Source of the DNA: Dehalococcoidia bacterium
GTDB lineage: Bacteria; Chloroflexota; Dehalococcoidia; Bin125
DNA: 64,000 nucleotides
Direction: 5' to 3'
Assembly (NCBI GenBank): GCA_963663185.1
Contig: OY760135.1
Location: 463,684-527,683, forward strand
Shown here: positions 1 through 64,000 of the stretch, in pieces
Position numbering within the stretch: position 1 is the stretch's first letter
How the letters are laid out: each line of letters opens with the position of its first letter
The notes under the pieces: generated by a model
Databases searched by the model: none
Seen by the model: the letters and a program-made list of their open reading frames with translations, nothing else
What the model was told of the DNA's origin: nothing
Position numbers and translations under genes: made by a program

Positions 1-129
1 GGCGACTCTCGACGCAGTCTAGCAGGCTGCTGAACTACGGATGATACGCGCCAGACCTGGCCATCTTCGACGAGTGGACACACGCTGAGCAGCGATCGAC
101 TGGAGGTCCTGTAAGTGAGAGGGCGGGAT

Positions 130-1290
130 CCGGGGCGCTGGTTCCGACGCCTGAGGCCGCGTCGGCGCGGTTCAGCTATGCGGCGGCCGCCTGGATGTTG
201 GCCAGGCGGGTGAGGTTGTAGGCGGCGGCGGTCAGTTCCAACCAGAGCTTGTTGCGGGCCTGTCCGAGATAGCGTAGCTTGCCGCTGGCCTCGACCGTCT
301 TGATCCAGCCGAAGACCTCTTCGACCCGTTTGCGCCGACGTTGACTCTGGCGGCAGCCCTCATGCCGCGTGGTCCGGCCATCGATCGCGCTGCGCCAGCC
401 TGTTCGTTCTGGGCGATGTGCGGCGTACCCCCATCGCCCGCAGGTCCCAGACGAAGTCCCGCGTGTCGTAGCCACGGTCGGCGCCCAGCGTGGCCGGCCC
501 CCGGACGCTGCGCTCCAGCATCGCCAGCGCCGCCTCACGTTCGGCGTAGCCGTCGGCTTCGGTCAGCTCGACATCAACGACCAGCCCGTGACGGTTCTCG
601 GTCAGCAGATGGCCCAGGTAGCAGAGCCTGGCCTCCTGCTGCTTGCCCTTGCGATAGAGCCGCGCCTCAGGGTCGGTGGTCGACTCGTGCGTGTCGCGGC
701 GGCGGCGTTCGCCCTTGAAGTCGACGTCGTGGTTGCGACCGCCGCCTCTGGGTGGTCGCTCATCGCGCGGTCGATAGCTCTTATGCGAGGCCCAGGCGTC
801 GAGCAGCGTGCCGTCGACGCTGAAGTGGTCCTGAGAGAGCAGCCGGCGACGCCTGGCTTCCTTGACCACTTCCTTGAGCAAGACCCGCGCGGCATCGGCT
901 TCCAGCAGCCGCTCGCGGTTCTTCGTGAAGGTCGTTGGATGGAACGGTTCGTCCTCGACATTCAGGTCCAGGAACCACTTGAACAGCAGGTTGTAGCGCA
1001 GCTGCTCGCAGAACTGGCGCTCCGAGCGGATCGTATAGAAGGCCATCAGGAGGCCTGACTTGAGCAGGTGCTCGGGCGGAATCGAGGGTCGTCCGTTGTC
1101 CGCGTAGATCTCGTCGAACAGGGGCGACATGCGCCGCAGGGCCGAGTCGGCCAAGGGCTTGATCCGCCGCAATGGGTGACTCTTGGGCACGAAGCCCTCT
1201 GGCGTCAACCCCAACATCATCGTCGCCTGTCGCTCAGTCTCGCCGCGCATCGCAGACCTCCTTCAGCTATCGGTTCAATACCTCCGCCAT
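130..1290 (-). mobile_element. IS5-family insertion sequence (boundaries approximate)
   Basis: Contains a DDE transposase split over two overlapping minus-strand frames (360..1250 and 176..538). A GATCCGGGG motif lies near both ends (about 135-145 and 1325-1335, inverted) but may be coincidental. Confidence 0.6.
176..1250 (-). pseudogene. IS5-family DDE transposase, frameshifted (or programmed frameshift)
   Basis: The N-terminal ORF 360..1250 has the DDE region (ADRGYDTRDFV ... LRAMGV). The C-terminal ORF 176..538 carries the IS5 C-terminal signature from RRRKRVEEVFGWIK ... LRYLGQARNKLWLELTAAAYNLTRL; its first ~70 aa are out-of-frame. The frames switch around 360-440. Confidence 0.75.
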
Positions 1291-1294
1291 GATC

Positions 1295-1502
1295 TCACAT
1301 ACCCTTCTTCAGCAGCCTGCTAGGCGGACCCCGGATCAGGTGGAACACGGCTTCCTCTGCTTCAAGCGACGCTTCGACCACTTGGACGTGCGCTACGGGG
1401 GGGGGCTGGCCAAGATTCGCCCACGGTTGGCCTTGCTCATGCTCTTCACTAACCTGCTGATCGCCAAGTTGAAAATGGCTATACGCGACCGCATTGCCTC
1501 TA
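1295..1502 (+). pseudogene. Remnant C-terminal fragment of a second IS5-family transposase
   Basis: Translation VEHGFLCFKRRFDHLDVRYGGGLAKIRPRLALLMLFTNLLIAKL matches the IS5-family transposase C-terminal motif (IE..F..LK..f...RYRGLakv...l..a.NL). Only about 70 aa are present, fused in-frame to the downstream cas ORF (artefactual ORF 1172..2848). Confidence 0.6.
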
Positions 1503-1657
1503 AAGGCCCCCGAGACGACAGTCAACTAAGACGCAGCCGATCCGGCCGCCACAACGGCACGCCCAGATGCGATCCTAAGCCAGTAGGTGTGGTTCAGATC
1601 GTTGACATCGCGCTATCACGGCTACGCTTAGTCTGTTCAGTAAGAAGGGCGGCAACT

Positions 1658-2848
1658 GTGCTCGATCTCGAAAGACTCTTGCGTGGCTGTGCAGACGACA
1701 GCGTCGACGACGGCATTCGAATCGATTCTGATCTGCAGCCGCTCTCTGGACCGGACGGGCTCGTGAAGCCAGCGGTTTACGAAGGCGGGACTTACCAACT
1801 AGACCGACGCTGGGCCGATCCAGGAGATGATTCGCCCACGCAAGTGATTGTGATCGATAACGTTCCGTCCCAGGCGAATCGCTTGGAACATGCCCTGTGG
1901 CGTGATCGACATTTGATCGGCATTCCCGAATTCATCCTCGACCTATCGGACATGAACTGGTTGCCGTCGCATTTGCCGCGGTCCATTTCCAGCCTCAAGT
2001 TCCCGCATCGCAATGCCGATGCCTACCTCCGAGATGCCATGCTGGACGGCCAGCCCTTCACTAGAACCGATTTAGGCCAAGCCATCTTCGCAGCCACTGC
2101 ACAGGAATCCAGTGCGCTCATGTCCTGGTTTCCGCAGGCGCTGCTGTATGGATTCTGGCAGTCGCATCTGGGACGTAAACGCCACAACAGCAAGCATGCT
2201 CGGGCATGGGTGTCCGAGATCATCGGCTGGCAGCCTGCCGCACTGGAGACAAAGAGCTTCGGGCTCAAGGGTGATCCCTTGAACCTGAACACCGATGATG
2301 CCGTCAACTCGAACCCGGATGATCGAACGCAGTGGGGCATTGGCCAGGAAGCGAAAGTCGAAGGAGGTAGACGCGACAAGCTCTCGGAAATGGGGCACGG
2401 CCAGGTTCCCTTCATGGGTGAGGACGCAGCCGCCTCTGCCGTCTCGTTTCAGCGCGTGACCCAGCGGGCGACCGTTTCCTTCGCCCAGCTCCGGCGGGTC
2501 AGCCTGGGCAGGGAAGCGTCAACAGAGGCTGACGGCGCGGCAAGAGCCCTATTGGCCGCTCTCGGGCTTCATGCTCATCAGCTCGCATTCGGGCGCGCGT
2601 TCGCGCTGCGTTCTGGTGCCGATCTACGAGCGAGCGCGAGGACCGTGACGTGGCTCGGCTCTTCGAACGATGAAGAATGCGATCTCGGAGGTATCGATGG
2701 GACGCGGGAATTGCTCGCTGCCTGCCGAAGCCACGCCGCCTCGGTCGGAGTGCCCCTCAATGGCTGGGATCAACCCCCAATCATGCTGCAGCCTGGTGAC
2801 GCCTTGGCCAAGGCGATTCGCTCGACCTGGCCCAAACTGGACGACTGA
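1658..2848 (+). CDS. csb1: Type I-G/I-U Cas7-like backbone protein (Csb1-like); start uncertain, GTG at 1658 proposed
   Basis: First gene of a translationally coupled cas operon (its stop overlaps the next ATG as TGATG at 2846-2850). Family assignment rests on position immediately upstream of the Csb2-like gene and on size, not on a motif I can name. The ORF-track start at 1172 is chimeric with IS debris. Confidence 0.45.
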   Translation: MLDLERLLRGCADDSVDDGIRIDSDLQPLSGPDGLVKPAVYEGGTYQLDRRWADPGDDSPTQVIVIDNVPSQANRLEHALWRDRHLIGIPEFILDLSDMNWLPSHLPRSISSLKFPHRNADAYLRDAMLDGQPFTRTDLGQAIFAATAQESSALMSWFPQALLYGFWQSHLGRKRHNSKHARAWVSEIIGWQPAALETKSFGLKGDPLNLNTDDAVNSNPDDRTQWGIGQEAKVEGGRRDKLSEMGHGQVPFMGEDAAASAVSFQRVTQRATVSFAQLRRVSLGREASTEADGAARALLAALGLHAHQLAFGRAFALRSGADLRASARTVTWLGSSNDEECDLGGIDGTRELLAACRSHAASVGVPLNGWDQPPIMLQPGDALAKAIRSTWPKLDD

Positions 2849-4284
2849 TGCTGTCGATCACGGTCGAATTCCTGCACGGCACGTTCCGCGGAGATCCGAA
2901 CGGCACCGCGAACACGGGCCGCTTGACCCGAGCGGAGTGGCCGCCTTCGCCGGCGCGACTGTTCGCGGCATTCGTCGCCGCTGATGGTACGGGAGCAGCG
3001 TGCCGCGTCACCGACGGCGCAGAACTTGAGTGGTTCGAATGCTTGCCGCCACCGTCGATCTATGCGCAAGCGGTCCCGCACCACCAACCGCTTAGGCCTC
3101 GGTTCGTCGTTCGTCACGGCGGTAGCGCCACAAAGGGAAGTCATCAGGAGTATGTGGGCAGAGCGACAGCCATCAATCGCGCCGGCGTGCGGGTCGCACT
3201 GAACATCCCGCAGGTGGTCTATGCGTGGGACAGTGAACCACCGGAGGCCGCCATTCTTGATGCGCTTCGGCTTCGCGCGGCTCGGGTGGGCTATCTCGGC
3301 TCCTCGGATTCGCCGGTGCGCGTTCGCGTCACCACAGACTTGCCTCGCTCAGCAGAACTGACCGACGCGTTCATCCCTGATCCTGTCGGCGGCATGCTGA
3401 TCAACGTGACACAGGTTGGAGACCTTCAGCACTGGGATCGCCTGTACAGGCAGTGGACGGAGCGAGGCGCCTCGGCCGGCCGATCGCAGTATCCGGCGCT
3501 GGTGCACGCCTCCCGCTATCGATCACCAACAGAGGCGAGAGTCGAAGACCAGGGAGAAGTCGTGGCCTGGCTGCGGCTTGCCAGCGCTGTCTCTGGGCGT
3601 CGGATCGCGGCGCTCACGGCGCTATTCAAGGATGCCGTCCTCAGCCAACATCAGCGCATTCACGGCACCCCTCCGGCGGAGTTACACGGACACGGATACA
3701 CCGGAACGGGATATGACATCGCCCGCTATCTGGCGCTTCCTGATGTCGGCTATGCACGATCACGAGGACGAATCCACGGCCTGGCCCTCTGGCTGCCTCC
3801 AGATACTGATGCGAAGATTCGCCAGACTGCCAGCGACGCTGCTCGCTCGATACGGAAGCTCAAGGGCGACGGCATTGACGTGGACATCTCGCCACACGAT
3901 GGCGAAGCTCGTCCTTTTGCCGCCAATCCCGACCGTTGGTTGCGGTCTTCTCGCACTTGGATCACAGCCGTCCCCGCGATTCACGAGCGGCGACGATCGC
4001 TGGATCTTGAGGAAGTTACGCGCTGGTGCAAGCACGCCGGGATACCCGACCCAACAGCGTTCCGAGCGGCCCGCGTGCCCTTCGTTCCAGGTGCTCTCGA
4101 CCTGGCGCCGAGTGAAGTGAACCGTCGCGACCGGCCTCCGCTTCCTTACTCACACATTGAGCTGAGGTTCAATCGCCCGGTACCTGGGCCGTTTGCAATT
4201 GGATCTGGTCGGCAACGGGGCTTCGGACTCTGCGTTCCACTTCATACCGGAACTGACGGTCAGCATCACACAGCGAAACAATGA
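2848..4284 (+). CDS. csb2: Type I-G/I-U Cas5/Cas6-fusion-like protein (Csb2-like)
   Basis: N-terminus MLSITVEFLHGTFRG...RAEWPPSPARLFAAFVAA matches the conserved EWPPxP-ARLF-A-V motif I recall for the Csb2 (GSU0054) family. 478 aa; start overlaps upstream stop and stop overlaps cas3 start (ATGA). Confidence 0.6.
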   Translation: MLSITVEFLHGTFRGDPNGTANTGRLTRAEWPPSPARLFAAFVAADGTGAACRVTDGAELEWFECLPPPSIYAQAVPHHQPLRPRFVVRHGGSATKGSHQEYVGRATAINRAGVRVALNIPQVVYAWDSEPPEAAILDALRLRAARVGYLGSSDSPVRVRVTTDLPRSAELTDAFIPDPVGGMLINVTQVGDLQHWDRLYRQWTERGASAGRSQYPALVHASRYRSPTEARVEDQGEVVAWLRLASAVSGRRIAALTALFKDAVLSQHQRIHGTPPAELHGHGYTGTGYDIARYLALPDVGYARSRGRIHGLALWLPPDTDAKIRQTASDAARSIRKLKGDGIDVDISPHDGEARPFAANPDRWLRSSRTWITAVPAIHERRRSLDLEEVTRWCKHAGIPDPTAFRAARVPFVPGALDLAPSEVNRRDRPPLPYSHIELRFNRPVPGPFAIGSGRQRGFGLCVPLHTGTDGQHHTAKQ

Positions 4285-7064
4285 GCGTGCCGCAAACAAC
4301 GTTCTCCGACTTTTACCGGGCTGTCCATGGCCATCCGCCTTTCCCCTGGCAGGCGCGTCTGGCCGAGCAGATCGCTCGGACCGACGAGTGGCCGGCCGAG
4401 ATTGGCGTGCCTACCGGACTTGGCAAGACGGCCTGCTTGGACATTGCGATCTGGTGGCTGGCGTCCCAGGCAGACCGCCACCCGAGCCAGCGGACCGCGC
4501 CAACCCGCATCTGGTGGGTGGTCAATCGGCGTCTGTTGGTCGATTCGACGGCTGAACACGCTGAGCGCCTGGCGCAAATGCTTGCCGCACCTGCCCTGGC
4601 CGGATTGGAAGGCCCGGCGCTGGCGGCGATTGACGATGTAGCCGAGCGCCTCAGTCGTCTCTCGACGATTGCAGACCTACCTCCGCTGGACGTGATTCGA
4701 TTGCGCGGCGGTGTGGCCTCCCGAGCCCCGACCGACCCATCACGCCCGACCGTGATCCTGTGCACCCTGCCAATGTTCGGTTCCTGGCTCTTGTTTCGTG
4801 GGTACGGTTCGAGGTACCGCCCGATCGACGCCGCGATGGCGGGCACCGACAGTCTCGTGCTCCTGGATGAGGCGCATCTGGTCCCCCACCTGACGTCGCT
4901 CGTGGCTGCCTTGGGTGATTGTGCACCCGCCGCGCAGGCGATTCCTGGCGATGCTCGCTCCAGCGCCAGATTGATCTCGTTGACCGCGACAGGCGATCCT
5001 TCAGGTTCCAGATTTGACCTAGACGAATCAGATGAAGCGAATCCGATCGTGAGGAAGCGGCTCGATGCCGCGAAGCCGCTGGAGATTAGGCGGCTCGAAA
5101 GAGGCGAGATTGCCAAGCGCCTAGCGGACTCGGCACTCGAACTCCTGTTGCAGGCAGCTTCGCCGGCAGCCTGCCTGGTCTTCGCCAATACCCCGAAGAC
5201 GGCACGGGAAACGTTCGGCCACCTACAGGGCAAACTGCCAGAGACAGAGACTGAACTGCTATTGCTCACCGGGCTCGCTCGCGAACGGGAGGCGGAATGG
5301 ATCCGCCGGCGGATCCTCGATCCGGCCGAGGGCATGGCCGTCAATCGAAGAGACGACAGCCCGCGCCGCCGGCACCTAATCGTTGTTGCAACGCAGACGC
5401 TTGAGGTGGGCGCCGATCTCGATGCCGAATATCTCGTCACCGAGGCTTGCGGCGTGCGGGCGCTGACTCAGCGCTTGGGCAGGTTGAACCGGCTCGGCCG
5501 TCACCCTCACGCTCGGGGGATATACATCCATCTCCCTCCGCCTAAGCGGCGCGGCGGTTCAACGTCGGAGGAATGGCCCGTCTATGGTTCGGAGCCAGCA
5601 GCGGTCCTGAGCCGACTGGATGTTGCATCCGCAGGGGGCGACGTTCGAGTCGTGGATTTGTCGCCGAGGCGGGTGGCTGAAGTCCTCGGCCCTCCTGGCG
5701 ACGATCCCGGACGCGCGCCCGAACTCTTGCCTGGCATCCTCTGGGAGTGGACGAAAACGACAATCCCACCCGATGGCGAGGCCCCGGTTGAGCCGTACTT
5801 GAGCGGCATCGCGGGCGCCGAATACAGGGTTGCCCTTTGTTGGCGCGTGCACATACCTGAGCAAGGTGAGCGCCTTTGGCCGCGGGCAAGCGACGGTGAA
5901 ACCGTTGATGTCCCAATCGCGGAAGTGCGAGAGGCGCTTCGGATGGACGATGTCGTCCATCGCCTGGCATCTGATGGGGTCACTGTGGAAACCGTTGAGC
6001 CTGGACTTCTTCGCCCGGGAGACCAGCTTGTGATTTCAGCTGACCGTGGTCTCTTGGACGGATTTGGCTGGAATCCGGCCGCCACCGGCCGCGTCGTAGA
6101 CACGTCCCTCATCGGCCAGGGGCTGCCCCTCGACAGAAAGGCGATCAAACGGCTCTGCGAAGTCGAACTGGAACCGCACGTCTTGGCCGCGTTGGAAACG
6201 GCCGAGGACGGCGATACCGATCAAGAAGAACGAAGCGCAGCGGTAGCGACAGTGTTACAGCAAGTTCGCGATGCGAAGACGCCGGACGGATGGGACGATG
6301 CTGAATGGGCCGAGTTCACCCAGTCACTCTCGTTGGTGGTCGAAGAAGCGCGCCACGAAGTTCCCCGGCTGCGGGCTAATGTTTCTGGGTCAACCCGGCC
6401 GCGCAGCGACCTGGGCAGTGAGTTCGACGAACTGTCTCTGCATTCTGCCTCGGTTGGACTCGAAGAACACGGCCGGGAAGTCGGCGCGATGGCTCGCTCG
6501 ATTGCTGGGAACATCGGCCTCTCTGATGACCTTGTGGACGTAGTGGGGCTCGCGGGACTGCTGCACGATATCGGCAAGGCCGATGAACGGTTCCAGCGCT
6601 GGCTCGATCCCGAAGGCGAACAGAGTGCGCTCTTGGCGAAGTCCAACACGCCGCGGCATCGTTGGGAGGCGACCCGCGCTGACGCTGGATGGCCCCGCGG
6701 CGGTCGACACGAGGATATCTCGGCTCGTCTGGTCAGGACGTGGCTCGAACAGAACCCAGCATGGGGTGATCCAGTGCGCAGGGATCTGTTGCTGCACCTC
6801 GTAATCAGCCACCACGGCAAGGGTCGGCCGTTGGTCCCGCCTGCTGCCGACGGCACCGCGAGAATAGTCTCTGCACAGGTGAACGGCACATCCGTCACGG
6901 CACAAGCGGACCTCTCCATCGTTGACTGGAGTCAGCCGCGACGGTTCAGGCAGCTCAACGACCAGTTCGGACCCTGGGGTCTGGCCTTGCTGGAGTCGAT
7001 TGTGCGATTGGCAGACCATGCCGTTTCGGCCGGCGTGGTTTTGTCTGGGGAGGTGACTCAATGA
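4281..7064 (+). CDS. cas3: Cas3 helicase-nuclease with C-terminal HD domain (type I-G/I-U architecture)
   Basis: SF2 helicase motif I VPTGLGKT, motif II LLDEAHL, later RLGRLNRLGR. C-terminal HD domain LLHDIGKADERFQ ... ISHHGKGRP. The helicase-then-HD order is typical of I-U/I-G Cas3. Confidence 0.85.
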   Translation: MSVPQTTFSDFYRAVHGHPPFPWQARLAEQIARTDEWPAEIGVPTGLGKTACLDIAIWWLASQADRHPSQRTAPTRIWWVVNRRLLVDSTAEHAERLAQMLAAPALAGLEGPALAAIDDVAERLSRLSTIADLPPLDVIRLRGGVASRAPTDPSRPTVILCTLPMFGSWLLFRGYGSRYRPIDAAMAGTDSLVLLDEAHLVPHLTSLVAALGDCAPAAQAIPGDARSSARLISLTATGDPSGSRFDLDESDEANPIVRKRLDAAKPLEIRRLERGEIAKRLADSALELLLQAASPAACLVFANTPKTARETFGHLQGKLPETETELLLLTGLAREREAEWIRRRILDPAEGMAVNRRDDSPRRRHLIVVATQTLEVGADLDAEYLVTEACGVRALTQRLGRLNRLGRHPHARGIYIHLPPPKRRGGSTSEEWPVYGSEPAAVLSRLDVASAGGDVRVVDLSPRRVAEVLGPPGDDPGRAPELLPGILWEWTKTTIPPDGEAPVEPYLSGIAGAEYRVALCWRVHIPEQGERLWPRASDGETVDVPIAEVREALRMDDVVHRLASDGVTVETVEPGLLRPGDQLVISADRGLLDGFGWNPAATGRVVDTSLIGQGLPLDRKAIKRLCEVELEPHVLAALETAEDGDTDQEERSAAVATVLQQVRDAKTPDGWDDAEWAEFTQSLSLVVEEARHEVPRLRANVSGSTRPRSDLGSEFDELSLHSASVGLEEHGREVGAMARSIAGNIGLSDDLVDVVGLAGLLHDIGKADERFQRWLDPEGEQSALLAKSNTPRHRWEATRADAGWPRGGRHEDISARLVRTWLEQNPAWGDPVRRDLLLHLVISHHGKGRPLVPPAADGTARIVSAQVNGTSVTAQADLSIVDWSQPRRFRQLNDQFGPWGLALLESIVRLADHAVSAGVVLSGEVTQ

Positions 7065-7960
7065 CAGAGTTTGACTGCCCTGGCTGGCCTGCATCCTGGG
7101 TTAACGCCTGGCTTGCGGCGGTCGGGGCTACTCTGCTCGACGAACGCATTCGCCTGAGTTGGACTGATGAAGCCGAGCCCAAGGCTGTGCTTGCGTGCAC
7201 GACGATTGATCCTCTTGACGCCCTCACGGAGTCGTGGCCAGACGCCGACTTTCTGTCCACTCTGCCGATTGCTGAGGACTGGCAAGGCGCGGGTCGGCTC
7301 GGACGGAAGGTGAAGGTTGCAGACTTCAGAGTGCGCGCACGATCGGCTCGAAGCAACAATCGAGCATGGACCCTTTCGTCGACAATCACCGATCTCAGCG
7401 TCGACCGGCAGGGAGAAGTCCTTCACGCGCCGTTCGATCCGGCAGGTCCCGGGACTACGAAATGGCTGCACCACCGTCTGGTGAAGGTCCATCGGCACGT
7501 GAGGTGCCCATTGTCAACCTTGCGAGCGTCGCTTAGCGGACAAGCCGAACGTGTGAAGGACAATGGCTTGGGTTTCGACCAGACCAGACTCGGTTCCCTA
7601 CAGGACGCGACGGATCCCTGGGTTGATCCGATTGTTGAAGTGTTAGCCTTCTTTGGTCTAGGCATTTTTCCTGTACGCGGCCGCGGGGTTGACGGACAAC
7701 TTGACCGCTCAGCCGACCTCCGCGTGCGACAGCGAGGGTGGCGGCAATCAGAGGTTCGCGGCGAACCAGCAAGTTTCCTCTGGCCTGCGTGGCACCAGCC
7801 ACTTGATCGCGACGGGATCGATGCTCTATTGGATGCCTGGAAACCAGATCGTCAAGACACCTGGTCGCAGCTAGGCATTCACGCCGGGTGGCATACCATC
7901 CAGTTTCAACGCAGAGGTGATGCCGATTCGACGCGCGCGTTCGGATCAGCGCGACTATGA
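7061..7960 (+). CDS. Cas-operon protein of unknown role (Csb3-like; possibly the large-subunit/Cas8u equivalent)
   Basis: 299-aa ORF translationally coupled between cas3 and cas4. No motif recognised; assignment by position only, from a recalled Dpsyc-subtype order csb1-csb2-cas3-csb3-cas4-cas1-cas2. Confidence 0.35.
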   Translation: MTEFDCPGWPASWVNAWLAAVGATLLDERIRLSWTDEAEPKAVLACTTIDPLDALTESWPDADFLSTLPIAEDWQGAGRLGRKVKVADFRVRARSARSNNRAWTLSSTITDLSVDRQGEVLHAPFDPAGPGTTKWLHHRLVKVHRHVRCPLSTLRASLSGQAERVKDNGLGFDQTRLGSLQDATDPWVDPIVEVLAFFGLGIFPVRGRGVDGQLDRSADLRVRQRGWRQSEVRGEPASFLWPAWHQPLDRDGIDALLDAWKPDRQDTWSQLGIHAGWHTIQFQRRGDADSTRAFGSARL

Positions 7961-8574
7961 GTCCTGAGCCTGTCGTCCAAATCTCGGCGATCGAGCACTT
8001 TATCTATTGTCCGCGGCAGTGCGCCATCATCCACTGCGATGGCGTCTGGAGCGACAACACCCACACCGTTAGGGGCACGCGCGCGCACCGACGAGTGGAT
8101 TCTGGCGAGCATCGTCGCGAACGGGGACGGCAGGTGCTGCGCTCAATCCCGCTCTGGTCGGAGGCGCTTGGGCTAACCGGCCGCGCAGACGCGGTGGAGG
8201 TACAAGAGGACTTGGTGTGGCCAGTGGAATACAAGGCCGGAGTTCGCCACGGCAACGCCGCGGACCTTCAACTGTGTGCCCAAGCGCTCTGTCTCGAAGA
8301 GATGCTTGAGATTGAGATTGCGCACGGGTACGTGTGGTATGGCGGCCCGAGAAGACGCGTGAAGGTTGACTTTACAGAGGCGCTGCGCAAGGAAGTACAC
8401 GAGGTCATTGCGGCGATCAGGAAACAACTGCTGACGTTCAGTTTGCCGGAAGCACCGAACGACGCGCGCTGCCAAGAGTGCCAGCTCTTGCACCACTGCT
8501 TACCGGAGCTCAGCAGCGCTCCGCTTCGAGTAAATCGTTACATTGAGAACGTCGTCTTCCAATGCGATACCTAA
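7957..8574 (+). CDS. cas4: Cas4 (RecB-like nuclease with Fe-S cysteines)
   Basis: N-terminal YCPRQC and C-terminal CQECQLLHHC cysteine cluster; conserved VEYK in the middle. Stand-alone, not fused to cas1. Confidence 0.8.
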   Translation: MSPEPVVQISAIEHFIYCPRQCAIIHCDGVWSDNTHTVRGTRAHRRVDSGEHRRERGRQVLRSIPLWSEALGLTGRADAVEVQEDLVWPVEYKAGVRHGNAADLQLCAQALCLEEMLEIEIAHGYVWYGGPRRRVKVDFTEALRKEVHEVIAAIRKQLLTFSLPEAPNDARCQECQLLHHCLPELSSAPLRVNRYIENVVFQCDT

Positions 8575-9578
8575 ACACCGTTTACGTTCGGGACCATCGT
8601 GCTCAGATTCGCCATCGTAAAGGATCACTGATCGTCTCTTCGCCAACAGGCAGCCAGCGAGTCCCATTGGAGGCGGTAGATGGATTGGTGTTGCTGGGTG
8701 GAGCTCAAATTACGTCGCAAGCGCTTGACGCCTGCGTCCGTGGTGGCGTGCGCGTCGCAGCACTCAAGATGAGTGGTGCTGTCCGCTTCGTCGTCCTCGG
8801 TCCCACGAGTGGCAACGTGCATTTGCGGACAGCACAGTTCGAAGCCGTCATGGACGACAATCGATCGTTGACAATGGCCCAGTCGATCGTGGCAGCGAAA
8901 CTGCAGAACAGCAGGAAAGTCGTCGCGCGCTGGGCGAGGGACGAGAAGCGCCCCGCTGAGGCTGAGCAGCTTGCATCACGTGCATCGCAGATCGAGGCGC
9001 GGATTGCGCGCTTGCCGAAAGCTGAATCGGCGAACGGCGTGCGCGGCATAGAAGGCGACGCAGCGAGAATCTACTTTCGCGCTCTCAGGCTGGCACTATC
9101 GTCAAGCGAGCTCGAGTTCTCGGGTCGCACACGCCGACCGCCGAGAGACCCCATCAATGCACTGATGGGGTTCTGCTATGGCATGGTCGTGACCGAGTGC
9201 ATCGGCGCCGCCGAGAGTGTCGGCTTGGACTTTCAGATGGGATGCTTCCACCGGCCCCGCGCCGGTCGACCCTCACTTGCGCTCGACTTGGCGGAAGAGT
9301 TTCGTGCGCTCACGGACAGGTTCGTTGTCTCGCTGGTCCGCCGCCGGCAGATCGGCCCCGATGACTTTGACCACACACCCGGAGGCGCTGTGTATCTCAG
9401 CGATGGCGGCAGAACTCGGCTGCTCGCTTCCTGGGAGCAGCACAAGGAGACGGAGATTTATCACCAGTTGCTGGGCCGTCCAGTCGAGCGATGGGCACTG
9501 CCGTCGGTCCAGGCCACGCTTCTCGCTCGCCACCTGCGTGGAGACCTTCCAGCCTATCCACCGTTCGTGTTGCCCTAA
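8562..9578 (+). CDS. cas1: Cas1 integrase
   Basis: 338 aa, Cas1-like N-terminus (MRYLNTVYVRDHRAQIRHRKGSLIV ...) and acidic C-terminal half. Overlaps cas4 end and precedes cas2. Confidence 0.85.
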   Translation: MRYLNTVYVRDHRAQIRHRKGSLIVSSPTGSQRVPLEAVDGLVLLGGAQITSQALDACVRGGVRVAALKMSGAVRFVVLGPTSGNVHLRTAQFEAVMDDNRSLTMAQSIVAAKLQNSRKVVARWARDEKRPAEAEQLASRASQIEARIARLPKAESANGVRGIEGDAARIYFRALRLALSSSELEFSGRTRRPPRDPINALMGFCYGMVVTECIGAAESVGLDFQMGCFHRPRAGRPSLALDLAEEFRALTDRFVVSLVRRRQIGPDDFDHTPGGAVYLSDGGRTRLLASWEQHKETEIYHQLLGRPVERWALPSVQATLLARHLRGDLPAYPPFVLP

Positions 9579-9582
9579 GACC

Positions 9583-9873
9583 ATGGACGTTATCGTCACT
9601 TACGATATCGCTGACACGCAAGGAGCAGGCCGGGTGCGCCTCAGACGCGTGGCCGACGTCTGCGGAAAGTACGGTCAACGGGTCCAGTTCTCAGTGTTCG
9701 AGTGTCGCCTCTCGAACACGAAGCTGACCCGTATGATCGGCGAGATCGAGGACGTAATCGATCGTCGGAAAGACTCTGTGATCGTCTACCGGTTCCCTGG
9801 TGCTGCTGAAGACTCGAAAATTCACCTTGGCCGCACCGATTCGCGAAAGCTCGGGGAACCTTGGATACTCTGA
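9583..9873 (+). CDS. cas2: Cas2
   Basis: ATG at 9583, 96 aa: MDVIVTYDIADTQGAGRVRLRRVADVCGKYGQRVQFSVFECRL... is the typical Cas2 fold signature. The ORF-track start at 9217 is an upstream in-frame extension. Confidence 0.8.
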   Translation: MDVIVTYDIADTQGAGRVRLRRVADVCGKYGQRVQFSVFECRLSNTKLTRMIGEIEDVIDRRKDSVIVYRFPGAAEDSKIHLGRTDSRKLGEPWIL

Positions 9874-10025
9874 GCACCGCTGCGAACCGCCGGTGATTCG
9901 GTTTCTCAACCGCCCGAAATGCTCCATGTCAGCGAAAGCAGACTTTCAAGTGACCTCCACGGGTAGTAGAATCACGAAGAAGGGAGTCTTGCCCCTCCGC
10001 CTTGACAACAGAATCCGATTTAGCA
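9874..10025 (+). promoter_or_regulatory. Putative CRISPR leader
   Basis: 152-bp region between cas2 stop and first repeat. The terminal, degenerate repeat is at the opposite end of the array, consistent with a leader here. Confidence 0.5.
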
Positions 10026-10794
10026 GTGTCGCCGGGATTCAGGTCCCGGCCTTCGTTGAGCGCGGGGCCGCGCCGAATCTGACGGTAACGTCACCGCCGT
10101 GTCGCCGGGATTCAGGTCCCGGCCTTCGTTGAGCGAGCGCTAACGCACTCCAGTGCACTAACGCGCGCGTGGTGTCGCCGGGATTCAGGTCCCGGCCTTC
10201 GTTGAGCGCTCAAACTCAAACATTGGACTCTCAATCCCTAGCGGTGTCGCCGGGATTCAGGTCCCGGCCTTCGTTGAGCGGGCTCGCACGTACACGATCA
10301 CGGGGTTGACAGCAGGAGTGTCGCCGGGATTCAGGTCCCGGCCTTCGTTGAGCGACTGCTGACATGGCGACTACGCTGAGCCTTGACGAGTGTCGCCGGG
10401 ATTCAGGTCCCGGCCTTCGTTGAGCGGAATGGCGTCGGTTACATCCGGCTGTTCGGGCTGATTGTGTCGCCGGGATTCAGGTCCCGGCCTTCGTTGAGCG
10501 CGACAGGAAAACTGATGTCGCTCAGCCCATCAATGGGTGTCGCCGGGATTCAGGTCCCGGCCTTCGTTGAGCGCCGAATGCCGACGACGACTACGTGGGG
10601 GCAGTGGAGGTGTCGCCGGGATTCAGGTCCCGGCCTTCGTTGAGCGCGCTCGGTCGTGGCCGAGCTGGGCCGCCGCGGGATGCAGGTGTCGCCGGGATTC
10701 AGGTCCCGGCCTTCGTTGAGCGCCGCGAACGCGTGGACACACGGCCAGAGAGACAGGGTGTCGCCGGGATTCAGGTCCCGGCCTTCGTTGAGCC
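10026..10794 (+). CRISPR. CRISPR array, 11 repeats of 37 nt (GTGTCGCCGGGATTCAGGTCCCGGCCTTCGTTGAGCG), 10 spacers of 35-39 nt
   Basis: Repeat starts at 10026, 10099, 10172, 10244, 10318, 10390, 10464, 10537, 10610, 10686, 10758. The repeat contains hairpin CCGGGA-TTCAGG-TCCCGG. The last repeat differs at its final base (C for G). Confidence 0.95.
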
Positions 10795-10881
10795 TTCAAG
10801 ATTGCCCCATCCAGCTGTCGCTTCAAGCTCGAACGTGTGGAGGGAGTGTGACCATCGTAGGCTGCGATAGGCTGCGATCTT

Positions 10882-11496
10882 ATGGGCAGCGATTTACTAT
10901 CACGGACCGAGGCGCGACGGATCGAGGCGCTTGCTGGACTCGACGCCGAGACACAGGCTAGGCTCGGTCAATTCTTTACCCCAGAGCCCGCTGCCCGGCT
11001 TATGGCGGGCATGCCAATCCTGCCGCGATCGGGAGTCTTGCGGGTGCTCGACCCCGGTGCTGGCGTCGGGTCACTCTCTGCCGCCCTGGTTGACCGCGTT
11101 CTGTCAGACGACTCAAACCTTGCGGTTAAAGTTACGGCCGTTGAAGTCGATCCTCGCGTAGCCGCCCCGCTCAGGGAAACAATGGCAGACTGCGAGACCA
11201 GCGCCCTCCGAGTAGGTCGGCTGGTTTCCACCAGGGTCGTCATTGTCGACTACATCGAATCGAGCGTCGGCTTGCTCGGCATTCAAGCCCTCCAAGGACC
11301 CTTCGACATCGTCCTCATGAATCCTCCCTACGCGAAGCTCGGCACTGACTCACCGCACCGTAGGCACGCCATGGGAGTAGGTCGAGTTCGGTACCAGCGG
11401 CCCAAGCGCGTTACCGTTGAGAGTAGCGGCGCCATGCGCCGACGGCTGAGACGAGGCCGGTCATGGTTCGGCTCATTGGCGCCATTGCCGCGTTGA
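10882..11496 (+). pseudogene. Truncated N6-adenine DNA methyltransferase (N-terminal fragment only)
   Basis: Motif X GQFFTPE, motif I VLDPGAGVGSL and motif IV DIVLMNPPY are present. After NPPYAKL the translation becomes basic low-complexity and stops after about 50 aa with no target-recognition domain. The 3' end overlaps the next gene by 34 nt. Confidence 0.6.
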
Positions 11497-13271
11497 TCCT
11501 CTGCCTTGTGACGCTCAGTGCCTGCGCGGAAGAGATCAACACCTGGCAGCCGCCGGCGGAACTTGGGATCTGTGCGCGGACGCTCGCCGTACGCGAGGCA
11601 ATTGTCGCTCAGACCGACCGCGTGCACAGCTGCGCGTTCATTGATGCGGACGACCTGGATGCGATCCGAACACTGGACCTCAGCGGTCGCGACATCACGG
11701 CGCTCCAGGCCGGCGACTTTGAGGGATTGCGCAGGCTGCGAGAGTTGCGGCTCAACGGCAATGCCCTGCGCACGCTGCCTCACGGCATCTACGACGGATT
11801 ACCCATGCTCCGCCTGATACACCTGCACGAAAATCCCGGCGCCCCGTTCCCGCTGCGCATCGATCTGCAAGTCGGCCAGGAGCGCGACGAACGAAGGCTC
11901 TACCTGCGACTGCCGCTGCGGCCGCCTGGACGCGTCGTCGCCCATCTGCAGAGCGACGGTTTGATGCTCTATCAGATTGCCGCAACGATCGATGCGGGCA
12001 GCCACGTCGGCCGCGAAGTCTACATAGAACGGAGCAACACGGCGGCGGGGACAGCGCGGGTGCTGCGCGTGGCAGTTGATCGAGAAGTAGCAGACTGCGG
12101 TCCGGAGGCCTGCTGGACCGGGATCGTGCTGATGGGGCAGCGCGATGCTGTCGAGATCCCTGCATTAGCAGGCGACGGCGAGCCGCTGCAAGGGTTACCG
12201 ACGCTAGTGCTGCGCGTTGATTCGCAATCGTTCGTCCACGACGCAGTTGTCGAACGGGGCGTCATTTCCGGTTCGGGCGGCTGGCGTTACTACGAGTACG
12301 CCGAACGACCTGACGGGGACGACGACAGAGTTGATTGCACGGTCACCTCGTACAACTACGTTACAAGACGCGGTGCAGGCATGGGCAGCTCGTTGCAATA
12401 CGATGGCCCTTGTCGGCTAGCGATCGGTAGCGGATCGAGCAATACTGCGTACAACTTGCCGGCCAGGCGAATCAACCAAGACATGACATTGGACCGGCGC
12501 AGCGGCGACCCCTGTCTGGCGTCGAACAATCTGCGGATCGAGGCCGACGCTGCGAGTCTCGGTGAGATCGAGCGGATCGACGCCGTCAACGTTCATGCTG
12601 AGAGCCGCTGCTACTACTACATCAGCGTCGCGCAGGATCCCAATCGAGCCGCGCCGTTCCGCTTTGCCGATGGCGAGTCCTGCGTCGTCGAAGTCGTCAA
12701 CGGGCGGATTTCCTCGTCCGGCTGCAAGGAGCTGGTCTGGTGGGGCGGCTGGGGGTTCGGCGGAATCGACTCGCTGGCCGAGGCACGCGCCGACGCTGCA
12801 CTGACACGCCCATATGTGAACGGTGAAGAGCACATCAAACGGCTGGCCGCGATCGCCGCCTGTGAGACCCTGCCTGAGGTGTCGCTGACGCTGGACGAGA
12901 ATTCGTTTCGCGAATCCCCATTCCACTACCAGTCAGTGAGCGATGATCAAAGGCTCTGCGAGCTGAGCATTACAGCCATGGGTCCGGAGGACGCGCTCGC
13001 CGCAGGTGAACGCTGCGTGGTCTCCGCCAGGTTTGCGTTGGCGAACGTCGTGAGTACACTTCCGACTCAGCAGTCGGGCCACTGCGATCAGATTGTGCAT
13101 CAGGCAAACTGGTCGCAGTCCAGCGGCCGCTGGAGCGAGGAGGAGCGGCAGGCGTTCCTCGAACAATACGCATCACAACTATGGTCCTTAAGCGACGCAG
13201 ACTGGCAACGGCTGCGCGAGGGTCATTTCTGCATTGACGACATCTGCACGCCGGTGCCGACAGCACAGTAA
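11463..13271 (+). CDS. Secreted lipoprotein with N-terminal leucine-rich repeats and a Cys-rich C-terminal region
   Basis: Signal peptide plus lipobox MVRLIGAIAALILCLVTLSAC. LRR consensus LDLSGRDITALQAGDFEGLRRLRELRLNGNALRTLPHGIYDGLPMLRLIHLHEN. 602 aa. Confidence 0.7.
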   Translation: MVRLIGAIAALILCLVTLSACAEEINTWQPPAELGICARTLAVREAIVAQTDRVHSCAFIDADDLDAIRTLDLSGRDITALQAGDFEGLRRLRELRLNGNALRTLPHGIYDGLPMLRLIHLHENPGAPFPLRIDLQVGQERDERRLYLRLPLRPPGRVVAHLQSDGLMLYQIAATIDAGSHVGREVYIERSNTAAGTARVLRVAVDREVADCGPEACWTGIVLMGQRDAVEIPALAGDGEPLQGLPTLVLRVDSQSFVHDAVVERGVISGSGGWRYYEYAERPDGDDDRVDCTVTSYNYVTRRGAGMGSSLQYDGPCRLAIGSGSSNTAYNLPARRINQDMTLDRRSGDPCLASNNLRIEADAASLGEIERIDAVNVHAESRCYYYISVAQDPNRAAPFRFADGESCVVEVVNGRISSSGCKELVWWGGWGFGGIDSLAEARADAALTRPYVNGEEHIKRLAAIAACETLPEVSLTLDENSFRESPFHYQSVSDDQRLCELSITAMGPEDALAAGERCVVSARFALANVVSTLPTQQSGHCDQIVHQANWSQSSGRWSEEERQAFLEQYASQLWSLSDADWQRLREGHFCIDDICTPVPTAQ

Positions 13272-13280
13272 TCAGCGAGA

Positions 13281-13499
13281 TTGACCGCCGACCAGATTTC
13301 CAATCGGCTGAGCCCTCGCAGCAAACGCGAGGGTTGTTCAAGCTCGGAGCGGGTTATGGGCGGATTCGCGCCCGTTGCGTACGGCTTCAACTGCTTTGCA
13401 GTCACCTGCATCGCCCTGAGCGCGGCGCTGATGTTGGTGTCGATACTCTTGCCTGACGACATCAGCGGCAGGGAGCGGCAGGGACTCAGTAATGACTAA
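13281..13499 (+). CDS. Small hypothetical membrane protein (one TM helix), low confidence
   Basis: 72-aa ORF with hydrophobic stretch FAVTCIALSAALMLVSILL. A second 47-aa TM ORF (13493..13636, MTNRTERVAIKLCYGIRAIVLMPTMILLGLVLMVH...) follows; neither is supported by anything else. Confidence 0.2.
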   Translation: MTADQISNRLSPRSKREGCSSSERVMGGFAPVAYGFNCFAVTCIALSAALMLVSILLPDDISGRERQGLSND

Positions 13500-13776
13500 C
13501 CGCACCGAGAGAGTTGCGATCAAGCTCTGCTACGGCATCCGGGCGATTGTGTTGATGCCGACAATGATCCTGCTGGGTCTCGTCCTGATGGTCCACGACC
13601 GCCTGAGCGGTCGCCGCCAAGCTCTGCGCCGTTGACGCGCTAGCGCTGCATCTCGATCCAGACAGAGTGCATACGGCCATCAAGCTGGACCTCGAACTTC
13701 TGCGCCTCGCCCGGTTCGAAGATGACGCCGTAATCGTGCAGCGCCCGGGTGAACGCCTCGTGAGTATCCTCCTATC

Positions 13777-16695
13777 ATGGCCAATCAGACCGAACCGACG
13801 CTCAACGCTGCGCTTGGCAACCTGCTCCAAGGCATGATGCGAACGTACAGTGTTCGATCCGAGCACACAGGACTCATCGTCGGTCAGTTGGGCGCGCAGA
13901 TTGACAACCTCGTCACCGCGTCCGGACGCTCCCCGGTCGCGGTCGAAGCGGAATTCATGCCTGCCCACACCGCTGAGGTCGACGCCGTCAGCCGGCTCGG
14001 CAAGACCATCGTGGGTCACCCGCGTCCCGTCGAAGCGGCAATCGCCCTCCGCTATCCCGCCGATCTCAAGTCCGCCGCGAATCTTGAATCCGCACTTCGC
14101 GACGCCCGGCTTTCTTACTGCGTCCTGTATGACGAGCGCGACAAGGACGGCAACCACATTCGCTTCCCGACGTCCGGTTGGCTCGAAGGCGGTCTTGACG
14201 ACCTCGCCGACCTCATCCGCCTGGTCTCGGTTCCCGAACAGGCCGTCAACGTTGCAGCCGATTCGCTTCAGTCCGGAATCGAAGCGGCTGCCGTGGTGCT
14301 CGACGCGATGGCTGAGACACAGCGGCACGTGGTTCGATCAGTTGCCGACATGCTCGGCATGCGCAACGTGCCCCAGACCCGGCGTATGGCTTGCGCGATC
14401 ATCGCCAACGCGCTGGTCTTCCACGAGCGCATCGCCGGCATGCACGAGGGCGTCAATCCGCTGCTGCAAGTTTGCGGCCCCGACATTGCCAATCCGCAGA
14501 ACAAGACGCTGAACGCCTGGGACGCGATCCTCAAGATCAACTACTTTCCTATCTTCGCCATCGCCCGCGACTTGTTGCGCCAACTGCCTGCGGGACCCGC
14601 CAAACAAGTCCTCGATATCCTGCGCGACACGGCGCAGGAAGTCGACGCAGCCGGCGTCGATCACGCACGCGACCTGACCGGACGCATCTTCCAGCGCCTG
14701 ATCTCCGATCGCAAGTACCTCGCGACCTTCTATACGCGGCCCGCCTCGGCCGCGCTGCTGGCCCGACTCGCGGTCGCCAAGTTGCCGGATGTGGACTGGT
14801 CCGACGCCGATCGCATCGCCAAACTCCGCGTCGGCGATTTCGCCTGCGGCACGGGCGCGCTGCTGTCCGCCGTCTACGAGGAAATTGCGGCGCGACACGA
14901 GCGCGCGGGCGGCGACCCCGCCGAGCTGCACGCTCCGGTGATGGAGCAGGTCCTCTACGGCTGCGACGTGATGCCGTCGGCGGTCCATATCACCGGCGCC
15001 ACGCTGGCCGGCGCCCAGCCCAATATTGGCTACCAGCAATCACGCCTCTACACCATGCCGTACGGACGCCAAGACGATGGCAGCGTGCAGATCGGCTCGC
15101 TCGAACTGCTCAAGGCGTCGAATCTGCTCACCTTGTTCAACACCAGTGATCCTGCGCTGCAAACGGGCAGCGTCGGCGAGGAAACCGCCGCCCAGGTCAA
15201 CGTTGATATCCCCGACGACGCCTTCGACCTCGTAATCATGAACCCGCCCTTCACCAGCAACACCAAACACTTCGACGCCGAAGACGGCGTGGTCAACGCA
15301 GCATTTGCAGCTTTCGATGCTAAAGAAGACGATCAAGCAGATATGGCAGCTCTGTTGGCCAAACTGGCTAAGGGGTCCACATACCACGGACACGCCGGTC
15401 AGGGTTCGGCCTTCGCCTCAGTCGCCCACAGAAAGCTAAAGCCTGGCGGAGTGGTCGCCTTGGTGCTCCCATTCACCGCAATCAACGGGTCGTCTTGGAC
15501 GAAGTTTCGCAGGTTGATCGCAAACGAGTACGAAGATCTGTCAATCCTCAGTATCGCCGCGAACGGCGACGATATGTCGTTCTCATCCGATACAGGTATG
15601 GCGGAATGCCTCGTCATAGGCCGAAAACGTTCGCCGGGACAATTCCTTTCGAAGCGGTCGGAGTTTGTTTCCCTTCGGCGGCGTCCTGAGGGAGATTCCG
15701 AGGCCCACGTAGTCGCAAGTGGTGTAATCGGCGCAGGTGCGAGCGCTGTGCGCAAGATTGAAGATGGTCCATTTGGAGGTACCCGTTTGTCGGCAGGAGA
15801 CCAGCTTGTTGGCGAAGTTCTTAACGCTCCTGTCAGCAACATTGATAGCGGATGGGGTGCGGCGCGGATCAATGACTATGCAGTGGCTCAGGTTGGCGCG
15901 TCCCTTGCCAAGGGACAGTTGTGGCTTCCGGCCCAGCAACACGCTATCGACTTGGCCGTCGCGGATTTGAGCGACGTCGGAACAAGGGGTATTGACTCGC
16001 AACTCCTCATTAGCACAGCCCACAAGGGCCCATTCGACAAAGTCCCGCCGAGCCCGACAGCTACATATCCATCGCTGTGGAATCACAGAGCACAGCAAGA
16101 GACCCGGATCCTCTGCGCTCCTGATTCGAGCATGCTTGTAAAGCCAGGAATGGAGTATCGAGCTGCAGAACTGTGGCAAACTGCCGGCCGTGCACATGTG
16201 AATCGTGACTTCACATTTGGCTCCCAAGCCCTAGCAGTGGCGTTTACGGAGCGTAAGTCGGTGGGCGGTCGCGTTTGGCCGAATGTGACCTTCGATGACT
16301 CACGATTCGACTATGCCATGGCGGTCTGGGGCAACAGTACATTGGGTTTGCTGATGTATTGGTGGTATTCCAGCCGCCAACAGTCAAGCAAGGCGACCCT
16401 CACAATCAAGATGTTTGGCTCGCTTCCCATCCTCGACTTCCGAGAACTCAGCGACGATCAACTCCAAACCGCCGAGGATATCTTCGACGACTTCCGTGAG
16501 CGCGACCTCCTACCCGCCTATCTTGCCGACGCCGACCCCAATCGCGCCCACCTCGACCGACGCGTCGTCTGCGACCTGCTCGAGTTTGATCAGTCGGTCT
16601 ACGAGGGCGTCCGCCGGCTCGCAGCCAAATGGTGCGCCGAACCGTCGGTACACGGCGGCAAAGCGCGTCCGATTAACGCGGCATTGGTCGTCTGA
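13777..16695 (+). CDS. Large gamma-class N6-adenine DNA methyltransferase (972 aa), possibly a type IIG-like RM fusion or orphan MTase
   Basis: Motif X ATFYTRPASAALLARL, motif I VGDFACGTGALLSAV, motif IV DLVIMNPPF, all in order. About 290-aa N-terminal domain of unknown function and about 450-aa C-terminal (TRD-like) region. No separate restriction nuclease gene adjacent. Confidence 0.7.
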   Translation: MANQTEPTLNAALGNLLQGMMRTYSVRSEHTGLIVGQLGAQIDNLVTASGRSPVAVEAEFMPAHTAEVDAVSRLGKTIVGHPRPVEAAIALRYPADLKSAANLESALRDARLSYCVLYDERDKDGNHIRFPTSGWLEGGLDDLADLIRLVSVPEQAVNVAADSLQSGIEAAAVVLDAMAETQRHVVRSVADMLGMRNVPQTRRMACAIIANALVFHERIAGMHEGVNPLLQVCGPDIANPQNKTLNAWDAILKINYFPIFAIARDLLRQLPAGPAKQVLDILRDTAQEVDAAGVDHARDLTGRIFQRLISDRKYLATFYTRPASAALLARLAVAKLPDVDWSDADRIAKLRVGDFACGTGALLSAVYEEIAARHERAGGDPAELHAPVMEQVLYGCDVMPSAVHITGATLAGAQPNIGYQQSRLYTMPYGRQDDGSVQIGSLELLKASNLLTLFNTSDPALQTGSVGEETAAQVNVDIPDDAFDLVIMNPPFTSNTKHFDAEDGVVNAAFAAFDAKEDDQADMAALLAKLAKGSTYHGHAGQGSAFASVAHRKLKPGGVVALVLPFTAINGSSWTKFRRLIANEYEDLSILSIAANGDDMSFSSDTGMAECLVIGRKRSPGQFLSKRSEFVSLRRRPEGDSEAHVVASGVIGAGASAVRKIEDGPFGGTRLSAGDQLVGEVLNAPVSNIDSGWGAARINDYAVAQVGASLAKGQLWLPAQQHAIDLAVADLSDVGTRGIDSQLLISTAHKGPFDKVPPSPTATYPSLWNHRAQQETRILCAPDSSMLVKPGMEYRAAELWQTAGRAHVNRDFTFGSQALAVAFTERKSVGGRVWPNVTFDDSRFDYAMAVWGNSTLGLLMYWWYSSRQQSSKATLTIKMFGSLPILDFRELSDDQLQTAEDIFDDFRERDLLPAYLADADPNRAHLDRRVVCDLLEFDQSVYEGVRRLAAKWCAEPSVHGGKARPINAALVV

Positions 16696-16909
16696 AGCCA
16701 AGATGCATCGAAGCGGTTGTCGGGGCAGCATCGCCTCGGTGACCGCCGTGATCTGGCGCGGTAGGGGATGGATGTCGGCGGCGTTCTTGCGGAGCTTTCT
16801 GGCGAAGTCGATTTGTTCTCTCGGCAAGCAGTGAGGAGCCAACTGGCAGATCGTACTCACGTACACACCGTCCAAATGGCAAGCGGCGCAGACGTTTACT
16901 GTCACAGGT

Positions 16910-19092
16910 TTGGGATCAGGTAAAGCGGCGATAGCGCGTCAGGTGAGCGCTGACGGGGAGTCTGCTTACACGGTGCGGAACGTTGAAGTCGGCGCGAAGC
17001 CCCAACGGAATACTACAGATGACTGCAGCGCCGACACGTCAACCACCTGTAGCATCGCCACCCCAAGCGCATCGACGACCTTCACCAACGCCACCGGGAC
17101 GATTGAGTCGCTGGACCACATTGACTGGTCACTCCACACTTACGGGGACATCGACTGGTTCAATGTGACCTTCCCCGCAGGCGGCAAGTACTGGATCCAA
17201 TCGCACGACCACCTGACCGACACAAACAATACGCTGATCATTTCCAGCATCGTCGGTATCTACGACTCTACTGGCGCAGTGATACCGGGCACGATTCCGA
17301 GTAGAACGCAGCGCCACCTCTGGTTCGAAGCGGCGAGCGCAGGCACGTATTACATCGCTGTCAGCCATGGCCCCCTTGGCGACCCTCCGGATACCCTCGC
17401 CAAACATATGGGGACTTACACGCTGCATATCGCGGTACCGCAGGCCACTGATGCCTGCGTGCCGGCCGTCACTACTTCGTGTCAAGCAACGATCGGGACC
17501 GCGTTTACAGGTGAGATTCAGTGGAGCGTTGCCGGTGCATGGTCTACAGACGGGTTCTCAGAGGCGGATTCCGACTGGATCAGAGTAGACCTGACTGTGG
17601 CAAGGTCTATCGTCTGAACCTCGAGGGGCAAGTTGGCCAAGTTGGCGACGATACCAGCAAGGGCACGCTCACTGATCCAGACCTTGCTGATCGGGTCGCC
17701 TGGGTGAACAGCTTAAACATGACCGCTGTCTCTTACAACTCGTTCGTGTCACACGACGTGAACGGCGCCAACAACGACAGTGCACTGTATAAGGCCATTC
17801 GAACTGGCGCTCACTAATTCGCTGTTTCACACCGTAAAGTAACCAGCGCCGCATTCGTTGGCACCTACACCTTTACGGTCACGGAAGAGGTCGGACATAT
17901 AGACGACTGCTGCGAGCACACTGCAAGCACGTGCGCGGTCGCGGTCGGCGGCGACGCCCAGAGCGGCACGATCGAGCTTCACACTGACCGAGACTGGAAT
18001 GGCGTGCAGCTTGAAGCAAGCGCCAACTACCTGATTACGCAAACGCATGCCAGACCCAATACATTGGATCACTCACATCTGATTCGCGTATACGATGCCG
18101 ACGGCAATCTCCTCCAACCAGGCTTCTACTATCCCTATCACCGCTCATGGATGGCGTTCCAGGCATCGACCACCGGGAAGCACTTCATCGCTGCCGCAAG
18201 TGACTCGCTGCTCGGAGGGACTGGCACGTACACGCTCGCCGTGACCACACTACCCGCGGATGATATCGCCGACGATACGACTACGGCGAGCGTGCTCGCG
18301 GTCGGCGGTTCCGTGAGCGGCACGATCGGTACTACGCTCGACTACGATTGGCACCGAGTGACGCTGACCGCCGGCACGGAGTACGTGTTCGACATCGCGC
18401 CTCACTACGGCGGCGGAGGAGGCGGAGGCCCCTGCGCAAATCCGAACACTGCCGTCCGCGGAAATAGTAACTACGCTAAATCACATTGCCTCACCGGATG
18501 GCGCATGCGCACCGACGTCGTGCTCTCAGGTTTGTATGATGCGGCCGGCGCTCCGCTCCAGGCAGCTAGCGTCAGTCCGCATGGGCCCTATCGCATCACC
18601 TATACCGCGCCCAGCGATAGCGTCTATTACGTCGCGACGCGGGGACGCAGTAATCATCTGGGCGATTACACGGTCACACTGGAGACCGCTGGCAATGCGT
18701 CGCAAGATGACTACCCGGCGGATGCGACGACGACGGGTACCGTCAGCGCGGCCAGCCAGCTGAACGGGAGTATCGATTACATTCGAGATGTCGACTGGGT
18801 GCAGGTGTCGATGCAGGCGGGCATCGGGTACATATTCAAGGTGTGGGAACTCAGTGATGCTGACGGCAACCGACGGCATACCGTCGAAAGAAATGCGAAG
18901 GTGTTCCACAGCAACGGCCAGCGGCTCGGTGGCAAACCCATCCTGGAAGCGGGTCTCTGGTTCTCACGGTTGCGAGGCAACTGTTTTGAAGTGGACACCG
19001 ACGCTGAATACTATGTGCAAGTAGAAGGGCGACACTTCTATTTGGGCCCGTATGAGCTGATCGTGACAGAACAGGCCGACGGTTGCGACTAG
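16910..19092 (+). pseudogene. PPC-domain (pre-peptidase C-terminal-like) repeat protein, disrupted by a frameshift near 17600 and an in-frame TAA at 17815
   Basis: Repeated DxDW-x-V motifs (DIDWFNVTFPAGGKYWI, DSDWIRVDLT / GKVYRLNLEG split across frames, DRDWNGVQLEASANYLI, DYDWHRVTLTAGTEYVF, DVDWVQVSMQAGIGYIF). Frame 2 (16910..17617) switches to frame 1 (17521..19092); frame 1 is open from 17521 to 19092 except for a single TAA. Confidence 0.5.
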
Positions 19093-19377
19093 CAGGCTGT
19101 TGGCATTGTTCAGGTCGGCTCGTAGCCCATTGTGCGCAGTCGTAAGCGATAGCAATAGTCCTCCCGGTGTTGCTACATACAGCAGGATCGTCGCCTGGCC
19201 CCTCACGTCGCCTGTCCCCGCGCGTGTTTCCACAACTCGGGGATGGGACACATTGACGGGAGGGAGCGGGTCCCCGCTCGGTGGCGGGGACGGTTCGGCC
19301 TTGCCTATACGTGTCGAGCGGTCGCCACTGACGTAGTGGCGACCGCTCGGTGTGCAGCCTGCGTCCCTGACGACGTG

Positions 19378-22300
19378 TTAGTCGTCGTCGAGGATGGTGC
19401 CGGTGGCCGTGCCGTCGGTGATAACTGCGCCATCCGCCTCCGTCAGGATCAGCGTCAGCGTCTCATCGGCCTCTCGGCGACTGTCGTCGTAGATGTTCAC
19501 GCCGGCATGGGCCCACGTCCAACCTGGCCAGAAGATCACCTTGAGGTTGCCGATCGCGTAGTCCACGCCATTCGTGGCGGTTCCCGCGCGGATGTCATAC
19601 TCGACCGTAACGGTCTCGTCCGACGCCTCGCTCAGCGTGACGACGAACGCCAGATACCAGCTCCCTTCGATATCCGAGGCGTCTGCCACCGATACCTCTG
19701 GCAGCTGTTGCGTCGGCGGCGCGTCGTCGTTGTCCGACACGGCGACCGTGCCCGCGCCTTGCGAGCTCGACACGGTGTAGCCGCTGCCCGTGTTGACCGT
19801 CGCCGTGACCGAGCCGTCCGACTCGTCGGTTGAGTCGTCGCTGGTGGCGATCGTCAACGTGACGCTGCCGCTGGTCGGGATGGTGACTGTGCGCGAGCCG
19901 GTGCTCGCGCCGAAGTCGCCGCTCTGGCTGACCGTCACGCTGACCGGCAGGTCTGCCGACGGGGAAGGACTCGCCGTGACGGTGAACTCGACGTTGCCGC
20001 CCTCGGTGACGCTGGCGCCTGCGCTGATGCTCACCACTGGCGTAATGTCGTTGTCCGACACCGCGACCGTCCCGGTCTTGCTGGAACCGAGGTCGTAGGC
20101 AGCGCCGTCAACCAGAGTCGCCGTAACCGAGCCGTCCGGCTCGTCCACTGAGTCGTCACTGGTGGCGATGCTCAACGTGACGCTGCCGCTGGTTGGGATG
20201 GTGACTGTGCGCGAACCCGTGCTCGCGCCGAAGTCGCCGTCCTGGCTGATTGTCACTTCGACATCCAGGTCAGCCGTGGGCCTCGGGCTCGCTGTGACGG
20301 TGAACTCGACGTTGCCGCCCTCGGTGACCGCGTTGCCGGCGCTGATGCTCACGACCGGCGTCGGCGGGACATCGTTATCCGACACGGCCACCGTGCCCGA
20401 GCCCTGCGAGCTTGAGACCGTGTAGCCGCTGCCGCTGTTGACCGTCGCCGTGACCGAGCCGTCGGACTCGTCCGTCGAGTCGTCGCTGGTGGCGATGCTC
20501 AACGTGACGCTGCCGCTGGTCGGGATGGTGACGGTGCGCTGGCCCGTGCTTGCGCCGAAGTCGCCGCTCTGACTGACCGTCACGCTGACCGGCAGGTCTG
20601 CCGACGGGGACGGACTCGCCGTCACCGTGAACTCGACGTTGCCGCCCTCCGTGACGCTGGCGCCGGCGCTGATGCTCACCACCGGGTCCGGTACCACGAT
20701 GACCGGCGCAACTGTCACGTCGTCGTCCGTCACGTTGACGCTTTCCGAGCCGAGTGAGCCGACCGTGTAGCCGTTGCCGCTGTTCAGCGTCAGCGACACT
20801 GAGCCGTCCGACTCATCGACCGAGTCGTCGGTCGTCGTGATGCTCAGGGTGAAGCTGCCGCTCGTCGGTATCGTCACGCTGGATGGGATCGAGCCGTAGC
20901 CGAAGTCGCCTGTCGTGACCACGTTGATGCCCACGCTGAGGTTCGCCGATGGAGCCGGATTCGCGGAGATCGTGAAGCTGACCGTGGCGCCCTCTGAGCC
21001 TCCGCTGGAGCTGAGGATGTTCACCTCAGGCGTCGGCGGGATGACCACAGGTGGAATGACCACGGTCGGTATCACCGGCGGCGGATTGGTCGTCGCGCCG
21101 GCCTCGATCAGCCGCAGCTGCGCCGCGATTGGAACCCAACGTCGCCAGCCCGCGTCGGCGTAGACTTGCGCGGCTGCCGCGGTCATCGGCTCCAGATCGG
21201 GGTAGCTCTCGACGCCGAAGGCCTCGAGCACGCGCTTCCAGCGATTCACGTGCTGCGCGCCGTTCTGCGTCTCGCCCGCGTAGCTGCGCACGTTCGCGAG
21301 CACCTGCGGGTCGACCTGCGCGTTCGTAGGCGCGGGCGCCGGTTGCGGGTTCGCCGCCTCCAGCGCGACCAGGTACTCAGCCACGGGAATCCACCTCGCC
21401 CGGCCAATGTCCACGTGGGCCTCGGCCTCGCCGGCTGTTGTCGGCTCGAGATCCGGATAGCTCTCGACGCCGAAGGCCTCAAGCACGCGCTTCCAGCGAT
21501 TCACGTGCAGCGTGCCGTGTTGTACTTCCGCCGCGTAGCTGCGTACGTCCGACTCCAACTGCGCGTCCAGCACCGGCCCGGTCGACGTCGGCGCAGCGTC
21601 GTTGTCCGACACGTCCACCGTCTGCGACGAGCTGGACCCCAGGGTGTAGCCGGTGTCCGCGTTCAAGGTCGCCGTAACCGTCCCGTCGGGTTCTTCGACG
21701 TTGTCGTCGGTGGTGTCGACGCTCAGCGTCGCGGAGCCCGATGGAGGGATGAGCACTGACACCGGACCGGTCGCAACTCCGTAGTCGCCGGTCGCCGAGA
21801 CCGTGGCGTCCACCACCAGACCCACTACGGGCGGCGGATCAGCCGTGACCGTGAAGCTGGCGGAGCTGCCCTCGACGCCACCGCTGGCCGCGGTGATATC
21901 CACCTCGGATATCGCGTAACTGTCGTCGTCAAGCAGCACGATAGCCACCGCCGACGGCTCACCCACCGAGTACCCGTCACCGGGGGCAATGCGCCCCTCA
22001 ACCCGGCCGTCGACGCGAGGTTCGCTGTCGGAGTAGGCAGTGGCGCTCCACGAGGCTGTGGTCTGGCCCGCGGTCATCGTGATCGAGCTGGCGAGCCCTT
22101 GGCCGACGTAGTCCAGCCCTTCGCCCATGAACTCCTCGACGGCGACATTCACCGTGAGGTCGGTCTGCGGCGCCTGGTCAGCGGTGACGGTGAAGCTGAC
22201 GACGCCCCCTTCGGTGACTGACGCCGTGTCCGCCGCGATGCTCAGCGTCGGCGCCGCAGCAGTCTGCTGGCGAGCAGTGACCGGGGTGCCTATGGTCCCG

Positions 22301-24159
22301 GAGCAGGCGATGCTGCGCGCAAACCAGACGCCGTAGCCACGAGTGTCAGCCATCTCGAAGCAGAACTGCAAGACCTCCCCGGCCACCCGGTCTCCCCGAA
22401 TGGTCACCGGTGTGACGGCGACCCGGTAGGGAACCGGGGTGGGAACCACGCCCCAGTTCGTCGCCGGAAGGCCCAGCACAGTCAACGCGACCGACCACTG
22501 AGTCTTGTCCCACGGATGCTTGGCCGGGATGATCGCTTCTTGTGCAGCTTGGCCCGAGGTGGTCATCGACACCTCGAACCGGTCGAAGTTCTCGTTGGCG
22601 TGCGCGTAGTCGTTGCCGTCCGCGTCGGGCAGCGCCCATCGCCACGCCAGGGTGGTCTTGAGCACGCCGCCCCGGCCGGAGGTGGAGTCCGCGTACGCCG
22701 TGAGCTCCTGGGCATAGGTGGACTGTGTCTGCGGCACATCGTGGTCGTTCACCCACGCCTGCACGCTCTGGTACTCCGCCGGGGGGATGACTCGCCGGAG
22801 AGCCGTGACCGTCTGTCCTGGCGCAGTGAAGTCCGGCACACACCCGTTCGACTCGCTGCAATGCGTTCTGGGCCTGGTGATCCCCTCTGTCGCGGGATAC
22901 TCCAAGTTCACATACTCATAGACGACAGGCCCGCCGTGAATCCGGGCGCTGTGCCAGATCTCCGTAGGTACGTGATAGCGATGCTTGGCGCAATGCACCT
23001 GCACCGTCACCGTTTGGGGCGTGCTCCAGTTCGACGAATCGAAGCGCAGCCGTGTGTAGCCGAGATTCAAGTTCACCGGCGGGGTGCCCTGCGGACCGTG
23101 CCAACGGCGGACACGTGAGTTCTCCACAGAAACGCGGCCCTTGGTATCCGGGCGCGGCAGCACTGAGTATCCCGCGTGCTTGCCGATGTCGTCGGCGAGC
23201 GCGCCGACGCCCATGTCATCGGGGTCGTAAATGTCCACATGCACATAACGGCCCGGGCCGGGGTCCTCTGTTAGCTTCACCGTATAGGTGTCCGAACTCA
23301 GGGTTGCTCCCGCACTAGTCACGCCCGACGGGCAACTCGCGTGTTCGTCGAAGCGCAGATCGCTTTTGCTCAGTTCCACCAGATCCGTAGCCACCTTGAA
23401 CACCGGCGAGATCCCGTACAAGGAGTGACTTTGGCGGCGTGAGGCAGAGGTAAAGCCTAGCGGGCCCCTTTCGCCGGGGTTCGCCATGGCTCGGCCTTGG
23501 GTGACGACCTGGCTGCCAGTACCATAGCCTAGCGGGTTGCTGGACTTGGTGCCGTTGTTGTTGGTGCCGGTCCAGGTCCAGTCGTTAGGGACCGTGGTGC
23601 CCTGCTGGTTGCGTCGGTCGGCCACCGCCCAGTTGATCCAGCGATCTTGCCAGAAGCCGTTGTAGTTCGCAGCCACCTGCGGCCCGTTCAACCAGTAGAT
23701 GAGCTCGCCGGCACCGTCGGTGGACGGGTTCATGTTGGTGTGGTCGCGGGCGTCCACCGCTGCCGTCGACCCCACCACCCTGAACAGCGACGCATACGGC
23801 CGGATCGCCGGATGCGCGATCTGATTCGCGTTCCCGCTGGTCCTGCCGATCTCCCGCTGCACGAACGTGTCGTAGGTAGCGATGTCGGTGGCCGTGGCGT
23901 CGCGCCACGTGGTGGTCACGAACAGCAGCCGGAACGTCTGGCCCGGCCCGATCCCTGACGGGATCAGCGGCCAGTCCTGCGGGACGGTGTAGGTTCCGTC
24001 AGCGCTGGCCGTCGGGACGGTCTGCGCCTGCGCCGACTCATGCCGCAGTCCTCCCGGCAAGATCGCTGCGACGACCGCAACCGCAATCAGTGCTGCCAGC
24101 GCCAGCAGCCGCCTCGCGCTTCGGCCCCTCGCCGCCCTCGCACGCCGCGCCCTCAACAT
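19378..24159 (-). CDS. Giant secreted repeat protein (1593 aa) with Calx-beta-like modules and C-terminal Calx-beta domain
   Basis: N-terminal signal MLRARRARAARGRSARRLLALAALIAVAVVAAILP. About 10 modules of about 100 aa (VSISAGASVTEGGNVEFTVTASP ... DDSTDESDGSVTATV ... VSDND), three of them near-identical. Two tandem about 70-aa NRWKRVLEAFGVESYPDLEP repeats. C-terminal Calx-beta (TVEYDIRAGTATNGVDY ... DDSRREADETLTL). Confidence 0.8.
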   Translation of the reverse strand: MLRARRARAARGRSARRLLALAALIAVAVVAAILPGGLRHESAQAQTVPTASADGTYTVPQDWPLIPSGIGPGQTFRLLFVTTTWRDATATDIATYDTFVQREIGRTSGNANQIAHPAIRPYASLFRVVGSTAAVDARDHTNMNPSTDGAGELIYWLNGPQVAANYNGFWQDRWINWAVADRRNQQGTTVPNDWTWTGTNNNGTKSSNPLGYGTGSQVVTQGRAMANPGERGPLGFTSASRRQSHSLYGISPVFKVATDLVELSKSDLRFDEHASCPSGVTSAGATLSSDTYTVKLTEDPGPGRYVHVDIYDPDDMGVGALADDIGKHAGYSVLPRPDTKGRVSVENSRVRRWHGPQGTPPVNLNLGYTRLRFDSSNWSTPQTVTVQVHCAKHRYHVPTEIWHSARIHGGPVVYEYVNLEYPATEGITRPRTHCSESNGCVPDFTAPGQTVTALRRVIPPAEYQSVQAWVNDHDVPQTQSTYAQELTAYADSTSGRGGVLKTTLAWRWALPDADGNDYAHANENFDRFEVSMTTSGQAAQEAIIPAKHPWDKTQWSVALTVLGLPATNWGVVPTPVPYRVAVTPVTIRGDRVAGEVLQFCFEMADTRGYGVWFARSIACSGTIGTPVTARQQTAAAPTLSIAADTASVTEGGVVSFTVTADQAPQTDLTVNVAVEEFMGEGLDYVGQGLASSITMTAGQTTASWSATAYSDSEPRVDGRVEGRIAPGDGYSVGEPSAVAIVLLDDDSYAISEVDITAASGGVEGSSASFTVTADPPPVVGLVVDATVSATGDYGVATGPVSVLIPPSGSATLSVDTTDDNVEEPDGTVTATLNADTGYTLGSSSSQTVDVSDNDAAPTSTGPVLDAQLESDVRSYAAEVQHGTLHVNRWKRVLEAFGVESYPDLEPTTAGEAEAHVDIGRARWIPVAEYLVALEAANPQPAPAPTNAQVDPQVLANVRSYAGETQNGAQHVNRWKRVLEAFGVESYPDLEPMTAAAAQVYADAGWRRWVPIAAQLRLIEAGATTNPPPVIPTVVIPPVVIPPTPEVNILSSSGGSEGATVSFTISANPAPSANLSVGINVVTTGDFGYGSIPSSVTIPTSGSFTLSITTTDDSVDESDGSVSLTLNSGNGYTVGSLGSESVNVTDDDVTVAPVIVVPDPVVSISAGASVTEGGNVEFTVTASPSPSADLPVSVTVSQSGDFGASTGQRTVTIPTSGSVTLSIATSDDSTDESDGSVTATVNSGSGYTVSSSQGSGTVAVSDNDVPPTPVVSISAGNAVTEGGNVEFTVTASPRPTADLDVEVTISQDGDFGASTGSRTVTIPTSGSVTLSIATSDDSVDEPDGSVTATLVDGAAYDLGSSKTGTVAVSDNDITPVVSISAGASVTEGGNVEFTVTASPSPSADLPVSVTVSQSGDFGASTGSRTVTIPTSGSVTLTIATSDDSTDESDGSVTATVNTGSGYTVSSSQGAGTVAVSDNDDAPPTQQLPEVSVADASDIEGSWYLAFVVTLSEASDETVTVEYDIRAGTATNGVDYAIGNLKVIFWPGWTWAHAGVNIYDDSRREADETLTLILTEADGAVITDGTATGTILDDD

Positions 24160-24339
24160 GAGGGGGGGGGGGGGGGTAGAGAACAGCTTGATCGGAGCGT
24201 CACGTCAGATCTCCCTTCGCTGTCTCCAGCGATAGCACCACTTACCACAAGATAGCCGCAAGCGGCATTTCACTGACGGTATTGATCTGTGATCGAGAAC
24301 GCAAGCACATGACGACCCGTCCGGGCCAATCTATGCAGC

Positions 24340-24925
24340 TATCGCAAATCCCACTCCGTCCCCGCCTCCGAGCGGGGACCCGTTCCGTCCCCTCGCAGGC
24401 CGCTACCAAGCGGGTCCCCGCTCGGGGGCGGGGACGGGGAAGGCAGGGGGGGGGGCTCCAGCCTCAGCCGTGTCGTCGTATCCGGTTCGGCAAGGGGGCG
24501 CCCCCTCTGTCACTGCGTAACATCTCCCCCGCAGAGCGGGGGAGAAAGCAGCACAGACGCGAGAACTGTTTCGGCAGCTTGCTGCACAAGTCGGTTCGCC
24601 GCTCCCAACCGACCCGGCCTCCGAGCGGGTCCCCGATCAAGTCGGGGACGGTTGGTTCAAGCCTGCGGCAGCCAATGCTGCCCTCCCGTCCCCGCCTCCG
24701 AGCGGGGACCCGTTCCGTCCCCTCGCAGAGCGAGCTAACCACTCTCGCTCGCAAGCTGCATGAGCCGCTCTCTTTTCTCCCCCCGCGAAGCGGGGGGAGA
24801 TGCCGAAGGCAGAGGGGGGGGGGCTCCAGCCTCAGCCGTGTCGTCGTATCTGGTTCGGCAAGGGGGCGCCTCCTCTGTCACTGCGTGACATCTCCCCCGT
24901 AGAGCGGGGGAGAAAGCAGAACAGA
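24340..24925. repeat. Imperfectly duplicated about 350-bp unit built from GC-rich hairpin (REP-like) elements with embedded G10/G11 tracts
   Basis: E1 CCGTCCCCGCCTCCGAGCGGGGACCCGTTCCGTCCCCTCGCAG at 24356-24398 and 24686-24728. E2 (about 110 bp, AGGCAG-G10/11-CTCCAGCC ... TCTCCCCCGCAGAGCGGGGGAGAAAGCAG) at 24441-24551 and 24806-24920. Related hairpins GTCCCCGC-N6-GCGGGGAC recur at 24412-24437, 24622-24642 and 58435-58462. Confidence 0.8.
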
Positions 24926-24973
24926 GCCGCTTTCTCCCCTCGTAGACCTGTGCGTCAACCTCTACTCCGTCGC

Positions 24974-27900
24974 TTACGTCGGATCGCCTGGTTGCGGCAC
25001 GCCGGGCAGCACCTCTGGCGCGGGCGGCGGCTCCGAGGTCACGATTACGAAGCTGCTGATCTGATCGGTCAAGGCGCAGACCTGTTGCGCGGACTCGGGC
25101 ATCGTCAGATGCAGCACGGTCCAGGTCAGGCTGTCGGGGTTCCAGCGGGCGATGTCCGTGAGTGAATCACCAACATTGGACGGCTGCGGCAGGCAGATGC
25201 GGAATTCCTCGCTGATCGCCTCATCGCGGCCCAATCGCCATACGGTGTTGGCGTCCAACAGGGGCTGGTACCGCAGCATCCAGAGCGAGATCTCGATCAG
25301 CGGTTGCGACGATGACACGTCGTAACGCCGCCCGCTCGCGTGATCCAGAATGTACCGCTCACCGTCTCGCCCTGAGCGGAAGCGCGGGCGTTTGTCGGCG
25401 ACGCTGTGGAGCTGAGTGGTGATGTAGAAGCCGCGTGATAACGCCATCTGCTCGTCAGTCAGGGTCGCTGAGAGATCGTTCAGGGTGAGCAGCCCGGTTC
25501 CGGCGCACGGCCGTTGGCTTGGCGCCTCGCGGCCCAGCGTGGGGAACGGCTGCGGGGCGGGCTCCGCCACGTCGCTGACGACGCCTCGGCAGAAGAAGGC
25601 GGGGTCTGACGCCACGATCGCGGCGCGAGGCGGATTCTGTGGACTCGGCGTGCCGCCGACGTTGGTCTGCACCGTCGGCGCGATGGTCGGCGCAATGGTC
25701 GGTGCAATGGTCGCGCGTACGATGACCTCAAGGCTCTTCTGCACAATGACGCCATTGCGGGAGATCTCGACCTGCACGGTCTGTCGGTCGGCCTGGCTGG
25801 GCGTGCCGTACAGACTGGGCTGGGTGCATCGCAGGTTGATCCCGGCAGGCAGCGTGCCGCCGGTCTGGCGGCACTGAATGCCTGTGGTGCCGCCGCTATA
25901 GCTTCCCAGATTGTGCGTAGCGGTCTGTCCCTGTTGGAATGCCACCTGCTGCGGGAAGTTGTTCACATCCAGACCGAGGTCGTTATCCGTGATCGTCAGC
26001 GTGTGGATGCCGGTCCCACCCAAGCTGTATCCAGACCCGCCAGTCAGCGTGAACACGAGCGACTCGGTCGACTCATGCACATTGTCGTTGACGATCTGGA
26101 CCGCAATGTTGACGGATGTGGCGCCCGACGCGACCGCGACCGTGCCGCTGTTGCTGATGGCATAGTCGGGCGTCGCAGCCGCGCTGCCCGACAAGCGGTA
26201 GCTGACCGAGATCGCGCTGGTCGGCGCGGGAGAGATGGAGAGCGCGACCTGGACGGAGCCGGCATCCTCAGCGGCAGTCTGCGACGCCGACGCAAACGAC
26301 ACGATCGGCGTGTTGGTGGGCGGCGGGTTGTCATTGTCGGCGATGTTGACCGTCGCTGCCGACGGATTGCCGATCGTGTACCCGCTGCGCGAATTCAGCG
26401 TCGCCGTGACCGAACCGTTCGGCTCGTCGGTGGAGTCGCCTGTCGTCGTCAGTGACAGCGCACCCTGTCCGTTGGTTCCAACCGTGACCGTCCTGGTCCC
26501 GGTTGATACGCCGTAGCTTCCGCTCGCGCTGACGGTGAGGCTGGCGTCCAAGGGGCTGTGCGGCGTTGGGCTTGCCGTCAGCGTGAAGCTGGCGGCGGCG
26601 CCCTCCGTGATGTCGGCGCCGCCCGCAATCGTCAGCACGGGCACATCATTGTCCCTGATCGTCAGAGTGTGCGCCCTCGTGCCTCCCACGCCGTAGCCGG
26701 CGCCGTCCGACAGCGTCAGCGTCAGCGTCTCGTTGGGCTCATTGTTGGCGTCGTCGGTGATCGTCACCGGTATGTCGACCACGGTCATGCCCGATGCCAC
26801 GCTGACTGTTCCGTTGTTGCTGGTCACTCCAGCGATCGAATAATCGGCGCCACGCGTCGCCGTGCCGGAGAGCGCGTAGCCGACCGACACGGTCGAAGTC
26901 GGCGCCGGCGAGATGGTCAATCTCAGGTTGCGGGCACCGATGCTCTCCGCCACCGACTGCGACGCCAATGTCCACGTCACCTGCGGCTTCGGACGGACGG
27001 TGAGATCGATCGTGAAGCTGGCGGTCTGACCCGTGGGCTGGCGAGCATCGGTCGCTGTGATGGTGTATGTCCGCCGCGATGCGGCCGCCGTCGGCGACCC
27101 GCTGAGCACGCCGCTCGTGCTGCCGAGCGTCAGCCCGGACGGCAGCGCCGGCGAGACCGTGTAGCGGACGGCGCCATCCGCATTGTGGAGCGTGGGCGGG
27201 TTGTAGCTGACCGCCGCCTGACCGACAGTCAGCGTCTGCGACGGCAGGCTGGCCGCGCCAAAGACCATCGCGTCGATTACGGAAATGTCGACGGTGTACG
27301 TCGCGGATTCGGGCGGAGTCTCAGAGTCGGTCGCCGTGATGGTGTACGTCTGCCTTGCCGACGCCGCGGTCGGTGTACCGACGATCGATCCGTCGGTCGA
27401 CAGGGAGAGGCCGGCGGGCAATGCCGGCGACACGCTGTATCCGACTGCGCCGTCCGCGCCGTACATGGTTGGGCGATTGATCTGAGGGTTGATGGAGCTC
27501 GCTGATCCGAGCGGGATGTCCTTGATCAGCGACCGATGGCCGAGCGAGTTGGGGTTGAACTTCAGTGATGTCGGAAGGAAGGTCACCGTCACCTTGTGCG
27601 AGGCCGACAGGGTAGGTTTCGCCCCCTTCGAGTACACACAACGGACGTTGATCGTGTACGTCACCGGGTTCGCGGCGGGGACTGAAGCGGCGCGACCGAT
27701 CAGAGGCCATTGTCCGTTATTTGACAGCTTGGTCACGGCCAGACCGTTGTAACTCAGGCCAAAGTCAGGGGTCGGCTGGACATTCAGCGCCCCACCGTGT
27801 TGGTCGTGGGCCTGGAGCGGGTACAGCGTCACCGCGCATTCCGTGGTGTTGTTGGAGTGCCTCGGCACGCCCACCAACGTCGGAGCGGCGTAGACCGGCG

Positions 27901-28081
27901 TTTCGCCCACCTCAACGGAGACCGCCACCGTCGCCGGGCTGAAGGAAAAGGGCGGCTCGCTGGCCCGCGAGCTCTGAGCGTCTCCGAAGAGAGACGCGCC
28001 GAACACCGCGCCAACGACGGCGGCAAACGCGATCAGCAAACCGACGCCTTTGAACATGTGTAACTGGACGTGGTCTGTCAT
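24974..28081 (-). CDS. Giant secreted protein (about 1035 aa) with Ig/cadherin-like and Calx-beta-like domains
   Basis: Likely start ATG at 28081 preceded by GGGGAGGAGGAAC (the ORF-track TTG start at 28105 is less likely). N-terminal TM/signal GVGLLIAFAAVVGAVFGASLFG. Repeated YxVSPALPAGLSL..TG.ISGTPT..YTITATD (putative Ig domain) and SVTEG...FTLTAS...DDS.DEPNGSVTATL modules. Contains in-frame TIAPTIAPTIAPT (12-nt x3 repeat at 25660-25700). Confidence 0.8.
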   Translation of the reverse strand: MTDHVQLHMFKGVGLLIAFAAVVGAVFGASLFGDAQSSRASEPPFSFSPATVAVSVEVGETPVYAAPTLVGVPRHSNNTTECAVTLYPLQAHDQHGGALNVQPTPDFGLSYNGLAVTKLSNNGQWPLIGRAASVPAANPVTYTINVRCVYSKGAKPTLSASHKVTVTFLPTSLKFNPNSLGHRSLIKDIPLGSASSINPQINRPTMYGADGAVGYSVSPALPAGLSLSTDGSIVGTPTAASARQTYTITATDSETPPESATYTVDISVIDAMVFGAASLPSQTLTVGQAAVSYNPPTLHNADGAVRYTVSPALPSGLTLGSTSGVLSGSPTAAASRRTYTITATDARQPTGQTASFTIDLTVRPKPQVTWTLASQSVAESIGARNLRLTISPAPTSTVSVGYALSGTATRGADYSIAGVTSNNGTVSVASGMTVVDIPVTITDDANNEPNETLTLTLSDGAGYGVGGTRAHTLTIRDNDVPVLTIAGGADITEGAAASFTLTASPTPHSPLDASLTVSASGSYGVSTGTRTVTVGTNGQGALSLTTTGDSTDEPNGSVTATLNSRSGYTIGNPSAATVNIADNDNPPPTNTPIVSFASASQTAAEDAGSVQVALSISPAPTSAISVSYRLSGSAAATPDYAISNSGTVAVASGATSVNIAVQIVNDNVHESTESLVFTLTGGSGYSLGGTGIHTLTITDNDLGLDVNNFPQQVAFQQGQTATHNLGSYSGGTTGIQCRQTGGTLPAGINLRCTQPSLYGTPSQADRQTVQVEISRNGVIVQKSLEVIVRATIAPTIAPTIAPTVQTNVGGTPSPQNPPRAAIVASDPAFFCRGVVSDVAEPAPQPFPTLGREAPSQRPCAGTGLLTLNDLSATLTDEQMALSRGFYITTQLHSVADKRPRFRSGRDGERYILDHASGRRYDVSSSQPLIEISLWMLRYQPLLDANTVWRLGRDEAISEEFRICLPQPSNVGDSLTDIARWNPDSLTWTVLHLTMPESAQQVCALTDQISSFVIVTSEPPPAPEVLPGVPQPGDPT

Positions 28082-28606
28082 GTTCCTCCTCCCCATTAGC
28101 GACAATCAACGACACTCCGTAGGCGACCGGCACTGACGCTTGGGTCCACGCAGGTCGGTAGCCGATAGTGTATGTAGGCATTTGCAAACAGAGTCGGTTT
28201 TTGACACATTATTGATCTGGCGCGCAGGCACACGCTGCTTCAGTTCGCGTCGATGACCAGTTACATCAAATGCAGGTAAACCAGCCGATAGGTTATGCAC
28301 CAAAGTAGATCGCCGCCGACCGCGAATTGTGAACGGCGACAGCGACCTCCGGCTTGCCTGCGGTCTCTTCAATCTGAGAGAGCTTGGGAGGGCGGCAGGG
28401 CCAGACCAAGGCCAGACCAGGGCCAGACCAGGGCTTGTTGACATAGCTCCGTTCAGTGCCCCGCTCAACCCCAGATCGATGGTCGTGCCCGCGCTTGCCG
28501 CGGATATCTTGCGGCAGTCCGCAGGCGGCAGCTTAAACGCCGCGCCACAGCCCTCTCTGGGTGTGGAGAGCTGTGGCGGCGTTTCCTGCGGGGAGGCGGC
28601 TTGCGA

Positions 28607-31600
28607 CTAGCGAGCGTCGAGCCGGCCTCGCGCCCAGCCCTTGGCAATAGAACCTCCGACCGGGTCAGAGAGCTGGATGTAGATCATGTCGTTGTGGTTG
28701 AACTGAGCGTTCAGGCCGATATGCACGTTGATCATGGTTTCGGTCTCCCCCGCGGCGAACGTGAGCGTGCCGCTGGTCCGTCCATGGTCGTCCTGGAAGT
28801 CAAGTCCAGGGAAGAGGAGCGGGGAGAAGCGTCCCATCGTGTATTCCACACTGACCTCGCTCGTAGCGGGGGCATCCAGGGTGACCGGGAACACGAGGGT
28901 TTCTCCGGGGCGCGCTTTGCTCATGGGATTCATGATCGACACTTGCGGGCCTGGCGCCATGTCATCGTCCGTGATGATGAAGGTGCCTGAAGACGGAGCG
29001 CCAATCAGGTAACTGTTGTCCTGTTTGACGCTGACGGTCACTGACCCGTCATCTTCATGGACGGTGTCGTCGACGAGCGGGATGCTGAAGTTAACACTGC
29101 TTGACGCCCCTTTGCCGCCCGGGACGGTCACTGACATGGCGCCTGTCTGGACGCCGAAGTCACCCTTGGCGGCGACATCCAGGTAGACCGTCAGGTCCTG
29201 GTACGGCAACGGGTTCGCCGAGACCGAGAATGTCGCCTCGCCGCCTTCGTAGAGCGCTACGCCGCGTTGGCCTCTCTTATCGATCACCACCTTTGGCGTG
29301 TCGTTGTCAAGGATGGTGAGACTGGCCTGGGAGGGGTCTCCCAACGTGTAGTGTTGGTGAGCCACGAGTCTGACCTTCAGGGTGGAGGAGGCTTCGTTAA
29401 AGCGGTCGTCCCTGGTGGAGACGGTGAGAGTAGCAGTCGCGCCGCTAATCCAGACTCCGGCTGGATTGCCCGTCTTCATCTTTCCTTCCACCTCTGCGGC
29501 GACGATGACGAACATCCGCACTGACGACGGCGGGTCCTGCGTGATCGTGAATGTGGCCTGCTGACCCTCGGTAACGTCATTGCCAGCGCTGATCGTCAGC
29601 ACTGAATTTTCCGGTGGCGTCACTTCGTCGTCGGCCACGTTGACGCGGGCCGTGGACGGACTCCCCACGTGGTAATCGCTGCCCGGCTGGACCGTCGCGC
29701 TGACGGAGCCGTCCGGCTCGTCGAGGCTGTCATTGGTCGTGGGCAGGCTGAGCGTCGCGGAGCCGCTGGTGGGGACGCTGACGGTTCGAGCGCCCGTGGT
29801 GACGCCGAACTCGCCCACGGTCACGACCTTCAGGCTCACATCCATCGGTTGCGCAGGCGCCGGGCTAGCGGAGATGGTGAAGCTGGCAGCGCCGCCCTCG
29901 GTGATGTCACCGTCGGCGCTGATGCTGACTGAGGAGCCGTCGTCGTCGGCCACGCTAACGCTGGCCGAGGACAGGCTCCCGACGCGGTAACCGCTGCCCG
30001 ACTGCACCGTCGCGCTGACGGAGCCGTTCGACTCCTGGACGCTGTCATTGGTCGTGGGCAGGCTGAGCGTCGCGGAGCCGCTGGTGGGGACGCTGACGGT
30101 TCGAGCGCCCGTGGTGACGCCAAAGTCGCCCGCTGCCGCGACGTTCAGGTCTACCGACAAGGGCTGGTGCGGCGTCGGGCTGGCGGAGATGGTGAAGCTG
30201 GCAGCGCCGCCCTCGGTGATGTCACCGTCGGCGATGATGCTGATCTCGGGCACGTCGTCGTCAAGCACGGGGAGCGTAGCGGCATCAGGCGTGCCGACTG
30301 TGTAGCCGTTGCCCGTCTGGACTGTCGCGGTCACTGTGCCATCCGCCTCGTCAACGCTGTCGTCTATCGTGGGCAGCCGGAACAGCAGGCTGCCGTTGCC
30401 TGAGCTCGGAATGGTGACGCTGCGGGCGCCAGTCTGCACGCCGAAATCGCCCGTGGCCGTAATGTCCAGGTTGACGGTGATGGCCTGCTGCGGCATTGAA
30501 CTGGTGCTGAGGACGAAGATCGCTGATTCGCCTTCGCTCGGTCTACTCTCCTGGTCCCGACGGGTGATGCTGACTTCCGGGACATCGTTGTCCGCCACGC
30601 TGATGCTGGCCGACGACGGATCGCCAACGTCGTAGCCGCTGCCCGGCTCGACGGTCGCGGAGACGGAGCCGTCGTTCTCGTCCTGACTGTCGTCAACGGT
30701 GGTGATGGTGTAGCTGGCGGTCGTGCCGCTGAGCTCCACGGTCTCTGCGCCTGAGGCACCGAAGTCCCCGTCCTGCGACGACGTGATCGTGATGGTGAGC
30801 GGACTGGTGGGGGCCTGCGTCGCGTGGATGGTAAAGACGCCCGCGCCGCCTTCGCTGATGTCATTGCCGCTGATGATGGTGATCACCGGGTTCCCGATCT
30901 GGCCGGGAGCGTCGTTATCCCACACCTGGGCCATGCCTGAGGACGGCTGACCGACGGTGTAGTCAGCGCCCGGCAGGACCGTCGCGGTGATGTAACCGTG
31001 CGGCTCGTCCCAGCCGTCGTCAGTGGTGCTGACGGCGTAGTGGGTCGTCGCCTCGCTGACCGTCACGGTAGCCGCGCCGGTGGCGCCGAACGTGCCGGTC
31101 TGCGAGACGGCCACGTTGACGGTGAGCGTGCTGGTCGGCACTGGCGCCGCTGTGATCACGAAGTTGGAGGTACCGCCCTCGGTGACTGAGCCGCCGTTCG
31201 CGATCGTAATCACCGGCAGGGAGCTGGGGTCCGAGACGATGACGAAGTCGTAGTCAGCTGCTGAGGACAAGGTGTAGCCGGCGCTGGAACTCGGCGTATC
31301 CAGCACGGCCCCGATCACGGCGCGAGGTTCCTCAACGGCATCCGCATCCGTGCCGACGGTCAGTACGGCCGTCGTTTCGCCGCCCAGGATGGTGACTGTT
31401 CTCGATCCAGCCTGGCCGAATGCCACGACGCCGCTGTTGAACGGCCAGTCGTTCACGGTCACGGCGATCGTCAGGTCGGCAGATGGGGCCTCGGACGCGG
31501 TGACCGTGAAGCTCGCGTCGTCTCCCTCCGTCACGTCGCCCTGGGCAGTGATGCTGACTTCAGGCAGCGACTGCGCGGAGGCTAGCTCCCCCCCCCCTCA

Positions 31601-31689
31601 TTCCACAGAAACAACAGGGGCACGGCGAACGCCAACAACACGAAGAGCCGGCCTGGACCCTTCGCCTTCAACAGTTCGAGTTTCATCAT
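28607..31689 (-). CDS. Giant Calx-beta-like repeat adhesin, currently out of frame at a G10/C10 homopolymer separating signal peptide from mature protein (putative phase-variable; OFF as sequenced)
   Basis: SD AGGAGGGTC then ATGATG at 31689-31684 encodes MMKLELLKAKGPGRLFVLLAFAVPLLFLWNEGGGS-stop through the C10 tract 31588-31597. The long body ORF (28607..31534, reported as MTEGDDASFTVTAS...) is in the +1 frame; one extra G would fuse them as ...WNEGGGELASAQSLPEVSITAQGDVTEGDDASFTVTAS. The body has about 9 Calx-beta-like modules. Confidence 0.6.
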
Positions 31690-32006
31690 GACCCTCCTGT
31701 GCGCCGCCGTCAAAGCGGCGACCACAATGCATGTTCTACGGCGGAAAGCCGCTCTCAATGTGAGCTATTGTACTAGATTTAGGAAGCGATGTGTAGAGTC
31801 AGCGTCGCGGTCACTGATTCATCCACAATCCGGCGGCGGAATTCGTTGAGGATGGCTGAGTCGCGTGGGTCGAATGGGTCGAGCGGGTCGAGTGGACGAA
31901 TGGCGGTCGATGCCGACGTCAGTCAGGCAGTCATCGGAGTCAGCGGCCGGCGCCAGCCGCCGTCACGCCGTCAATTGCCGGGCATCAATGGCGGATCACC
32001 GAGCGC

Positions 32007-32864
32007 TCAGCGGCCCTTGAACTCTGGGGCGCGGCGCTCCTGGAGGGCGGAGCGCGCCTCTGCGGCATCTTCCGAGGTAGCGAGGATTGGGGAGGCGTTC
32101 GAGGTCAGCACGGCCGTTGTTTCGAGGGTGCTGTCCATGGCCGCGCGGATCACGCGCTTGTTGATCCAGCTGACCATCGGCGGATTGCGCATGATCCGGT
32201 CGCACAAGGCGCGCACTTCGGCCTCCAGATCATCGGACGGCACGAGTCGGTTGAGGACGCCCCACTGCGCGGCGGTCTCGCCGTCCAGGTGGCCGGTGAA
32301 GGAGAATTCGAGCGCGCGGCCGAGCCCGGCCAGCCTCGTCAGGTAGTAGGCGCCGCCGTTCTCGATGATCTGTCCCACCTGCTGGTACGCGATGAATCGC
32401 GTCTGCTCGCTGCCGTAGCGGATGTCGCATTGCAGCGCCATATCCATGCCGAATCCGGCGGCGACGCCATTGACCATCGCGATCGTCGGCTTGCGGATGT
32501 ATGAGATGTCCTTCATCAGCTTGGTAATGCCGTAGTAGAAGCGCTGCCGCGTCTCGTCCAAGCCGCCGCTCGCGTATGGGGCGTTGCCCAGCGCGTTGTC
32601 GTTCGGCTCGAAGGCGTCAAGATCGGCGCCGCGCACATTCACTCCGGCGCAGAATCCGCGCCCGACACCGGTCAGCACGATCACCTTGACGTCTGGATCA
32701 TCGTCGCCGGCGCGCATGTACTCGCCGACCTTGGCCAGCGTGCTCATCCGCTCGCTGCCGCCGACCGCAGCGTTCAGCTTTTCAGGTCGGTTGAACTTGA
32801 TCCACAGAATCCCGTTGTCCTCCTTCTCGTACAGCAGATACGGGACGAGCTCCAGCTGCTCCAC
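32007..32864 (-). CDS. Enoyl-CoA hydratase/isomerase (crotonase) family protein
   Basis: KFNRPEKLNA ... VIVLTGVGRGFCAGVNV crotonase-fold signature; 285 aa. Confidence 0.8.
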   Translation of the reverse strand: MEQLELVPYLLYEKEDNGILWIKFNRPEKLNAAVGGSERMSTLAKVGEYMRAGDDDPDVKVIVLTGVGRGFCAGVNVRGADLDAFEPNDNALGNAPYASGGLDETRQRFYYGITKLMKDISYIRKPTIAMVNGVAAGFGMDMALQCDIRYGSEQTRFIAYQQVGQIIENGGAYYLTRLAGLGRALEFSFTGHLDGETAAQWGVLNRLVPSDDLEAEVRALCDRIMRNPPMVSWINKRVIRAAMDSTLETTAVLTSNASPILATSEDAAEARSALQERRAPEFKGR

Positions 32865-32999
32865 GTGAACCTCCTTCTGACGCTGCGGTTGATCGGACTC
32901 GCCACGAGGCTAACGTCCTGCCAACCGCAAGCCGGTCACTCGCTATCGCGCGGGCGACGCATCGGTCGTGGGATCGGCGCCGCGCGTGAGATGTGATGG

Positions 33000-33776
33000 C
33001 TAGCCGCGACCGTAGAGCGGCATCCTGGTTGCCATCACCGTGATGAATGGGACGTTGGCGTCGAGCGGCAAACCCGCCATGTAGACGACCGCGTCGGCGA
33101 CATGCTCGACATCGAACGTCGGCTCGATCATCCGCTCGCCGTTGGCTTGGGGCACGCCGCGTTCCATCGCCGCGGTCATCTCGGTGGCTGCGTTGCCAAT
33201 GTCGATCTGTCCGCAAGCGATGTCATACTTGCGACCGTCGAGCGCCGTCGACTTGGTCAGCCCGGTCAACGCATGCTTCGTTGCGGTGTAGGGGGCGGAG
33301 TTGGGACGCGGACGGTCCGCGGAAATGGAGCCGTTGTTGATGATCCGACCGCCGCGCGGATCCTGTTGCTTCATAATCCTGAATGCCTCTTGCGTGCAAA
33401 GGAATGATCCGGTCAGATTGAGGTCAACGACGCGCTGCCATTGCTCCAGCGACAGGTCTTCCAGGGGCAGCGGCGGCGAGCCTCCGCCGGCGTTGTTGAA
33501 GAGCAGGTCCAGCCGCCCGTACGTCTCTCGCAGTTGGACGAACAGCGCCGAGACGGAGTCGGCATCGGTCACATCGCTGACCACGGCCAGGCTGCGTTGG
33601 GCATCGTCGCCAGCGAGCTGCTGCGTCTCCTGTAGACGCGCAATGCGCCTGCCGGCCAGCACGACCGACCAGCCGTCGCGCAGCAGCGCCAGGGCCGACG
33701 CGCGCCCGACACCGGATCCGGCGCCGGTGATCACTGCTACTCGTGACGCGGTAGCGGACGTAGCTGTGTCTGTCAT
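33000..33776 (-). CDS. Short-chain dehydrogenase/reductase (SDR) family oxidoreductase
   Basis: N-terminal [16 protein letters not shown] Rossmann motif, NNAG, and catalytic YxxxK (YTATK). Confidence 0.85.
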
Positions 33777-33777
33777 G

Positions 33778-34557
33778 TCAGCAGGTCTCCAGAATCACTG
33801 ATGCGGTATCGCGAATGCCGTACGGTTGCGCCCATTGCAGGCCAGCCAATGTGTCAGCTCGCGGGCGGTACTCGCAGCCGACCCAACCGTTGAAACCCAG
33901 CTCGTCGATCAACGACAAGAGGAATGGATAGTTGATCTCCTGCTCAGCGTCCGGTTCATGGCGGCCGGGCACGCCGCTGATCTGGAAGTGTCCGATCATC
34001 TCGAAGTGACGCTGAATGGTCTCGGTCAGGCGGCCTTCCATGATCTGCATGTGATAGAGGTCGTACTGCATGCGGACATTGTCGCGCTCGACCTGCTTGA
34101 TGATCCGCCGCGCCTGCGCGCTGCCGGTGAGGAAGTATCCAGGGTTGTCGCCGGTGTTGAGCGGCTCCAGCAACAGGCGAGCGCCCTGCGCCGACGCTCG
34201 GTCGGCTGCCCAGCGCAGATTGGCGATGAACGTCGATTCCGCATCGGGATCGTCGGTGCGCCCCGCCAGGCAGTGGATCTGTTCGCAGTCGAGCGCGGCT
34301 GCGTATTCCAGCGCGGTCGTCATGCCGTTGCGGAAGGCGCGTTCCTCGCCCGGCACGGCCGCGAGCGCGACCGGCGTATTGATCAGCACCGCGCGCAGCG
34401 CCGCAGCGTCGATCGCCGTGGCCAGAGCGGCCGCCGGCTCCGAGTAGGGCGCCTGTATCTCGACCGCTCGGAACCCCAGCTGCGCCGCGAGCGAGAATCG
34501 ACGCAGCAACGGCAGTTCCTGAAACATCCAAGAGACGCTCGCGGCGAGGGCTGGCAT
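33778..34557 (-). CDS. hyi: Hydroxypyruvate isomerase-like sugar phosphate isomerase/epimerase (xylose-isomerase-like TIM barrel)
   Basis: [38 protein letters not shown] resembles the Hyi N-terminus (MLFxElPfleRf..Aa.aGF.aVE); 259 aa. Confidence 0.65.
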
Positions 34558-34654
34558 GAGCGCATGCTAGATGCAGGGCGCGTGGCGGTAGAGCGCAGGG
34601 TAGGCAAGAGCCAGGGGCTCGTTCGGTAGGCTGAACGTCAACTCGCGGCCGACC

Positions 34655-35815
34655 TTGCGGCCGCCTGAGAGGACCGGTCCGATCTTGAAGTCACGACAGA
34701 TTCATTCCACGGTTACCAGCGACGGGCAACTCACACTCTCGCTCGCCGAGCTCGATCTGCCGAGTCCCGGACCTGACGAGGTCGTCGTCCGCGTCGAAGC
34801 GGCGCCGATCAACCCGTCCGATCTCGGGCTGCTGATCGGGCCTGCCGATGTGAGCCAGGCTCAGGTGTCCGGCACGGCAGCTGATCCACAGGTCACGGCG
34901 CCGATTCCAGCGAAGCTGGTGGCATCGCAGGCCGCGCGATTCGATCTGCCGATGGCGGCGGGCAACGAAGGCGCGGGCGTCGTCGTTGAGGCTGGTTCCA
35001 GCGACGCGGCTCAGGCGCTGCTGGGCAAGACGGTGGCGGCGATCGCGCGCGAGATGTACTCGCAATACCGCGTGATGCACGTGTCGCAGTGCCTACTGCT
35101 GCACGATGGCACGACGCCCGCGGAAGGCGCGTCCTGCTTCGTCAATCCGCTGACTGTGCTCGGCATGGTCGAGACGATGCGACTGGAGGGTCACACGGCC
35201 CTCGTCCATACCGCGGCTGCCTCCAACCTGGGACAGATGCTGCAAAAGGTCTGCAACGACGAAGCGATCGATCTGGTCAACGTCGTGCGCCGACCTGAGC
35301 ACGTCGAGCTGCTGCAGGGGCTTGGCGCGCGCTATGTCTGCGACACGAGCGCGCCGACGTTCCAGGACGACTTGACAGCGGCGCTGATCGAGACTGGCGC
35401 GACGCTGGCGTTTGACGCGACCGGCGGCGGTCCGCTGCCCAATCAGCTGCTCTCCTGCATGGAAGCGGCAGCGAACGCCAAACAGCCCGGCTTCAACCGC
35501 TACGGTTCCAATATCTACAAGCAGGTCTACATCTACGGCGGCCTTGATACGTCGCCGACGGTGTTGCAGCGCAACTTCGGCTTGGCCTGGGGACTCGGCG
35601 GCTGGCTGTTGACGCCGTTCCTGGAGCGAATCGGTCCTGAGCCAAGCGAGCGACTCCGCCAACGCGTCGCCGACGAGGTGACGACGACCTTTGCGAGCCA
35701 GTACGCGAGGGAGATCTCGCTGGCGGAAGCGCTCGATCCGCAACACATCGCGGTCTACAACCGTCGCGCCACCGGTGAGAAGTACCTCATCAATCCGAAC
35801 AAGGACCTTGGCTGA
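34655..35815 (+). CDS. Medium-chain dehydrogenase/reductase (zinc-type ADH / quinone oxidoreductase-like); start probably downstream of 34655
   Basis: DEVVVRVEAAPINPSD ... AAGNEGAGVVVEAG typical of the MDR superfamily. The N-terminal about 20 aa of the ORF are probably not translated. Confidence 0.65.
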   Translation: MRPPERTGPILKSRQIHSTVTSDGQLTLSLAELDLPSPGPDEVVVRVEAAPINPSDLGLLIGPADVSQAQVSGTAADPQVTAPIPAKLVASQAARFDLPMAAGNEGAGVVVEAGSSDAAQALLGKTVAAIAREMYSQYRVMHVSQCLLLHDGTTPAEGASCFVNPLTVLGMVETMRLEGHTALVHTAAASNLGQMLQKVCNDEAIDLVNVVRRPEHVELLQGLGARYVCDTSAPTFQDDLTAALIETGATLAFDATGGGPLPNQLLSCMEAAANAKQPGFNRYGSNIYKQVYIYGGLDTSPTVLQRNFGLAWGLGGWLLTPFLERIGPEPSERLRQRVADEVTTTFASQYAREISLAEALDPQHIAVYNRRATGEKYLINPNKDLG

Positions 35816-35850
35816 GGCCAATCACGCGAAGACGAGGATCGGCGCCGGTT

Positions 35851-36789
35851 TCAGCCCACCTCTGGGAGGCCTTCCGAGCGTCGGACTTCGTTGATCGTCT
35901 CCAGGACTCGCTGCTGGAATGGCGCGTACTCAAGCTCAAACTCCTCGATCAGGCGCGAGTTGTCCATCAGGAAGAGTCCGGAGCCGTCGCGGCCGCCGCT
36001 ATCCGCATCGAAACTGATCTCGGCGTCGGGCAGGAATTCGCGCACGCGATCGGCGAGCTCGCCGAGGCTGGTGGCGTGACCACCAGAGTTGTAGATCGAG
36101 TGGGCGGTTTGCTCAGCCAGGGTGACGCGCACGAAGACCTCGGCGATGTCCTCAACGTGGAGCGGGAGCGTCATCGTGTCGCGGTGCGGGAAGCGAACGG
36201 GCTGATCGCGCGCGGGCAGCACCTGACACTGGACGTGGTTCATCGATCCGCGCAGCTTGTCCGGACCCGTGATGTTGGCCGGCCTGATCCCGGTGATCGA
36301 CATGCCATAGGCGCGGTTGTACCAGTCAGCCTGATGCTCGTTGAAGATCTTTGACGCCGCATAGATGCCGCTGCCGAGCCGAAGGTCATCCTCAGTCACC
36401 GCGCGATCGCCGTGCAATCGTTGCGGACCGTAGACGGCGAGCGAGCTCGCGTAGACCACGCGTCGAATGTCGAGGATGCGCGCCGCTTCGAAGCAGTTGT
36501 CCATGCCGAGAATGTTGAGCCGCACCTGCGGATGCGGATCGCGCTCCGAGGCGCCCAATGCGTATGCCAGATTGAGCACCCGGTCGGGATTGCTTTGGGC
36601 GAGCGCTTCTATCACGTCGTCCATCAGCGTGATGTCGCCGTGTGAGATCGTGATCTGATCACGCAAGGGATCGAGCGCCGGCGCGTTGGGCGCGATGTCC
36701 ATGCAATGGACCTCGTGTCCATGCTCGACGAGCCGACGCATCACGCGCGGCCCGATAAATCCGCTGCCGCCCAAGACTGCCACACGCAT
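35851..36789 (-). CDS. NAD-dependent epimerase/dehydratase family protein
   Basis: MRVAVLGGSGFIGPRVMRRLVEHGHEVHCMD Rossmann start; YASSLAVYG and YAASK (YxxxK). Start set at ATG 36789 rather than the ORF-track 36834. Confidence 0.8.
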   Translation of the reverse strand: MRVAVLGGSGFIGPRVMRRLVEHGHEVHCMDIAPNAPALDPLRDQITISHGDITLMDDVIEALAQSNPDRVLNLAYALGASERDPHPQVRLNILGMDNCFEAARILDIRRVVYASSLAVYGPQRLHGDRAVTEDDLRLGSGIYAASKIFNEHQADWYNRAYGMSITGIRPANITGPDKLRGSMNHVQCQVLPARDQPVRFPHRDTMTLPLHVEDIAEVFVRVTLAEQTAHSIYNSGGHATSLGELADRVREFLPDAEISFDADSGGRDGSGLFLMDNSRLIEEFELEYAPFQQRVLETINEVRRSEGLPEVG

Positions 36790-36868
36790 CATTCGCTCCG
36801 CTTCTGTATCGCCGCAACACTGGCGACGAACCACACCGGTGATCGGGTGATCTGGCGCCGATCTCTGG

Positions 36869-37807
36869 CTAGGCGAACTGATCCTGTCCGACGGCCATCA
36901 TCTCCGCGACATGTTCAGGGTTGCGGATCGCCTCACGCGAGGGGTAAGGATGATCGTAGCCGAGGATCTTGTGCAGTTCGGGATAGCGCTCGAGTCGCTC
37001 GGGCGAGACGGCGCCGTCGTCCCACTGGTTGATCATCTTCATGTAGGGACGCATCCAGACGAGGACGAGGGTGACGCGCAGGCCGGTGCTCATCCGATTC
37101 ATGGCGCCGTGCCAGGTATTGCCGCCCCACACGGCGAGCGATCCAGCTTTGGCCTGAATGGGAACCGGGTCGAGCAGCGCGCCCTCTTCCCAGAATTTGA
37201 CCTCGTGCGGAGCCGGCGCACGTCCCCAACGATGAGAACCGGGCACGAAGACGGTTGGACCGTCCTCACGCTCCTCGTAGTCGGTCAGGATCCAGCTCGT
37301 GTTGACGAGGTGGGTGTAGGCGGCCTGCGGCGGCGGGACGCCGTGCGTGTCGTTGTGAATGCCGAGGTAGTTCTTCTCGTGCGGCGGTTTGATGATCGAG
37401 GAGGTTCCGCCCAGCACGGCGCTTTGACCGCAATGCCAGCGAGCCATGGTCAGAGCGACCGGATTGAGCACTGCCTCGGTGATCGCATCGTCCTCATCGA
37501 CGAGCTGCCAGGCGCGCTCGTTGGGAGCGGGCAGGTCGGCCGTGCGCCAGTCGTCGATCTCGACTTCATGCCGCTTCTGATAGGTGTTGAGCAGGGCGTC
37601 GCGCAGACGATCGGCGAATCCGGGCGAGGTCCCCATCTTCTCGGGCGGGATCACGGTGAAGCCGTACGCGTCGAGTTCGACGATGTGTCGGGTCAGATCA
37701 TATTCCATGATCGTGTTGACCAATGCGTCAGCGTTAGGCGATTTGCCGAGTGCCGCGATATCCATATCAGCTCCTGACCAGGTGCGGCGAGCCAGCTCCG
37801 CCGCCAC
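36869..37807 (-). CDS. Phytanoyl-CoA dioxygenase (PhyH)-family Fe(II)/2-oxoglutarate oxygenase
   Basis: HxD motif in LGIHNDTHG, later WHGAMNR; overall PhyH-like length (312 aa). Confidence 0.6.
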   Translation of the reverse strand: MAAELARRTWSGADMDIAALGKSPNADALVNTIMEYDLTRHIVELDAYGFTVIPPEKMGTSPGFADRLRDALLNTYQKRHEVEIDDWRTADLPAPNERAWQLVDEDDAITEAVLNPVALTMARWHCGQSAVLGGTSSIIKPPHEKNYLGIHNDTHGVPPPQAAYTHLVNTSWILTDYEEREDGPTVFVPGSHRWGRAPAPHEVKFWEEGALLDPVPIQAKAGSLAVWGGNTWHGAMNRMSTGLRVTLVLVWMRPYMKMINQWDDGAVSPERLERYPELHKILGYDHPYPSREAIRNPEHVAEMMAVGQDQFA

Positions 37808-37848
37808 GAACGCTTGCAGTCTAGGTGCTGGATGTTAGGTGTTAGGTG

Positions 37849-38751
37849 TTAGGTGCAATCGGTGTACCGACCGCTGAAGGCGAGCCACTGGCCATCGGGT
37901 GAGAAGGCGGCGATGTGATCGTTGCTCCAGCAGAAATCCGGCGAGGCCCGGAAGCGCTGTAGGACTTGAGCCGTCTCGGCGTCGATCAGGCGATACTCCA
38001 GGTACGAATGGCCGGCTGGACCCGCGTAGGACCGGCGCGGCGGATACGTGGCGATCCCGTCAGCATCTGTCAGACCTGCGTCGCGCGCACTCCGAGTCAG
38101 CAGGAGCTGACCGTCGGGCGACCAGTCCACGAGCGCATCGCGCCCATGTCCGTCTTCGCGCATCGGCAAGGGGAATGCGCGAACGTCGGCCTGTGAGTTG
38201 GACTGCGAGTCGGCATGCAAATGGTCGACGATGTAGCCCTGTCCGCCATAGGGCAACAGCGCCAGACGAGAGCCGTCGTCCGACCAGCTGACGCTGAGCC
38301 CACGCCACTCGCGGCCAACGTTGAGAGTCGGCAGCTGCGTGACTTCGTGTTGCAGCGCGTCGTATGAGGCTAGGGAGAGGATGCCTTCCGCGTCGTTGAA
38401 GCGGTGAAAGAGCGCGAAGCGCAGATGCTGACTGGCCAACTTCCAATCGCCGCCGTTGAGCGGCGCGGGTAGTTGCGCGATCTCGCCAGAGTGCAGGTCG
38501 ACTCGCTTCCAACCGAGCGGACGGCCGGCGTAGCTGAGCGCCAACATCTCGCTCGGGAATCTCCTGAGTGATGTCGGCGCCGTCAGCTCTCGCAGCAGGG
38601 TTCCGTCCGCTGCGTAGACGAGGTAGCGATCGTCCTGACCGATCAACACGGTGTCATCGCTGAGCCATGAGGAAGATTGGTGAAACGACAGCGGTACCAG
38701 CTCAGAGCGCGAGCCATCCACGCCGAGGAGAAAGACACCCCATGACTGCAA
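37849..38751 (-). pseudogene. C-terminal fragment of a TolB-like (PD40 beta-propeller repeat) protein, separated from its 5' part by an IS110 insertion
   Basis: PD40-type repeats YAADGTLL, WSDDGSRLALL, VDWSPDGQLLLT, FSPDGQWLAF. No signal peptide. Immediately adjacent to the IS110 transposase. Confidence 0.55.
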
Positions 38752-40226
38752 GAGTCAAGCAGCGGCGCGATCCTCGTGGCGTGAACGGTGACTCCAGGCG
38801 AGGACTTCGTCGTAGGGGGTCTGCGAGCGGAGGCACCCGTGCAGGTAGCCGACGAGGCGGTTCGCCAGGGCGCGGAGGGCCTGGTAGTGCGGGTCGCCGG
38901 CGGCGCGACGGCGGTCGTAGAAGTCGCGGCAACCGGGGCTCGCGCGCAACGAACACATCGCCCACTGCATGGTGGCGTCGCCGAGCCGCCGGTTGCGGAT
39001 GAAGCGCGCCCTCACGGTGCGCTTGCGGCCCGATGCTACGGTGAGGGGCGAGGTGCCGGCGTAGTTCCTGCGGGACTTCGCCGACTCATAGCGTTCGGGG
39101 TCGTCCCCGAACTCGCCAAGCACCCGGGCGCCGAGCACGACACCGAGACCGGGCATGGAACGGTAGATGTCGGCGTCCGGGTGCTGCTCAAAAGAGGCTG
39201 CCAGCTCGGCCTCGAGTTCGGCGATCTGTCCGTTGATCGCGTCGATCTGGGTCACGGTCGCCCTGGTCGTCGCGGCGAAGGCCTGGCTGACCGTGGCAGG
39301 CACCTCCAGCTGCTCGACTCGGAAGGCCTGACGGAGCTCGGCGGCGCGCTGCTCGACGTTACGCTGGCGGCCGCCGCGGCGCAGCGCCGAGCGCATCTGC
39401 GACGTGCTCAGCCGCGCCGCCTCGCGCGGCCCCGGTGCGGTCGCCAGCACCCCCACGGCGTCGCCGTGCGCCAGGCTGGGAAACGCTTGCAGGGCCCCGG
39501 GAAAGTACTCCCTGAGCGCGTTGCGGAGCCGGTTCGTCTGCCGGGTGCGGTCCCAGACGAGTTGTTGGTGGGCGCGGGCGAGGATACGCACGGCGGCCGC
39601 CTCGTCGCTGTCGCCGGCGACCTCGCGGTGGTTATGCCGGTCGGTCCGCACGAGGTCGGCGAGCAGCTTCGCGTCCCCGGCATCGGACTTGGCGCCACTG
39701 ACGTGGTGGCGGTCGCGGTAGCGCGACGCCGAGCGCGGGTTGATCGCGTAGACCCGGTAGCCGACCGCCACCAGGGCCATCACCCACGGGCCGCGGTCGG
39801 TCTCGATGCCGACGACCACCTCGTGCGGTCCCGAGGCGTGCCCGGCAACCAGTTCGTGCAGGGCGGTGATGCCCTCCACCCCTTCGGGCAGCCGCCGGGC
39901 GGCAAGCCGCTCGCCCGCTTCGTCCATGAGATGGACGTCGTGATGGTCCTCCGCCCAGTCATCACCCAAGTACAAGGCCATCGTGTTTCGGTTCCTCTCC
40001 AGTTCGCGCTTTCTGGTGCGACCCGGTGGGTTGGTTCCCGCGACGGCCTAATGAATCGGTGCTCTTGGGCACGACACCCCATCAGTGCTGCAGAACAACC
40101 CAGACATGCCGGCAAGGGCTCAGTCTTTCTTCAGCGGTCACACGCCGCAGGAACCGAGAGAGCTCACCGGCCAGCAGGGTCCAGGACCAGTCTGCCAGAG
40201 GTCCTCCGGCGACTGATCTGACCCCA
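38752..40226 (-). mobile_element. IS110-family insertion sequence (extent approximate)
   Basis: About 1.47 kb between the two TolB-like fragments, fully occupied by an IS110 transposase gene. IS110 elements lack obvious TIRs, so boundaries are inferred from flanking gene fragments. Confidence 0.6.
38755..39981 (-). CDS. IS110-family transposase (DEDD N-terminal domain plus Transposase_20 C-terminal domain)
   Basis: N-terminus MALYLGDDWAEDHHDVHLMDEAGERL matches the IS110 family (GIDWAxxHHDVALmD). 408 aa. Confidence 0.8.
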   Translation of the reverse strand: MALYLGDDWAEDHHDVHLMDEAGERLAARRLPEGVEGITALHELVAGHASGPHEVVVGIETDRGPWVMALVAVGYRVYAINPRSASRYRDRHHVSGAKSDAGDAKLLADLVRTDRHNHREVAGDSDEAAAVRILARAHQQLVWDRTRQTNRLRNALREYFPGALQAFPSLAHGDAVGVLATAPGPREAARLSTSQMRSALRRGGRQRNVEQRAAELRQAFRVEQLEVPATVSQAFAATTRATVTQIDAINGQIAELEAELAASFEQHPDADIYRSMPGLGVVLGARVLGEFGDDPERYESAKSRRNYAGTSPLTVASGRKRTVRARFIRNRRLGDATMQWAMCSLRASPGCRDFYDRRRAAGDPHYQALRALANRLVGYLHGCLRSQTPYDEVLAWSHRSRHEDRAAA

Positions 40227-41630
40227 TTAGAAGCCGTATTCACCGTGCCCTTCACCAGGTAGATAGAGACTCAGCAGGCGTCGCGAGTCGGGCGACCAGG
40301 ACAACGACGGGTCTGCCGGGTGATGCGTGAAGTAATAGGCGCCGGCATCGGGGAAGGTGATGGGCTCACCGCCGTCGACAGGGGTGATCGTGATGTCTCG
40401 GGAGAGGTCGCCGCTCTCATAGTCAGGCCGCGTGCCGCTGGCGGCGTAGCGACCATCCGGCGAGAAGACGACCCACTGCGAAGGCGCGAAGGCGATTGGC
40501 TCGGCATCCTCGAGCGGATTCCATCGCACCAGATCGTCGAGCTGCCCGACGATGCTGCCGTCGTCGCGCCATTGCCAGCGCCAGAGTTTGTCTGTGCGGC
40601 GAACCTCGCGGCTGCGCGCGCCGCGGGTTGGCGTCGCAATCACTTCGGTATCGCCGCTGAGCATGTACGGCAGCGATTCGGGATCGACGTTCAGTTCCAC
40701 CTCCGAGAGGCGCACCCAACCGACCGGTGGTTGCAAGTCGTTGAGCACGATCGCCAGCCATTCGCCATCGAGCGAGCGACCGAGTACGCCGTAGGTATGC
40801 GGATCCTGGTAGTCCCCATAGGTGTGGTATCCGCTCTCGCGCTTGCCGGGCCGCAGGAAGATGACGGGACTGCCAGTGCTGATCTCTGCCGTGACCCGAG
40901 TCTGGTCGCTCGGCGGATACCAGACGCCCCAGACCGTACCGGTGTAGACAGACAACGATCCTGAACCTCGGTTGATGTCCAGATCGTTCGCATCGGCCCA
41001 CAGCGCGTATTCGTTGTTCGGTAGCAGGATGGCGATCTGCCTCCCATCTTCCGACATTCCCAGCAGCCTGACGCGGATCGGCTCGGCGCCTGGCACGATC
41101 AGATCGCCCATCGGCAGCAGGTTGGGGTCTAGCATCGGCAAGGTCATGGCGTCATCGAGGGTCAAGGGCGTATCGGCCAGACGGACCCAACCATCCAGAT
41201 CGCCGTTCAGGTCCAGGTGCAGCCACAGCTCGCCGCTGTCGAGCTGGGTCCATCCGTCGCCCAGTAACAGGGTCCGCTCACGGAAATCCACGAACGGCAG
41301 GATGTCGTCGCGCGGTCTGTGATAGACGCTGAGCTTCTCGGTCAACCTGAGGAGCAAGTACGGATTGGATTCCGCTTCTGGAACGTCATCGCTCGGCCCC
41401 ACCGCAGCCGATTCGTCAGCTGGCTCAGCTGGTGACGCGGGCGCGGATTGCGGCGCATTCGATCGTTGCCCTGCGGGCTCCTCGGAGAGCGTGGTCTGGG
41501 ACTCTGACCGAGAGGGCTCGGTTTGGAGCGGCACCTGGACAGAGGGCACTGCGTCGTTCGAGCACGCGACCACGGCGGCCAGGGCGAACGATCCCAGCAG
41601 TACGAGTGAAACGACGAGCGCGTTGGACAT
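40227..41630 (-). pseudogene. N-terminal part of a TolB-like beta-propeller lipoprotein (interrupted by IS110)
   Basis: Lipoprotein signal MSNALVVSLVLLGSFALAAVVACS. PD40 repeats FSPDGRYAAS, WSPDSRRLLS. Ends about 250 bp from the IS110 transposase start. Confidence 0.55.
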
Positions 41631-41730
41631 ATCAATCAGACGCTTCCGAGCGAGGCCATGTTCCGCTCCAGGGTCCGCTCGAGGGTCCGCTCAAGCCGAA
41701 GCTGGCATGTGACAGACGAGCGGGCGAGGG

Positions 41731-42852
41731 TTAGAAGGCGGCTGCCAGGCTGCGGCGAGCGCGGTCGATCAGGAAGAGGAAGACGGGCGTGCCGATCAGC
41801 GCGGTGAGCACGCCGAGCGGCATCTCGGCCGGCGAGGCGATCGTGCGCGAGCCAAGATCCGCGCCGAGTAACAGGATCGCGCCCGCCATCGCGCTCGCCG
41901 GCATGAGGCGGCGATGATCGGGTCCAACCGCGAGGCGCACCATGTGCGGCGCGATCAGTCCGATGAATCCGACGATGCCGGCTACGGCGACGCCGGCTCC
42001 GGTCGCCAGCGCGGCCGCCGTGACGATGAGCAGCTGCGTCCGCTGTACGCGAACGCCCAGATGCCGCGCCTCGGCGTCACCCAATGTCAGCAGGTTGAGT
42101 GATCCTGCCTGGCGGATCAGGATCACGATCGCGATCAGGATCAGCGGCCCGGCGGAATAGACGAACTCCCAGCGCGAACCGGCCAGGCTGCCCAGCATCC
42201 AGAACACGATGTCGCGCAACTCCACATCGTCGGAGAAGGAGAGGATGAAGCTGATCGCCGCGCCGAGCAGCGCGTTGACGGCGATGCCGACCAGCAGCAT
42301 CGTCGCCATCTGCGCTCGACCGCCGCGCCGAGCGAATCCGTAGATCAGAAAGGTGAGGCTGAGTCCGCCGATGAAGGCGGCCAACGGTTGCACGAACAGT
42401 CCCAGAGTCGACAGTCCCAACACCACCGACAGCGCGACTGCGAAGGCGGCGCCGCTGGAGACGCCGATCAGGCCGGGATCGGCGAGGGGATTGCGGAACA
42501 GGCCCTGTAGCGCGGCTCCTGAAACGCCGAGTCCTGCTCCGACCAACGCAGCCATCGCCATGCGCGGCACGCGAATGACCCAGACGACTGCTTCCTCGCG
42601 CGAGGTGTACTCGATCCCGAGGCTGATTCCGATTTTGTCAAAGAGCAGTCCGATGATGCGCACGACTTCGACGTCGAACGCGCCCAGGATCAGATTGACG
42701 AGGATCAGGCTGAGCAGGCCGGCGACGAGCAACACCCAGACCAGAGGTCCGAGCACGCGCGGCAATGCGAGGTCGGCGGCGCTGGCCAGTTCGGGGCGCC
42801 GTTCCCGCAGCTGCGCCAAGGGACCCTGAGCGCCTTGCGAGCCTTGCGACAT
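41731..42852 (-). CDS. Iron-siderophore/cobalamin ABC transporter permease (FecCD family)
   Basis: Multiple TM segments and FecCD signature LGVSGAALQGLFRNPLADPGLIGVSSGA. 373 aa. Confidence 0.8.
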   Translation of the reverse strand: MSQGSQGAQGPLAQLRERRPELASAADLALPRVLGPLVWVLLVAGLLSLILVNLILGAFDVEVVRIIGLLFDKIGISLGIEYTSREEAVVWVIRVPRMAMAALVGAGLGVSGAALQGLFRNPLADPGLIGVSSGAAFAVALSVVLGLSTLGLFVQPLAAFIGGLSLTFLIYGFARRGGRAQMATMLLVGIAVNALLGAAISFILSFSDDVELRDIVFWMLGSLAGSRWEFVYSAGPLILIAIVILIRQAGSLNLLTLGDAEARHLGVRVQRTQLLIVTAAALATGAGVAVAGIVGFIGLIAPHMVRLAVGPDHRRLMPASAMAGAILLLGADLGSRTIASPAEMPLGVLTALIGTPVFLFLIDRARRSLAAAF

Positions 42853-42854
42853 GT

Positions 42855-44087
42855 CTACCCGCTTTGCCTGTCAGCCTGGTCGACTTGATCCACCTGATCA
42901 GCCTGAATGGAGCGCAGATACTCGGTCAGGTCGGCGATCGCTTCCGGCAGACGCGGTCCGAATCCCAACAGGTACAGATCCGGCATCGAGATGACGTGCT
43001 GAGCTTGTCCTGCTTTGGTCTCCGCCATGCCAGGAATGTCCCAGAGCGCGTCAATGCCGCCGATCACACGCAGTCCGAGGTCCATGACGAGGTAGACATC
43101 CGGATCAGCGGCAACCAGCGCCTCGGGTGTGAGCGGTTGCCATCCGGAGATACCGACCGCCGCGGCCGCGTCGACGCCGCCGGCGGCCTCGATAATCGCC
43201 TGAGCGCGGTTGCCCTCGCCGGAAACGAGCTGCAGCCCGCCTCGACGGATGTACACGTGCAACACGCGCAGCGGTTGCTCAATGTCAGCGGCCGCGGCCA
43301 TGACGCCCTCGAGACGTTGCGCGACGTCTTGCGCCAAGGCCTCTGCGGCCTGCGGGATGCCGAGCGCCTCACCGATGAAGCGAATCTTGATTTGCGGCGC
43401 ATCCAGTCCCTTCAGGTCGTCGACGATCAGCAGCTCGACGCCGGCGTCGCGCAACTGCTCCAGCACGCCGGGCGGACCGGCCATCGGCGTGCCGATCACG
43501 AGGCTGGGATCCAATGCCAGGATGGCCTCGGCGTTGAGGCTGCCGGCGAAGCCCAGATTGGGTAATGCTTCCGCAGCCGGCGGATACACAGAGCTGGTAT
43601 CTCGACCGACGAGGTAGTCCTCAACGCCCAACGCGTAGATGATCTCGGTCAGGTCGCCGAACAGGCTGATCAGGCGCGTGCCCGCTGGTACGGACTCCGC
43701 TGTTGTCTGCTGCTGAGCAGATGTCTCGCCGGTTTGCGCGTTGGGCTGGTCAGACCCCGCCTGCGAGGATGCGCCAGAGGACGACTCGGTCGCCTGTGCG
43801 GTCGATGGCGACGTCTCAGCCTGTGCGGTCCGTTCTGACTGTTCTGGTTGAGCTCGCTGAGCAGTCTGGGCGGTCTGGTTGGGGCGCTCTCGCTCGGTGG
43901 GCTGCGGCGCGGCAGCCTGCCCTGCCTGGTCTGCCGACGTCTGCATCGGCGCGTCCTCGCCGCAAGCCGCCGTCCACACTGCGCTCAGCCCGACGCTCAA
44001 GAGCAGCAGAGCCAGTCCGATTGACACGGTCGCGCGCTGGCTATGGCTACGGACTCGAAGCATCAAGACGGTCCTTCGCGGCGACAT
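42855..44087 (-). CDS. ABC transporter periplasmic substrate-binding lipoprotein (Peripla_BP_2; Fe3+-siderophore/B12 type)
   Basis: Lipobox AAC after TM stretch, low-complexity Q/A/E/T-rich linker, then RLISLFGDLTEIIYALGVEDYLVGRD typical of FecB/BtuF-like binding proteins. Confidence 0.7.
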   Translation of the reverse strand: MSPRRTVLMLRVRSHSQRATVSIGLALLLLSVGLSAVWTAACGEDAPMQTSADQAGQAAAPQPTERERPNQTAQTAQRAQPEQSERTAQAETSPSTAQATESSSGASSQAGSDQPNAQTGETSAQQQTTAESVPAGTRLISLFGDLTEIIYALGVEDYLVGRDTSSVYPPAAEALPNLGFAGSLNAEAILALDPSLVIGTPMAGPPGVLEQLRDAGVELLIVDDLKGLDAPQIKIRFIGEALGIPQAAEALAQDVAQRLEGVMAAAADIEQPLRVLHVYIRRGGLQLVSGEGNRAQAIIEAAGGVDAAAAVGISGWQPLTPEALVAADPDVYLVMDLGLRVIGGIDALWDIPGMAETKAGQAQHVISMPDLYLLGFGPRLPEAIADLTEYLRSIQADQVDQVDQADRQSG

Positions 44088-44218
44088 TCACTCAGCGACA
44101 CATGCAGCAACATGAGATTGAGGGGCGTCTGTTCTGGTATATCACCACCGCTGGCGCATGTTCAGAATCGGCGGCCGTCAACGCGTTCCACTTCGGAGTG
44201 CGGCAGCTCGTCGATTGC

Positions 44219-45715
44219 CTATTGGTCGGCGGCTGCCTGCGCGGGAGCTTGCCAACGCAGCAGCGGGCGGCGGGCGGCAGTCGTCTCGTCAAGGCGACCG
44301 ATCGGCGCGCTCCACGGCGCACCGCGCAACGCGTCAGGATCCACCGCGGCCTCCTCAGCGATTGCGATTAACGCATCGGCAAGCGCCTCGATCGTTTCAG
44401 GCGGTTCCGTCTCCGTCGGTTCGATCATGAGCGCTTCTTCGACGATCAGCGGGAAGTAGACCGTCGGCGGATGAACGCCGTGGTCGATCAGTCGCTTGGC
44501 GATGTCGTACGTTCGGACGCCGTGTTGACGACGCTGTCGCGACCCGGAGAAGACGACTTCGTGCAGCACGGGACGGTCGTATGGGAGATCGTAATGTCCG
44601 TGCAGCAGGCAGCGTAGATAGTTGGCGTTCAATACCGCCTGTCCGGACACTGCTCGGAGACCGTCCAGTCCTAACGATCTCATGTAGGCGTAGGCGCGCA
44701 GCAGCACGCCGACATTGCCGTGAAACTGTTGCAGCCGCCCGATGCTGTGCTCTGGCGCGACGAGTCGGACATCTCCGTATTCGTCCTCTTCAAGGACCGG
44801 AGTCGGCAGGTATGGGGCGAGCTCCTCAGAGCAGCAGACCGGTCCGGCGCCGGGGCCGCCGCCGCCGTGCGGTGTGCTGAAGCTTTTATGTAGGTTCAGG
44901 TGCGCGACATCAAAACCGAGATCGCCGTAGCGCACCCGACCGACGATCGCGTTCAGGTTGGCGCCGTCTGCATAGAGATAGGCGCCCGCCTCGTGGATTC
45001 GCTTCGCGACCTGCTCAATCCCGCGCTCCCAGAGCCCGAGCGTATTGGGCACGGTGACCATGACCGCCGCGACCGTCTCGTCCAACTCACGTTCGATCGT
45101 GCGACGGTCGAGCGATCCGTCGGCGGCGGTCGGGATCTGCGTGACGGTGTAGCCGGCCATCGCCGCAGTGGCTGGATTGGTGCCGTGCGCCGAATCGGGG
45201 ACGAGCACGCGACGGCGCGGGGCGCCGTCGCCTCGCGCGTCGAGTGCAGCGCTGATCATCAGCACGCCAGCGAGTTCGCCTTGCGCGCCGGCGGCCGGCG
45301 CGAGACTGACTGCTGGCAGGCCCGTCAGCTCGGCGAGGCCCTGGCGAAGCTCGAACAGCGTGCGCAGCGTCCCCTGCGCGTCCTCTGCTCCAGCCTGTGG
45401 ATGCGCCTCGGCGAAGCCGGGCAGCGACGCGATGAGCTCATTCAGCTTGGGGTTGTACTTCATCGTGCAGGAGCCCAGCGGATAGGCACCGGAATCGATG
45501 CCGTAGTTGCGCCTCGAGAGCGACGTATAGTACCGCGCCAACTCGCCCTGGCTCAGCTCCGGCAACGACAGGCTGTTGCGCAAGAGGCGGGAGTCCGGCA
45601 GCGGCGTCTCGTCTCCGCGCCAGGTCGGGACGTCGACCGCGCGTCGACCGGACGCTCCGCGATCCCAGCTCAGACGAGCGCCGAAGTCTTCGTTGGCGAG
45701 TGGTTGCGCACTCAC
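44219..45715 (-). CDS. gcvPB: Glycine dehydrogenase (decarboxylating) subunit 2
   Basis: GSCTMKYNPK, the PLP-lysine region and 498-aa size match the GcvPB consensus. Start overlaps the gcvPA stop. Confidence 0.85.
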   Translation of the reverse strand: MSAQPLANEDFGARLSWDRGASGRRAVDVPTWRGDETPLPDSRLLRNSLSLPELSQGELARYYTSLSRRNYGIDSGAYPLGSCTMKYNPKLNELIASLPGFAEAHPQAGAEDAQGTLRTLFELRQGLAELTGLPAVSLAPAAGAQGELAGVLMISAALDARGDGAPRRRVLVPDSAHGTNPATAAMAGYTVTQIPTAADGSLDRRTIERELDETVAAVMVTVPNTLGLWERGIEQVAKRIHEAGAYLYADGANLNAIVGRVRYGDLGFDVAHLNLHKSFSTPHGGGGPGAGPVCCSEELAPYLPTPVLEEDEYGDVRLVAPEHSIGRLQQFHGNVGVLLRAYAYMRSLGLDGLRAVSGQAVLNANYLRCLLHGHYDLPYDRPVLHEVVFSGSRQRRQHGVRTYDIAKRLIDHGVHPPTVYFPLIVEEALMIEPTETEPPETIEALADALIAIAEEAAVDPDALRGAPWSAPIGRLDETTAARRPLLRWQAPAQAAADQ

Positions 45716-47079
45716 GCTCTGTCTCCGATGTCAGACAGTGCCCGCACGAGGTCGTCAATGTGCGCGTCGGGCGTGGCCTCCGTGACCGCGAACAGCAGCG
45801 CGTCGCGCGCCTCAGGCTCCGCTCGCGACGAGACATCGAGCCCGGCGGCGATCCCGCGCAGGGCGAGTTGAAACGCGAGCTGCGGCGCGGGCATCGGTCC
45901 GCGCACGAGGAACTCCTGGAACCACGGGCCCCGATCGGGCGCCTCGTAGCCGGGCAACGCGGCGATCCGTCGCGCGGCGTCGTGAGCGCGTTGATAGCAA
46001 AGCTCGGCCGACTCGCGGAGACCTTGCGGACCCAGCGCCTGTACCGCGATCGTGAACGCGAGCGCCACCAGCGACTGCGCGGTCGAGACGTTCGATGTGG
46101 CGCGTTCGCGTCGGATGAACTGTTCCCGCGCTTGCAGCGTGAGCACATAACCGGTGCGCGGATCGACGCCGTCAGCAGGAGATCGCAGCTCGTGCGTCCG
46201 ACCGACGATGCGGCCTGGCATCTGCCGCAGAAACTGCGATCGCGCCGCAAAGAGTCCCAGCGATGGCCCTCCATAAGCCGGCGATCCCGCCAGGTCGCGG
46301 CCTTCGCCGGTGACGATGTCGGCGCCTGCATCGCCCGGCGGACGCAGCAACCCTAATGCGAATGGATCAGCGACCGCCACCAACAGCGCGCCTTGCGCGT
46401 GCGCCGCCTCCGCGAGCGGCTCGAGATCGACGATGGCTCCCAGATAATCCGGCTGTTGGACGACCAGACAGGCGTGCGCCTCGTGCATTGCCACGGGCGA
46501 GTCGATCTGGTCCACGCGCAACTCAGCGCCGCGAGCGTAGGTGCGGACGACATCGGCGGTGTGAGGATGAATCGGCTCCAGCAGGGCGACGGCTCGGCGT
46601 TTCGTCACTCGCGCGGCCAACAGACAGGCCTCAGCGGTGGCGCTGCCCACGTCGTAGAGCCCGGTGTTCGAGACGTCCATGCCGGTCAGTTCGCAGACGA
46701 CTGACTGGTACTCGAATCCGCTCTGCAGCGTGCCCTGGCTGATCTCAGGCTGGTACGGCGTATAGGCGGTGGCGAATTCGGAGCGGCTGGTGAGATAGGA
46801 CACGATCGACGGTACCGAGCGGCGGTAGGCGCCCGCGCCGAGGAAGCTCGGCGTGGACGGTTGGACGTTGGCCGCGGCGCGTTGCGTGAGCAGCGCGATC
46901 AGCTCGGGCTCGGTCAGCGCCGCAGGTAGATCGATCTCGGGATCGCGCCAGGCGGCGGGCAGATCGGCGAACAGCGACTCCAGATCGGCGACGCCGACTC
47001 GCGCCAGCATCAGCTCTCGATCGGCCTCCGTGGCGGGAATGTACGGGTGCGGCGAGCCGGACCGTGAGGGCGTCGTCAC
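45712..47079 (-). CDS. gcvPA: Glycine dehydrogenase (decarboxylating) subunit 1
   Basis: 455 aa, between gcvH and gcvPB with overlapping stop/start; N-terminal glycine-cleavage P-protein features. Confidence 0.8.
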   Translation of the reverse strand: MTTPSRSGSPHPYIPATEADRELMLARVGVADLESLFADLPAAWRDPEIDLPAALTEPELIALLTQRAAANVQPSTPSFLGAGAYRRSVPSIVSYLTSRSEFATAYTPYQPEISQGTLQSGFEYQSVVCELTGMDVSNTGLYDVGSATAEACLLAARVTKRRAVALLEPIHPHTADVVRTYARGAELRVDQIDSPVAMHEAHACLVVQQPDYLGAIVDLEPLAEAAHAQGALLVAVADPFALGLLRPPGDAGADIVTGEGRDLAGSPAYGGPSLGLFAARSQFLRQMPGRIVGRTHELRSPADGVDPRTGYVLTLQAREQFIRRERATSNVSTAQSLVALAFTIAVQALGPQGLRESAELCYQRAHDAARRIAALPGYEAPDRGPWFQEFLVRGPMPAPQLAFQLALRGIAAGLDVSSRAEPEARDALLFAVTEATPDAHIDDLVRALSDIGDRA

Positions 47080-47480
47080 CGCTCGTCCTCCACAATCAGT
47101 TCGCGATACGCGTGAACGTTGAGCAAACCGTCAAGCTCCGCAGGCCGCGACATCCGCACGCGGACGATCCAACCGTCGTCGTAGGGCGATTCGTTGACGA
47201 GCTCAGGGCGTTCCTCAAGCTCCGCGTTGACGGCGATCAACTCACCGCCAATGGGGGCGAACAATTCGGCGACCGTCTTGGCGGACTCAATCTCGCCGAA
47301 TGGCTCGCCTGCGGTCAACGCGCTGCCGGCCGCAGGCAACTCGAGATAGACCACATCGCCGACCTGCTCCTGGGCGAAGTCCGTGATGCCGATCGTGACC
47401 TCGTCGGGACGCTCATCGTCGCGCTGCAGCCACTCGTGATCGGTTGTGTAGAGCAGGTGCTCAGGTGTCTCGTAACTCAT
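47076..47480 (-). CDS. gcvH: Glycine cleavage system H protein (lipoyl carrier)
   Basis: 134 aa; lipoyl-lysine motif region GEPFGEIESAKTVAELFAPIGGELIAVN. Confidence 0.85.
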   Translation of the reverse strand: MSYETPEHLLYTTDHEWLQRDDERPDEVTIGITDFAQEQVGDVVYLELPAAGSALTAGEPFGEIESAKTVAELFAPIGGELIAVNAELEERPELVNESPYDDGWIVRVRMSRPAELDGLLNVHAYRELIVEDER

Positions 47481-47504
47481 CGTGCTCTGACCTCCGAATC
47501 CGAC

Positions 47505-48602
47505 TCATCCGGTTGGTTTGCGGTAGAACGGACGGCGCACGACCTCAACGGGGAGGGCGCGTCCGCGCACATCAACTTCCAACATGACGCCAGGCTTGGC
47601 CAGCGTAGCCGGGAGATAGGCCATGCCGATTCCGAGCCTGAGGCTCGGGCTGTGACCGCCGCTGGTAAGTTGCGACAGCGACACGTCGGCGCCTGGCTCG
47701 CGCACCTCGTAACCGCGTCTGAGCACGCCGCGGGCGCGCGCCGACAGATGCGCCACGCATCCGTACGAAGCCGGACGCGACTTCGCCTCGACCAGCGCCT
47801 CGCGTCCAGTGAACGGCGCCCCATCATCGAGGCTGACGGCAAAGCCGAGTCCGGCTTCGTACGGATGCGTGGTCGGATCAATGTCGTTGCCGTGCAGCGG
47901 CAACGCCGCCTCGAGCCGCAGCGTATCGCGCGCGCCGAGCCCGGCCGGCGTCGCGCCGCCCGCGAGCAAGGCGTCCCAGAGCGCCTCAGCGTGTTCAATG
48001 CCGATGACGCACTCGCCGCCGTCCTCGCCGGTGTAGCCCGTCCGAGCTACCAGGACGCGCGTGTCGCGCCAGGCGAGCTCGACACAGCCGCGAGGCTGCA
48101 AGGTCGTCACCGCCTCGCCGAGGACGCGGTTGAGCAATTCGATCGCTTGCGGACCCTGTACCGCCAGCAACACCGTTTCGGCGGTCACGTCAGCGGCGTC
48201 CTGACCCGCAACCGCGCGCAGGCGCTCGAGGTCGCGTTCCGCGTTTGCGGCGTTGTGAATGACCAGCCAGCGTTGATCCGGCAGGTGATAGATGAAGACA
48301 TCGTCCTCGATGCCGCCAGCCGCATTGCAGTAGAGGGAGTAGTGCGCGGCCCCTTCTGGCAGTGAGGTCACGTCGTATGTCGTGACTGAGCGCAGCCGCG
48401 CAGCCGCCTCTGGGCCGCGCAGCCAGACGCGGGCCAGGTGTGAGACATCGAAGAGGCCGACTCGCTCGCGCACGGCGCGGTGCTCGCTGACGATGCCCTC
48501 ATACTGGAGCGGCATCTCCCATCCGGCAAAGGGCGCAAAGCGCGCGCCGCGCGCCAGATGACGCTCGCGCAACGCCAACTGCGTCAGCACGACATCCCGC
48601 AT
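47505..48602 (-). CDS. gcvT: Aminomethyltransferase (glycine cleavage T protein)
   Basis: 365 aa; GcvT-like N-terminus (ARFAPFAGWEMPLQYEGIVSEHRAVRERVGLFDVSHL). First gene of the gcvT-H-PA-PB operon. Confidence 0.85.
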   Translation of the reverse strand: MRDVVLTQLALRERHLARGARFAPFAGWEMPLQYEGIVSEHRAVRERVGLFDVSHLARVWLRGPEAAARLRSVTTYDVTSLPEGAAHYSLYCNAAGGIEDDVFIYHLPDQRWLVIHNAANAERDLERLRAVAGQDAADVTAETVLLAVQGPQAIELLNRVLGEAVTTLQPRGCVELAWRDTRVLVARTGYTGEDGGECVIGIEHAEALWDALLAGGATPAGLGARDTLRLEAALPLHGNDIDPTTHPYEAGLGFAVSLDDGAPFTGREALVEAKSRPASYGCVAHLSARARGVLRRGYEVREPGADVSLSQLTSGGHSPSLRLGIGMAYLPATLAKPGVMLEVDVRGRALPVEVVRRPFYRKPTG

Positions 48603-48818
48603 TCGGCCCGCATTCGGTCTGCCATACGCCTCAATGTATCGACTGCCAACGGGTCCTGGAGTCGCGGTCGCCGGCGGTCTGAATGGCAGATTGCATCGCG
48701 GTCAGCGCAGAGCGGCGCGGCACACGGTGGGCGGAGGGTTAGCATCTCTGATGAATGAGCGCGACCAGCGCTTGATCGTCTTGACCCAATAGTTGGTCAA
48801 GTAGAGGAGAGGTTCAGC

Positions 48819-49736
48819 GTGCGTATCGAGGACGACTCTGGCATTTCCGACCTGTTGATTGGCGACGCGCAACGACTCTGCGGCGGCTTCGGCTTCACTG
48901 AGGGGCCGGTCTGGATCGCGGACGACCGTGCGCTCGTCTTCAGCGACATCCCTGGCAATCGGCAGCATCGTTGGCGGCCGGGGCAGAGCGAGGCGGAGGT
49001 GTATCGCGAGCCGAGTGGTTGGTCGAACGGACTGACGCTCGACGCCGAGGGCGCTCTGATCGCCTGCGAACACGGCGGCCGGCGCGTCTCGCGCGCGCCC
49101 TACGGAGCGGTCGGCAGCGAGACGGCGATCGCTGAGCGTTGGGACGGCAAGCAGCTCAATAGCCCGAACGATCTCGTCGCGCATTCATCGGGCGCGATCT
49201 TCTTCACCGATCCCGCGTATGGCATCGACAGCGGACGCACGCCGCGATTCGGGCAGGCAGGGCAGCAGCAGGAGCTGGACTTTCAGGGGGTATATCGAAT
49301 CGATTCAGATGGGTCGCTGCATCTCCTCGCGCCGAGCGGCTTTTCGCAGCCCAATGGCCTGGCGTTCACCCCGGATCAGTCGCAGCTCTACATCGGGGAC
49401 TCGTACGAGGGCCTGATCTGGCGCTATGAGGTCAATGACGACCTGACGCTCGGCGCGCGCGAGCTGTTTGTCGATCAGTCACAGGATCAGCGTCTGGGCA
49501 ATCCGGATGGGATGAAGGTGGACGCCGACGGTCGGCTGTGGACGACGGGTGCCGGAGGCGTCTCGGCGCATGCGGCCGACGGCGCCTATCTGGGCGTGTT
49601 CGAACTGGACGAGCACGCCGCCAATCTCACCTTCGGCAGCGACGGATTCTCCACTTTGTATATGACCTGCGGTACCAGTCTCTATGCCATCGAGACATCG
49701 GTGCGAGGCCTCGCGCCAGGCTCACGCGACGCCTGA
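48819..49736 (+). CDS. SMP-30/gluconolactonase/LRE-like (SGL) beta-propeller hydrolase
   Basis: GFGFTEGPVW ... LVFSDIPGNRQHRW ... SPNDLV motifs typical of the SGL family. SD GGAGAGG upstream of the GTG/ATG region. Confidence 0.75.
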   Translation: MRIEDDSGISDLLIGDAQRLCGGFGFTEGPVWIADDRALVFSDIPGNRQHRWRPGQSEAEVYREPSGWSNGLTLDAEGALIACEHGGRRVSRAPYGAVGSETAIAERWDGKQLNSPNDLVAHSSGAIFFTDPAYGIDSGRTPRFGQAGQQQELDFQGVYRIDSDGSLHLLAPSGFSQPNGLAFTPDQSQLYIGDSYEGLIWRYEVNDDLTLGARELFVDQSQDQRLGNPDGMKVDADGRLWTTGAGGVSAHAADGAYLGVFELDEHAANLTFGSDGFSTLYMTCGTSLYAIETSVRGLAPGSRDA

Positions 49737-49854
49737 ACGCGGCGCCATCCGCAGCTGCGGCACGACTTCAAGGCTTGACGATGCTGACGCTATCTTGTCC
49801 AAGAACAACTAACGTCTCGTATTGGGAACTGTTCTAGAGCACAGGAGAGAGGCG

Positions 49855-52800
49855 ATGTCGCCGCGCATATGGGCCGAACCTGAGGGGCCGCTTGGGACGT
49901 ATGTGAGCATGGAGTCGGAGCGCGCCATTGAGGCGTATCGCGCCCAGCCAGCGTTGGTTGAAGAACAGGCCAATCAGGAGATGGATACGGCCCAAGGCGG
50001 TTACGCGCACCGTCAGCTCGTCGAACTGGTTCAGAACGGCGCCGATCAGCTCGCCAAGTCTGGCGGCGGCAAGATCCAGATTCTGCTCAGCGAGCGACAC
50101 CTCTATTGCGCCGACAACGGCGCTCCGCTGGATCAGGAGGGCGCTCAATCACTGTTGTTCTCGCACCTGTCGCCGAAACGGAACACGAACGAAATCGGAC
50201 GCTTCGGGGTCGGCTTCAAGGCGGTCCTGAAGGTCTCGAACTCGCCGGCCGTGTTCAGCCAATCCGGCTCGATCCAGTTCGATCGGACGCGGGCGCGACA
50301 GCGGATCCTGCGCGGCGGCGACGCGAGCACTGCTCGAGCCTGTCCGGTGCTGCGCGTGGCGGACGCTGTCGATCCGTACGAAGCGGCGGAACGAGACCAG
50401 GAGCTCAACTCGCTGATGCGCTGGGCGGTCAACATCGTGCGCTTGCCGCTCTTGCCCGGCGCGGCGGACGATCTCCAGCGACAGGCCGACAGCTTCCGCG
50501 CCGGCCTGTTGCTCTTCACGCCGCATCTGCACGAGCTGACGCTGGTGCAGCCCGAGTCGAGCAAGGGCTATTCCGTTCGCTCAATGAGCGCCAGGAGATC
50601 GGGCAAGCTGATCGAACTCTCGGACAACGACAACGACAACGATGTCGTCTCCGAGTGGCGCGTCTTCGAGCGGATGCATTCCCTCTCCCAGTCCGCCAGG
50701 GACGATCGGCGTGAACTGGACGACTCGGACCGCATCAAGATCTCCTGGGCGGCGCCGCTGTCATTGGGACCGACGGACGAGCACAACCAGCGGTTCTGGG
50801 CATTCTTTCCCACGCAAGTGAACAGTCTGGTTGGCGGCATCCTCAATGCGCCCTGGAAAACGAATGAGGACCGCCAGAGTCTGCTGCCTGGCGAGTACAA
50901 CAATGAACTGCTCGACGCAGCTGCCGAGCTGGTGGCCGACCATCTGACGGAGCTGAGCGATGCAGAGTCGCCTGCGCGGCATCTCGACTATCTGCCTCGC
51001 CGCGAAGGTGGTGGCGACAACGACTACGCCAATCGGATTCGCGCTGCGCTGAATGAACGCCTGGAGGACGCAGCGATCGCGCCCGATCAGCAAGGTCGTC
51101 TACGACCGCTCCGTATGATCAACGTCCCACCGGAGGCGTTGACGCCGGGGCAGCAAGTCAACATAGAGGCTGTCAACCTGTGGACGTCCTATCCGTACCG
51201 ACCCGTGTCGTGGTTGCATACTGACGCCCTCAATAACAATCGGTTATCGGCGCTGCAACGCGTGGGCGGCGGCGGGCGCTCACAGCGTGGCTCGTTGGAT
51301 CGCGCGACCGTGGCGGCGTGGTTGGAGGCGCTCACTGAGTTGGGCGATCGCCGCGGTGATGCAGTCGAGGCATCGGCGCGAGCGTTGCGGATTGCCGCTA
51401 CGTTGCGCAGCGCCAATCGCGCCGATCGATGGCAATGGAATCCACGCACAGCCGGCGACATCGTGCTCACGGTATCGGGCGAGTGGGTGCCGCCGGATCC
51501 CGATCGCGTGTTTCTCTACGCCGAGCCCGTCTCCAATCCCGACGCCATGGTCCACCGCGAGTTGATGCAGGATGCGAAAGCGCTTCAGGCCATGAAGTCG
51601 CTGGGATTGCATGCTCCGAGCGCGGAAAGCGCTTTCCGCGCGTCCGCCCAGCGGGTATTGGACGACTGGGACATTGACGATCATCAGGCTTGGACGCAAT
51701 TCTGGCAGCTCAGTCGGAAGGTCGATGATTCCGCATTCTTTGAGGAGCTACCCAGCGCTGACGTAACGCATAGGTACCTACGCGCCCGCGGATTGGACGG
51801 CCGCTGGAAGCCGATTCAACAGTTGCTGCTCCCCGGCGTCATCGTGCCGCCCGACGGCAGCCGCGATGCGCCGCACACGCTCGATATCGAGTTTCACCAC
51901 TCTGATCTCGCGCGACTACAGAAACTGGGCGTATCGGATCGTCCGCAAGCTGGAGCTTGGGGAACGATCTCGACGCAACACGATGCAATCTCAGACTACG
52001 TGCGAGGCTGTCAAGACCACTACTTCGCTCTGGACCTGCCTCGCAGACCACGAGGGTGGGTTGCACCCTTTTGCAAAGAAGATACGAGCGTGCCGCTGGC
52101 GCCGTTTCCGGACCTGTCGGAAGTCGGGCAGGCGCGTTATACGGAAGAGCTGCTTGATCTGCCCTCGACCTATACGCCCTGGACGATGTGGCATGACACG
52201 TCGGACAACATTTATCCCAAGATCGAGATGGAATCGCTGCCGGTGTACCTGCTGAAGCGGTTTGGTCGGGTGGAGACGGCATCCGGGATGTATCCGTTAT
52301 CCGACGGGCTCGGCGAGCGGCCGAAGCGCCCTGAGGTGCGGCGTTGGTTGCTGCAACGCCGCCGCACCGCGCAGATTCGCCAAGCCTTTGGACTGACCAA
52401 CGCGGCAGCCGGTCCGATTGAAGCAATCGGCGCCGATGATCCGATTCCATTGCTCGATGTCTGGGCTGGGCTGCGGCGGCGCCTCACGGAAGAGCAGCAG
52501 CAGCTCCAACTCACGCGCTGCGATCGCATCGCGCGACAGGACGGCGGCGAGATTGCGGACGAGATCGTGATTCGCGCCGACACGTGCTACCTCGTGCGCG
52601 GCGAGGAACGCGATGAGCTGGAATGCGTGGCGCGCGAACTCGAATTGCAGCTCTCGGACCAGGATCTGGACCGGATCCTGTCGCGGCGCGTTTCCGATGA
52701 TGTCAGGGAGCATCGAGAGCGAGTCCGTTCGAACGGCAGCGATGCGGAGCGGCTGCTCGCCGCGGTCGGGGAGGACGACCTGCGCGCCCGCTTGCCCGCC

Positions 52801-54354
52801 ATGCTCAGCGAAATCTTGAGTTCCAAGTCGGAACCGTTTACCGGCGTGCGGGTTGCGGAGGCGGCGATCGCCACCTTCCACACCGGGGCGCTGCACGAGT
52901 ACAGATGTCACCTGGGCAAGCTCGATCCGCCAGGCCGCTGGGCAGGCAGTGGGAAGGCGTTGGAGTTTGTCCGCGAGCTCGGGTTTGGCGACGAATGGGC
53001 CGGCAGACCGAAACCGAAGCGTCCGCCATATGTCGACGCTGTCGGACCGCGTTCGCTGCCGCCGCTGCATGATTATCAGCGCCGAGCCGCTGAGCAGGTC
53101 AAACAGGTCCTGCGCGCCTCACAGGGGCGCATGGAGGGAGAGAATCGCGGGTTGCTGAGTCTGCCGACCGGGGCGGGCAAGACGCGTGTCGCGGTGCAGG
53201 CGGTGATCGAAGCGATTCGCGATGAGGACTTTCCCGGCTGGGTGCTCTGGGTGGCGGACCGCGATGAGCTCTGCGAGCAAGCGGTTGAGGCCTGGCAACA
53301 GGCGTGGGTCAGTCTTGGACCGCCCGCCCAGGAGCTGCGCATCTCCCGCATGTGGGGCAATCAGCGACCACCGGAAACCACCTCGTCCGCCAGCAACGTG
53401 ATCGTCGCCACGATCCAGACGCTCCGTTCGCGCATGGCCCGTTCGCGCAACAATCGCGTCAACGGCCTGCCCGACTATCTGCGCGGGATCAAGCTGCTCG
53501 TCGTTGATGAGGCGCACGGCTCGTTGGCGCCGTCCTTCACGCAACTGATGTCAGAGCTGGACCTGTCGTTCCGTCGGCGCGCCGACGAAATCGCGCTCCT
53601 CGGCCTGACCGCGACGCCGTATCGTGGACGGAACGAAGAAGCGACGAGGTTGCTGGTCAATCGCTATGGAGCGAATCGACTCGACACGGGGCTGTTTCCT
53701 GATCTGGCCATTCCGGATGCGCCGGAGCAGACGAATGATCCGACGCAGGTGATCGCGGAATTGCAGCGGATGAACGTCCTGGCGCGCGCGGATCACGGCA
53801 TCATCGAGGGCGGCACCGTCGAGCTGTCGTCGGATGAGCGGCGCAAGATGGAGCAGACCCCGTGGCTGCCTGAAGAGGTTGAGCGCCGAATCGCCCTCGA
53901 CCTCGATCGCACGCAGCGAATCATTGCGGAGTACCGCGAACGGGTCCACAATGTCCAGCCGGATTGGCCCACGCTGATCTTCGCGACCTCCGTCGAACAC
54001 GCGAAGACGGTGGCGGCCATGCTGGAGTTGGAAGGCGTTTCGGCGCGAGCGGTCAGCGGCGATACCGACCCTGGCGTGCGCCGCGCGGTGGTTGAGGACT
54101 TTCGCGCCGGCAAACTGAGGGTGCTCGTCAACTACGGCGTCTTCCGCGAGGGCTTCGACGCGCCGAAGACGCGCGCGATCATCGTGGCGCGTCCCGTCTA
54201 CAGTCCGAACCTGTACTTCCAGATGATCGGTCGTGGACTGCGCGGGACACTCAACGGCGGCAGCGAGCGCTGTCTGATTCTCGACGTGGCGGACAATGTG
54301 ATCAATTTCGAGAATCAGTTGGCCTTCACGGAGCTTGAGGAGTTGTGGGAGTAG
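49855..54354 (+). CDS. About 1500-aa fusion of an N-terminal GHKL (Hsp90/MORC-like) ATPase domain and a C-terminal SF2 (ResIII/DEAH-type) helicase, with an about 800-aa uncharacterised middle
   Basis: GHKL N-box ELVQNGADQ, G1 ADNGAPLD, G2 IGRFGVGFKAV. C-terminal helicase motif I LPTGAGKTRVA, II LLVVDEAHG, III GLTATPYRG, VI QMIGRGLRG. ATG 49855 with SD GGAGAGAGG preferred over TTG 49822. Confidence 0.75.
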   Translation: MSPRIWAEPEGPLGTYVSMESERAIEAYRAQPALVEEQANQEMDTAQGGYAHRQLVELVQNGADQLAKSGGGKIQILLSERHLYCADNGAPLDQEGAQSLLFSHLSPKRNTNEIGRFGVGFKAVLKVSNSPAVFSQSGSIQFDRTRARQRILRGGDASTARACPVLRVADAVDPYEAAERDQELNSLMRWAVNIVRLPLLPGAADDLQRQADSFRAGLLLFTPHLHELTLVQPESSKGYSVRSMSARRSGKLIELSDNDNDNDVVSEWRVFERMHSLSQSARDDRRELDDSDRIKISWAAPLSLGPTDEHNQRFWAFFPTQVNSLVGGILNAPWKTNEDRQSLLPGEYNNELLDAAAELVADHLTELSDAESPARHLDYLPRREGGGDNDYANRIRAALNERLEDAAIAPDQQGRLRPLRMINVPPEALTPGQQVNIEAVNLWTSYPYRPVSWLHTDALNNNRLSALQRVGGGGRSQRGSLDRATVAAWLEALTELGDRRGDAVEASARALRIAATLRSANRADRWQWNPRTAGDIVLTVSGEWVPPDPDRVFLYAEPVSNPDAMVHRELMQDAKALQAMKSLGLHAPSAESAFRASAQRVLDDWDIDDHQAWTQFWQLSRKVDDSAFFEELPSADVTHRYLRARGLDGRWKPIQQLLLPGVIVPPDGSRDAPHTLDIEFHHSDLARLQKLGVSDRPQAGAWGTISTQHDAISDYVRGCQDHYFALDLPRRPRGWVAPFCKEDTSVPLAPFPDLSEVGQARYTEELLDLPSTYTPWTMWHDTSDNIYPKIEMESLPVYLLKRFGRVETASGMYPLSDGLGERPKRPEVRRWLLQRRRTAQIRQAFGLTNAAAGPIEAIGADDPIPLLDVWAGLRRRLTEEQQQLQLTRCDRIARQDGGEIADEIVIRADTCYLVRGEERDELECVARELELQLSDQDLDRILSRRVSDDVREHRERVRSNGSDAERLLAAVGEDDLRARLPAMLSEILSSKSEPFTGVRVAEAAIATFHTGALHEYRCHLGKLDPPGRWAGSGKALEFVRELGFGDEWAGRPKPKRPPYVDAVGPRSLPPLHDYQRRAAEQVKQVLRASQGRMEGENRGLLSLPTGAGKTRVAVQAVIEAIRDEDFPGWVLWVADRDELCEQAVEAWQQAWVSLGPPAQELRISRMWGNQRPPETTSSASNVIVATIQTLRSRMARSRNNRVNGLPDYLRGIKLLVVDEAHGSLAPSFTQLMSELDLSFRRRADEIALLGLTATPYRGRNEEATRLLVNRYGANRLDTGLFPDLAIPDAPEQTNDPTQVIAELQRMNVLARADHGIIEGGTVELSSDERRKMEQTPWLPEEVERRIALDLDRTQRIIAEYRERVHNVQPDWPTLIFATSVEHAKTVAAMLELEGVSARAVSGDTDPGVRRAVVEDFRAGKLRVLVNYGVFREGFDAPKTRAIIVARPVYSPNLYFQMIGRGLRGTLNGGSERCLILDVADNVINFENQLAFTELEELWE

Positions 54355-54421
54355 GCGGAGCGTGAGTCGTCTGGTCAGCCGCCATGCCTATCGGCTGGCC
54401 GGAGCGGACCAGCAGCCTCTG

Positions 54422-55636
54422 CTACCAGAAGGGGGCGTCCGCCTCCAGACCGAGTAGGACTCGGCCAGCGACCGCATAGTTGGAGGCACCGAGCACCACA
54501 TGCTGGTTCATCGCGTGCATGTCGCGCAGGCGGCGGTCGAGCGTTGAGCGTTCGCTGTAGAGCGCCGACGATCCGGCGATGGCGTAGAGCTGCTCAATGA
54601 TCCGCGCGCCTTCTCGATGCGCAAAGGTGATCGCGAGCCGCAACTGAGCGCGAGTGTGATCGGCGAGCTCGCCCGTGTCGCAGACTTCGCGCCAGGCGGC
54701 GTCTACGGTAGCGAGCGCGTAGGCGCGACAGGCTGCGATCCGCGCGGCGGTCTCACCGAGCGTGGACTGTGTCAGCGCGTCGTCGCGCAAGGCGCCGCGC
54801 ACGGCCACCCGCTCGCGAGCGATCGCCAGCACTTCGGCGTGGGCGGCCTGCAAGAGCCCGAGCGGTACGCCCAGATGCTTCGGCAACAGCCAGGCCGGAT
54901 GGCGCAACGGATCGTCGATCACCGATCGGTGCGAGGCGCGAGGCGGCAGACTCCGTTCATCGGGGATGAAGAGGTCGGCTACCTCCACGTCGTGGCTGCC
55001 GGTCCCGCGCATGCCGGTCGTGCGCCAGGTGTCGAGCACACGGACATCGTTACGGGGCACGACAAAGCGGACGAAGGCGGGGCGGTCGTCGGGCGACCGT
55101 TCAGCGTCCACGATTCGGCAGCTGAACTGCACCCAGTCGGCATGAGTGACGCCGCTCAGATAGGGCCAGCGACCGTTGGCGAGATATCCGCCCGCCACGC
55201 GGGTCGCCGCGCCTGGCGGAAAGGCGGCGCCGCATGTCGCCGAGTCAACGTCGGCGTAGAGCGCGCGAGCGAGTTGGGGATCGAGCTCGCGGCTGACGAA
55301 GCCGCCATCGCAGCCGATCATGACGCACCAGGCGGCGGACGCATCAGCCTTCGCGATCTCTTCAATGAACAGAATCTGCGTGACCGGGTCCGCGTTGTGT
55401 CCACCGAGCCAGCGCGGTTGGATGAGACGGAATCCGCCCGCCTGTTTGAGCAGTTGGACGACGTGATCCGGGAGTTGGCGCGCCGCTTCGATTTCCTCAG
55501 CGGCGTCACGGATGGCGGGCGCGATTGCGCGGGCAGCCCGCAGCAGATCGGCGCGCTCTTCGACGGTCGAGCCTACGGTCGCTGCCACGGATCGCTCCTG
55601 CACCACGGGGATGCCTCCGCCGACGTGGTTTCTCAA
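54422..55636 (-). CDS. Acyl-CoA dehydrogenase-family flavoprotein (possibly a flavin-dependent monooxygenase)
   Basis: ACAD-like N-terminus (RAARAIAPAIRDAAEEIEAARQLPDHVVQLLKQAGGFRL) and C-terminal ACAD fold; 404 aa; start uncertain. Confidence 0.6.
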   Translation of the reverse strand: MRNHVGGGIPVVQERSVAATVGSTVEERADLLRAARAIAPAIRDAAEEIEAARQLPDHVVQLLKQAGGFRLIQPRWLGGHNADPVTQILFIEEIAKADASAAWCVMIGCDGGFVSRELDPQLARALYADVDSATCGAAFPPGAATRVAGGYLANGRWPYLSGVTHADWVQFSCRIVDAERSPDDRPAFVRFVVPRNDVRVLDTWRTTGMRGTGSHDVEVADLFIPDERSLPPRASHRSVIDDPLRHPAWLLPKHLGVPLGLLQAAHAEVLAIARERVAVRGALRDDALTQSTLGETAARIAACRAYALATVDAAWREVCDTGELADHTRAQLRLAITFAHREGARIIEQLYAIAGSSALYSERSTLDRRLRDMHAMNQHVVLGASNYAVAGRVLLGLEADAPFW

Positions 55637-55936
55637 TCTACAAGGTCAGACAGCTACAAGTTCAGACAGCTACCAGCTCACACGGCTTTGCCGCGTCCTC
55701 CGGCCCGAGCGAGGGTTTGGAGAGCGATCTGATGCGTCCCATGGCCACCGGCATCCATTCCGGATCATCGCTCCAGCGGTATTGCAAACAGACTGCCAAT
55801 GCTCGAGCTGTGACGGCTCAAACACATGGAAGCTCTCGCCGCAAACAGACCTTCAACCGCACTCTGAGACGAGAAGCGGGAACTGCGTCAAGATCGGTTA
55901 ACTGCATGGTCGACAGCATTGGTCAACTGCGCGGTG

Positions 55937-56824
55937 CTAGAGCGTCGCCAGGCGATCTTCTACCTTCGCTAACAAGCGCGCGGCGTTCTCGCCGAGCCAG
56001 CCCGTCTTCACGTGATCCTTCAAGGGCAGCTCCTGCAGCTCCTCGATCGCGCGCTGGAAGGGGATCATGTTGTCGGTGGCAAAGAGCACGCGGTCGCTGA
56101 GCAAGGATGAGTTGCCGTACTGCATCAGCGTCTCCCAGCCTGTACCCGGGGTACCGATGTACTTGGGGGCGACTGCGCCGATCTCGATGTAGACGTTGGC
56201 ATGCTTCCAGGCGACCGCTACGAGTTCATTGACCCAGGGCCAACCACCGTGATTCGCGACGATCAGGAGATCGGGGAAGTCGCATGCGATCTCGCAGAGA
56301 TACAGCGGTCGGCCAAATTCGATCGAGCGGTCGTTGGAGAAGTTGATAGAAGAGTGGATCGTGACGGGGACGCCCAGCTCCTGACACTTCGAGTACAGAG
56401 GATAGAAACGCTTGTCGTTCGCCAGGACGCGATACGAGAACGGTTGTAAGTTGACGCCTCGTGCGCCGCGCTCGCGGACCTCGCGCTCGACGACCTCAGC
56501 CATGTTGTCGCCCTCGTTCGGATTGACCGTGACGTAGCCGGTGAGGACGTCCGGGTAGCCAGCGACGATGCGGTGTACCGCATCGTTCATGGCGCGGTAA
56601 TCGCCGGCCGCCCACTCAGCCTGCAAGACCGCGCGGTCGATACCTGCCTCCGAGATCGCGGCGAGCATGGCGGTCGCATCGCGGCCGCCGCCGCGTTCTC
56701 GCGTGTAGATGCGGTTGTAGTTCTCCATATAACTGCTATCGTCCGCGCGGCCGCCAGTCGGTTCCTGGGTATCGATATATTCGCGCGGCGGCAGTGTGAC
56801 CCGGAAGTCGATGATCTCGGCCAT
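55937..56824 (-). CDS. Amidohydrolase-2 (TIM-barrel metal-dependent hydrolase, ACMSD-like) family protein
   Basis: Conserved HGGWPW and H/D metal ligands pattern; 295 aa. Confidence 0.6.
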   Translation of the reverse strand: MAEIIDFRVTLPPREYIDTQEPTGGRADDSSYMENYNRIYTRERGGGRDATAMLAAISEAGIDRAVLQAEWAAGDYRAMNDAVHRIVAGYPDVLTGYVTVNPNEGDNMAEVVEREVRERGARGVNLQPFSYRVLANDKRFYPLYSKCQELGVPVTIHSSINFSNDRSIEFGRPLYLCEIACDFPDLLIVANHGGWPWVNELVAVAWKHANVYIEIGAVAPKYIGTPGTGWETLMQYGNSSLLSDRVLFATDNMIPFQRAIEELQELPLKDHVKTGWLGENAARLLAKVEDRLATL

Positions 56825-56870
56825 GGCGACAGCCTCTCTGTGTTGTGCGTCGTTCAGCAGGATCAGAGCA

Positions 56871-58088
56871 TCAGGGGATCACGCCGGCTTGCTTCAGCTC
56901 GGCGATCGCGTCCCAGTCGTAGCCCAATTCCTCAAGCACGAGTTCGGTGTGCTCGCCCAGCTCGGGCGCGCTGGAGTAATTTTCGGTCGGTGCCCGTTCG
57001 AGTTGGAAGGGCACGCCGAGCACTTTGAATTCTCCTACGGCTTTGTGATCCATCGTGCGCACGTAGCCATTGGCGAGCGCCTGCGGATCGGCGGCGATCT
57101 CCACTGAGTCCGCCGCGGGCGCCCACGGAAAGTCGTTCGCATCAAAGATCGCCGCCCAATGGTCGCGCGGCTGCTCGCCAATCCGTTGCTCAATGGTCTC
57201 GACGGCCTCGCGGATGTGTTGGCGGCGATTGGCAACCGCCGCGAAGCGTTCGTCCTCAACCAGGACGGGCAGATCGATCGCTTCCGCGAACGGTGCCCAG
57301 AAGCGCTCTTCCTGGATCATCGCAAGCTGCATCCACTTGCCGTCGGCGGCGCGGTAGGAGTTATAGAGCGGATTGAAGGCGCTGTAGCGGTCACTGCGCG
57401 GGAAGTTCTCGCCGGTCGCCAAGGCTCCCTGAATTGCGAAGCCGTTGGCCCAGATGCCGCCGCCGTAGAGCGAACAGGTAACGAACTGACCCTGGCCTGT
57501 CAGTTCGCGCTGGTAGAGCGCGGCGAAGATGGCGGCGGAGATGTTCATCGCACTGGGCAGATCGCCCATCGCACCGACCAGTCGCACGGGTTCGCTGCCA
57601 GGCGGCCCGAGCGTCTCCATAAAGCCACCGCGCGCCCAATAGGCGAGCTCGTCAAAGGCCGGGCGGTCGATGTCGGGACCCTCCGTGCCATAGCCGGTGG
57701 CGTGCGCGTAGATCAGACGCGGATGGTCCGCCTTGATCGACTCGTAGTCGATGCCCAGGCGTTGCAGCGCTCCTCGACGCAGATTGACGATGAACACGTC
57801 GGCCTCGGCCAGCAGCTTGCGCAGCGCCTCGTTACCGGCGGGACTGCGGACATCAAGCGCGACGCTGCGCTTGTTGCGATTGGCGATCTCGAAGACCCAG
57901 TCAACGTGATCGCGAACGCGATGGATCAGTCCGCGCATCGGATCGCCTTCGTGCGGTTCGATCTTGATCACGTCGGCGCCGAGCTCGCCCAAGACGCATG
58001 CGCTCATCGGGCCGAACAGCCAGGTCGACATCTCGACGACGTTGAGGCCCTTGAGCAACGGTTCTGTGAGCGGTTGCTCAGGTGACAT
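56871..58088 (-). CDS. CoA-transferase family III (CaiB/BaiF) protein
   Basis: LKGLNVVEMSTWLFGPMSACVLGELGADVIKIEP signature. Start set at ATG 58088 (MSPEQPL...) rather than the ORF-track 58331. Confidence 0.8.
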   Translation of the reverse strand: MSPEQPLTEPLLKGLNVVEMSTWLFGPMSACVLGELGADVIKIEPHEGDPMRGLIHRVRDHVDWVFEIANRNKRSVALDVRSPAGNEALRKLLAEADVFIVNLRRGALQRLGIDYESIKADHPRLIYAHATGYGTEGPDIDRPAFDELAYWARGGFMETLGPPGSEPVRLVGAMGDLPSAMNISAAIFAALYQRELTGQGQFVTCSLYGGGIWANGFAIQGALATGENFPRSDRYSAFNPLYNSYRAADGKWMQLAMIQEERFWAPFAEAIDLPVLVEDERFAAVANRRQHIREAVETIEQRIGEQPRDHWAAIFDANDFPWAPAADSVEIAADPQALANGYVRTMDHKAVGEFKVLGVPFQLERAPTENYSSAPELGEHTELVLEELGYDWDAIAELKQAGVIP

Positions 58089-58214
58089 TGGCAGTCCGTC
58101 CACTACAACGCACGCGAAGGCGCGTGTCGTGAGGCTAGCTGATCGAGTGACTGAAAGACTGCGACAGGTCAACGCCAAGCGGAATGGAATTGCCCTACCA
58201 CTTCGGAGCATGAC

Positions 58215-58424
58215 ATGAGCCGCACGATCACCAACCAAGAGACCGTCCGTAGGATGTTCGATCGTGGATGCTCCGCTAAAGAGGTTGAAGCTGCCATCCA
58301 TCGGCCTCTGACCCAGAGAGACATGGAGCACTGGATGGACGACGAGTTCGGGCTGCCTCGAGGACAGAACGAGACGCGGTTTGATCTGACCGACATTCAG
58401 GCGGCCATCCAGGCACTGACGTAG
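58215..58424 (+). CDS. Small hypothetical protein (69 aa)
   Basis: ORF with GGAG 7 nt upstream of ATG. No recognisable motif; followed by a REP-like hairpin at 58435-58462. Confidence 0.3.
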   Translation: MSRTITNQETVRRMFDRGCSAKEVEAAIHRPLTQRDMEHWMDDEFGLPRGQNETRFDLTDIQAAIQALT

Positions 58425-58676
58425 AACTCAGATTCCCGTCCCCGCCCCTGAGCGGGGACCCGCTTGGTCCCGGCGCGCCGAACATCGGCTGCGTGCGCTT
58501 GAGCTGATATGGATGGCCGGCAACAACGACGCAACAACAACGAGTGTGAGCAGGGGAAAGCTCGCGCCCGCTCGGAGGCGGGGCGGCTCGGGAGTTTGGC
58601 ATCAGGCTCCCTGAGGGAAGCAGAACGAGGCCCAAGTCTATTCCAGGTCGGCTGTAGCAGCTCACCTGCCTGCGAG

Positions 58677-59156
58677 TCAGGCAATAGCATCTTCGATCTG
58701 GTGCATGTGCTCCTCCCGATGAGCCGCGCGGTCGATCGCGTATGACTTGCCTGTCGTCCGCAGAGCGGTGATCTGCTGATCGCTCAGCGATGCCACGATC
58801 GTGTCGAGCGCTTGCGCCGCCTCGACCGCCGCTTGACCGACCGTGGCGAGATCGAACGTTGATGCGATTGCCGCCAACGTGGCATTGGTCGCGATATCCT
58901 CCGAAGGGAAGTCCTCACCGGCGGCAACGCGTTGCAATGCAGCGACCTGTCTCGCATCCCAGAAGGCGATGTGGACCAAGGCAAATCCGACCGTCCACCC
59001 GCCGCCGAGCGAGCGGCGGAGATCAGCTGCGCTCAATTGGCCGACCAGGGCTCGCAGATGGTCGGTTGATGCTTGATTGCCAGAAGCACTGTTGTCAGTT
59101 GTCGCCATTTCTGCTCCAATTCGAACAAGTCGCGCACCATCACAGGTCACGCGCAC
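58677..59156 (-). CDS. DinB/YfiT-like (DinB_2) four-helix-bundle family protein, tentative
   Basis: 159 aa; resembles the N-terminal domain of mycothiol-dependent maleylpyruvate isomerase / DinB_2 proteins (LRRSLGGGWTVGFALVHIAFWD). Weak. Confidence 0.35.
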   Translation of the reverse strand: MRVTCDGARLVRIGAEMATTDNSASGNQASTDHLRALVGQLSAADLRRSLGGGWTVGFALVHIAFWDARQVAALQRVAAGEDFPSEDIATNATLAAIASTFDLATVGQAAVEAAQALDTIVASLSDQQITALRTTGKSYAIDRAAHREEHMHQIEDAIA

Positions 59157-59207
59157 AGGTCACGCGCAATCAACCGTAGTCGACTCCTCAACCGATCGGA
59201 ACTCTCG

Positions 59208-59873
59208 ATGGCGACCGGCGACCTCGTGGATCGATTCGCGGCGCTCTATCCGCGCCTCTACCACATGGCGGAGTCGGGGAGTTGGCCCAGCATCCGCGAG
59301 CGCGGGCTATTGGGCACGACTGCGCTGCTGGACCTGTTCGAGATCGACGCTTCGCAGCGGCGCGAGATTGAGTCGCAGTGGCGTCGGAGTACCGTTCCGA
59401 TCAGCCATCCGATTCAGGGGACCGCCCTGATCCGTGATCAATGGCCGATGCCGCCCAAACACCTGGCGGGCGGATTGGACGGCATGACGCCTCAACAGTG
59501 GTACGAGTTTCTCAATCGCAAGGCGTTCTTGTGGCTGTCGGAGAAGCGTCTGATGCGAATGCTCAATGCCGTCCCGTACCGCAACACTGCTCACGATGTC
59601 CTGACCCTGGACACTCGCTCGTTCGTCGCCGAGTACATCGAGCGGATTGAGGTCTGCGCGATCAACTCCGGCTTCGCCATGCCGATGTTCGGCAAGGTGA
59701 CGAAGCGATCCTTCGCGTCCTTCCAGACCATTGAGCGACGCGCGGCGACTGGACGCCTGAGCGGCCTTGCCGAATTGACAGTGGACTGCGGCGCGCCCGA
59801 TGCCTGGCGCTTCGTCATGTCCGTCGAGTCGTGGCGCGGGAAACAGCGTCTGTCCACGACCTGGCGGCAATAG
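59208..59873 (+). CDS. DarT-like (DUF4433) ADP-ribosyltransferase domain protein, no DarG partner adjacent
   Basis: N-terminal RLYHMAESGSWPSIRERGLLG aligns position-by-position with the DarT consensus YHFTHIDNLPSILEHGLLS (Y,H,P,S,I,E,G,L,L conserved). 222 aa, typical DarT size. ATG 59208 chosen. Confidence 0.5.
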   Translation: MATGDLVDRFAALYPRLYHMAESGSWPSIRERGLLGTTALLDLFEIDASQRREIESQWRRSTVPISHPIQGTALIRDQWPMPPKHLAGGLDGMTPQQWYEFLNRKAFLWLSEKRLMRMLNAVPYRNTAHDVLTLDTRSFVAEYIERIEVCAINSGFAMPMFGKVTKRSFASFQTIERRAATGRLSGLAELTVDCGAPDAWRFVMSVESWRGKQRLSTTWRQ

Positions 59874-59923
59874 ATGCGGAGATGCGGAGATGCGGCGAGC
59901 AACTGGCACTCAACCCGTGGCAC

Positions 59924-61540
59924 TCAAACCGAGTACTGCCGCTCCCCGTCGACGTAGGTTTGCTGGACAACGATCTCGTTGATGAACTGCGGCTCCACGA
60001 GCGATGGATCGTGGCTCAGCACGACCAGGTCGGCTCGTTTGCCCACCTCGATCGAGCCGACCTCGTGGTCGCGGAAGATCGCGGCGGCTGAGTTGATCGT
60101 GTACGTGCGCAGCGCCTCCTGCGCTGAGATCGCCTGCTCCGGGACGACGATGTCGCCATCGCGGCTCTTGCGTGAGACGATGGCGCCGATCCCCAGCAGC
60201 GGCTCAACTGGCGCGCAGGGGAAGTCCGAGCCCGAGGCGATGTGCGCGCCGGAATCGAGCAGGTCGCGATATGGCAACGGCGGGTTGTCGAAGCCGTTCT
60301 CGGCGAAATAGGTCTGGAAACCCGCGCCGACCGAGTAGAGGAAGGCCGGCTGGTGCGAGATCATCACGCCGAGCGATGCGGCCCGCTCCATTTGATCGGG
60401 CTGGCCGAGGAAGAAGTGCTCGATCCGATAGCGCGGATCGGCGCGCGGTACTTCGCGCTGAGCTCGCTCGAAGGTGTTGAGCGCCTGCTCAACGGCGCGA
60501 TTGCCCAAACAGTGAATCGCTACCTGTAGATCATGCTTGGCCGCATTGAGGACGAGCTGGTCAACCTCTTCCTGGCTGTAGTACGGCTCGCCGACATCCT
60601 CGAAGCCGCCGTCAGCGTGACACTTGCGCATCGCGAAGCTGGGGAAGACAGGATCCATGAAGACCTTGACGATCCTGCCGCGCAGGCGGTCCGAAACGTC
60701 GTCCTTGAGAAAGGCGCCGTTGGCGGCGTCCTCGGGCGCGGCGAAGAAGCCGTTGCCGCCGCGCATCTGATGAATCACGATCGGCAGCTTGCCGCGTTCA
60801 TCGGCGTAGCGATACATCTCAGCGCTCTCGGGCATGACCACAGCGTCGCCGAGGCTGGTGACCCCGTGCGAGAGATGACGCCGCGAGTTCTGCTCGACGA
60901 GGTCGGAAACGATGTCGGGGCCGAGCGCGTCGATATGGGCGCGCATGGAGGCGAAATGGACCGGATCGCTGGCCCGCTCCCAGAGCAGACCGTGGGCGTC
61001 GCCGTTGAGGTTGCGATGGATCACGCCACCGCGCGGATCAGGCGTGTCACGATCGATGCCGCCGATCGCCATCGCGGTCGAGTTGGCGTAGGAGGCGTGA
61101 TACGAGAAGTCCATCACGCAGACAGGATTGTCGGGGGCGGCGTCATCGAGTTCAGTTCGGGACAGCCAGCCGCCCTCATGGTTGCCGGTCGCGCTGGCGC
61201 TGTAGCCCAATCCCCAGATCCACTGACCGGCGGGAGCGCCCTGCGCAGCGGCGGCGATGGCATCAAGCACGGCCTGCCGACCGGCCAGCGGCGGTACCCG
61301 GCAGTCGACCGACACTGGTTCGAACGATGTCATCGAGAAGTGGTTGTGCGGGTCACAGAAGCCAGGGATGAGCGCGCGACCACGCAGATCGACGTGAGTC
61401 GCATCGGGAGCGACCGCACTGCGCGCCTGATCGCTGTCGCCAACGGCGATGATTCGTCCGTCGCGGATGGCAACTCCCGAAACGACGCGATCCAGCGCGT
61501 CCATCGTCAAGACGCGTCCGCCAGTGAACAGCAGCTCCAT
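59924..61540 (-). CDS. Amidohydrolase-3 family metal-dependent hydrolase
   Basis: 538 aa; LIPGFCDPHNHF metal-binding His motif and overall Amidohydro_3 layout. Confidence 0.75.
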   Translation of the reverse strand: MELLFTGGRVLTMDALDRVVSGVAIRDGRIIAVGDSDQARSAVAPDATHVDLRGRALIPGFCDPHNHFSMTSFEPVSVDCRVPPLAGRQAVLDAIAAAAQGAPAGQWIWGLGYSASATGNHEGGWLSRTELDDAAPDNPVCVMDFSYHASYANSTAMAIGGIDRDTPDPRGGVIHRNLNGDAHGLLWERASDPVHFASMRAHIDALGPDIVSDLVEQNSRRHLSHGVTSLGDAVVMPESAEMYRYADERGKLPIVIHQMRGGNGFFAAPEDAANGAFLKDDVSDRLRGRIVKVFMDPVFPSFAMRKCHADGGFEDVGEPYYSQEEVDQLVLNAAKHDLQVAIHCLGNRAVEQALNTFERAQREVPRADPRYRIEHFFLGQPDQMERAASLGVMISHQPAFLYSVGAGFQTYFAENGFDNPPLPYRDLLDSGAHIASGSDFPCAPVEPLLGIGAIVSRKSRDGDIVVPEQAISAQEALRTYTINSAAAIFRDHEVGSIEVGKRADLVVLSHDPSLVEPQFINEIVVQQTYVDGERQYSV

Positions 61541-61700
61541 TGCGGCCTCCTTCGCGACGCAAACTCAGCGTCGCATTTGAGGCTAGCGGCTGCGAGAGCG
61601 TCGAGCCGTCACGGAGCGAGTTCAGCGCTAACCAGGGCCCTGCCCCGAAGGGCTTAAGGAATCGATTGGAGAAGGGTTGGCCGAACGGGCGCGATGCGTG

Positions 61701-62408
61701 TCAGCTGCGGTGTTGGCGAATGACGGACACGACGCGGCCTTGAATCTCCATGTTGGATTCGTCCGTGTAGATCGGGTCCATGGTCGGATTCTCCGGCTGG
61801 AGACGCACGCGGCCATCCTCGTAGTAGACGCGCTTCAGCGTGGCCACTTCCTGATCGTGCAGCCAGACCGCAGCCATCTGACCGTTGTGAACGCGCGAGG
61901 CCGGCTCCATGATGACGATGTCGTCCTCAGTGATGTAGGCGTCGATCATCGAGTCGCCCTTGACGGTGAGCGCGAAGTGCTTCTGCGGATCGAGTCCGGG
62001 CACGATGTCGGTGCTGACCGAGATACGTTCCTCGGCATGGTTCGCCACGACGCCTTCGGGCACGAGTGAGCGGGTACCAGCGGCGATCGTGCCGAGCAGC
62101 GGCACGCCGAGCGGCGACCGCGTCAGGGAGATGGTGCGGGCCCGCTCGCGGTCGCGGTGGATGTGACCCTCGCGCTCGAGAATCTTCAGGTTGTAGTCGG
62201 CAACCGAGGTGGAGGACAGGCCACAGCCGTCAACGATGTCGCGAACGGACGGCGGATAATCGTTCTCGATGAAGTAATGTTGGAGAAATGCGAGGATACG
62301 CTCCGGCTTGTCCGAGCGGGGACCGCGTTTGCCCCGACGACGGCCCAGCGGCTGTTCTTCCTTGATTGGGTCACTGTTGGCGGTGGTGGTCATGCTGCGG
62401 GCCTCCAT
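61701..62408 (-). CDS. lexA: LexA repressor (S24 peptidase) with N-terminal extension
   Basis: wHTH DNA-binding region YPPSVRDIVDGCGLSSTSVADYNLKILEREGHI. S24 catalytic region VKGDSMIDAYI (Ser) and later K in VATLKRV. 235 aa. Confidence 0.85.
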   Translation of the reverse strand: MEARSMTTTANSDPIKEEQPLGRRRGKRGPRSDKPERILAFLQHYFIENDYPPSVRDIVDGCGLSSTSVADYNLKILEREGHIHRDRERARTISLTRSPLGVPLLGTIAAGTRSLVPEGVVANHAEERISVSTDIVPGLDPQKHFALTVKGDSMIDAYITEDDIVIMEPASRVHNGQMAAVWLHDQEVATLKRVYYEDGRVRLQPENPTMDPIYTDESNMEIQGRVVSVIRQHRS

Positions 62409-62655
62409 TCGATCTCGGTTGAGTGTTCCCGGTTTCGAAGTGTGCTATACCTGTTATCAAGAACAAGAACGTGATCGCACATTCGAAACAGGCTCCGTTC
62501 GCTACTTGCCACTAGCATAGCAGACTTCGCACAATTGCGCGGAACCGTAGTTCTGAGGGCGCTGCCGGGCGCGGTATAAGCTGATCGTGTCCAACTGCCC
62601 GCCGCTGCTCGGCGACTGATCGCGTGATCGCGCAATCCCCACTACTCGGAGAGTA

Positions 62656-63411
62656 TTGCTGATGAACTTGCCTCCCGAAACCGACCATCGCGTCGGACTG
62701 GTCATCGCCGCCCACCCTGACGATCCCGATTTCGGGGCCGGCGGCACTGCCGCACTGTGGACCACGCTCGGCTGGGAGATGCACTACCTCGTCGTCACCA
62801 ACGGCGCCAAAGGCACCGCTGATCCGGAGATGTCCTCAGCGCGACTCGTGCCGATGCGCGAACAGGAGCAGCGCAACGCGGCTGAGGAGCTCGGCGTGGT
62901 CAGTTGCACCTTCCTCGGCGCGGAGGACGGCGAGCTCGAGTACACGCGCGAGTATCTGGGCGGCATCGTCGAGGCGATCCGCCGGCTGCGTCCGCACGCG
63001 GTGTTCACGCACGCCACCGATTACATTCACCGCCGCGCGCTTGAGGCCGATCCGTCCGACCCGCTCTCGGAGTGGCGCGGATTCATCAATCACCGCGACC
63101 ATCGCTGCACCGGCGAGATGGCGCTCGACGCGGTCTACCCGACCGCGCGTGATCGGCTCAACTATCCGGAGCATCTGGCGGCCGGGCTGGAGTGCCACAA
63201 GGTGGCCGAACTCTTCATCTGGGGCAGCCAGGCGGCCAACTACCAGATCGACGTCACGGATGTGATTCAGACCAAGATTCGCGCCCTGACCCGTCACGTC
63301 TCGCAGTTCGGTGACCGCGGCGAGGACTTTATCGCCAATGTCGAGAAGCGCTGGTCCTCGGCCGATGGGCGCTTCTATGAGCACTTCGAGCGCGTCTCGC
63401 TGCCAATCTAG
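62656..63411 (+). CDS. PIG-L/LmbE-family N-acetylglucosaminyl deacetylase
   Basis: VIAAHPDDPDFGAGGTAALW signature of the LmbE-like superfamily; 251 aa. Confidence 0.8.
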   Translation: MLMNLPPETDHRVGLVIAAHPDDPDFGAGGTAALWTTLGWEMHYLVVTNGAKGTADPEMSSARLVPMREQEQRNAAEELGVVSCTFLGAEDGELEYTREYLGGIVEAIRRLRPHAVFTHATDYIHRRALEADPSDPLSEWRGFINHRDHRCTGEMALDAVYPTARDRLNYPEHLAAGLECHKVAELFIWGSQAANYQIDVTDVIQTKIRALTRHVSQFGDRGEDFIANVEKRWSSADGRFYEHFERVSLPI

Positions 63412-63421
63412 CGGCGGTCGC

Positions 63422-63895
63422 GTGGCGCCGCCGGCGAGGTTCTGTCCGCAATGCGGCGGCGCGCTGGGTCGCGCTGACGGCTGCGACGCCTGCGGTTGGA
63501 TACTGTTCCGCGATCCCAAGCTGTCCGCTGTGGTCCTGGTCAACGACGCGGCGGGGCGCTTGCTGTATGTGCGCCGCAATCATGAACCGGCCATGTTCAA
63601 ATGGGCCTGGCCGTCCGGCTTCGTCGATGCGGGAGAGCGGGTCGAGGACGCGGCCGCGCGCGAGGTGCGGGAAGAGACGGGCATCGAGATCCGGCTGGAG
63701 CGACTGTTGGGCGTCTGGTCGCAGACTGGCGAGGACGTGGTTGTGATCGGCTACGCGGCGACGCTCGCGGGCGGAACGCTCAAGCCCGGCGTCGAGGCGC
63801 TGGCGGCGGGATGGTTTCCAATGGGACGGCTGCCGCGACCCGTCTTTCCGCACGATGACGCGATCCTGCGATCATTCATCGCTCCAGAGCGGTAG
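63422..63895 (+). CDS. NUDIX hydrolase with N-terminal zinc ribbon
   Basis: CPQCGG...CDACG zinc ribbon, then Nudix box GFVDAGERVEDAAAREVREETGI. GTG start at 63422 proposed, because the ORF-track start overlaps the preceding gene. Confidence 0.7.
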   Translation: MAPPARFCPQCGGALGRADGCDACGWILFRDPKLSAVVLVNDAAGRLLYVRRNHEPAMFKWAWPSGFVDAGERVEDAAAREVREETGIEIRLERLLGVWSQTGEDVVVIGYAATLAGGTLKPGVEALAAGWFPMGRLPRPVFPHDDAILRSFIAPER

Positions 63896-64000
63896 CCGGG
63901 CGCGGCAGTGGTCGCAGATCAGCTGCGCCTCCGCCTGCAGCTCGCCGCCGCGATTGACGGTCAGGATGACCTGTCTCAGGTGTTGGAAGCAGAAACGGCA

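What the first reader, a model, noticed from the sequence alone, without database searches (positions are those of the whole stretch)
1658..10794. Atypical type I-G/I-U (Dpsyc-like) CRISPR-Cas locus: cas3 in the middle, unfused cas4 and cas1, a small Csb3-like ORF, and no recognisable large subunit
Gene order reads cas7u(csb1)-cas5/6(csb2)-cas3(helicase then HD)-299-aa unknown-cas4-cas1-cas2-array, all translationally coupled. This differs from the Geobacter-type I-G order (cas3-cas8u2-cas7-cas5/6-cas4/cas1 fusion-cas2). No Csx17/Cas8u2-sized gene is present. Either the 299-aa ORF is a minimal large subunit (or Csb3), or the large-subunit gene lay upstream of csb1 and was destroyed by the IS insertions at 130-1500. 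The array (10 spacers, uniform repeats, degenerate terminal repeat) still looks intact.
Basis: partly seen in the sequence, partly recalled or inferred. Interest (0 to 1): 0.65.

Follow-up and report, generated by a model that had tools for sequence, protein, structure and literature searches.

The report
Complete type I-G CRISPR-Cas, small-Cas8 variant
This is an intact CRISPR-Cas immune locus of the known subtype I-G. Its "missing" large subunit is the 299-residue gene after cas3, so the locus is a divergent member of a catalogued arrangement and has not been damaged by the nearby IS element.

Summary
**Observation.** The gene order is as described: cas7g/csb1, csb2, cas3g, a 299-aa ORF, cas4, cas1, cas2, then 11 repeats and 10 spacers. 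All ORFs are intact and tightly packed.

**Interpretation.** It is only partly right.
- The 299-aa protein ("x299") belongs to a large family of stand-alone ~290-aa proteins.
- This family is homologous to NCBIfam NF049934 ("type I-G CRISPR-associated protein, Cas3-extension family"). That family corresponds to a type I-U/I-G large-subunit profile in PADLOC. hhalign gives 99.5% probability over 271 columns.
- The window protein itself scores below NCBI's cut-off (57 against 65 bits).
- About 80 related loci share the same seven-gene order. They have unrelated genes upstream of cas7, so no cas8 was lost to the IS.
- cas7-csb2-cas3-(~300 aa) also occurs in Rhodothermus, Thermus, Azotobacter and Streptomyces.
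- In Geobacter-type loci a 288-aa Cas8g2 follows cas3 directly. The order here is therefore a permutation that keeps cas3 and the small large subunit adjacent.

**What is particular here.** cas4 and cas1 are unfused and resemble type I-C. The large-subunit branch is divergent and unannotated. The clade is found mostly in MAGs whose names point to sponge symbionts, across many phyla.

**Limits.** The protein's fold has no significant match in the PDB, and no spacer targets were found.

**Verdict.** A new member of a known kind, of modest interest.

The parts
19..1323 (-). IS5/IS1182-like insertion sequence (context only, not part of the system). The transposase is split into two ORFs.
   Evidence: 16-bp perfect inverted repeats at 19-34 and 1308-1323. 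NF033581 IS5-family transposase, 186 bits. The short-read contig L001 breaks inside it.
1324..1553 (+). Remnant of the C-terminal end of a second transposase gene. Homology to the closest related locus begins only at 1554.
   Evidence: Sequence read. blastn to L005 starts at window 1554.
1658..2848 (+). cas7g / csb1 (396 aa), the Cascade backbone subunit
   Evidence: TIGR02570 66-67 bits (cut-off 38). PF09617 117 bits. PADLOC Cas7g 4.7e-33. Relatives align from residue 1-2.
2848..4284 (+). csb2 (478 aa), the Cas5-Cas6 fusion and I-G signature gene; presumed crRNA endonuclease
   Evidence: TIGR02165 180.5 bits over the full length (cut-off 45). PADLOC Cas56g 5.8e-74.
4281..7064 (+). cas3g (927 aa), with the helicase N-terminal and the HD nuclease C-terminal
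   Evidence: TIGR02621 597 bits (cut-off 400). HD domain at 727-860. GLGKT at 46, DEAH at 196, HD at 762.
7061..7960 (+). 299-aa small Cas8g-like protein (large-subunit analogue), a divergent branch of the NF049934 'Cas3-extension' superfamily
   Evidence: NF049934 57.1 bits, below the 65-bit cut-off. PDLC01514 Cas8g large-subunit profile 9.3e-5. Family to NF049934 family: hhalign 99.5%, E 1.2e-22, 271 columns. 241 clusters at 50% identity, of which the 150 listed are about 100-400 aa and none long enough to be a Cas3 fusion. AF2 pLDDT 93.8.
7957..8574 (+). cas4 (205 aa), not fused to cas1
   Evidence: TIGR00372 124 bits. Best PADLOC match is Cas4c, 1.6e-68. Four Fe-S cysteines (18, 172, 175, 181) and the D78/E91/K93 motif are present.
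8562..9578 (+). cas1 (338 aa), closest to type I-C
   Evidence: TIGR03640 (I-C) 343.5 bits, against 278 bits for the Cas4g/Cas1g model. PF01867 285 bits.
9583..9873 (+). cas2 (96 aa)
   Evidence: TIGR01573 61.5 bits. Best PADLOC match is Cas2c, 1.2e-26.
9874..10025 (+). Presumed leader between cas2 and the first repeat
   Evidence: This region aligns with the corresponding region of L005. No sigma-70 consensus was found.
10026..10794 (+). CRISPR array: 11 repeats of 37 nt and 10 spacers of 35-39 nt. Each repeat has a 7-bp hairpin and a 12-nt 3' tail that is nearly invariant among relatives.
   Evidence: Hairpin of -15.2 kcal/mol. Across 25 distinct repeats from relatives, 100% of cells pair and 6 of 7 pairs show compensatory changes; 0 of 500 shuffles reach this.

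Best explanation

**Inferred mechanism** (from characterised I-G systems, not shown here)
1. The array is transcribed on the + strand.
2. The Cas6-like C-terminal domain of Csb2 binds the conserved repeat hairpin and cuts the precursor.
3. Several Cas7g copies coat the spacer.
4. The 299-aa protein plays the role of the large subunit. It would join Cascade, take part in PAM and target recognition, and couple Cascade to Cas3g, whose gene always lies immediately upstream of it.
5. Cas3g (helicase plus HD nuclease) then degrades the target.
6. Spacers are acquired by a separate Cas4, Cas1 and Cas2 module of type I-C flavour, rather than by the Cas4-Cas1 fusion typical of I-G.

**Role of the IS.** The IS element upstream is incidental. 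It did not remove a cas gene.

**Shown:** gene identities, intact catalytic motifs, conserved operon structure, repeat hairpin covariation, and homology of the 299-aa protein to the NF049934/PDLC01514 family.

**Inferred:** that this family is a Cascade subunit, that it binds Cas3, and that this particular locus is expressed.
For: **Gene assignments.** All lie above curated cut-offs except the 299-aa protein.

**The 299-aa family**
- 979 homologues were found at 90% clustering and 241 clusters at 50%.
- The 150 listed cluster representatives are about 100-400 aa (full-length ones about 280-330 aa), with no Cas3-length fusions.
- 96 of 97 diverse members hit NF049934, and 89 of 97 hit the I-U large-subunit profile PDLC01514.
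- Profile-profile matches to the NF049934 family reach 98.2% and 99.5%.

**Same order elsewhere**
- The seven-gene order is kept in about 70 complete loci from many phyla.
- No conserved gene lies upstream of cas7.
- The effector order is also seen in cultured bacteria. There the gene after cas3 scores above the NF049934 cut-off: R. marinus 143 bits, Azotobacter 152, Streptomyces 167 and Methylomagnum 160.

**A ~290-300-aa gene follows cas3 in other sub-variants too**
- Cereibacter has cas3-Cas8g2(288 aa)-cas7-cas5/6-cas4/1-cas2.
- Actinomyces oris has cas3 followed by a 303-aa 'Cas8u2'.

**Experimental precedent**
- Small-large-subunit I-G systems give interference. Geobacter cas3-8-7-5/6 does so with a TTN PAM (PMC6547450).
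- B. animalis Csb1/Csb2/Csb3 co-purify with crRNA and interfere together with Cas3 (bioRxiv 10.1101/2022.08.19.504415).
- Cas3 is an integral subunit of the I-G effector (PMC9638904).

**Signs of activity**
- Related loci carry arrays of up to 108 or more repeats with the same repeat.
- The hairpin covaries.
- Catalytic motifs of Cas3, Cas4 and Cas1 are intact.
Against: - The window protein scores 57.1 bits, below NF049934's 65-bit cut-off, and only 20 bits against PDLC01514.
- The label 'large subunit' for this family comes from profile annotation, not from any experiment I could find.
- Homology to the tested Cas8g2 (TIGR04106) family is not demonstrable. hhalign gives 11% and 0.2%.
- The AF2 model has no Cas11-like helical bundle and no significant neighbour in the PDB. 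The best matches are the I-B Cascade chains 8ip0_J and 8h67_L (which I take from their length of 467-496 residues to be Cas8b) at E 0.19-0.34, and a I-A Cascade chain at E 1.0.
- No protospacer or PAM was found.
- Only 104 bp of native sequence remains upstream of cas7, and the array is short (10 spacers against 32 in the closest relative). Expression of this copy is therefore uncertain.
Confidence: 0.72

Rival explanations
1. The real large-subunit gene (Csx17/Cas8g1) lay upstream of csb1 and was destroyed by the IS insertions. On this reading the locus is a crippled I-G system.
For: An IS5-family element and a second transposase remnant occupy 19-1553, directly upstream of cas7. No Csx17-like gene was found among the large ORFs of the window that were checked.
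Against: Loci L002-L005 and about 70 further complete loci have the same seven genes. Each has different genes upstream of cas7, and no upstream ORF is shared by more than 3 loci. The closest relative, L005, has only a 55-aa ORF before cas7, and its homology to the window resumes 104 bp upstream of cas7.
Confidence: 0.02
2. The 299-aa protein is not a Cascade subunit. Instead it is an obligate partner ('extension') of Cas3g. On this reading Cascade consists only of Cas7g, Csb2 and crRNA, as in the Cas8-less type I-F2. The protein would act as the Cas3-side adaptor or regulator.
For: Its gene always follows cas3 directly, whatever the order of the other genes. In the window it overlaps the cas3 stop codon. 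NCBI's curators named the family 'Cas3-extension'. The model has no Cas11-like domain. Cas8-independent Cas3 recruitment has precedent in type I-F2 (PMC12956352).
Against: No Cas3 fusions were seen among the 150 + 61 listed homologues. Makarova-derived profiles label the family as a large subunit. In B. animalis the third small protein, Csb3, co-purifies with Csb1, Csb2 and crRNA (bioRxiv 10.1101/2022.08.19.504415). In T. sulfidiphilus Cas3 is itself part of the effector, so the two readings overlap.
Confidence: 0.18
3. The 299-aa protein is a RAMP-derived subunit (Cas5/Cas6-like, RRM fold). It would cap the crRNA 5' handle, filling the Cas5 position that I-G Cascade lacks. It would not be a Cas8 homologue.
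For: Makarova et al. 2011 (PMC3150331) proposed that the extra small I-G protein 'Csb3' resembles Cas6-family RAMPs. Both AF2 models begin with a beta-alpha-beta-beta-alpha unit. The R. marinus-type model's top PDB hit is Cas6 TTHA0078 (E 0.38), followed by many ferredoxin-like folds.
Confidence: 0.12
4. The locus is intact in sequence but silent or decaying in this genome, because the IS insertions removed its promoter.
For: Only 104 bp of native upstream sequence remain. No sigma-70-like promoter was found in 1300-1700. The array has 10 spacers, against 32 in L005 and more than 100 in several relatives.
Against: All seven ORFs are full length with intact motifs. Repeats are uniform. The sigma-70 consensus scan is of little value for this kind of organism. 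IS copies sit beside the same locus in L002, L004 and L027, which have long arrays.
Confidence: 0.15

Closest known systems
Type I-G (formerly I-U) systems of the Rhodothermus marinus pRMAR01 / Thermus thermophilus / Azotobacter chroococcum / Streptomyces plasmid arrangement: cas7u-csb2-cas3u-(~300-aa NF049934 protein)
   Same: The effector gene order is the same. The Cas7g, Csb2 and Cas3g families are the same. The gene after cas3 is homologous (hhalign 99.5%). An array lies downstream.
   Different: The window protein falls below the NF049934 cut-off (57 against 65 bits), while those proteins score 143-167 bits. R. marinus has a fused Cas4-Cas1 of 537 aa, whereas cas4 and cas1 are separate here and resemble type I-C. 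Thermus and Azotobacter show no annotated adaptation genes within the stretch fetched.
Geobacter sulfurreducens-type I-G: cas3-cas8g2 (GSU0052; also labelled Csx14, Csb3 or 'Cas8c'; TIGR04106)-cas7-cas5/6-cas4/1-cas2. Seen here in Cereibacter sphaeroides plasmid CP031754.
   Same: It has the same four effector functions. A ~290-aa protein is encoded immediately after cas3. The window order is a permutation that keeps cas3 and the small large subunit adjacent. Interference has been shown experimentally with a TTN PAM (PMC6547450).
   Different: The gene order is permuted. The Cas8g2 family is not detectably homologous to the window protein (no HMM hit; hhalign 11%). Only short motifs are shared in the same order. 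Cas4 and Cas1 are fused there.
Thioalkalivibrio sulfidiphilus type I-G with Cas8g1/Csx17 (720 aa), the only I-G Cascade studied by cryo-EM (PMC9638904)
   Same: Cas7g, Csb2 and Cas3g are shared. Cas3 is an integral effector subunit there. There is no separate cas11 gene.
   Different: Cas8g1 is 720 aa and has a Cas11-like helical C-terminal domain. The window protein is 299 aa, mixed alpha/beta, and lacks such a domain. No profile match to Csx17 was found.
Bifidobacterium animalis subsp. lactis type I-G (Csb1, Csb2, Csb3, Cas3, Cas4-Cas1, Cas2)
   Same: It has a three-protein Cascade with a small third subunit, and it is functional in interference and genome editing (10.1101/2022.08.19.504415; PMC12915315). 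Cas3 lies between cas5/6 and cas1/4 in B. moukalabense (PMC7284854). Repeats are 36-37 nt with a hairpin and a 12-nt tail.
   Different: I could not obtain the Bifidobacterium Csb3 sequence, so its relation to the window protein is untested. The adaptation genes are fused there. The related Actinomyces oris protein belongs to another profile (PDLC01103), which only 11 of 97 members of the window family touch weakly.
Type I-C adaptation module (Cas4c, Cas1c, Cas2c)
   Same: The best profile matches of the window's Cas4, Cas1 and Cas2 are the I-C models (Cas1 scores 343.5 bits against TIGR03640). The genes are separate, as in I-C.
   Different: Cas1 lies below the I-C model's trusted cut-off of 385 bits. 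The effector genes are not I-C. The repeat is 37 nt.

Membership tests
CRISPR-Cas subtype I-G (I-U) | Csb2, a Cas5-Cas6 fusion (signature gene) | tested here: met
   TIGR02165 180.5 bits over residues 1-464 (cut-off 45). PADLOC Cas56g 5.8e-74.
CRISPR-Cas subtype I-G (I-U) | Cas7g / Csb1 backbone protein | tested here: met
   TIGR02570 66-67 bits (cut-off 38). PF09617 116.6 bits.
CRISPR-Cas subtype I-G (I-U) | Cas3g with the helicase N-terminal to the HD nuclease | tested here: met
   TIGR02621 597 bits (cut-off 400). HD at 727-860, Walker A at 46, DEAH at 196.
CRISPR-Cas subtype I-G (I-U) | A Cas8g-type large subunit (Cas8g1/Csx17, Cas8g2, or another small variant) | tested here: inconclusive
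   There is no hit to Csx17 or TIGR04106. NF049934 scores 57 bits, below the 65-bit cut-off. The PADLOC I-U large-subunit profile PDLC01514 gives E 9e-5. At family level the match is clear (89 of 97 members; hhalign 99.5% to the NF049934 family). The large-subunit role of that family is annotation, not experiment.
CRISPR-Cas subtype I-G (I-U) | Fused Cas4-Cas1 (frequently cited as typical of I-G) | tested here: not met
   cas4 (7957-8574) and cas1 (8562-9578) are separate ORFs in different frames that overlap by 13 nt. The same holds in all complete relatives. The best matches are I-C models. This feature is typical rather than signature, so the subtype assignment stands on Csb2, Cas7g and Cas3g.
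CRISPR-Cas subtype I-G (I-U) | No separate cas11 gene | tested here: met
   The genes abut or overlap from 1658 to 9873, leaving no room for another gene. No Cas11 profile hit was found.
NCBIfam NF049934, 'type I-G CRISPR-associated protein, Cas3-extension family' | Score at or above the curated cut-off (65 bits) | tested here: not met
   57.1 bits, E 2.2e-15. 96 of 97 family members hit the model, with a best E-value of 4.8e-25. The protein is homologous (hhalign 99.5%) but lies outside the curated equivalog.
NCBIfam NF049934, 'type I-G CRISPR-associated protein, Cas3-extension family' | Encoded immediately downstream of cas3g | tested here: met
   The window gene's start overlaps the cas3 stop by 4 nt. 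The position is the same in about 80 relatives and in the R. marinus, Thermus, Azotobacter and Streptomyces loci.
Cas8g2 / GSU0052 / Csx14 / 'Csb3' (TIGR04106) | Match to the TIGR04106 profile (cut-off 125 bits) | tested here: not met
   No hit at E of 10 or below. hhalign of the two family alignments gives 11% probability over 71 columns. A genuine member (Cereibacter, 288 aa) scores 217 bits.
Cas8g1 / Csx17 | [quoted passage not shown] | tested here: not met
   The protein is 299 aa, has no C-terminal helical bundle in the AF2 model, and gives no profile hit. A structural comparison with the Cas8g1 N-terminal domain could not be run.

The most novel reading that the evidence does not exclude
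The ~290-aa family may not be a Cas8 homologue at all. It could be a distinct, RRM-based adaptor that is permanently bound to Cas3g, replacing both Cas8 and Cas11. On that reading the small-subunit I-G variants would work as a Cas8-less Cascade with a pre-assembled Cas3-adaptor module. That would be a third route to Cas3 recruitment, alongside Cas8-dependent recruitment and the Cas8-independent I-F2 type. The sponge-symbiont clade would offer about a thousand natural variants with which to study it.
Probability: 0.15. Interest if true: 0.6.

Novelty: new member of a known kind. Interest (0 to 1): 0.3.

Why it matters
- **Annotation.** It removes an apparent anomaly (a type I system with no large subunit). 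It also shows that a family of about a thousand proteins, named 'hypothetical protein' wherever a source names them at all, is the I-G small large-subunit analogue. Lowering or extending the NF049934 model would annotate them.
- **Biology.** The small I-G large subunits have no solved structure. Their fold has no significant PDB neighbour, and their relationship to Cas8 is unresolved. This well-sampled clade, with a high-confidence AF2 model, is a good starting point for that question.
- **Ecology.** The same compact seven-gene system, often with arrays of over 100 spacers, appears in MAGs of at least eight phyla. Many of these carry names of sponge-symbiont taxa. That pattern points to extensive horizontal exchange of one CRISPR-Cas type within that community.
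- **Scale.** None of this overturns current understanding.

Tried and rejected
**Cas8 lost to the IS.** Rejected by comparative context.

**Cas8g1 elsewhere in the window.** Nine ORFs, including all of 600 aa or more, were scanned with Pfam. None is Cas-related.

**Spacer targets**
- blastn of the whole array against 50,697 phage and 72,556 plasmid records gave nothing below E 0.2.
- Exact 24-mers of four spacers against IMG/VR gave 0 matches.
- 2,507 spacers from related loci against the window and all loci gave only 18-30-nt partial matches, consistent with chance. No PAM could therefore be derived.

**Structure neighbours**
- Foldseek against the PDB gave no significant hit for the window protein or for the R. 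marinus-type homologue.
- A sequence profile against PDB chains gave nothing.

**Cas3 fusions.** I looked for fusions that might explain the 'Cas3-extension' name. None appears among the listed homologues.

**Homology to Cas8g2 (TIGR04106).** Only short shared motifs were found, and hhalign gives 11% and 0.2%. Homology to the Actinomyces 'Cas8u2' gives 15%.

**tblastn of the 299-aa protein against plasmids.** No match.

**Rfam on the array.** No CRISPR-DR family matched.

**Sigma-70 promoter scans.** Nothing was found upstream of cas7 or in the leader.

**The megabase contig of the source genome.** It could not be read. Only short-read contigs of run ERR3887492 were returned.

Full report
**1. 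What is in the sequence**

The + strand of window 1658-9873 carries seven tightly packed ORFs followed by a CRISPR array. Curated profiles identify six of the seven without ambiguity.

| Gene | Coordinates | Key evidence |
|---|---|---|
| cas7g/csb1 | 1658-2848 | TIGR02570 66 bits, cut-off 38 |
| csb2 | 2848-4284 | TIGR02165 180.5 bits over the full length, cut-off 45 |
| cas3g | 4281-7064 | TIGR02621 597 bits, cut-off 400; HD domain at 727-860 |
| 299-aa ORF | 7061-7960 | see section 3 |
| cas4 | 7957-8574 | TIGR00372 124 bits |
| cas1 | 8562-9578 | PF01867 285 bits |
| cas2 | 9583-9873 | TIGR01573 61.5 bits |

- The motifs expected of active enzymes are present.
  - Cas3 has GLGKT at 46, DEAH at 196 and HD at 762.
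  - Cas4 has four Fe-S cysteines and the D/E/K nuclease motif.
  - Cas1 has conserved acidic and histidine residues.
- The mechanically listed ORF 1172-2848 is an artefact. Relatives align from residue 1-2 of the GTG-1658 product. Nucleotide homology to the closest locus starts only at 1554.
- The array spans 10026-10794.
  - It has 11 copies of a 37-nt repeat and 10 spacers of 35-39 nt.
  - Only the last base of the last repeat differs.

**2. The IS did not remove a gene**

- Positions 19-1323 are an IS5/IS1182-like element with perfect 16-bp inverted repeats and a split transposase.
- It sits inside the remnant of another transposase gene that runs to about 1553.
- Exact-protein look-ups and a scan of 185,579 species genomes returned 84 related loci.
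  - In every locus long enough to judge, the order is cas7-csb2-cas3-(~299 aa)-cas4-cas1-cas2-array.
  - The genes upstream of cas7 differ from locus to locus. After clustering all upstream ORFs, none is shared by more than three loci.
- None of the nine large ORFs checked in the rest of the 64-kb window is Cas-related.

The 'large subunit destroyed by IS' alternative is rejected. The seven genes are the complete system.

**3. The 299-aa protein**

*Size and conservation of the family*
- It has 979 homologues among 90% clusters (the 120 listed share 60-90% identity) and 241 clusters at 50% identity.
- The 150 listed cluster representatives are about 100-400 aa, and full-length ones are about 280-330 aa. 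None is long enough to be a Cas3 fusion.
- Where public sources name these proteins at all, they call them 'hypothetical protein'.

*Profile matches*
- Alone, the window protein scores 57.1 bits (E 2e-15) against NCBIfam NF049934, 'type I-G CRISPR-associated protein, Cas3-extension family'. This is just below the 65-bit cut-off.
- It scores E 9e-5 against PADLOC PDLC01514, a 287-position profile labelled 'Cas8g; CAS-I-U; effector_LS'.
- Across 97 diverse members, 96 hit NF049934, 89 hit PDLC01514 (best 3.5e-15) and 11 touch PDLC01103 ('Cas8u2, new large subunit family').
- Profile-profile comparison with five and then 54 true NF049934 members gives 98.2% and 99.5% probability. The second has E 1.2e-22 over 271 columns, nearly the full length.

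The protein is therefore a divergent branch of a catalogued family. The Makarova-derived profile set treats that family as the I-U/I-G large subunit.

**4. The arrangement is known in genomes**

*Same order in cultured bacteria*
- Annotated plasmids of Rhodothermus marinus, Thermus thermophilus, Azotobacter chroococcum and Streptomyces carry cas7u-csb2-cas3u followed by a 253-336-aa 'hypothetical protein'.
- Most of those proteins score 143-167 bits against NF049934, and R. marinus scores 263 bits against PDLC01514. The Thermus protein scores 62 bits.

*Notes in the literature*
- M. heckeshornense has '[csb1-csb2-cas3-hypothetical protein-IS1380-cas1-cas2]' (PMC10333696).
- A Bifidobacterium I-G has cas3 between cas5/6 and cas1/4 and 'no cas8u2' (PMC7284854).
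- Makarova et al. 2011 (PMC3150331) and Shangguan et al. 2022 (PMC9638904) describe three I-G variants that differ in the large subunit.

*Other sub-variants*
- In the Geobacter-type order, seen here in Cereibacter sphaeroides, the gene right after cas3 is a 288-aa Cas8g2.
  - It scores 217 bits against TIGR04106.
  - Sources name this family Csx14, Csb3, 'Cas8c' or Cas8g2.
- In Actinomyces oris a 303-aa 'Cas8u2' follows cas3.

*Consequences*
- 'No Cas8u2-sized gene' was a misjudgement of size.
- The window order is a permutation of the Geobacter order that preserves the adjacency of cas3 and the small large subunit.
- That adjacency fits with Cas3 being an integral part of the I-G effector (PMC9638904). 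It also fits a direct interaction between Cas3 and this protein, although that interaction is inferred and not shown.

**5. What remains open about the protein**

*Sequence relationships*
- It is not a member of TIGR04106. There is no HMM hit, and hhalign of the family alignments gives 11%.
- Only two short motifs recur in the same order in all three small families. One is N-terminal, of the form 'x-LAA-x-G'. The other is 'FD-x-RR ... P-V-V-E-L-L-A' followed by an aromatic 'W/Y-x-W'.
- Common ancestry is plausible but unproven.

*Structure*
- AlphaFold2 gives a confident single-domain-like alpha/beta model (pLDDT 93.8, pTM 0.93). It begins with a beta-alpha-beta-beta-alpha unit and has no C-terminal helical (Cas11-like) bundle.
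- Foldseek against the PDB finds nothing significant.
  - The top hits for the window protein are two type I-B Cascade chains of 467-496 residues, which I take from their length to be Cas8b (E 0.19-0.34, TM 0.33), and a type I-A Cascade chain (E 1.0, TM 0.38).
  - For a model of the R. marinus-type homologue (pLDDT 90.8) the top hit is Cas6 TTHA0078 (E 0.38), followed by many ferredoxin-like folds.
- This leaves two readings open. The protein could be a reduced Cas8 N-terminal domain, or it could be RAMP-derived, as Makarova et al. 2011 proposed for 'Csb3'.

**6. Array and crRNA**

- Sixty related loci carry arrays downstream of cas2 on the same strand. Their repeats share a nearly invariant 3' tail, CTTCGTTGAGCG.
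- The 7-bp stem pairs in 100% of cells across 25 distinct repeats. Six of the seven pairs show compensatory changes. None of 500 shuffles reaches this, and slid registers drop to 36-66% pairing.
- The window repeat folds to -15.2 kcal/mol.
- Arrays reach 108 or more repeats within the fetched flanks, so the clade acquires spacers actively.
- Spacer lengths peak at 35-37 nt.
- No protospacer was found in phage, plasmid or IMG/VR collections, or within the loci. The PAM is therefore unknown.

**7. What is particular to this clade**

- *Adaptation module.* cas4 and cas1 are separate, and together with cas2 they match I-C models best (Cas4c 1.6e-68, Cas1c 1.9e-104, Cas2c 1.2e-26). R. marinus and Geobacter-type loci have the Cas4-Cas1 fusion. 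This looks like an exchange of the adaptation module, which is common in CRISPR-Cas evolution.
- *Divergent large-subunit branch.* The branch is divergent enough to escape NCBI's annotation.
- *Distribution.*
  - The 80 genome hits are almost all MAGs.
  - They come from Acidobacteriota, Chloroflexota, Gemmatimonadota, Latescibacterota, Spirochaetia, Rhodothermales, Actinomycetota, Pseudomonadota and Cyanobacteria.
  - Many carry names of sponge-symbiont taxa, such as Ca. Synechococcus spongiarum, Ca. Poriferisodalis and Ca. Palauibacter.
  - Cas1 is 53-93% identical across these phyla, which suggests horizontal spread.
  - The window itself carries LRR and giant Calx-beta proteins and a type IIG R-M gene downstream. 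From my own knowledge, that fits a sponge-symbiont genome.

**8. Verdict**

- It is wrong in suggesting loss of a cas8 gene, and wrong in treating the order as exceptional.
- The locus is a complete type I-G system of a catalogued arrangement, with a divergent small Cas8g-like protein and an unfused I-C-like adaptation module.
- It is a new member of a known kind, and interest is modest (0.3).
- The most novel reading still open is that these ~290-aa proteins are not Cas8 homologues but Cas3-bound adaptors of a Cas8-less Cascade. I put that at about 0.15.

Noticed in passing
window 19-1553: An IS5/IS1182-like element (16-bp perfect inverted repeats, transposase split into two ORFs) is nested in the remnant of another transposase gene. 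Related IS copies lie beside the same CRISPR-Cas locus in L002, L004 and L027.
   Followed up: partly
L012, L019, L021, L041, L045, L049, L054, L056, L082: In these related loci tblastn found no cas1 or cas2, and at most a short cas4 remnant. In L012, L019, L021, L054 and L082 repeats begin shortly after the ~299-aa gene. These look like effector-only copies, similar to the Thermus and Azotobacter plasmids.
   Followed up: partly
L019/L021 (OZ244976.1, 26 kb apart); L020/L023; L007/L008: Some genomes carry two copies of this I-G variant, in one case 26 kb apart on the same chromosome.
   Followed up: no
L027 10001-10891 compared with its neighbouring genes: In Chloroflexi bin125, Cas7, Csb2, Cas3, Cas1 and Cas2 are 79-88% identical to the window. 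The 299-aa homologue is only 58% identical, which suggests replacement or fast evolution of this one gene.
   Followed up: no
L060 about 4223 and L063 about 4267: Repeat matches also occur upstream of cas7 in these two Gemmatimonadota loci, so arrays may flank the operon on both sides.
   Followed up: no
window 10882-16695: Directly after the array lie a weak N6-methylase-like ORF (10882-11496), an LRR protein (11463-13271) and a 972-aa Eco57I-like type IIG restriction-modification gene (13777-16695). Together with the CRISPR locus these form a defence island. The first ~290 nt after the array are shared with L005.
   Followed up: partly
window 19378-31534 and 49822-54354: Three very large Calx-beta / He_PIG / LapA-domain proteins (1593, 1043 and 975 aa) are encoded on the minus strand. 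A 1510-aa ResIII/DEAD helicase of unknown role is also present.
   Followed up: no
L092 10704-11279 (Actinomyces oris plasmid): This I-G locus has an extra Cas6/CasE-like gene between the small Cas8u2 and cas7, in addition to Csb2. It is another I-G sub-variant.
   Followed up: no
locus list: Nearly all 80 genome hits are MAGs, many from sponge-symbiont lineages of at least eight phyla. One CRISPR-Cas variant appears to circulate within that community.
   Followed up: partly

Follow-up and report, generated by a model that had tools for sequence, protein, structure and literature searches.

Where does translation of a giant protein gene begin when a run of fifteen cytosines lies just before its annotated start codon, and what becomes of the protein when that run changes length? 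The locus that raises this question lies in a window of 64,000 nucleotides from a Dehalococcoidia bacterium (contig OY760135.1), where the ATG at 24159-24157 is the earliest start codon of an ORF of 1593 aa on the minus strand (Table 1). Our answer, to which we give a probability of about three in four, is that the run lies in the 5' coding region of a gene for a giant secreted or surface protein and makes it a translational phase-variation locus that works by slipped-strand mispairing.

The tract and the leader before it

Reading the minus strand directly, one finds TCTA-C15-TC-ATG, with the TC spacer at 24161-24160, in the broader context ...GTTCTCTA-C15-TC-ATG-TTG-AGG.... The preliminary description of this stretch had reported the same 15-nt homopolymer (G15 on the plus strand, C15 on the coding strand) 2 nt before the ATG, and we confirm it. 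The run is real. The window holds five homopolymers of at least 9 nt and none of 7 or 8 nt; under a first-order Markov model of the window, 0.083 G/C runs of at least 10 nt are expected and four are seen (one of 15 nt), whereas for runs of at least 15 nt the expectation is 7e-5 against the one seen. This is a mononucleotide run that can slip in length, and base composition is no explanation for it. Long-read assemblies may miscount a long G/C homopolymer by one base in their consensus; the length in the window is probably 15, as assembled, the exact figure being that of the consensus and not of the reads.

Table 1. Positions of the features discussed, numbered from the first nucleotide of the window
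Feature	Position	Strand	Basis or remark
Shine-Dalgarno-like GAAGGGAG, 7 nt before the GTG leader start	24211..24218	-	Read directly
GTG, proposed true (ancestral) start	24201..24203	-	In frame with the 1593-aa ORF at C10/13/16/19; homologous GTG in frame in L004
Leader codons 2-9 (T L R S S C S L)	24177..24200	-	Translation
C15 homopolymer (G15 on plus), slippage tract, poly-Pro in the leader frame	24162..24176	-	Read directly
ATG, second start, without SD, opening the Arg-rich signal peptide; choice of gene callers	24157..24159	-	GTA in L004
TGA ending the 16-codon leader ORF in the C15 frame, overlapping the second start (ATGTTGA)	24153..24155	-	Frame simulation
Predicted signal peptide MLRARRARAARGRSARR-LLALAALIAVAVVAAIL-PGGLRHESAQAQ	24022..24159	-	n-, h- and c-regions judged by eye from the translation
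N-terminal domain of ~210 aa, predicted endostatin-like fold (residues about 50-262)	23374..24012	-	AlphaFold and Foldseek
1593-aa ORF (1607 aa fused to the leader), repeated Calx-beta-like modules at the C-terminus	19378..24159	-	ORF list, domain search
Intergenic 113-nt direct repeat, copy 1, with G10 at 24446-24455	24445..24557	.	Context only
Intergenic 113-nt repeat, copy 2, 96% identical, with G10 at 24814-24823	24813..24925	.	Context only
Neighbouring surface-protein body, open frame of 997 codons, LapA and Calx-beta matches	28607..31597	-	ORF list, domain search
G10 tract (C10 on plus) in the signal-peptide c-region of the neighbouring LapA/Calx-beta gene, out of frame	31588..31597	-	Sequence
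SD AGGAGGG (31698-31692) and ATGATG start (31689-31684) of the neighbouring signal-peptide ORF	31684..31698	-	Sequence

Upstream of the tract stands a second candidate start. The Shine-Dalgarno-like (SD) GAAGGGAG and a GTG are found 44 nt 5' of the ATG, and the reading frame that opens there runs through the tract. On its own GAAGGGAG says little, being a match of only 4-5 nt; at such a spacing, an SD of at least 4 nt precedes 17% of start-like triplets taken at random from the window. When the frames are simulated, C13 or C16 fuses the 9-codon leader to the 1593-aa ORF to give a product of 1607 aa, and C15 gives a leader ORF of 16 codons whose TGA overlaps the ATG. Three outcomes appear in the simulated frames of the window and of nearly all leader types among its homologues: the leader may be fused to the ORF, it may end at a stop that overlaps the second start (+1 or +4), or it may run on to a stop 50-173 nt further downstream. 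Two start codons with a different outcome for each repeat frame would be an arrangement of the lic1 type.

The mechanism that we propose follows this anatomy. Translation most likely starts at the GTG at 24203, 7 nt after GAAGGGAG, rather than at the annotated ATG, so that a 9-codon leader (V/M-TLRSSCSL) would be read first and the tract then as prolines. With 3n+1 cytosines (C13, C16, or the C11-TCTC allele described below), the leader would continue in frame into the signal peptide and the rest of the 1593-aa protein, the ON state. With 3n, as in C15, the leader ORF would end after 16 codons at ATGTTGA, leaving at best weak termination-reinitiation; with 3n+2, the leader would continue for about 40 codons out of frame across the ATG, the OFF state. 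Were the tract to slip during replication, each of these states could be inherited and could also revert, which would amount to phase variation. The anatomy, the arithmetic of the frames, the differences in length among strains and among paralogues, and the conserved module with its leader start are observed directly. Both the start actually used and the intermediate expression of the overlapping-stop frame are inferred from this arrangement, as is a switching that would be frequent and reversible.

One could instead suppose that the ATG at 24159 is the sole start and that a non-coding tract, placed at the SD position or within the spacing of a promoter, tunes initiation or transcription through its length. 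The ATG is indeed the first in its frame, with a stop 15 codons upstream (the preliminary description had seen this in-frame TGA and placed it at 10 codons). Gene callers took the same ATG in two closely related strains, L001 and L002, where the annotated product has 1593 residues despite an open GTG frame; SD use across the genome is mixed, many genes of the window having none, and the SD match of the window is weak; and in an Acidimicrobiales paralogue (L005) a G19 tract lies upstream of the SD. Set against this, a scan of 23800-25300 returned no promoter or terminator sites, including no sigma-70-like promoter, and a C run cannot pair with the anti-SD. A switch in a promoter spacer or 5'-UTR has an untranslated tract, whereas here an SD-like site and a GTG precede it. 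The relatives described below weigh in the same direction, and we regard the ATG as sole start as improbable.

Strains and homologous loci

Through the genes for enoyl-CoA hydratase and SDR we reached strains L001 and L002, which match the window at 98.7-98.9% identity. Both read TCTA-C11-TCTC-ATG, a sequence that keeps the leader in frame. Their allele differs from that of the window by a T-to-C substitution plus a difference in length, and these two are the only distinct alleles of the tract recovered. In the 17-kb three-way alignment, the only indels at gene 5' ends that are not divisible by three are two 2-nt changes, at the two homopolymers; the only further ones are a compensating +4/-4 pair within the 1593-aa ORF. 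The length of the tract varies among close relatives with conserved flanks, and the view that it is prone to slippage, already taken in the preliminary description, holds up in the comparison of C15-TC with C11-TCTC at about 99% identity.

An orthologue from a sister species, L004, has no tract, and its domain is 73% identical to that of the window. It reads GGGGAG-6 nt-GTG GCA TTC CGC TCC CTA CCC GAA GTA TTG AGG GCG CGG, so that its leader, VAFRSLPEV, passes in frame into the LRARR... signal peptide. The tract of the window aligns with CTA-CCC, a single CCC codon, and the ATG of the window with GTA. An SD and GTG opening an in-frame leader, together with the lack of an ATG at the homologous position, argue against the ATG as sole start.

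Other routes to relatives gave nothing. Exact flank-pattern scans (AAGCTGTTCTCTA-N6-30-TCATGTTGAGGGC) of genome and metagenome contig collections, from both of which the species is absent, had no matches, nor did exact-product look-ups for the 1593-aa protein, the 1035-aa neighbour and the 34-aa signal-peptide ORF. The L001/L002 orthologues (97% identical), though present in the collection, were missed by a homology search that took the N-terminal 640 aa as query.

Homologous loci were considered more widely, gathered by the endostatin-fold domain alone with a 7-sequence subset of a 24-sequence alignment. A tract of C8-C22 stands at the coding-strand 5' end in 45 of the 79 loci, and many of these 45 are paralogues and hence non-independent observations; across 948 kb there are 62 long homopolymers, and 45 of them are the 5' tracts. 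The module that recurs has its elements in this order: strong SD, start, short leader, C8-C22, second start and signal peptide. The SD before the tract is mostly of 6-7 nt (AGGAGGT, AGGTGA or AGGAGG) and is followed by a start codon; an SD of at least 6 nt is found at only 0.9% of random start-like triplets. The second start, 3' of the tract, opens an Arg-rich signal peptide, and the overlapping geometry of stop and second start (+1 or +4) recurs in nearly all of the unrelated leader types. The module is found in Dehalococcoidia, other Chloroflexota, Acidimicrobiales and Binatia.

The preliminary description had held the tract to be non-coding, a stand-in for the SD or a promoter spacer, and this is not the best reading: the SD-GTG upstream reads through the tract, the L004 leader is in frame, and the 45 homologues place an SD and a start upstream. 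On the same three sequence comparisons, the tract would lie between the functional start and the body of the ORF and is probably coding, inside the true start of the gene. Because the module recurs, the L004 leader is in frame and an SD-GTG lies upstream, the likely mechanism is a switch of reading frame in the 5' part of the coding sequence.

The frames of the tracts should be read with caution. Nineteen of the 45 are in frame and 26 out, and the proportion 19/45 does not differ significantly from 1/3, the value that a non-coding tract would give by chance; therefore, the tally alone is no proof of coding. Decay into pseudogenes was rejected, since the downstream ORFs are intact in the out-of-frame loci: all 26 keep long ORFs, of 1,587-3,144 codons in 25 cases and cut by the end of the locus in one, just as the window keeps its 1593 codons. 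Tract length is hypermutable: among pairs of loci whose 300-nt flanks are at least 99% identical, it differs in all 5 pairs of type A and in 27 of the 30 of type B, a total of 32 of 35.

Such numbers also bear on the suspicion that the assembly is wrong, the true tract being C16 or C13 in an intact gene with a fixed poly-proline stretch. The errors that remain in long-read consensus sequences are chiefly in long G/C homopolymers, and both tracts of the window fall one base below the in-frame length (C15 vs C16; G10 vs G11 in the neighbouring gene). An error of this kind is nevertheless unlikely. The window differs from L001 and L002 by the T-to-C substitution too; out-of-frame tracts are as common among those of at most 10 nt (C8-C10; five in, five out) as among long ones; and tracts are also present on a MAG contig whose k141_ name is in the style of short-read assemblies (L008, C16) and in L085 (G11), which is from a Logan run assembly. 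Differing lengths between near-identical flanks, and the lack of frameshifts in other genes of the window, point the same way.

The proteins concerned and comparable switches

The N-terminal domain of the 1593-aa protein is predicted with high scores by AlphaFold (pLDDT 94, pTM 0.91), and its best five PDB matches in Foldseek are all of the endostatin type (1dy1, 1koe, 1dy0, 1bnl and collagen XV 1dy2; E 9e-6 to 8e-4, probability 1.0, TM 0.58-0.69). The modelled fold is thus that of endostatin, the NC1 domain of collagen XVIII/XV. Sequence identity to endostatin is only 14-17%, however, and the bacterial domain occurs at varied positions in giant repeat proteins. No Pfam family matched the domain even at E<=10, neither Endostatin nor a related model, and the full protein has matches to Calx-beta only.

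A second tract is found in the neighbouring LapA/Calx-beta gene, between the signal-peptide ORF and the 975-aa body, where G11 fuses both. A coding G10 had been noted in this adhesin, and it is indeed at 31588-31597 and polymorphic: G10 in the window, G11 in L085 (in frame), and G12 in L001, L002/L083 and L003. In L001-L003 the gene caller took the second ATG and reported a 42-aa product.

This neighbour lends some colour to a further possibility, transcriptional slippage on the G15 template, which would produce a constant fraction of in-frame messages and so a fixed attenuator rather than a heritable switch. By the measure of poly-A/T cases the tracts are long enough for polymerase slippage, and, of the assemblies recovered, only L085 has the neighbouring tract in frame; the window, L001, L002/L083 and L003 all have it out of frame, yet its ORF is intact. 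Against it, strains differ from one another in tract length at the DNA level, as do paralogues, and phase variation needs no more than this; slippage is also less documented on G/C runs than on A/T runs. We consider polymerase slippage as the sole explanation very improbable, though it may act together with slippage of the DNA.

How does the proposed switch compare with known ones? Textbooks treat simple-repeat phase variation in a few cultured pathogens. Neisseria pilC and the poly-G loci of Campylobacter jejuni and Helicobacter, several of which can occur per genome, have a G/C run in the 5' coding or signal-peptide region of genes for surface structures and are turned ON or OFF by slipped-strand frameshifting; those hosts are cultured pathogens among the Proteobacteria and Campylobacterota, whereas the window is from an uncultured Dehalococcoidia-type Chloroflexota with longer tracts in its family (up to C22). 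In lic1 (licA) of Haemophilus influenzae, a CAAT tetranucleotide repeat and alternative start codons are expected to give strong, weak or no expression by frame. Our locus resembles it in having two starts that flank or precede the repeat, but the repeat is a homopolymer and the putative weak state would come from a stop overlapping the second start. Bordetella fim (poly-C), Neisseria meningitidis porA and opc, and Treponema pallidum tpr (poly-G) have untranslated runs between or upstream of promoter elements; they share with the window a G/C run just 5' of a surface ORF, but here an SD and a start codon precede it.

The closest likeness is to the sialidase gene nanH3 of Gardnerella, where a poly-C of 8-14 at the 5' coding end of a gene for a cell-surface protein gives the full protein in frame and short peptides otherwise, where the tract has caused the start to be mis-annotated downstream, and where switching was shown by sequencing colonies (bioRxiv 10.1101/2020.09.16.300947). 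Both have poly-C in the 5' coding region of a surface gene, and in both the caller picks a downstream start. The nanH3 tract follows the signal peptide, as does that of the neighbouring gene of the window, whereas the C15 tract precedes the signal peptide, inside a short leader. Unlike nanH3, the C15 locus has a second start with an overlapping stop after the tract, and switching, seen in colonies there, is deduced here.

The literature searches that we made found nothing on simple-repeat phase variation in Chloroflexota or in sponge symbionts; within that literature, the lineage and the gene family, with its endostatin-fold domain, would be new for a known kind of switch. The uncultured bacteria that carry the module are probably sponge-associated. 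More tentatively, and as a reading less likely than not, we suggest that giant surface proteins with an animal-like endostatin fold, multicopy in uncultured bacteria of several phyla (Chloroflexota/Dehalococcoidia, Acidimicrobiia and Binatia; probably sponge symbionts), share a convergent 5' cassette of SD, short leader, poly-C, stop overlapping a second start, and signal peptide. This might act as a stochastic dial of three levels (high, low and off), leaving each cell with its own subset of adhesins that mimic the host matrix, as a contingency-locus system by which the bacteria could persist in an early-branching animal host or evade it.

If the switch is real, symbionts of an early-branching animal may vary their surface stochastically with proteins that have the fold of an animal extracellular-matrix fragment (endostatin), and read-level data from existing metagenomes could then address the long-standing question of how sponge symbionts escape being eaten or recognised by a filter-feeding host. 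For annotation, the start would be the GTG at 24203, which lengthens the protein from 1593 aa to 1607 aa, and in the neighbouring gene a single protein would replace a 42-aa ORF and a 998-aa ORF. It would also explain why pipelines split or truncate such giant genes.

The intergenic region

The two 113-nt direct repeats were considered as part of the switch and rejected, as their C10 runs are constant: the run is C10 in all five copies across three strains (the window, L001 and L002). Both are G10 on the plus strand, where G10 and G11 had been listed earlier. Of the multi-switch phase-variable region envisaged in the preliminary description, what remains is at least two length-variable tracts on surface-protein genes; the repeat runs give no evidence of switching. 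In blastn searches against the 79 homologous loci the repeats had no matches. Copy 2 lies within a 368-nt unit whose copy number varies between strains.

Rfam returned no matches in the intergenic region. A structural RNA role for the 5' region was dropped, as no fold was more stable than shuffled sequence (z +0.2 to +2.0). RNA folding of the 5' region of the window, L001 and three homologues predicted a small hairpin between the C-tract and a G-run each time.

Translation start and anatomy of the tract

On the minus strand, the sequence around the first ATG of the 1593-aa predicted surface protein gene reads GTTCTCTA-C15-TC-ATG-TTG-AGG. The preliminary description placed the homopolymer correctly, 2 nt before this ATG; the nearest TGA upstream in its frame lies 15 codons away, not 10. 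A first-order Markov model of the window (64% G+C) predicts 0.083 G/C runs of ≥10 nt, where four are present, and 7e-5 runs of ≥15 nt; the window contains five homopolymers of ≥9 nt and none of 7 or 8 nt.

The tract had been taken as non-coding and as occupying the position of a Shine–Dalgarno (SD) sequence. The sequence 5' of it reads GAAGGGAG-ATCTGAC-GTG-ACG-CTC-CGA-TCA-AGC-TGT-TCT-CTA-(C)15, that is, an SD-like site and GTG upstream, an arrangement that is kept in frame in a tract-less orthologue and recurs in 45 homologous loci. Caution is advised with the SD itself: matches of ≥4 nt precede 17% of random start-like triplets, making the window SD weak evidence on its own, and SD use across the window genes is mixed, with strong SDs at both neighbouring surface genes. 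It is the orthologue and the layout of the homologous loci that make the SD-led GTG upstream of the tract the most likely start of translation. In the case of the orthologue (sister-species locus L004; 73% identical domain, tract absent), the 5' end is GGGGAG-AAACGC-GTG GCA TTC CGC TCC CTA CCC GAA GTA TTG AGG GCG CGG. Its leader, VAFRSLPEV, begins at an SD-led GTG in frame with the LRARR... signal peptide, and the window ATG position is GTA. Because the window tract aligns with the CTA-CCC of this orthologue, it can be read as an expanded proline codon.

With C15, the GTG frame is a 16-codon ORF whose stop TGA (24155-24153) overlaps the ATG (ATGTTGA). With C10, C13, C16 or C19 it joins the 1593-aa frame, and with C11, C14 or C17 it extends ~54 codons, out of frame.

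Features of the tract locus and its surroundings (window positions)
Feature	Position	Strand	Remark
SD-like GAAGGGAG and leader GTG	GTG at 24203	-	SD-like site 7 nt ahead of GTG; read in sequence
C15 homopolymer	24162-24176	-	G15 on plus; read directly in sequence
First ATG of 1593-aa ORF	24159-24157	-	ORF 19378..24159; ORF reading
G10 runs in 113-nt direct repeat	24446 and 24814	G10 on +	within intergenic region
He_PIG/Calx-beta protein gene	24974-28081	-	middle of three large head-to-tail genes
LapA/Calx-beta protein gene	28607-31597	-	head to tail with other two large genes
Type I-G CRISPR-Cas	1172-10807		complete locus; cas7g, csb2, cas3g, cas3-extension, cas4, cas1
G9 run	1397-1405		in frame within cas7g, type I-G CRISPR-Cas locus
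CRISPR array	10023-10807		11 repeats; after type I-G cas genes
LRR_8 leucine-rich repeat protein gene	11463-13271	+	602 aa
Eco57I-like type IIG restriction-modification enzyme gene	13777-16695	+	
IS110-family transposase gene	38755-39981	-	interrupts PD40/Tricorn-like gene
Ms_AS-4 Rfam match	39076-39157	+	55 bits; only one in window; antisense in transposase gene
ResIII/helicase protein gene	49822-54354	+	1510 aa

A candidate phase-variation switch

The tract is best explained, with a probability of roughly three in four on assembled sequence, as a phase-variation switch that acts on translation by slipped-strand mispairing within the 5' coding region. Tract slippage would shift the leader frame relative to the 1593-aa ORF, and the geometry of the overlapping TGA and second start suggests three states: leader-ORF fusion, coupled reinitiation at the second start, and off. 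As assembled, the window allele (C15) is out of frame, that of the sister strains in frame. An effect on promoter spacing had also been proposed; a switch of the promoter type, as in Bordetella fim, does not match this locus, since its SD and start codon precede the tract. RNA folding did not point to a structural role for the 5' region.

That the tract is slippage-prone was borne out, since its length differs between ~99% identical strains: sister strains L001 and L002 (contigs >2.6 Mb, 98.7-98.9% identical to the window) carry TCTA-C11-TCTC-ATG (15 nt, leader in frame) in place of C15-TC. When three sequences were aligned over 17 kb, the only non-3n indels touching gene 5' ends were two 2-nt changes, one at this tract and one at the tract of the neighbouring gene. 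A compensating +4/-4 pair within the 1593-aa ORF accounts for the remaining non-3n gene indels. The other indels comprise copy-number changes of intergenic tandem repeats, a 12-nt change that keeps the frame, and a 368-nt repeat unit gained or lost. Short tandem repeats with strain-dependent copy number lie at ~31974, ~28419 and ~25693: the 8-nt TGACGGCG and the 11-nt CTGGTCTGGCC, both intergenic, and a 12-nt unit, in frame, inside the 1043-aa gene.

Searching with the endostatin-fold domain alone, we kept 79 loci of 203 matches, mostly from long-read MAGs; in 45 of these 79, many of which are paralogues and hence not independent observations, a run of C8-C22 (coding strand) lies at the 5' end of a giant ORF. 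Most of the 45 have an SD of 6-7 nt (AGGAGGT, AGGTGA or AGGAGG; background 0.9% of random start-like triplets) with ATG or GTG upstream of the tract, separated from it by a 3-25-codon leader; 4-27 nt after the tract comes the second start, that of an Arg-rich signal peptide. This layout is common to at least eight leader types of unrelated sequence, in MAGs labelled Dehalococcoidia, Chloroflexota, Acidimicrobiales and Binatia, and the 5' tracts account for 45 of the 62 long homopolymers identified across 948 kb. Nearly all leader types, window included, have one non-fusion frame whose TGA stop shares bases with the second start (NTGA or NTGNTGA); in simulated frames the other overruns that start by 50-173 nt.

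Among pairs with 300-nt flanks ≥99% identical, tract length is unequal in 27/30 of type B and 5/5 of type A. Frames across the 45 loci are mixed (19 in, 26 out), and consensus miscalling is an unlikely source of the mix at tracts of ≤10 nt, where five are in frame and five out. The downstream ORF is long in all 26 out-of-frame loci (1,587-3,144 codons in 25; one runs off the locus end), and locus L008 has C16 on a contig named in short-read-assembler style (k141_).

In one Acidimicrobiales genome, two copies of the homologous gene differ in a G run that lies upstream of the SD and not in a leader ORF (G19 at 5807-5825 of L005 vs G5 in L006); this may be a form of the switch that acts on transcription or through the UTR.

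Known systems

The proposed mechanism is that of a classical contingency locus, with parallels in Neisseria pilC and in the poly-G loci of Campylobacter. The proposed fusion, reinitiation and off states would resemble those of H. influenzae lic1. The closest documented parallel in the searched literature is the poly-C tract of Gardnerella nanH3 (bioRxiv 10.1101/2020.09.16.300947), including a start mis-annotated because of the tract. No paper in that literature ties phase variation, homopolymers or endostatin-like domains to sponge symbionts. A tentative extension, which we consider rather doubtful, is that a switch with three levels is conserved across phyla and acts on multicopy adhesins that resemble host matrix.

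The protein, its neighbours and genomic context

The 1593-aa protein has a predicted Arg-rich signal peptide followed by a ~210-aa domain (23374-24012, minus strand) that matches no Pfam family, even at E≤10. Its AlphaFold model (pLDDT 94, pTM 0.91) has a predicted endostatin (collagen XVIII/XV NC1) fold: of the top five PDB matches, four are endostatin entries and one is the endostatin domain of collagen XV (E 9e-6 to 8e-4, probability 1.0, target-normalised TM 0.64-0.69). Homologues of the domain are found in large repeat proteins of MAGs, and their place in the protein varies. The domain is present in giant proteins of MAGs from several phyla; a genome often has 4-6 copies, and these often lie at the ends of contigs. 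A protein search with the N-terminal 640 aa missed the 97%-identical L001 and L002 orthologues in the same collection, a sensitivity gap worth bearing in mind for repetitive or low-complexity giant proteins.

The locus had been described as multi-switch, and this is supported for the neighbouring coding tract and not for the repeats. The former, between the signal-peptide ORF and the body of the LapA/Calx-beta gene (31582-31698, minus strand), is G10 in the window, G12 in L001, L002 and a third locus (L003), and G11 in L085 (Logan run assembly), a length that joins signal peptide and body in one frame. In the sister strains, gene callers split this gene into 42-aa and 998-aa ORFs. The G12 length brings an internal ATG immediately 5' of the tract into frame with the body, and its product would be without signal peptide. 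Both repeat-borne tracts are G10, not G10 and G11, and the run is 10 nt in all five copies (window, L001 and L002), which gives no evidence of switching. The 113-nt repeat, with zero matches in the homologous loci, belongs to the 368-nt unit (one copy in L001, two in the window, more in L002). In the 815-nt intergenic region, 24356-24925 holds its two copies (96% identical), each with a C10 run and G+C-rich palindromes, and REP-like GGGGACCCGC elements.

The window comes from the chromosome of an uncultured bacterium and also holds metabolic genes. The encoded GcvPB is matched at 100% identity by a protein of a 3.2-Mb ENA contig, and at 77-85% by proteins of Chloroflexi and Dehalococcoidia MAGs and a few labelled Acidimicrobiia; for the tract-bearing gene, a Dehalococcoidia MAG (L004) holds the nearest relative. 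Some MAGs with domain homologues belong to the SB06xx_bin series, from which members are placed among the sponge-associated Entoporibacteria (PMC7883664); the names of these related MAGs make a sponge a candidate host of the window organism. The PD40/Tricorn-like gene is intact (761-764 aa) in L001, L002, L084 and L085. Near the surface-protein cluster, the LRR_8, Eco57I-like and ResIII genes are accessory, defence-type or eukaryote-like.

Follow-up and report, generated by a model that had tools for sequence, protein, structure and literature searches.

The closest described counterparts of the locus reported here are surface genes in which the length of a homopolymeric tract sets the reading frame. 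In Neisseria, the surface/adhesion-related gene pilC carries a G(9-20) tract within its frame, with frame-dependent ON/OFF states and a length that varies between strains (PMC5953494), and in Campylobacter jejuni many G/C tracts of about 8-13 nt lie in surface-structure genes, for which bimodal lengths and strain differences are described (PMC6321876, PMC8437040). The surface gene inlA of Listeria monocytogenes has a 5' poly(A) tract, which yields a very short product when out of frame and reverts by insertion (Orsi et al. 2010, PMC2831843). A different arrangement is found in Neisseria opc, where a poly-C tract is located in the promoter and tunes the expression level (PMC3960869). Here, we describe a gene (gene 1) in a 64,000-nucleotide stretch of a Dehalococcoidia genome (hereafter the window), in which a run of ten Gs separates the reading frame of a signal peptide from that of a repeat-rich body. 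Gene 1 quite probably encodes a Sec-exported Calx-beta/Ig-like repeat protein, the expression of which is gated by a hypermutable poly-G tract in the signal peptide.

Anatomy of gene 1 and its poly-G tract

Gene 1 is composed of the following elements, in which a slash marks the predicted cleavage position:

31767..31795, minus strand: promoter-like site TACACA-17 nt-TACAAT, a consensus match only, about 78 nt upstream of the start codon
31693..31698, minus strand: Shine-Dalgarno sequence AGGAGG, read directly, 3 nt from the first ATG and 6 nt from the second
31689-31684, minus strand: ATGATG start of gene 1, read directly
31582..31689, minus strand: signal-peptide ORF of 35 codons at G10, based on the sequence and on alignment with orthologue signal peptides
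31588-31597, minus strand: G10 homopolymer (C10 on the plus strand), the proposed switch, read directly and encoding Gly-Gly-Gly of the c-region
31571..31582, minus strand: codons A-S-A/Q in the body frame, downstream of the tract, a motif-based predicted signal-peptidase I site (AxA)
28607..31597, minus strand: gene 1 body, a 996-codon open frame with about nine Calx-beta/LapA-type Ig-like repeats of about 105 aa, based on Pfam and repeat periodicity

An earlier, sequence-only reading of this DNA had described a Shine-Dalgarno sequence and an ATGATG at 31689 that open a 35-codon signal-peptide ORF, and this description matches the sequence. The ORF, MMKLELLKAKGPGRLFVLLAFAVPLLFLWNEGGGS, has a basic n-region, a hydrophobic core of 15 residues and a c-region that is truncated in the G10 state, and it is closed by a TAG (31584-31582) 4 nt past the tract. 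The Shine-Dalgarno spacing (3 versus 6 nt) favours the second ATG as the likely start, which is also the start chosen by the gene caller in the intact allele, and the promoter consensus scan returned 2 sites compared to 0.1 expected. The G10 tract, situated within the signal-peptide coding region, is well above chance length: G/C runs of 4 to 8 nt number 228, 32, 3, 0 and 0 in the window, followed by five runs of 9-15 nt, and G9 words occur 14 times versus 0.60 +/- 1.02 in shuffles, a count reached in 0 of 100 shuffles.

Relative to the signal-peptide ORF, the body is read in the +1 frame. As had been pointed out, a body-frame TGA (31600-31598) directly precedes the tract on its 5' side, and it is followed by 996 open codons up to the stop at 28609-28607, the protein ending in ...GWARGRLDAR. 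The length of 975 aa previously given for the Calx-beta body (28607..31534) reflects a mechanical ORF call from the GTG at 31534. Adding one G in silico gives a 1,027-aa fusion (...LFLWNEGGGELASAQSLPEVSITAQGDV...), as anticipated in the sequence-only reading, and a natural G11 allele is likewise continuous; G8, also named there, is in frame, as are G11 and G14, and the truncated in silico products comprise 35 aa at G10 and 43 aa at G12. Some points of that reading need revision: a fused protein of 1,027 aa is not giant, and the tract, rather than lying between the signal peptide and the mature domain, is inside the c-region, 7 codons before the predicted ASA/QS site. Cleavage at this site is read from the motif, and ASA/Q aligns with AYA/Q, QAQ/S and VDA/Q of orthologues.

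Pfam searches with the gene 1 protein returned Calx-beta (PF03160) at 40.2 bits and the LapA domain at 38.9 bits, both above the cut-off of 27 that applies to each, which places the protein in the Calx-beta family. The best Calx-beta stretch covers residues 936-981, the upstream repeats being divergent, and the repeat periodicity is 315-330 nt. It is this domain type that suggests an adhesin role, and the protein may be surface-associated or adhesive.

In the proposed model, Gs would be gained or lost by slipped-strand mispairing during replication. At G11 (or 8 or 14), the signal peptide, ASA/Q and the mature protein would form one ORF and the product would be exported (ON), and at G10 or G12 translation would end after 35 or 43 codons, leaving the body without an export signal (OFF). 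The part of the signal peptide that the Gly codons occupy would tolerate changes in length, so that in-frame length changes would be harmless. Such replication slippage would proceed at high, reversible rates within a population.

Alleles, orthologues and selection

Tract length differs among five conspecific genomes, which are 98.4-99.4% identical and have identical +/-45-nt tract flanks: the window has G10, one genome (L091) has G11, and three (L001, L002 and L085) have G12. G11 is in frame (ON) and both G10 and G12 are out of frame (OFF), and hence ON and OFF alleles both occur naturally. In the G11 genome, a single ORF (MKLELL...WNEGGGELASAQSLPEV...) extends for 499 aa until the contig stops, which is the seamless fusion that had been predicted; the homologue comparison proposed in the sequence-only reading favours the switch, with a tract that is length-polymorphic among strains and a fused frame that is kept. 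The lengths do not follow relatedness, which is the one piece of indirect evidence for frequent, reversible change within a population. The G10 strain is nearest to a G12 strain, most informative sites of the G11 strain are common to a different G12 strain, and the site patterns conflict.

The fused arrangement is also seen in other species: in orthologues of 789-825 aa, the signal peptide, AxA-Q and the motif LPxVSITSQGDVTEG are encoded without a break. These orthologues align across the junction with the fused reading of the window (e.g. LLLWGAVELAYAQGLPTVSITSQGDV in P0011 versus LFLWNEGGGELASAQSLPEVSITAQGDV in the window), and their C-termini match that of gene 1 as well; these alignments identify the fused frame as ancestral and conserved. 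In one orthologue from another Dehalococcoidia species (L005), a G12 tract is found at the same signal-peptide position and is out of frame. Among 544 kb of related loci, the length distribution of G/C runs is bimodal, with 15 runs of 7 nt and 3 of 8 nt, a gap at 9 nt and then 17 runs of 10-17 nt. All but one of the 17 tracts of at least 10 nt are located in the leader or signal peptide, or at most 60 nt upstream, of large secreted-protein genes, some of them 12-50 nt upstream of starts, and tract lengths differ between paralogues (C12, C15, C16, C16 and C17). Because a second species has a tract at the same site and 5' ends in this gene family show an enrichment of tracts, these sequences point to selection for the tract rather than to accident. 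Exact tract-flank patterns had 0 matches in JGI metagenome contigs and GTDB representative genomes, the 35-aa ORF of the window was absent from the protein collection in an exact look-up, and the 975-aa ORF had no record in the contig index.

Consensus sequences, whether from long or short reads, are least reliable at long G/C homopolymers. The sequence-only reading had offered a homopolymer miscall as its alternative, in which the true window tract would be G11, the gene intact and the split an assembly artefact. The G11 allele is known in the species, and the assembly of the window's own strain (L093) ends at 32714, about 1.1 kb short of G10, with no independent same-strain assembly spanning the tract. 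This alternative is weakened, however, by independent Logan assemblies of the window's strain, which are 100.000% identical over 8,761 + 3,738 nt with zero indels, G9 included and G10 itself outside; furthermore, each of three assemblies gives a length of 10 for all five intergenic C10 tracts, a comparison of about 23 kb between genomes shows no short homopolymer with a 1-nt indel, and G12 was recovered in three genomes that differ in sequencing run and assembler. A miscall would also leave the G12 OFF alleles and the out-of-frame L005 orthologue unexplained, and even if it were true the locus would remain a length-polymorphic switch. We therefore consider a miscall very unlikely.

The body of gene 1 is under purifying selection: 16 of 31 substitutions are nonsynonymous compared to 74.6% expected if neutral (P=0.005), and the dN/dS of 0.36-0.38 is similar to that of the intact neighbour genes 2 and 3. 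The signal is also present between two G12 genomes (P=0.044). A decaying pseudogene, inactivated in most strains when a mutation-prone run suffered a common frameshift, with length variation as neutral drift, might be considered in view of the predominance of OFF alleles among those sampled and of a 90% protein cluster whose three members (998, 975 and 998 aa) include no fused full-length protein. Yet dN/dS is significantly <1, no second lesion occurs within the 996 codons in any genome, the Shine-Dalgarno sequence, signal-peptide ORF and flanks are perfectly conserved, and an intact allele exists; the same-site tract in L005 and the tract enrichment at 5' ends of the gene family likewise speak against decay, which we regard as highly improbable.

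OFF alleles are present in four of the five conspecific genomes and in the L005 orthologue, with G12 common to three strains. This pattern is compatible with random phase ((2/3)^5 = 0.13), but it could instead mean that the frameshifted state is the norm. In that case, the protein would be made through slippage of RNA polymerase, or of the ribosome by +1/-1, along the G run and DNA switching would be secondary, which is very unlikely in our view. The prevalence of the OFF state combined with purifying selection, even between two G12 genomes, is compatible with rescue by transcriptional slippage, and on a homopolymer pairing is fully restored whether the shift goes forward or backward. On the other hand, an in-frame DNA allele exists in nature (L091), and since the frame would have to be shifted by -1 at G10 and by +1 at G12, one programmed frameshift does not suit both; a downstream stimulatory structure is absent as well (fold z = -0.77 versus shuffles), and programmed ribosomal frameshifting was rejected on these two grounds. 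Efficient transcriptional slippage is, to our knowledge, documented mainly for A/T runs and not for G/C runs, which also counts against this explanation. Slippage rescue is compatible with a DNA switch, and the two are not mutually exclusive.

The reading of the split gene as a phase-variable gene in the OFF state is supported by the conserved fused frame, the G10/G11/G12 alleles and purifying selection. With its tract length, frame toggling, polymorphism among strains and selection on the intact gene, gene 1 is, as far as sequence can tell, a real SSR contingency locus, which the window has captured in the OFF state.

Neighbouring genes and tracts

Two further genes encoding Calx-beta proteins are located next to gene 1, one of which has its own tract:

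24974..28096 (about), minus strand: gene 2, He_PIG + Calx-beta protein that has a start and a signal anchor of its own and no tract
19378..24159, minus strand: gene 3, 1,593-aa Calx-beta/LapA-domain protein with signal peptide MLRARRARAARGRSARRLLALAALIAVAVV, based on Pfam and translation
24162..24176, minus strand: C15 tract, read from the sequence, 2 nt before the gene 3 ATG and inside a GTG-initiated leader (24203)

The last base of gene 1 is 28607, and the open stretches of genes 1, 2 and 3 are all in one frame. That the three represent one giant split gene was rejected, because the end of gene 1 matches its orthologues (...GRLDAR followed by a stop) and gene 2 is equipped with a separate start and signal anchor. 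The tract of gene 3 is C15 in the window versus C11+TC in relatives, the latter placing the leader in frame, and leaders of the type RSS..PPP are also found in homologues; by its sequence, the C15 tract probably represents another switch within the cluster. The five C10 tracts mentioned above are part of an intergenic repeat and are invariant, with 10 in each of three assemblies; intergenic C10s are located at 24446-24455 and 24814-24823, and a G9 at 1397-1405 belongs to an IS remnant. As the C10 tracts never vary, reaching 10 nt does not by itself make a G/C run unstable in this organism, and the intergenic tracts may be held by RNA/DNA structure. The sole Rfam match in the whole window is an IS-associated sRNA (39076-39157), and a permissive Rfam search of the intergenic repeats yielded nothing beyond miRNA-hairpin noise below the threshold. 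A plasmid search over 24-34 kb gave short SDR-gene matches only, excluding a known plasmid.

Significance and comparison with known systems

The window organism, a member of the Chloroflexota, is probably a sponge symbiont. The slipped-strand mechanism is already known, from pathogens; the lineage and ecology are new, and a literature search found no paper on such a switch in this kind of bacterium. The natural ON and OFF alleles provide sequence-level evidence for a contingency locus in an uncultivated Chloroflexota bacterium that would gate the export of a Calx-beta protein, and switching may serve host interaction, or evasion of phage or phagocytosis in the sponge. The same design in related genes from several phyla of sponge-associated MAGs suggests a general, overlooked layer of variation. 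Whether it amounts to an undescribed cross-phylum phasome of sponge-associated bacteria, with poly-G/C tracts of 10-17 nt placed repeatedly and probably independently in signal-peptide/leader regions of secreted proteins with Calx-beta arrays (in Chloroflexota/Dehalococcoidia, Acidimicrobiia and further lineages of symbionts), is in our judgement evenly balanced. If true, symbionts within a sponge would stochastically vary a protein coat that shares a domain type with the host aggregation factors, a form of bet-hedging against host recognition, phagocytosis or phage, and the Chloroflexota would thereby gain their first reported case of SSR phase variation. A stochastic Calx-beta switch would also make the question of how sponges recognize and tolerate their symbionts directly testable with existing read sets. 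Gene 1 is annotated as a 42-aa ORF plus an 'MRGGGELA...' body in relatives and as a 975-aa GTG-start ORF in the window, and, as annotation pipelines split or truncate such genes, secreted-protein repertoires and pseudogene counts of symbiont MAGs are biased.

Like the Neisseria genes with genic poly-G/C tracts (pilC, pglA, lgtA and nalP), gene 1 has an in-frame tract, ON and OFF states and a strain-variable length, and the pilC tract is also said to be located in the signal-peptide coding region. The differences are that the organism belongs to the Chloroflexota and not the Proteobacteria, that it is an uncultivated probable sponge symbiont and not a human pathogen, and that the protein is unrelated; in addition, switching rates have been measured in Neisseria, whereas gene 1 is known from its sequence. 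The likeness to C. jejuni consists of bimodal homopolymer lengths and tract lengths that differ among strains. Campylobacter G tracts stand out because the genome is AT-rich, whereas the gene 1 genome, complete at 3.28 Mb, has 64% G+C and its tracts are still clear outliers, and the targets are large secreted repeat proteins here and glycosyltransferases in Campylobacter. The homopolymer of inlA, an instance of the general 5'-end homopolymer rule (Orsi et al. 2010), likewise occupies the very 5' end of a gene for a surface protein, but inlA-type tracts are poly(A)/poly(T) of at most 7 nt as opposed to the poly(G/C) tracts of 10-17 nt described here.

Promoter poly-C systems include, besides opc, the promoter/leader tract of Bordetella fim, and they are relevant to the C15 tract of gene 3 and to the upstream tracts of related loci. 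In contrast to these, the gene 1 tract is intragenic and would act on translation, and the C15 tract of gene 3 abuts the ATG, making it a poor fit to a -35/-10 spacer of the opc/fim type. In Buchnera and Blochmannia, homopolymer frameshifts are reportedly rescued by transcriptional slippage; as in gene 1, a homopolymer frameshift persists across lineages and the downstream ORF is under purifying selection. Those cases involve poly(A), housekeeping genes and tiny genomes, whereas G/C runs, in-frame DNA alleles and an allele-dependent shift direction are found here.

LapA-type adhesins lack a Sec signal peptide, have C-terminal RTX repeats and a T1SS signal and comprise several thousand residues. 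Gene 1 resembles them in its tandem Calx-beta/Ig-like repeats and its Pfam LapA-domain and Calx-beta matches. Its assignment as a LapA-type T1SS giant adhesin was rejected, based on the N-terminal Sec signal peptide with AxA, a Pfam search that returned no C-terminal RTX/T1SS match and the length of 1,027 aa. As gene 1 contains neither Wreath nor VWA domains, it is not a homologue of the sponge aggregation factors in architecture. These factors, however, also combine a signal peptide with Calx-beta arrays (PMC5400394), which makes interaction with, or mimicry of, the host matrix a reasonable guess for the function of the gene 1 protein.

Gene 1 and its intragenic G tract

Gene 1 carries on the minus strand every element that a sequence-only reading had described, from the Shine-Dalgarno motif and double ATG to a body lying in the +1 frame.

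Features of gene 1, all on the minus strand
31698-31693: Shine-Dalgarno AGGAGG
31689-31684: ATGATG start
31689 (ATG) to TAG stop at 31584-31582: 35-codon ORF, MMKLELLKAKGPGRLFVLLAFAVPLLFLWNEGGGS
31597-31588: G10 tract
31600-31598: TGA of the body frame, then 996 open codons to the stop at 28609-28607

Spacing from the Shine-Dalgarno motif favours the second ATG as the start. One inserted G yields, in silico, a fusion protein (...LFLWNEGGGELASAQSLPEVSITAQGDVTEGDDA...) of 1,027 aa, a length for which the earlier epithet 'giant' is too strong; the gene ends at 28607, and a start of its own (MGRRNMTDHVQLHMFKGVGLLIAFAAVVGAVF...) opens the next Calx-beta gene. The gene is indeed split at G10, but not strictly between signal peptide and mature domain as had been proposed, since the tract lies inside the c-region of the signal peptide, and the codons of the predicted AxA cleavage site (ASA|QS) come after it, in the body frame.

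In the window, with a G+C content of 64%, G/C runs of 4 to 8 nt number 228, 32, 3, 0 and 0, followed by five runs of 9-15 nt, and G9 words occur 14 times versus 0.60 +/- 1.02 expected from dinucleotide-preserving shuffles.

Long G/C tracts in the window
31588-31597: G10 of gene 1
24162-24176: C15, 2 nt 5' of the ATG of another Calx-beta gene (gene 3)
24446-24455 and 24814-24823: C10s ending the copies of a 113-nt intergenic repeat
1397-1405: G9 in an IS5-like transposase remnant

The fused frame is found as a single ORF in orthologues of 789-825 aa (e.g. the proteins P0011, P0017, P0022, P0025, P0029, P0042, P0044 and P0048, with matching loci L003, L004, L008 and L016), in which signal peptide, AxA-Q motif and first domain are continuous. 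Across the junction, where P0011 reads ...LALLLWGAVELAYAQGLPTVSITSQGDVTEGDDAVF, their residues align one to one with the fused reading of the window, and their C-termini agree with it as well (...GRLNAR and ...GRLDAN versus ...GRLDAR in gene 1). Because the junctions of these fused orthologues hold no long G run (ATG TGG GGC ACG in L004, for example), the tract is a lineage-specific elaboration of the c-region.

Tract length and selection within the species

Four more genomes of the same species were recovered through exact-protein look-ups of gene 1 and its conserved neighbours.

Gene 1 tract in five conspecific genomes (ON, signal peptide and body in one frame; OFF, frames apart)
Window, this sequence: G10, OFF
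L091, Logan ERR3887488: G11, ON
L001, ERZ21861969, 3.2-Mb contig: G12, OFF
L002, ERZ21861943, 2.7-Mb contig: G12, OFF
L085, Logan ERR3887490: G12, OFF

All five are distinct, diverging by 0.5-0.94% across a common 3 kb, and the 45 nt on either side of the tract are identical in 5/5. In L091, a single ORF is called from the second ATG (MKLELLKAKGPGRLFVLLAFAVPLLFLWNEGGGELASAQSLPEVSITAQGDVTEG..., 499 aa up to the contig end), so the ON allele predicted for G11 exists naturally. In the G12 genomes, gene callers report a 42-aa ORF and, separately, a body that lacks a signal peptide and begins at an ATG fortuitously in frame (MRGGGELASAQ...). The nearest relative of the G10 strain is a G12 strain, the G11 strain has most informative sites in common with a different G12 strain, and site patterns conflict. 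Tract length is thus independent of strain relatedness and has therefore undergone repeated, recent change; G10 and G12, being two units apart, plausibly passed through G11. Length also varies at a second place, some 285 nt upstream of where gene 1 starts (~31973, in the intergenic stretch separating it from the enoyl-CoA hydratase gene): there, the 8-nt tandem unit TGACGGCG is present in two copies in the window and L085 and in three in L001, L002 and L091.

A homopolymer miscall, in which a true G11 was read as G10 in the window, is left some room by the fact that no independent contig of the window's strain spans that base: of the two same-strain Logan contigs, L089 (8,761 nt) and L093 (3,738 nt), the latter ends about 1.1 kb short of the tract. 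Both nevertheless match the window at 100.000% identity with zero gaps, and L089 reproduces the G9 as well. Between window and L001, about 23 kb contain not one 1-nt indel at an ordinary short homopolymer; the uncompensated indels lie at the long tracts, at a 2-nt TC repeat adjoining an intergenic C10 or in intergenic repeats (8 and 11 nt), or else are tandem duplications of 9-12 nt that stay in frame. Furthermore, the intergenic C10 tracts keep length 10 in 5/5 cases across all three long assemblies, and G12 was seen in three runs and assemblers. A miscall is therefore unlikely and, even if true of the window's single base, would leave the nature of the locus unchanged.

The gene 1 body has a dN/dS (Nei-Gojobori) of 0.36 between window and L001 (15 synonymous, 16 nonsynonymous changes) and of 0.38 between L001 and L002, both G12; gene 2 (0.26-0.44) and gene 3 (0.25-0.41), its intact neighbours, give comparable values. 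The nonsynonymous deficit relative to the neutral 74.6% is significant in both comparisons (P=0.005 and P=0.044, respectively), placing selection on the downstream frame, and no second lesion was found in the body in any of the conspecific genomes. Because of these deficits and the absence of further lesions, the body has been kept functional while its consensus state is often OFF, a pattern consistent with a reversible switch or with slippage at the expression stage, not with decay. A decaying pseudogene is contradicted by this purifying-type dN/dS, by the conserved fused frame of the orthologues, by the natural ON allele and by the recurrence of tracts beyond the species.

Further tracts and repeats within and beyond the window

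Gene 3 encodes a 1,593-aa Calx-beta protein, and its C15 (minus strand, 2 nt 5' of ATG 24159) lies within a short SD-preceded leader from GTG 24203 (VTLRSSCSLPPPPP...). In the window, a TGA that overlaps the ATG (ATGTTGA) terminates this leader; L001 and L002 have C11+TC at this place and a leader reading in frame with the ATG. Leaders of a similar 'RSS..PPP' type are present in the homologues P0042, L011 and L063. The gene 3 tract is probably a second switch, for which fusion, translational coupling or a UTR effect are candidate logics.

The 113-nt intergenic repeat (24445-24557 and 24813-24925, 96% identical) ends in C10 on the minus strand, exact in 5/5 copies, with copy numbers of 2, 1 and 2 by strain. 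It is far more stably folded than shuffled sequences (z = -4.05), the C10 being partly paired with an internal G run; it occurs only in this species among the fetched loci and matches no Rfam family. Its 3' end, CGACACGGCTGAGGCTGGAG-C10-TC (24812-24843 and 24445-24475), is 77-78% alike to the plus-strand flank of the gene 1 tract, CGACTGCGCGGAGGCTAGCT-C10-TC (31568-31599), which could reflect common origin or chance (rough P 1e-3 per comparison).

Outside surface-protein genes, the G9 of the IS5-like transposase C-terminal remnant (VRY-GGG-LAK), adjoining cas genes, is a further length-variable tract: G8 in L087 (1372-1379, another strain), G9 in L089 (103-111, independent assembly of the window's strain) and no run of at least 7 in L086 and L088. 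In L086 (ERZ21861969), a G10 at 1269-1278 lies beside or within a Replic_Relax-like gene, on a segment absent from the window.

When GTDB representative genomes were scanned by alignment, 80 loci with a related N-terminal region were obtained, every one of them from a sponge-type MAG. Across these 544 kb, G/C runs of 4, 5, 6, 7, 8 and 9 nt number 2986, 721, 111, 15, 3 and 0, and 17 runs of 10-17 nt form a second mode (L005 3048-3059; L011 2887-2897; L015 and L034 90-102; L054, L063, L070, L071 and L073 at ~2552-2571; L016 5492-5501; L028 1640-1654; L031 4688-4703; L036 5226-5239; L075 4557-4570; L017 3841-3850). All but one (16/17) lie in a signal-peptide or leader coding region or at most 60 nt upstream of the start, at ORFs for large proteins with signal-peptide-like N-termini; the 17 come from Dehalococcoidia, Acidimicrobiia/Aldehydirespiratoraceae, Poriferisocius and Spongiisociaceae sponge-type MAGs. 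L005, from a different Dehalococcoidia species, carries a ~43% identical gene 1 orthologue with G12 at the same signal-peptide position (...RSRWLIVMGLLAIALVLLW-G12-(G)EDAQAQQNHPPRVGISSQDDVTEG), out of frame and requiring G10 or G13. In two other Dehalococcoidia genomes, a paralogue family varies at a single conserved position of the leader (C12, C15, C16, C16 and C17); about 260 nt upstream (~2287-2303), its copies L054, L063, L070, L071 and L073 hold a conserved A tract (gcgcgAAAAAAAAgacggtctca), A9 in one and A8 in four. Tracts also occur on Logan contig L085 and on contigs with SPAdes/MEGAHIT-style names (e.g. L017), which are probably short-read assemblies, and are therefore no long-read artefact.

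Protein, host and mechanism

Gene 1 matches the Pfam Calx-beta (40.2 bits) and LapA repeat (38.9 bits) domains, each above cut-off, and its body is a run of 315-330-nt repeats. Because it has a Sec-type signal peptide and Pfam reported no RTX or T1SS module, a LapA-type T1SS adhesin is ruled out in favour of a secreted Calx-beta repeat protein, for which 'adhesin' is suggested by domain type. The best named relatives of a conserved CoA-transferase in the window (84-86% identity) are in Chloroflexi/Chloroflexota MAGs, and gene 1 homologues are overwhelmingly from sponge-associated MAGs (Poriferisodalis, Poriferisocius, Spongiisociaceae, Dehalococcoidia, Acidimicrobiia); together these place the organism, on sequence grounds, in the Chloroflexota and make it probably a sponge symbiont.

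As a whole, the window is a variable island: besides the three Calx-beta genes it carries IS elements, a type I CRISPR-Cas module, an LRR protein and an Eco57I-like gene. The module (Cas_GSU0053, GSU0054, Cas3 with HD, Cas4, Cas1, Cas2) is followed by a repetitive stretch (~10.0-10.8 kb) with multiple BLAST self-matches, probably the CRISPR array, and the region they make up (~1600-10800) is 94-96% identical between strains versus ~99% elsewhere. An IS110-family insertion (38735-40229; transposase 38755-39981), missing at that site in L001 and L002, holds the window's sole Rfam gathering-level match (Ms_AS-4, 39076-39157).

The G10/G11/G12 series, the conserved fused frame and selection on the body support the phase-variable switch that had been proposed alongside a miscall. 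Slipped-strand mispairing in the intragenic homopolymer would gate joint translation of export signal and mature protein, and we consider it quite probable that gene 1 is such a classical switch, with the window in the OFF state; this is the best-supported mechanism. Four of the five defining features of an SSR contingency locus were tested and found at gene 1, the other being high-frequency reversible switching. Transcriptional slippage from OFF alleles could contribute to expression. Programmed ribosomal frameshifting was rejected, since restoring the frame takes opposite shifts in different alleles and no structure lies downstream (z = -0.77).

Because the literature searched yielded no account of phase variation by homopolymer in Chloroflexota or in sponge symbionts, gene 1 would be a further case of a known mechanism in a new lineage. 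The chances seem evenly balanced that it is one member of a phasome of Calx-beta surface proteins spanning sponge symbionts of several phyla, which, if true, would be of interest because sponge aggregation factors share the design of signal peptide plus Calx-beta arrays (PMC5400394). The closest analogues of the gene 1 switch are genic poly-G contingency genes, such as Neisseria pilC (G9-20; PMC5953494) and those of Campylobacter (PMC6321876), and the 5' homopolymer that inactivates Listeria inlA (PMC2831843), while the promoter poly-C tract of opc (PMC3960869) is the analogue for the upstream-tract variants.
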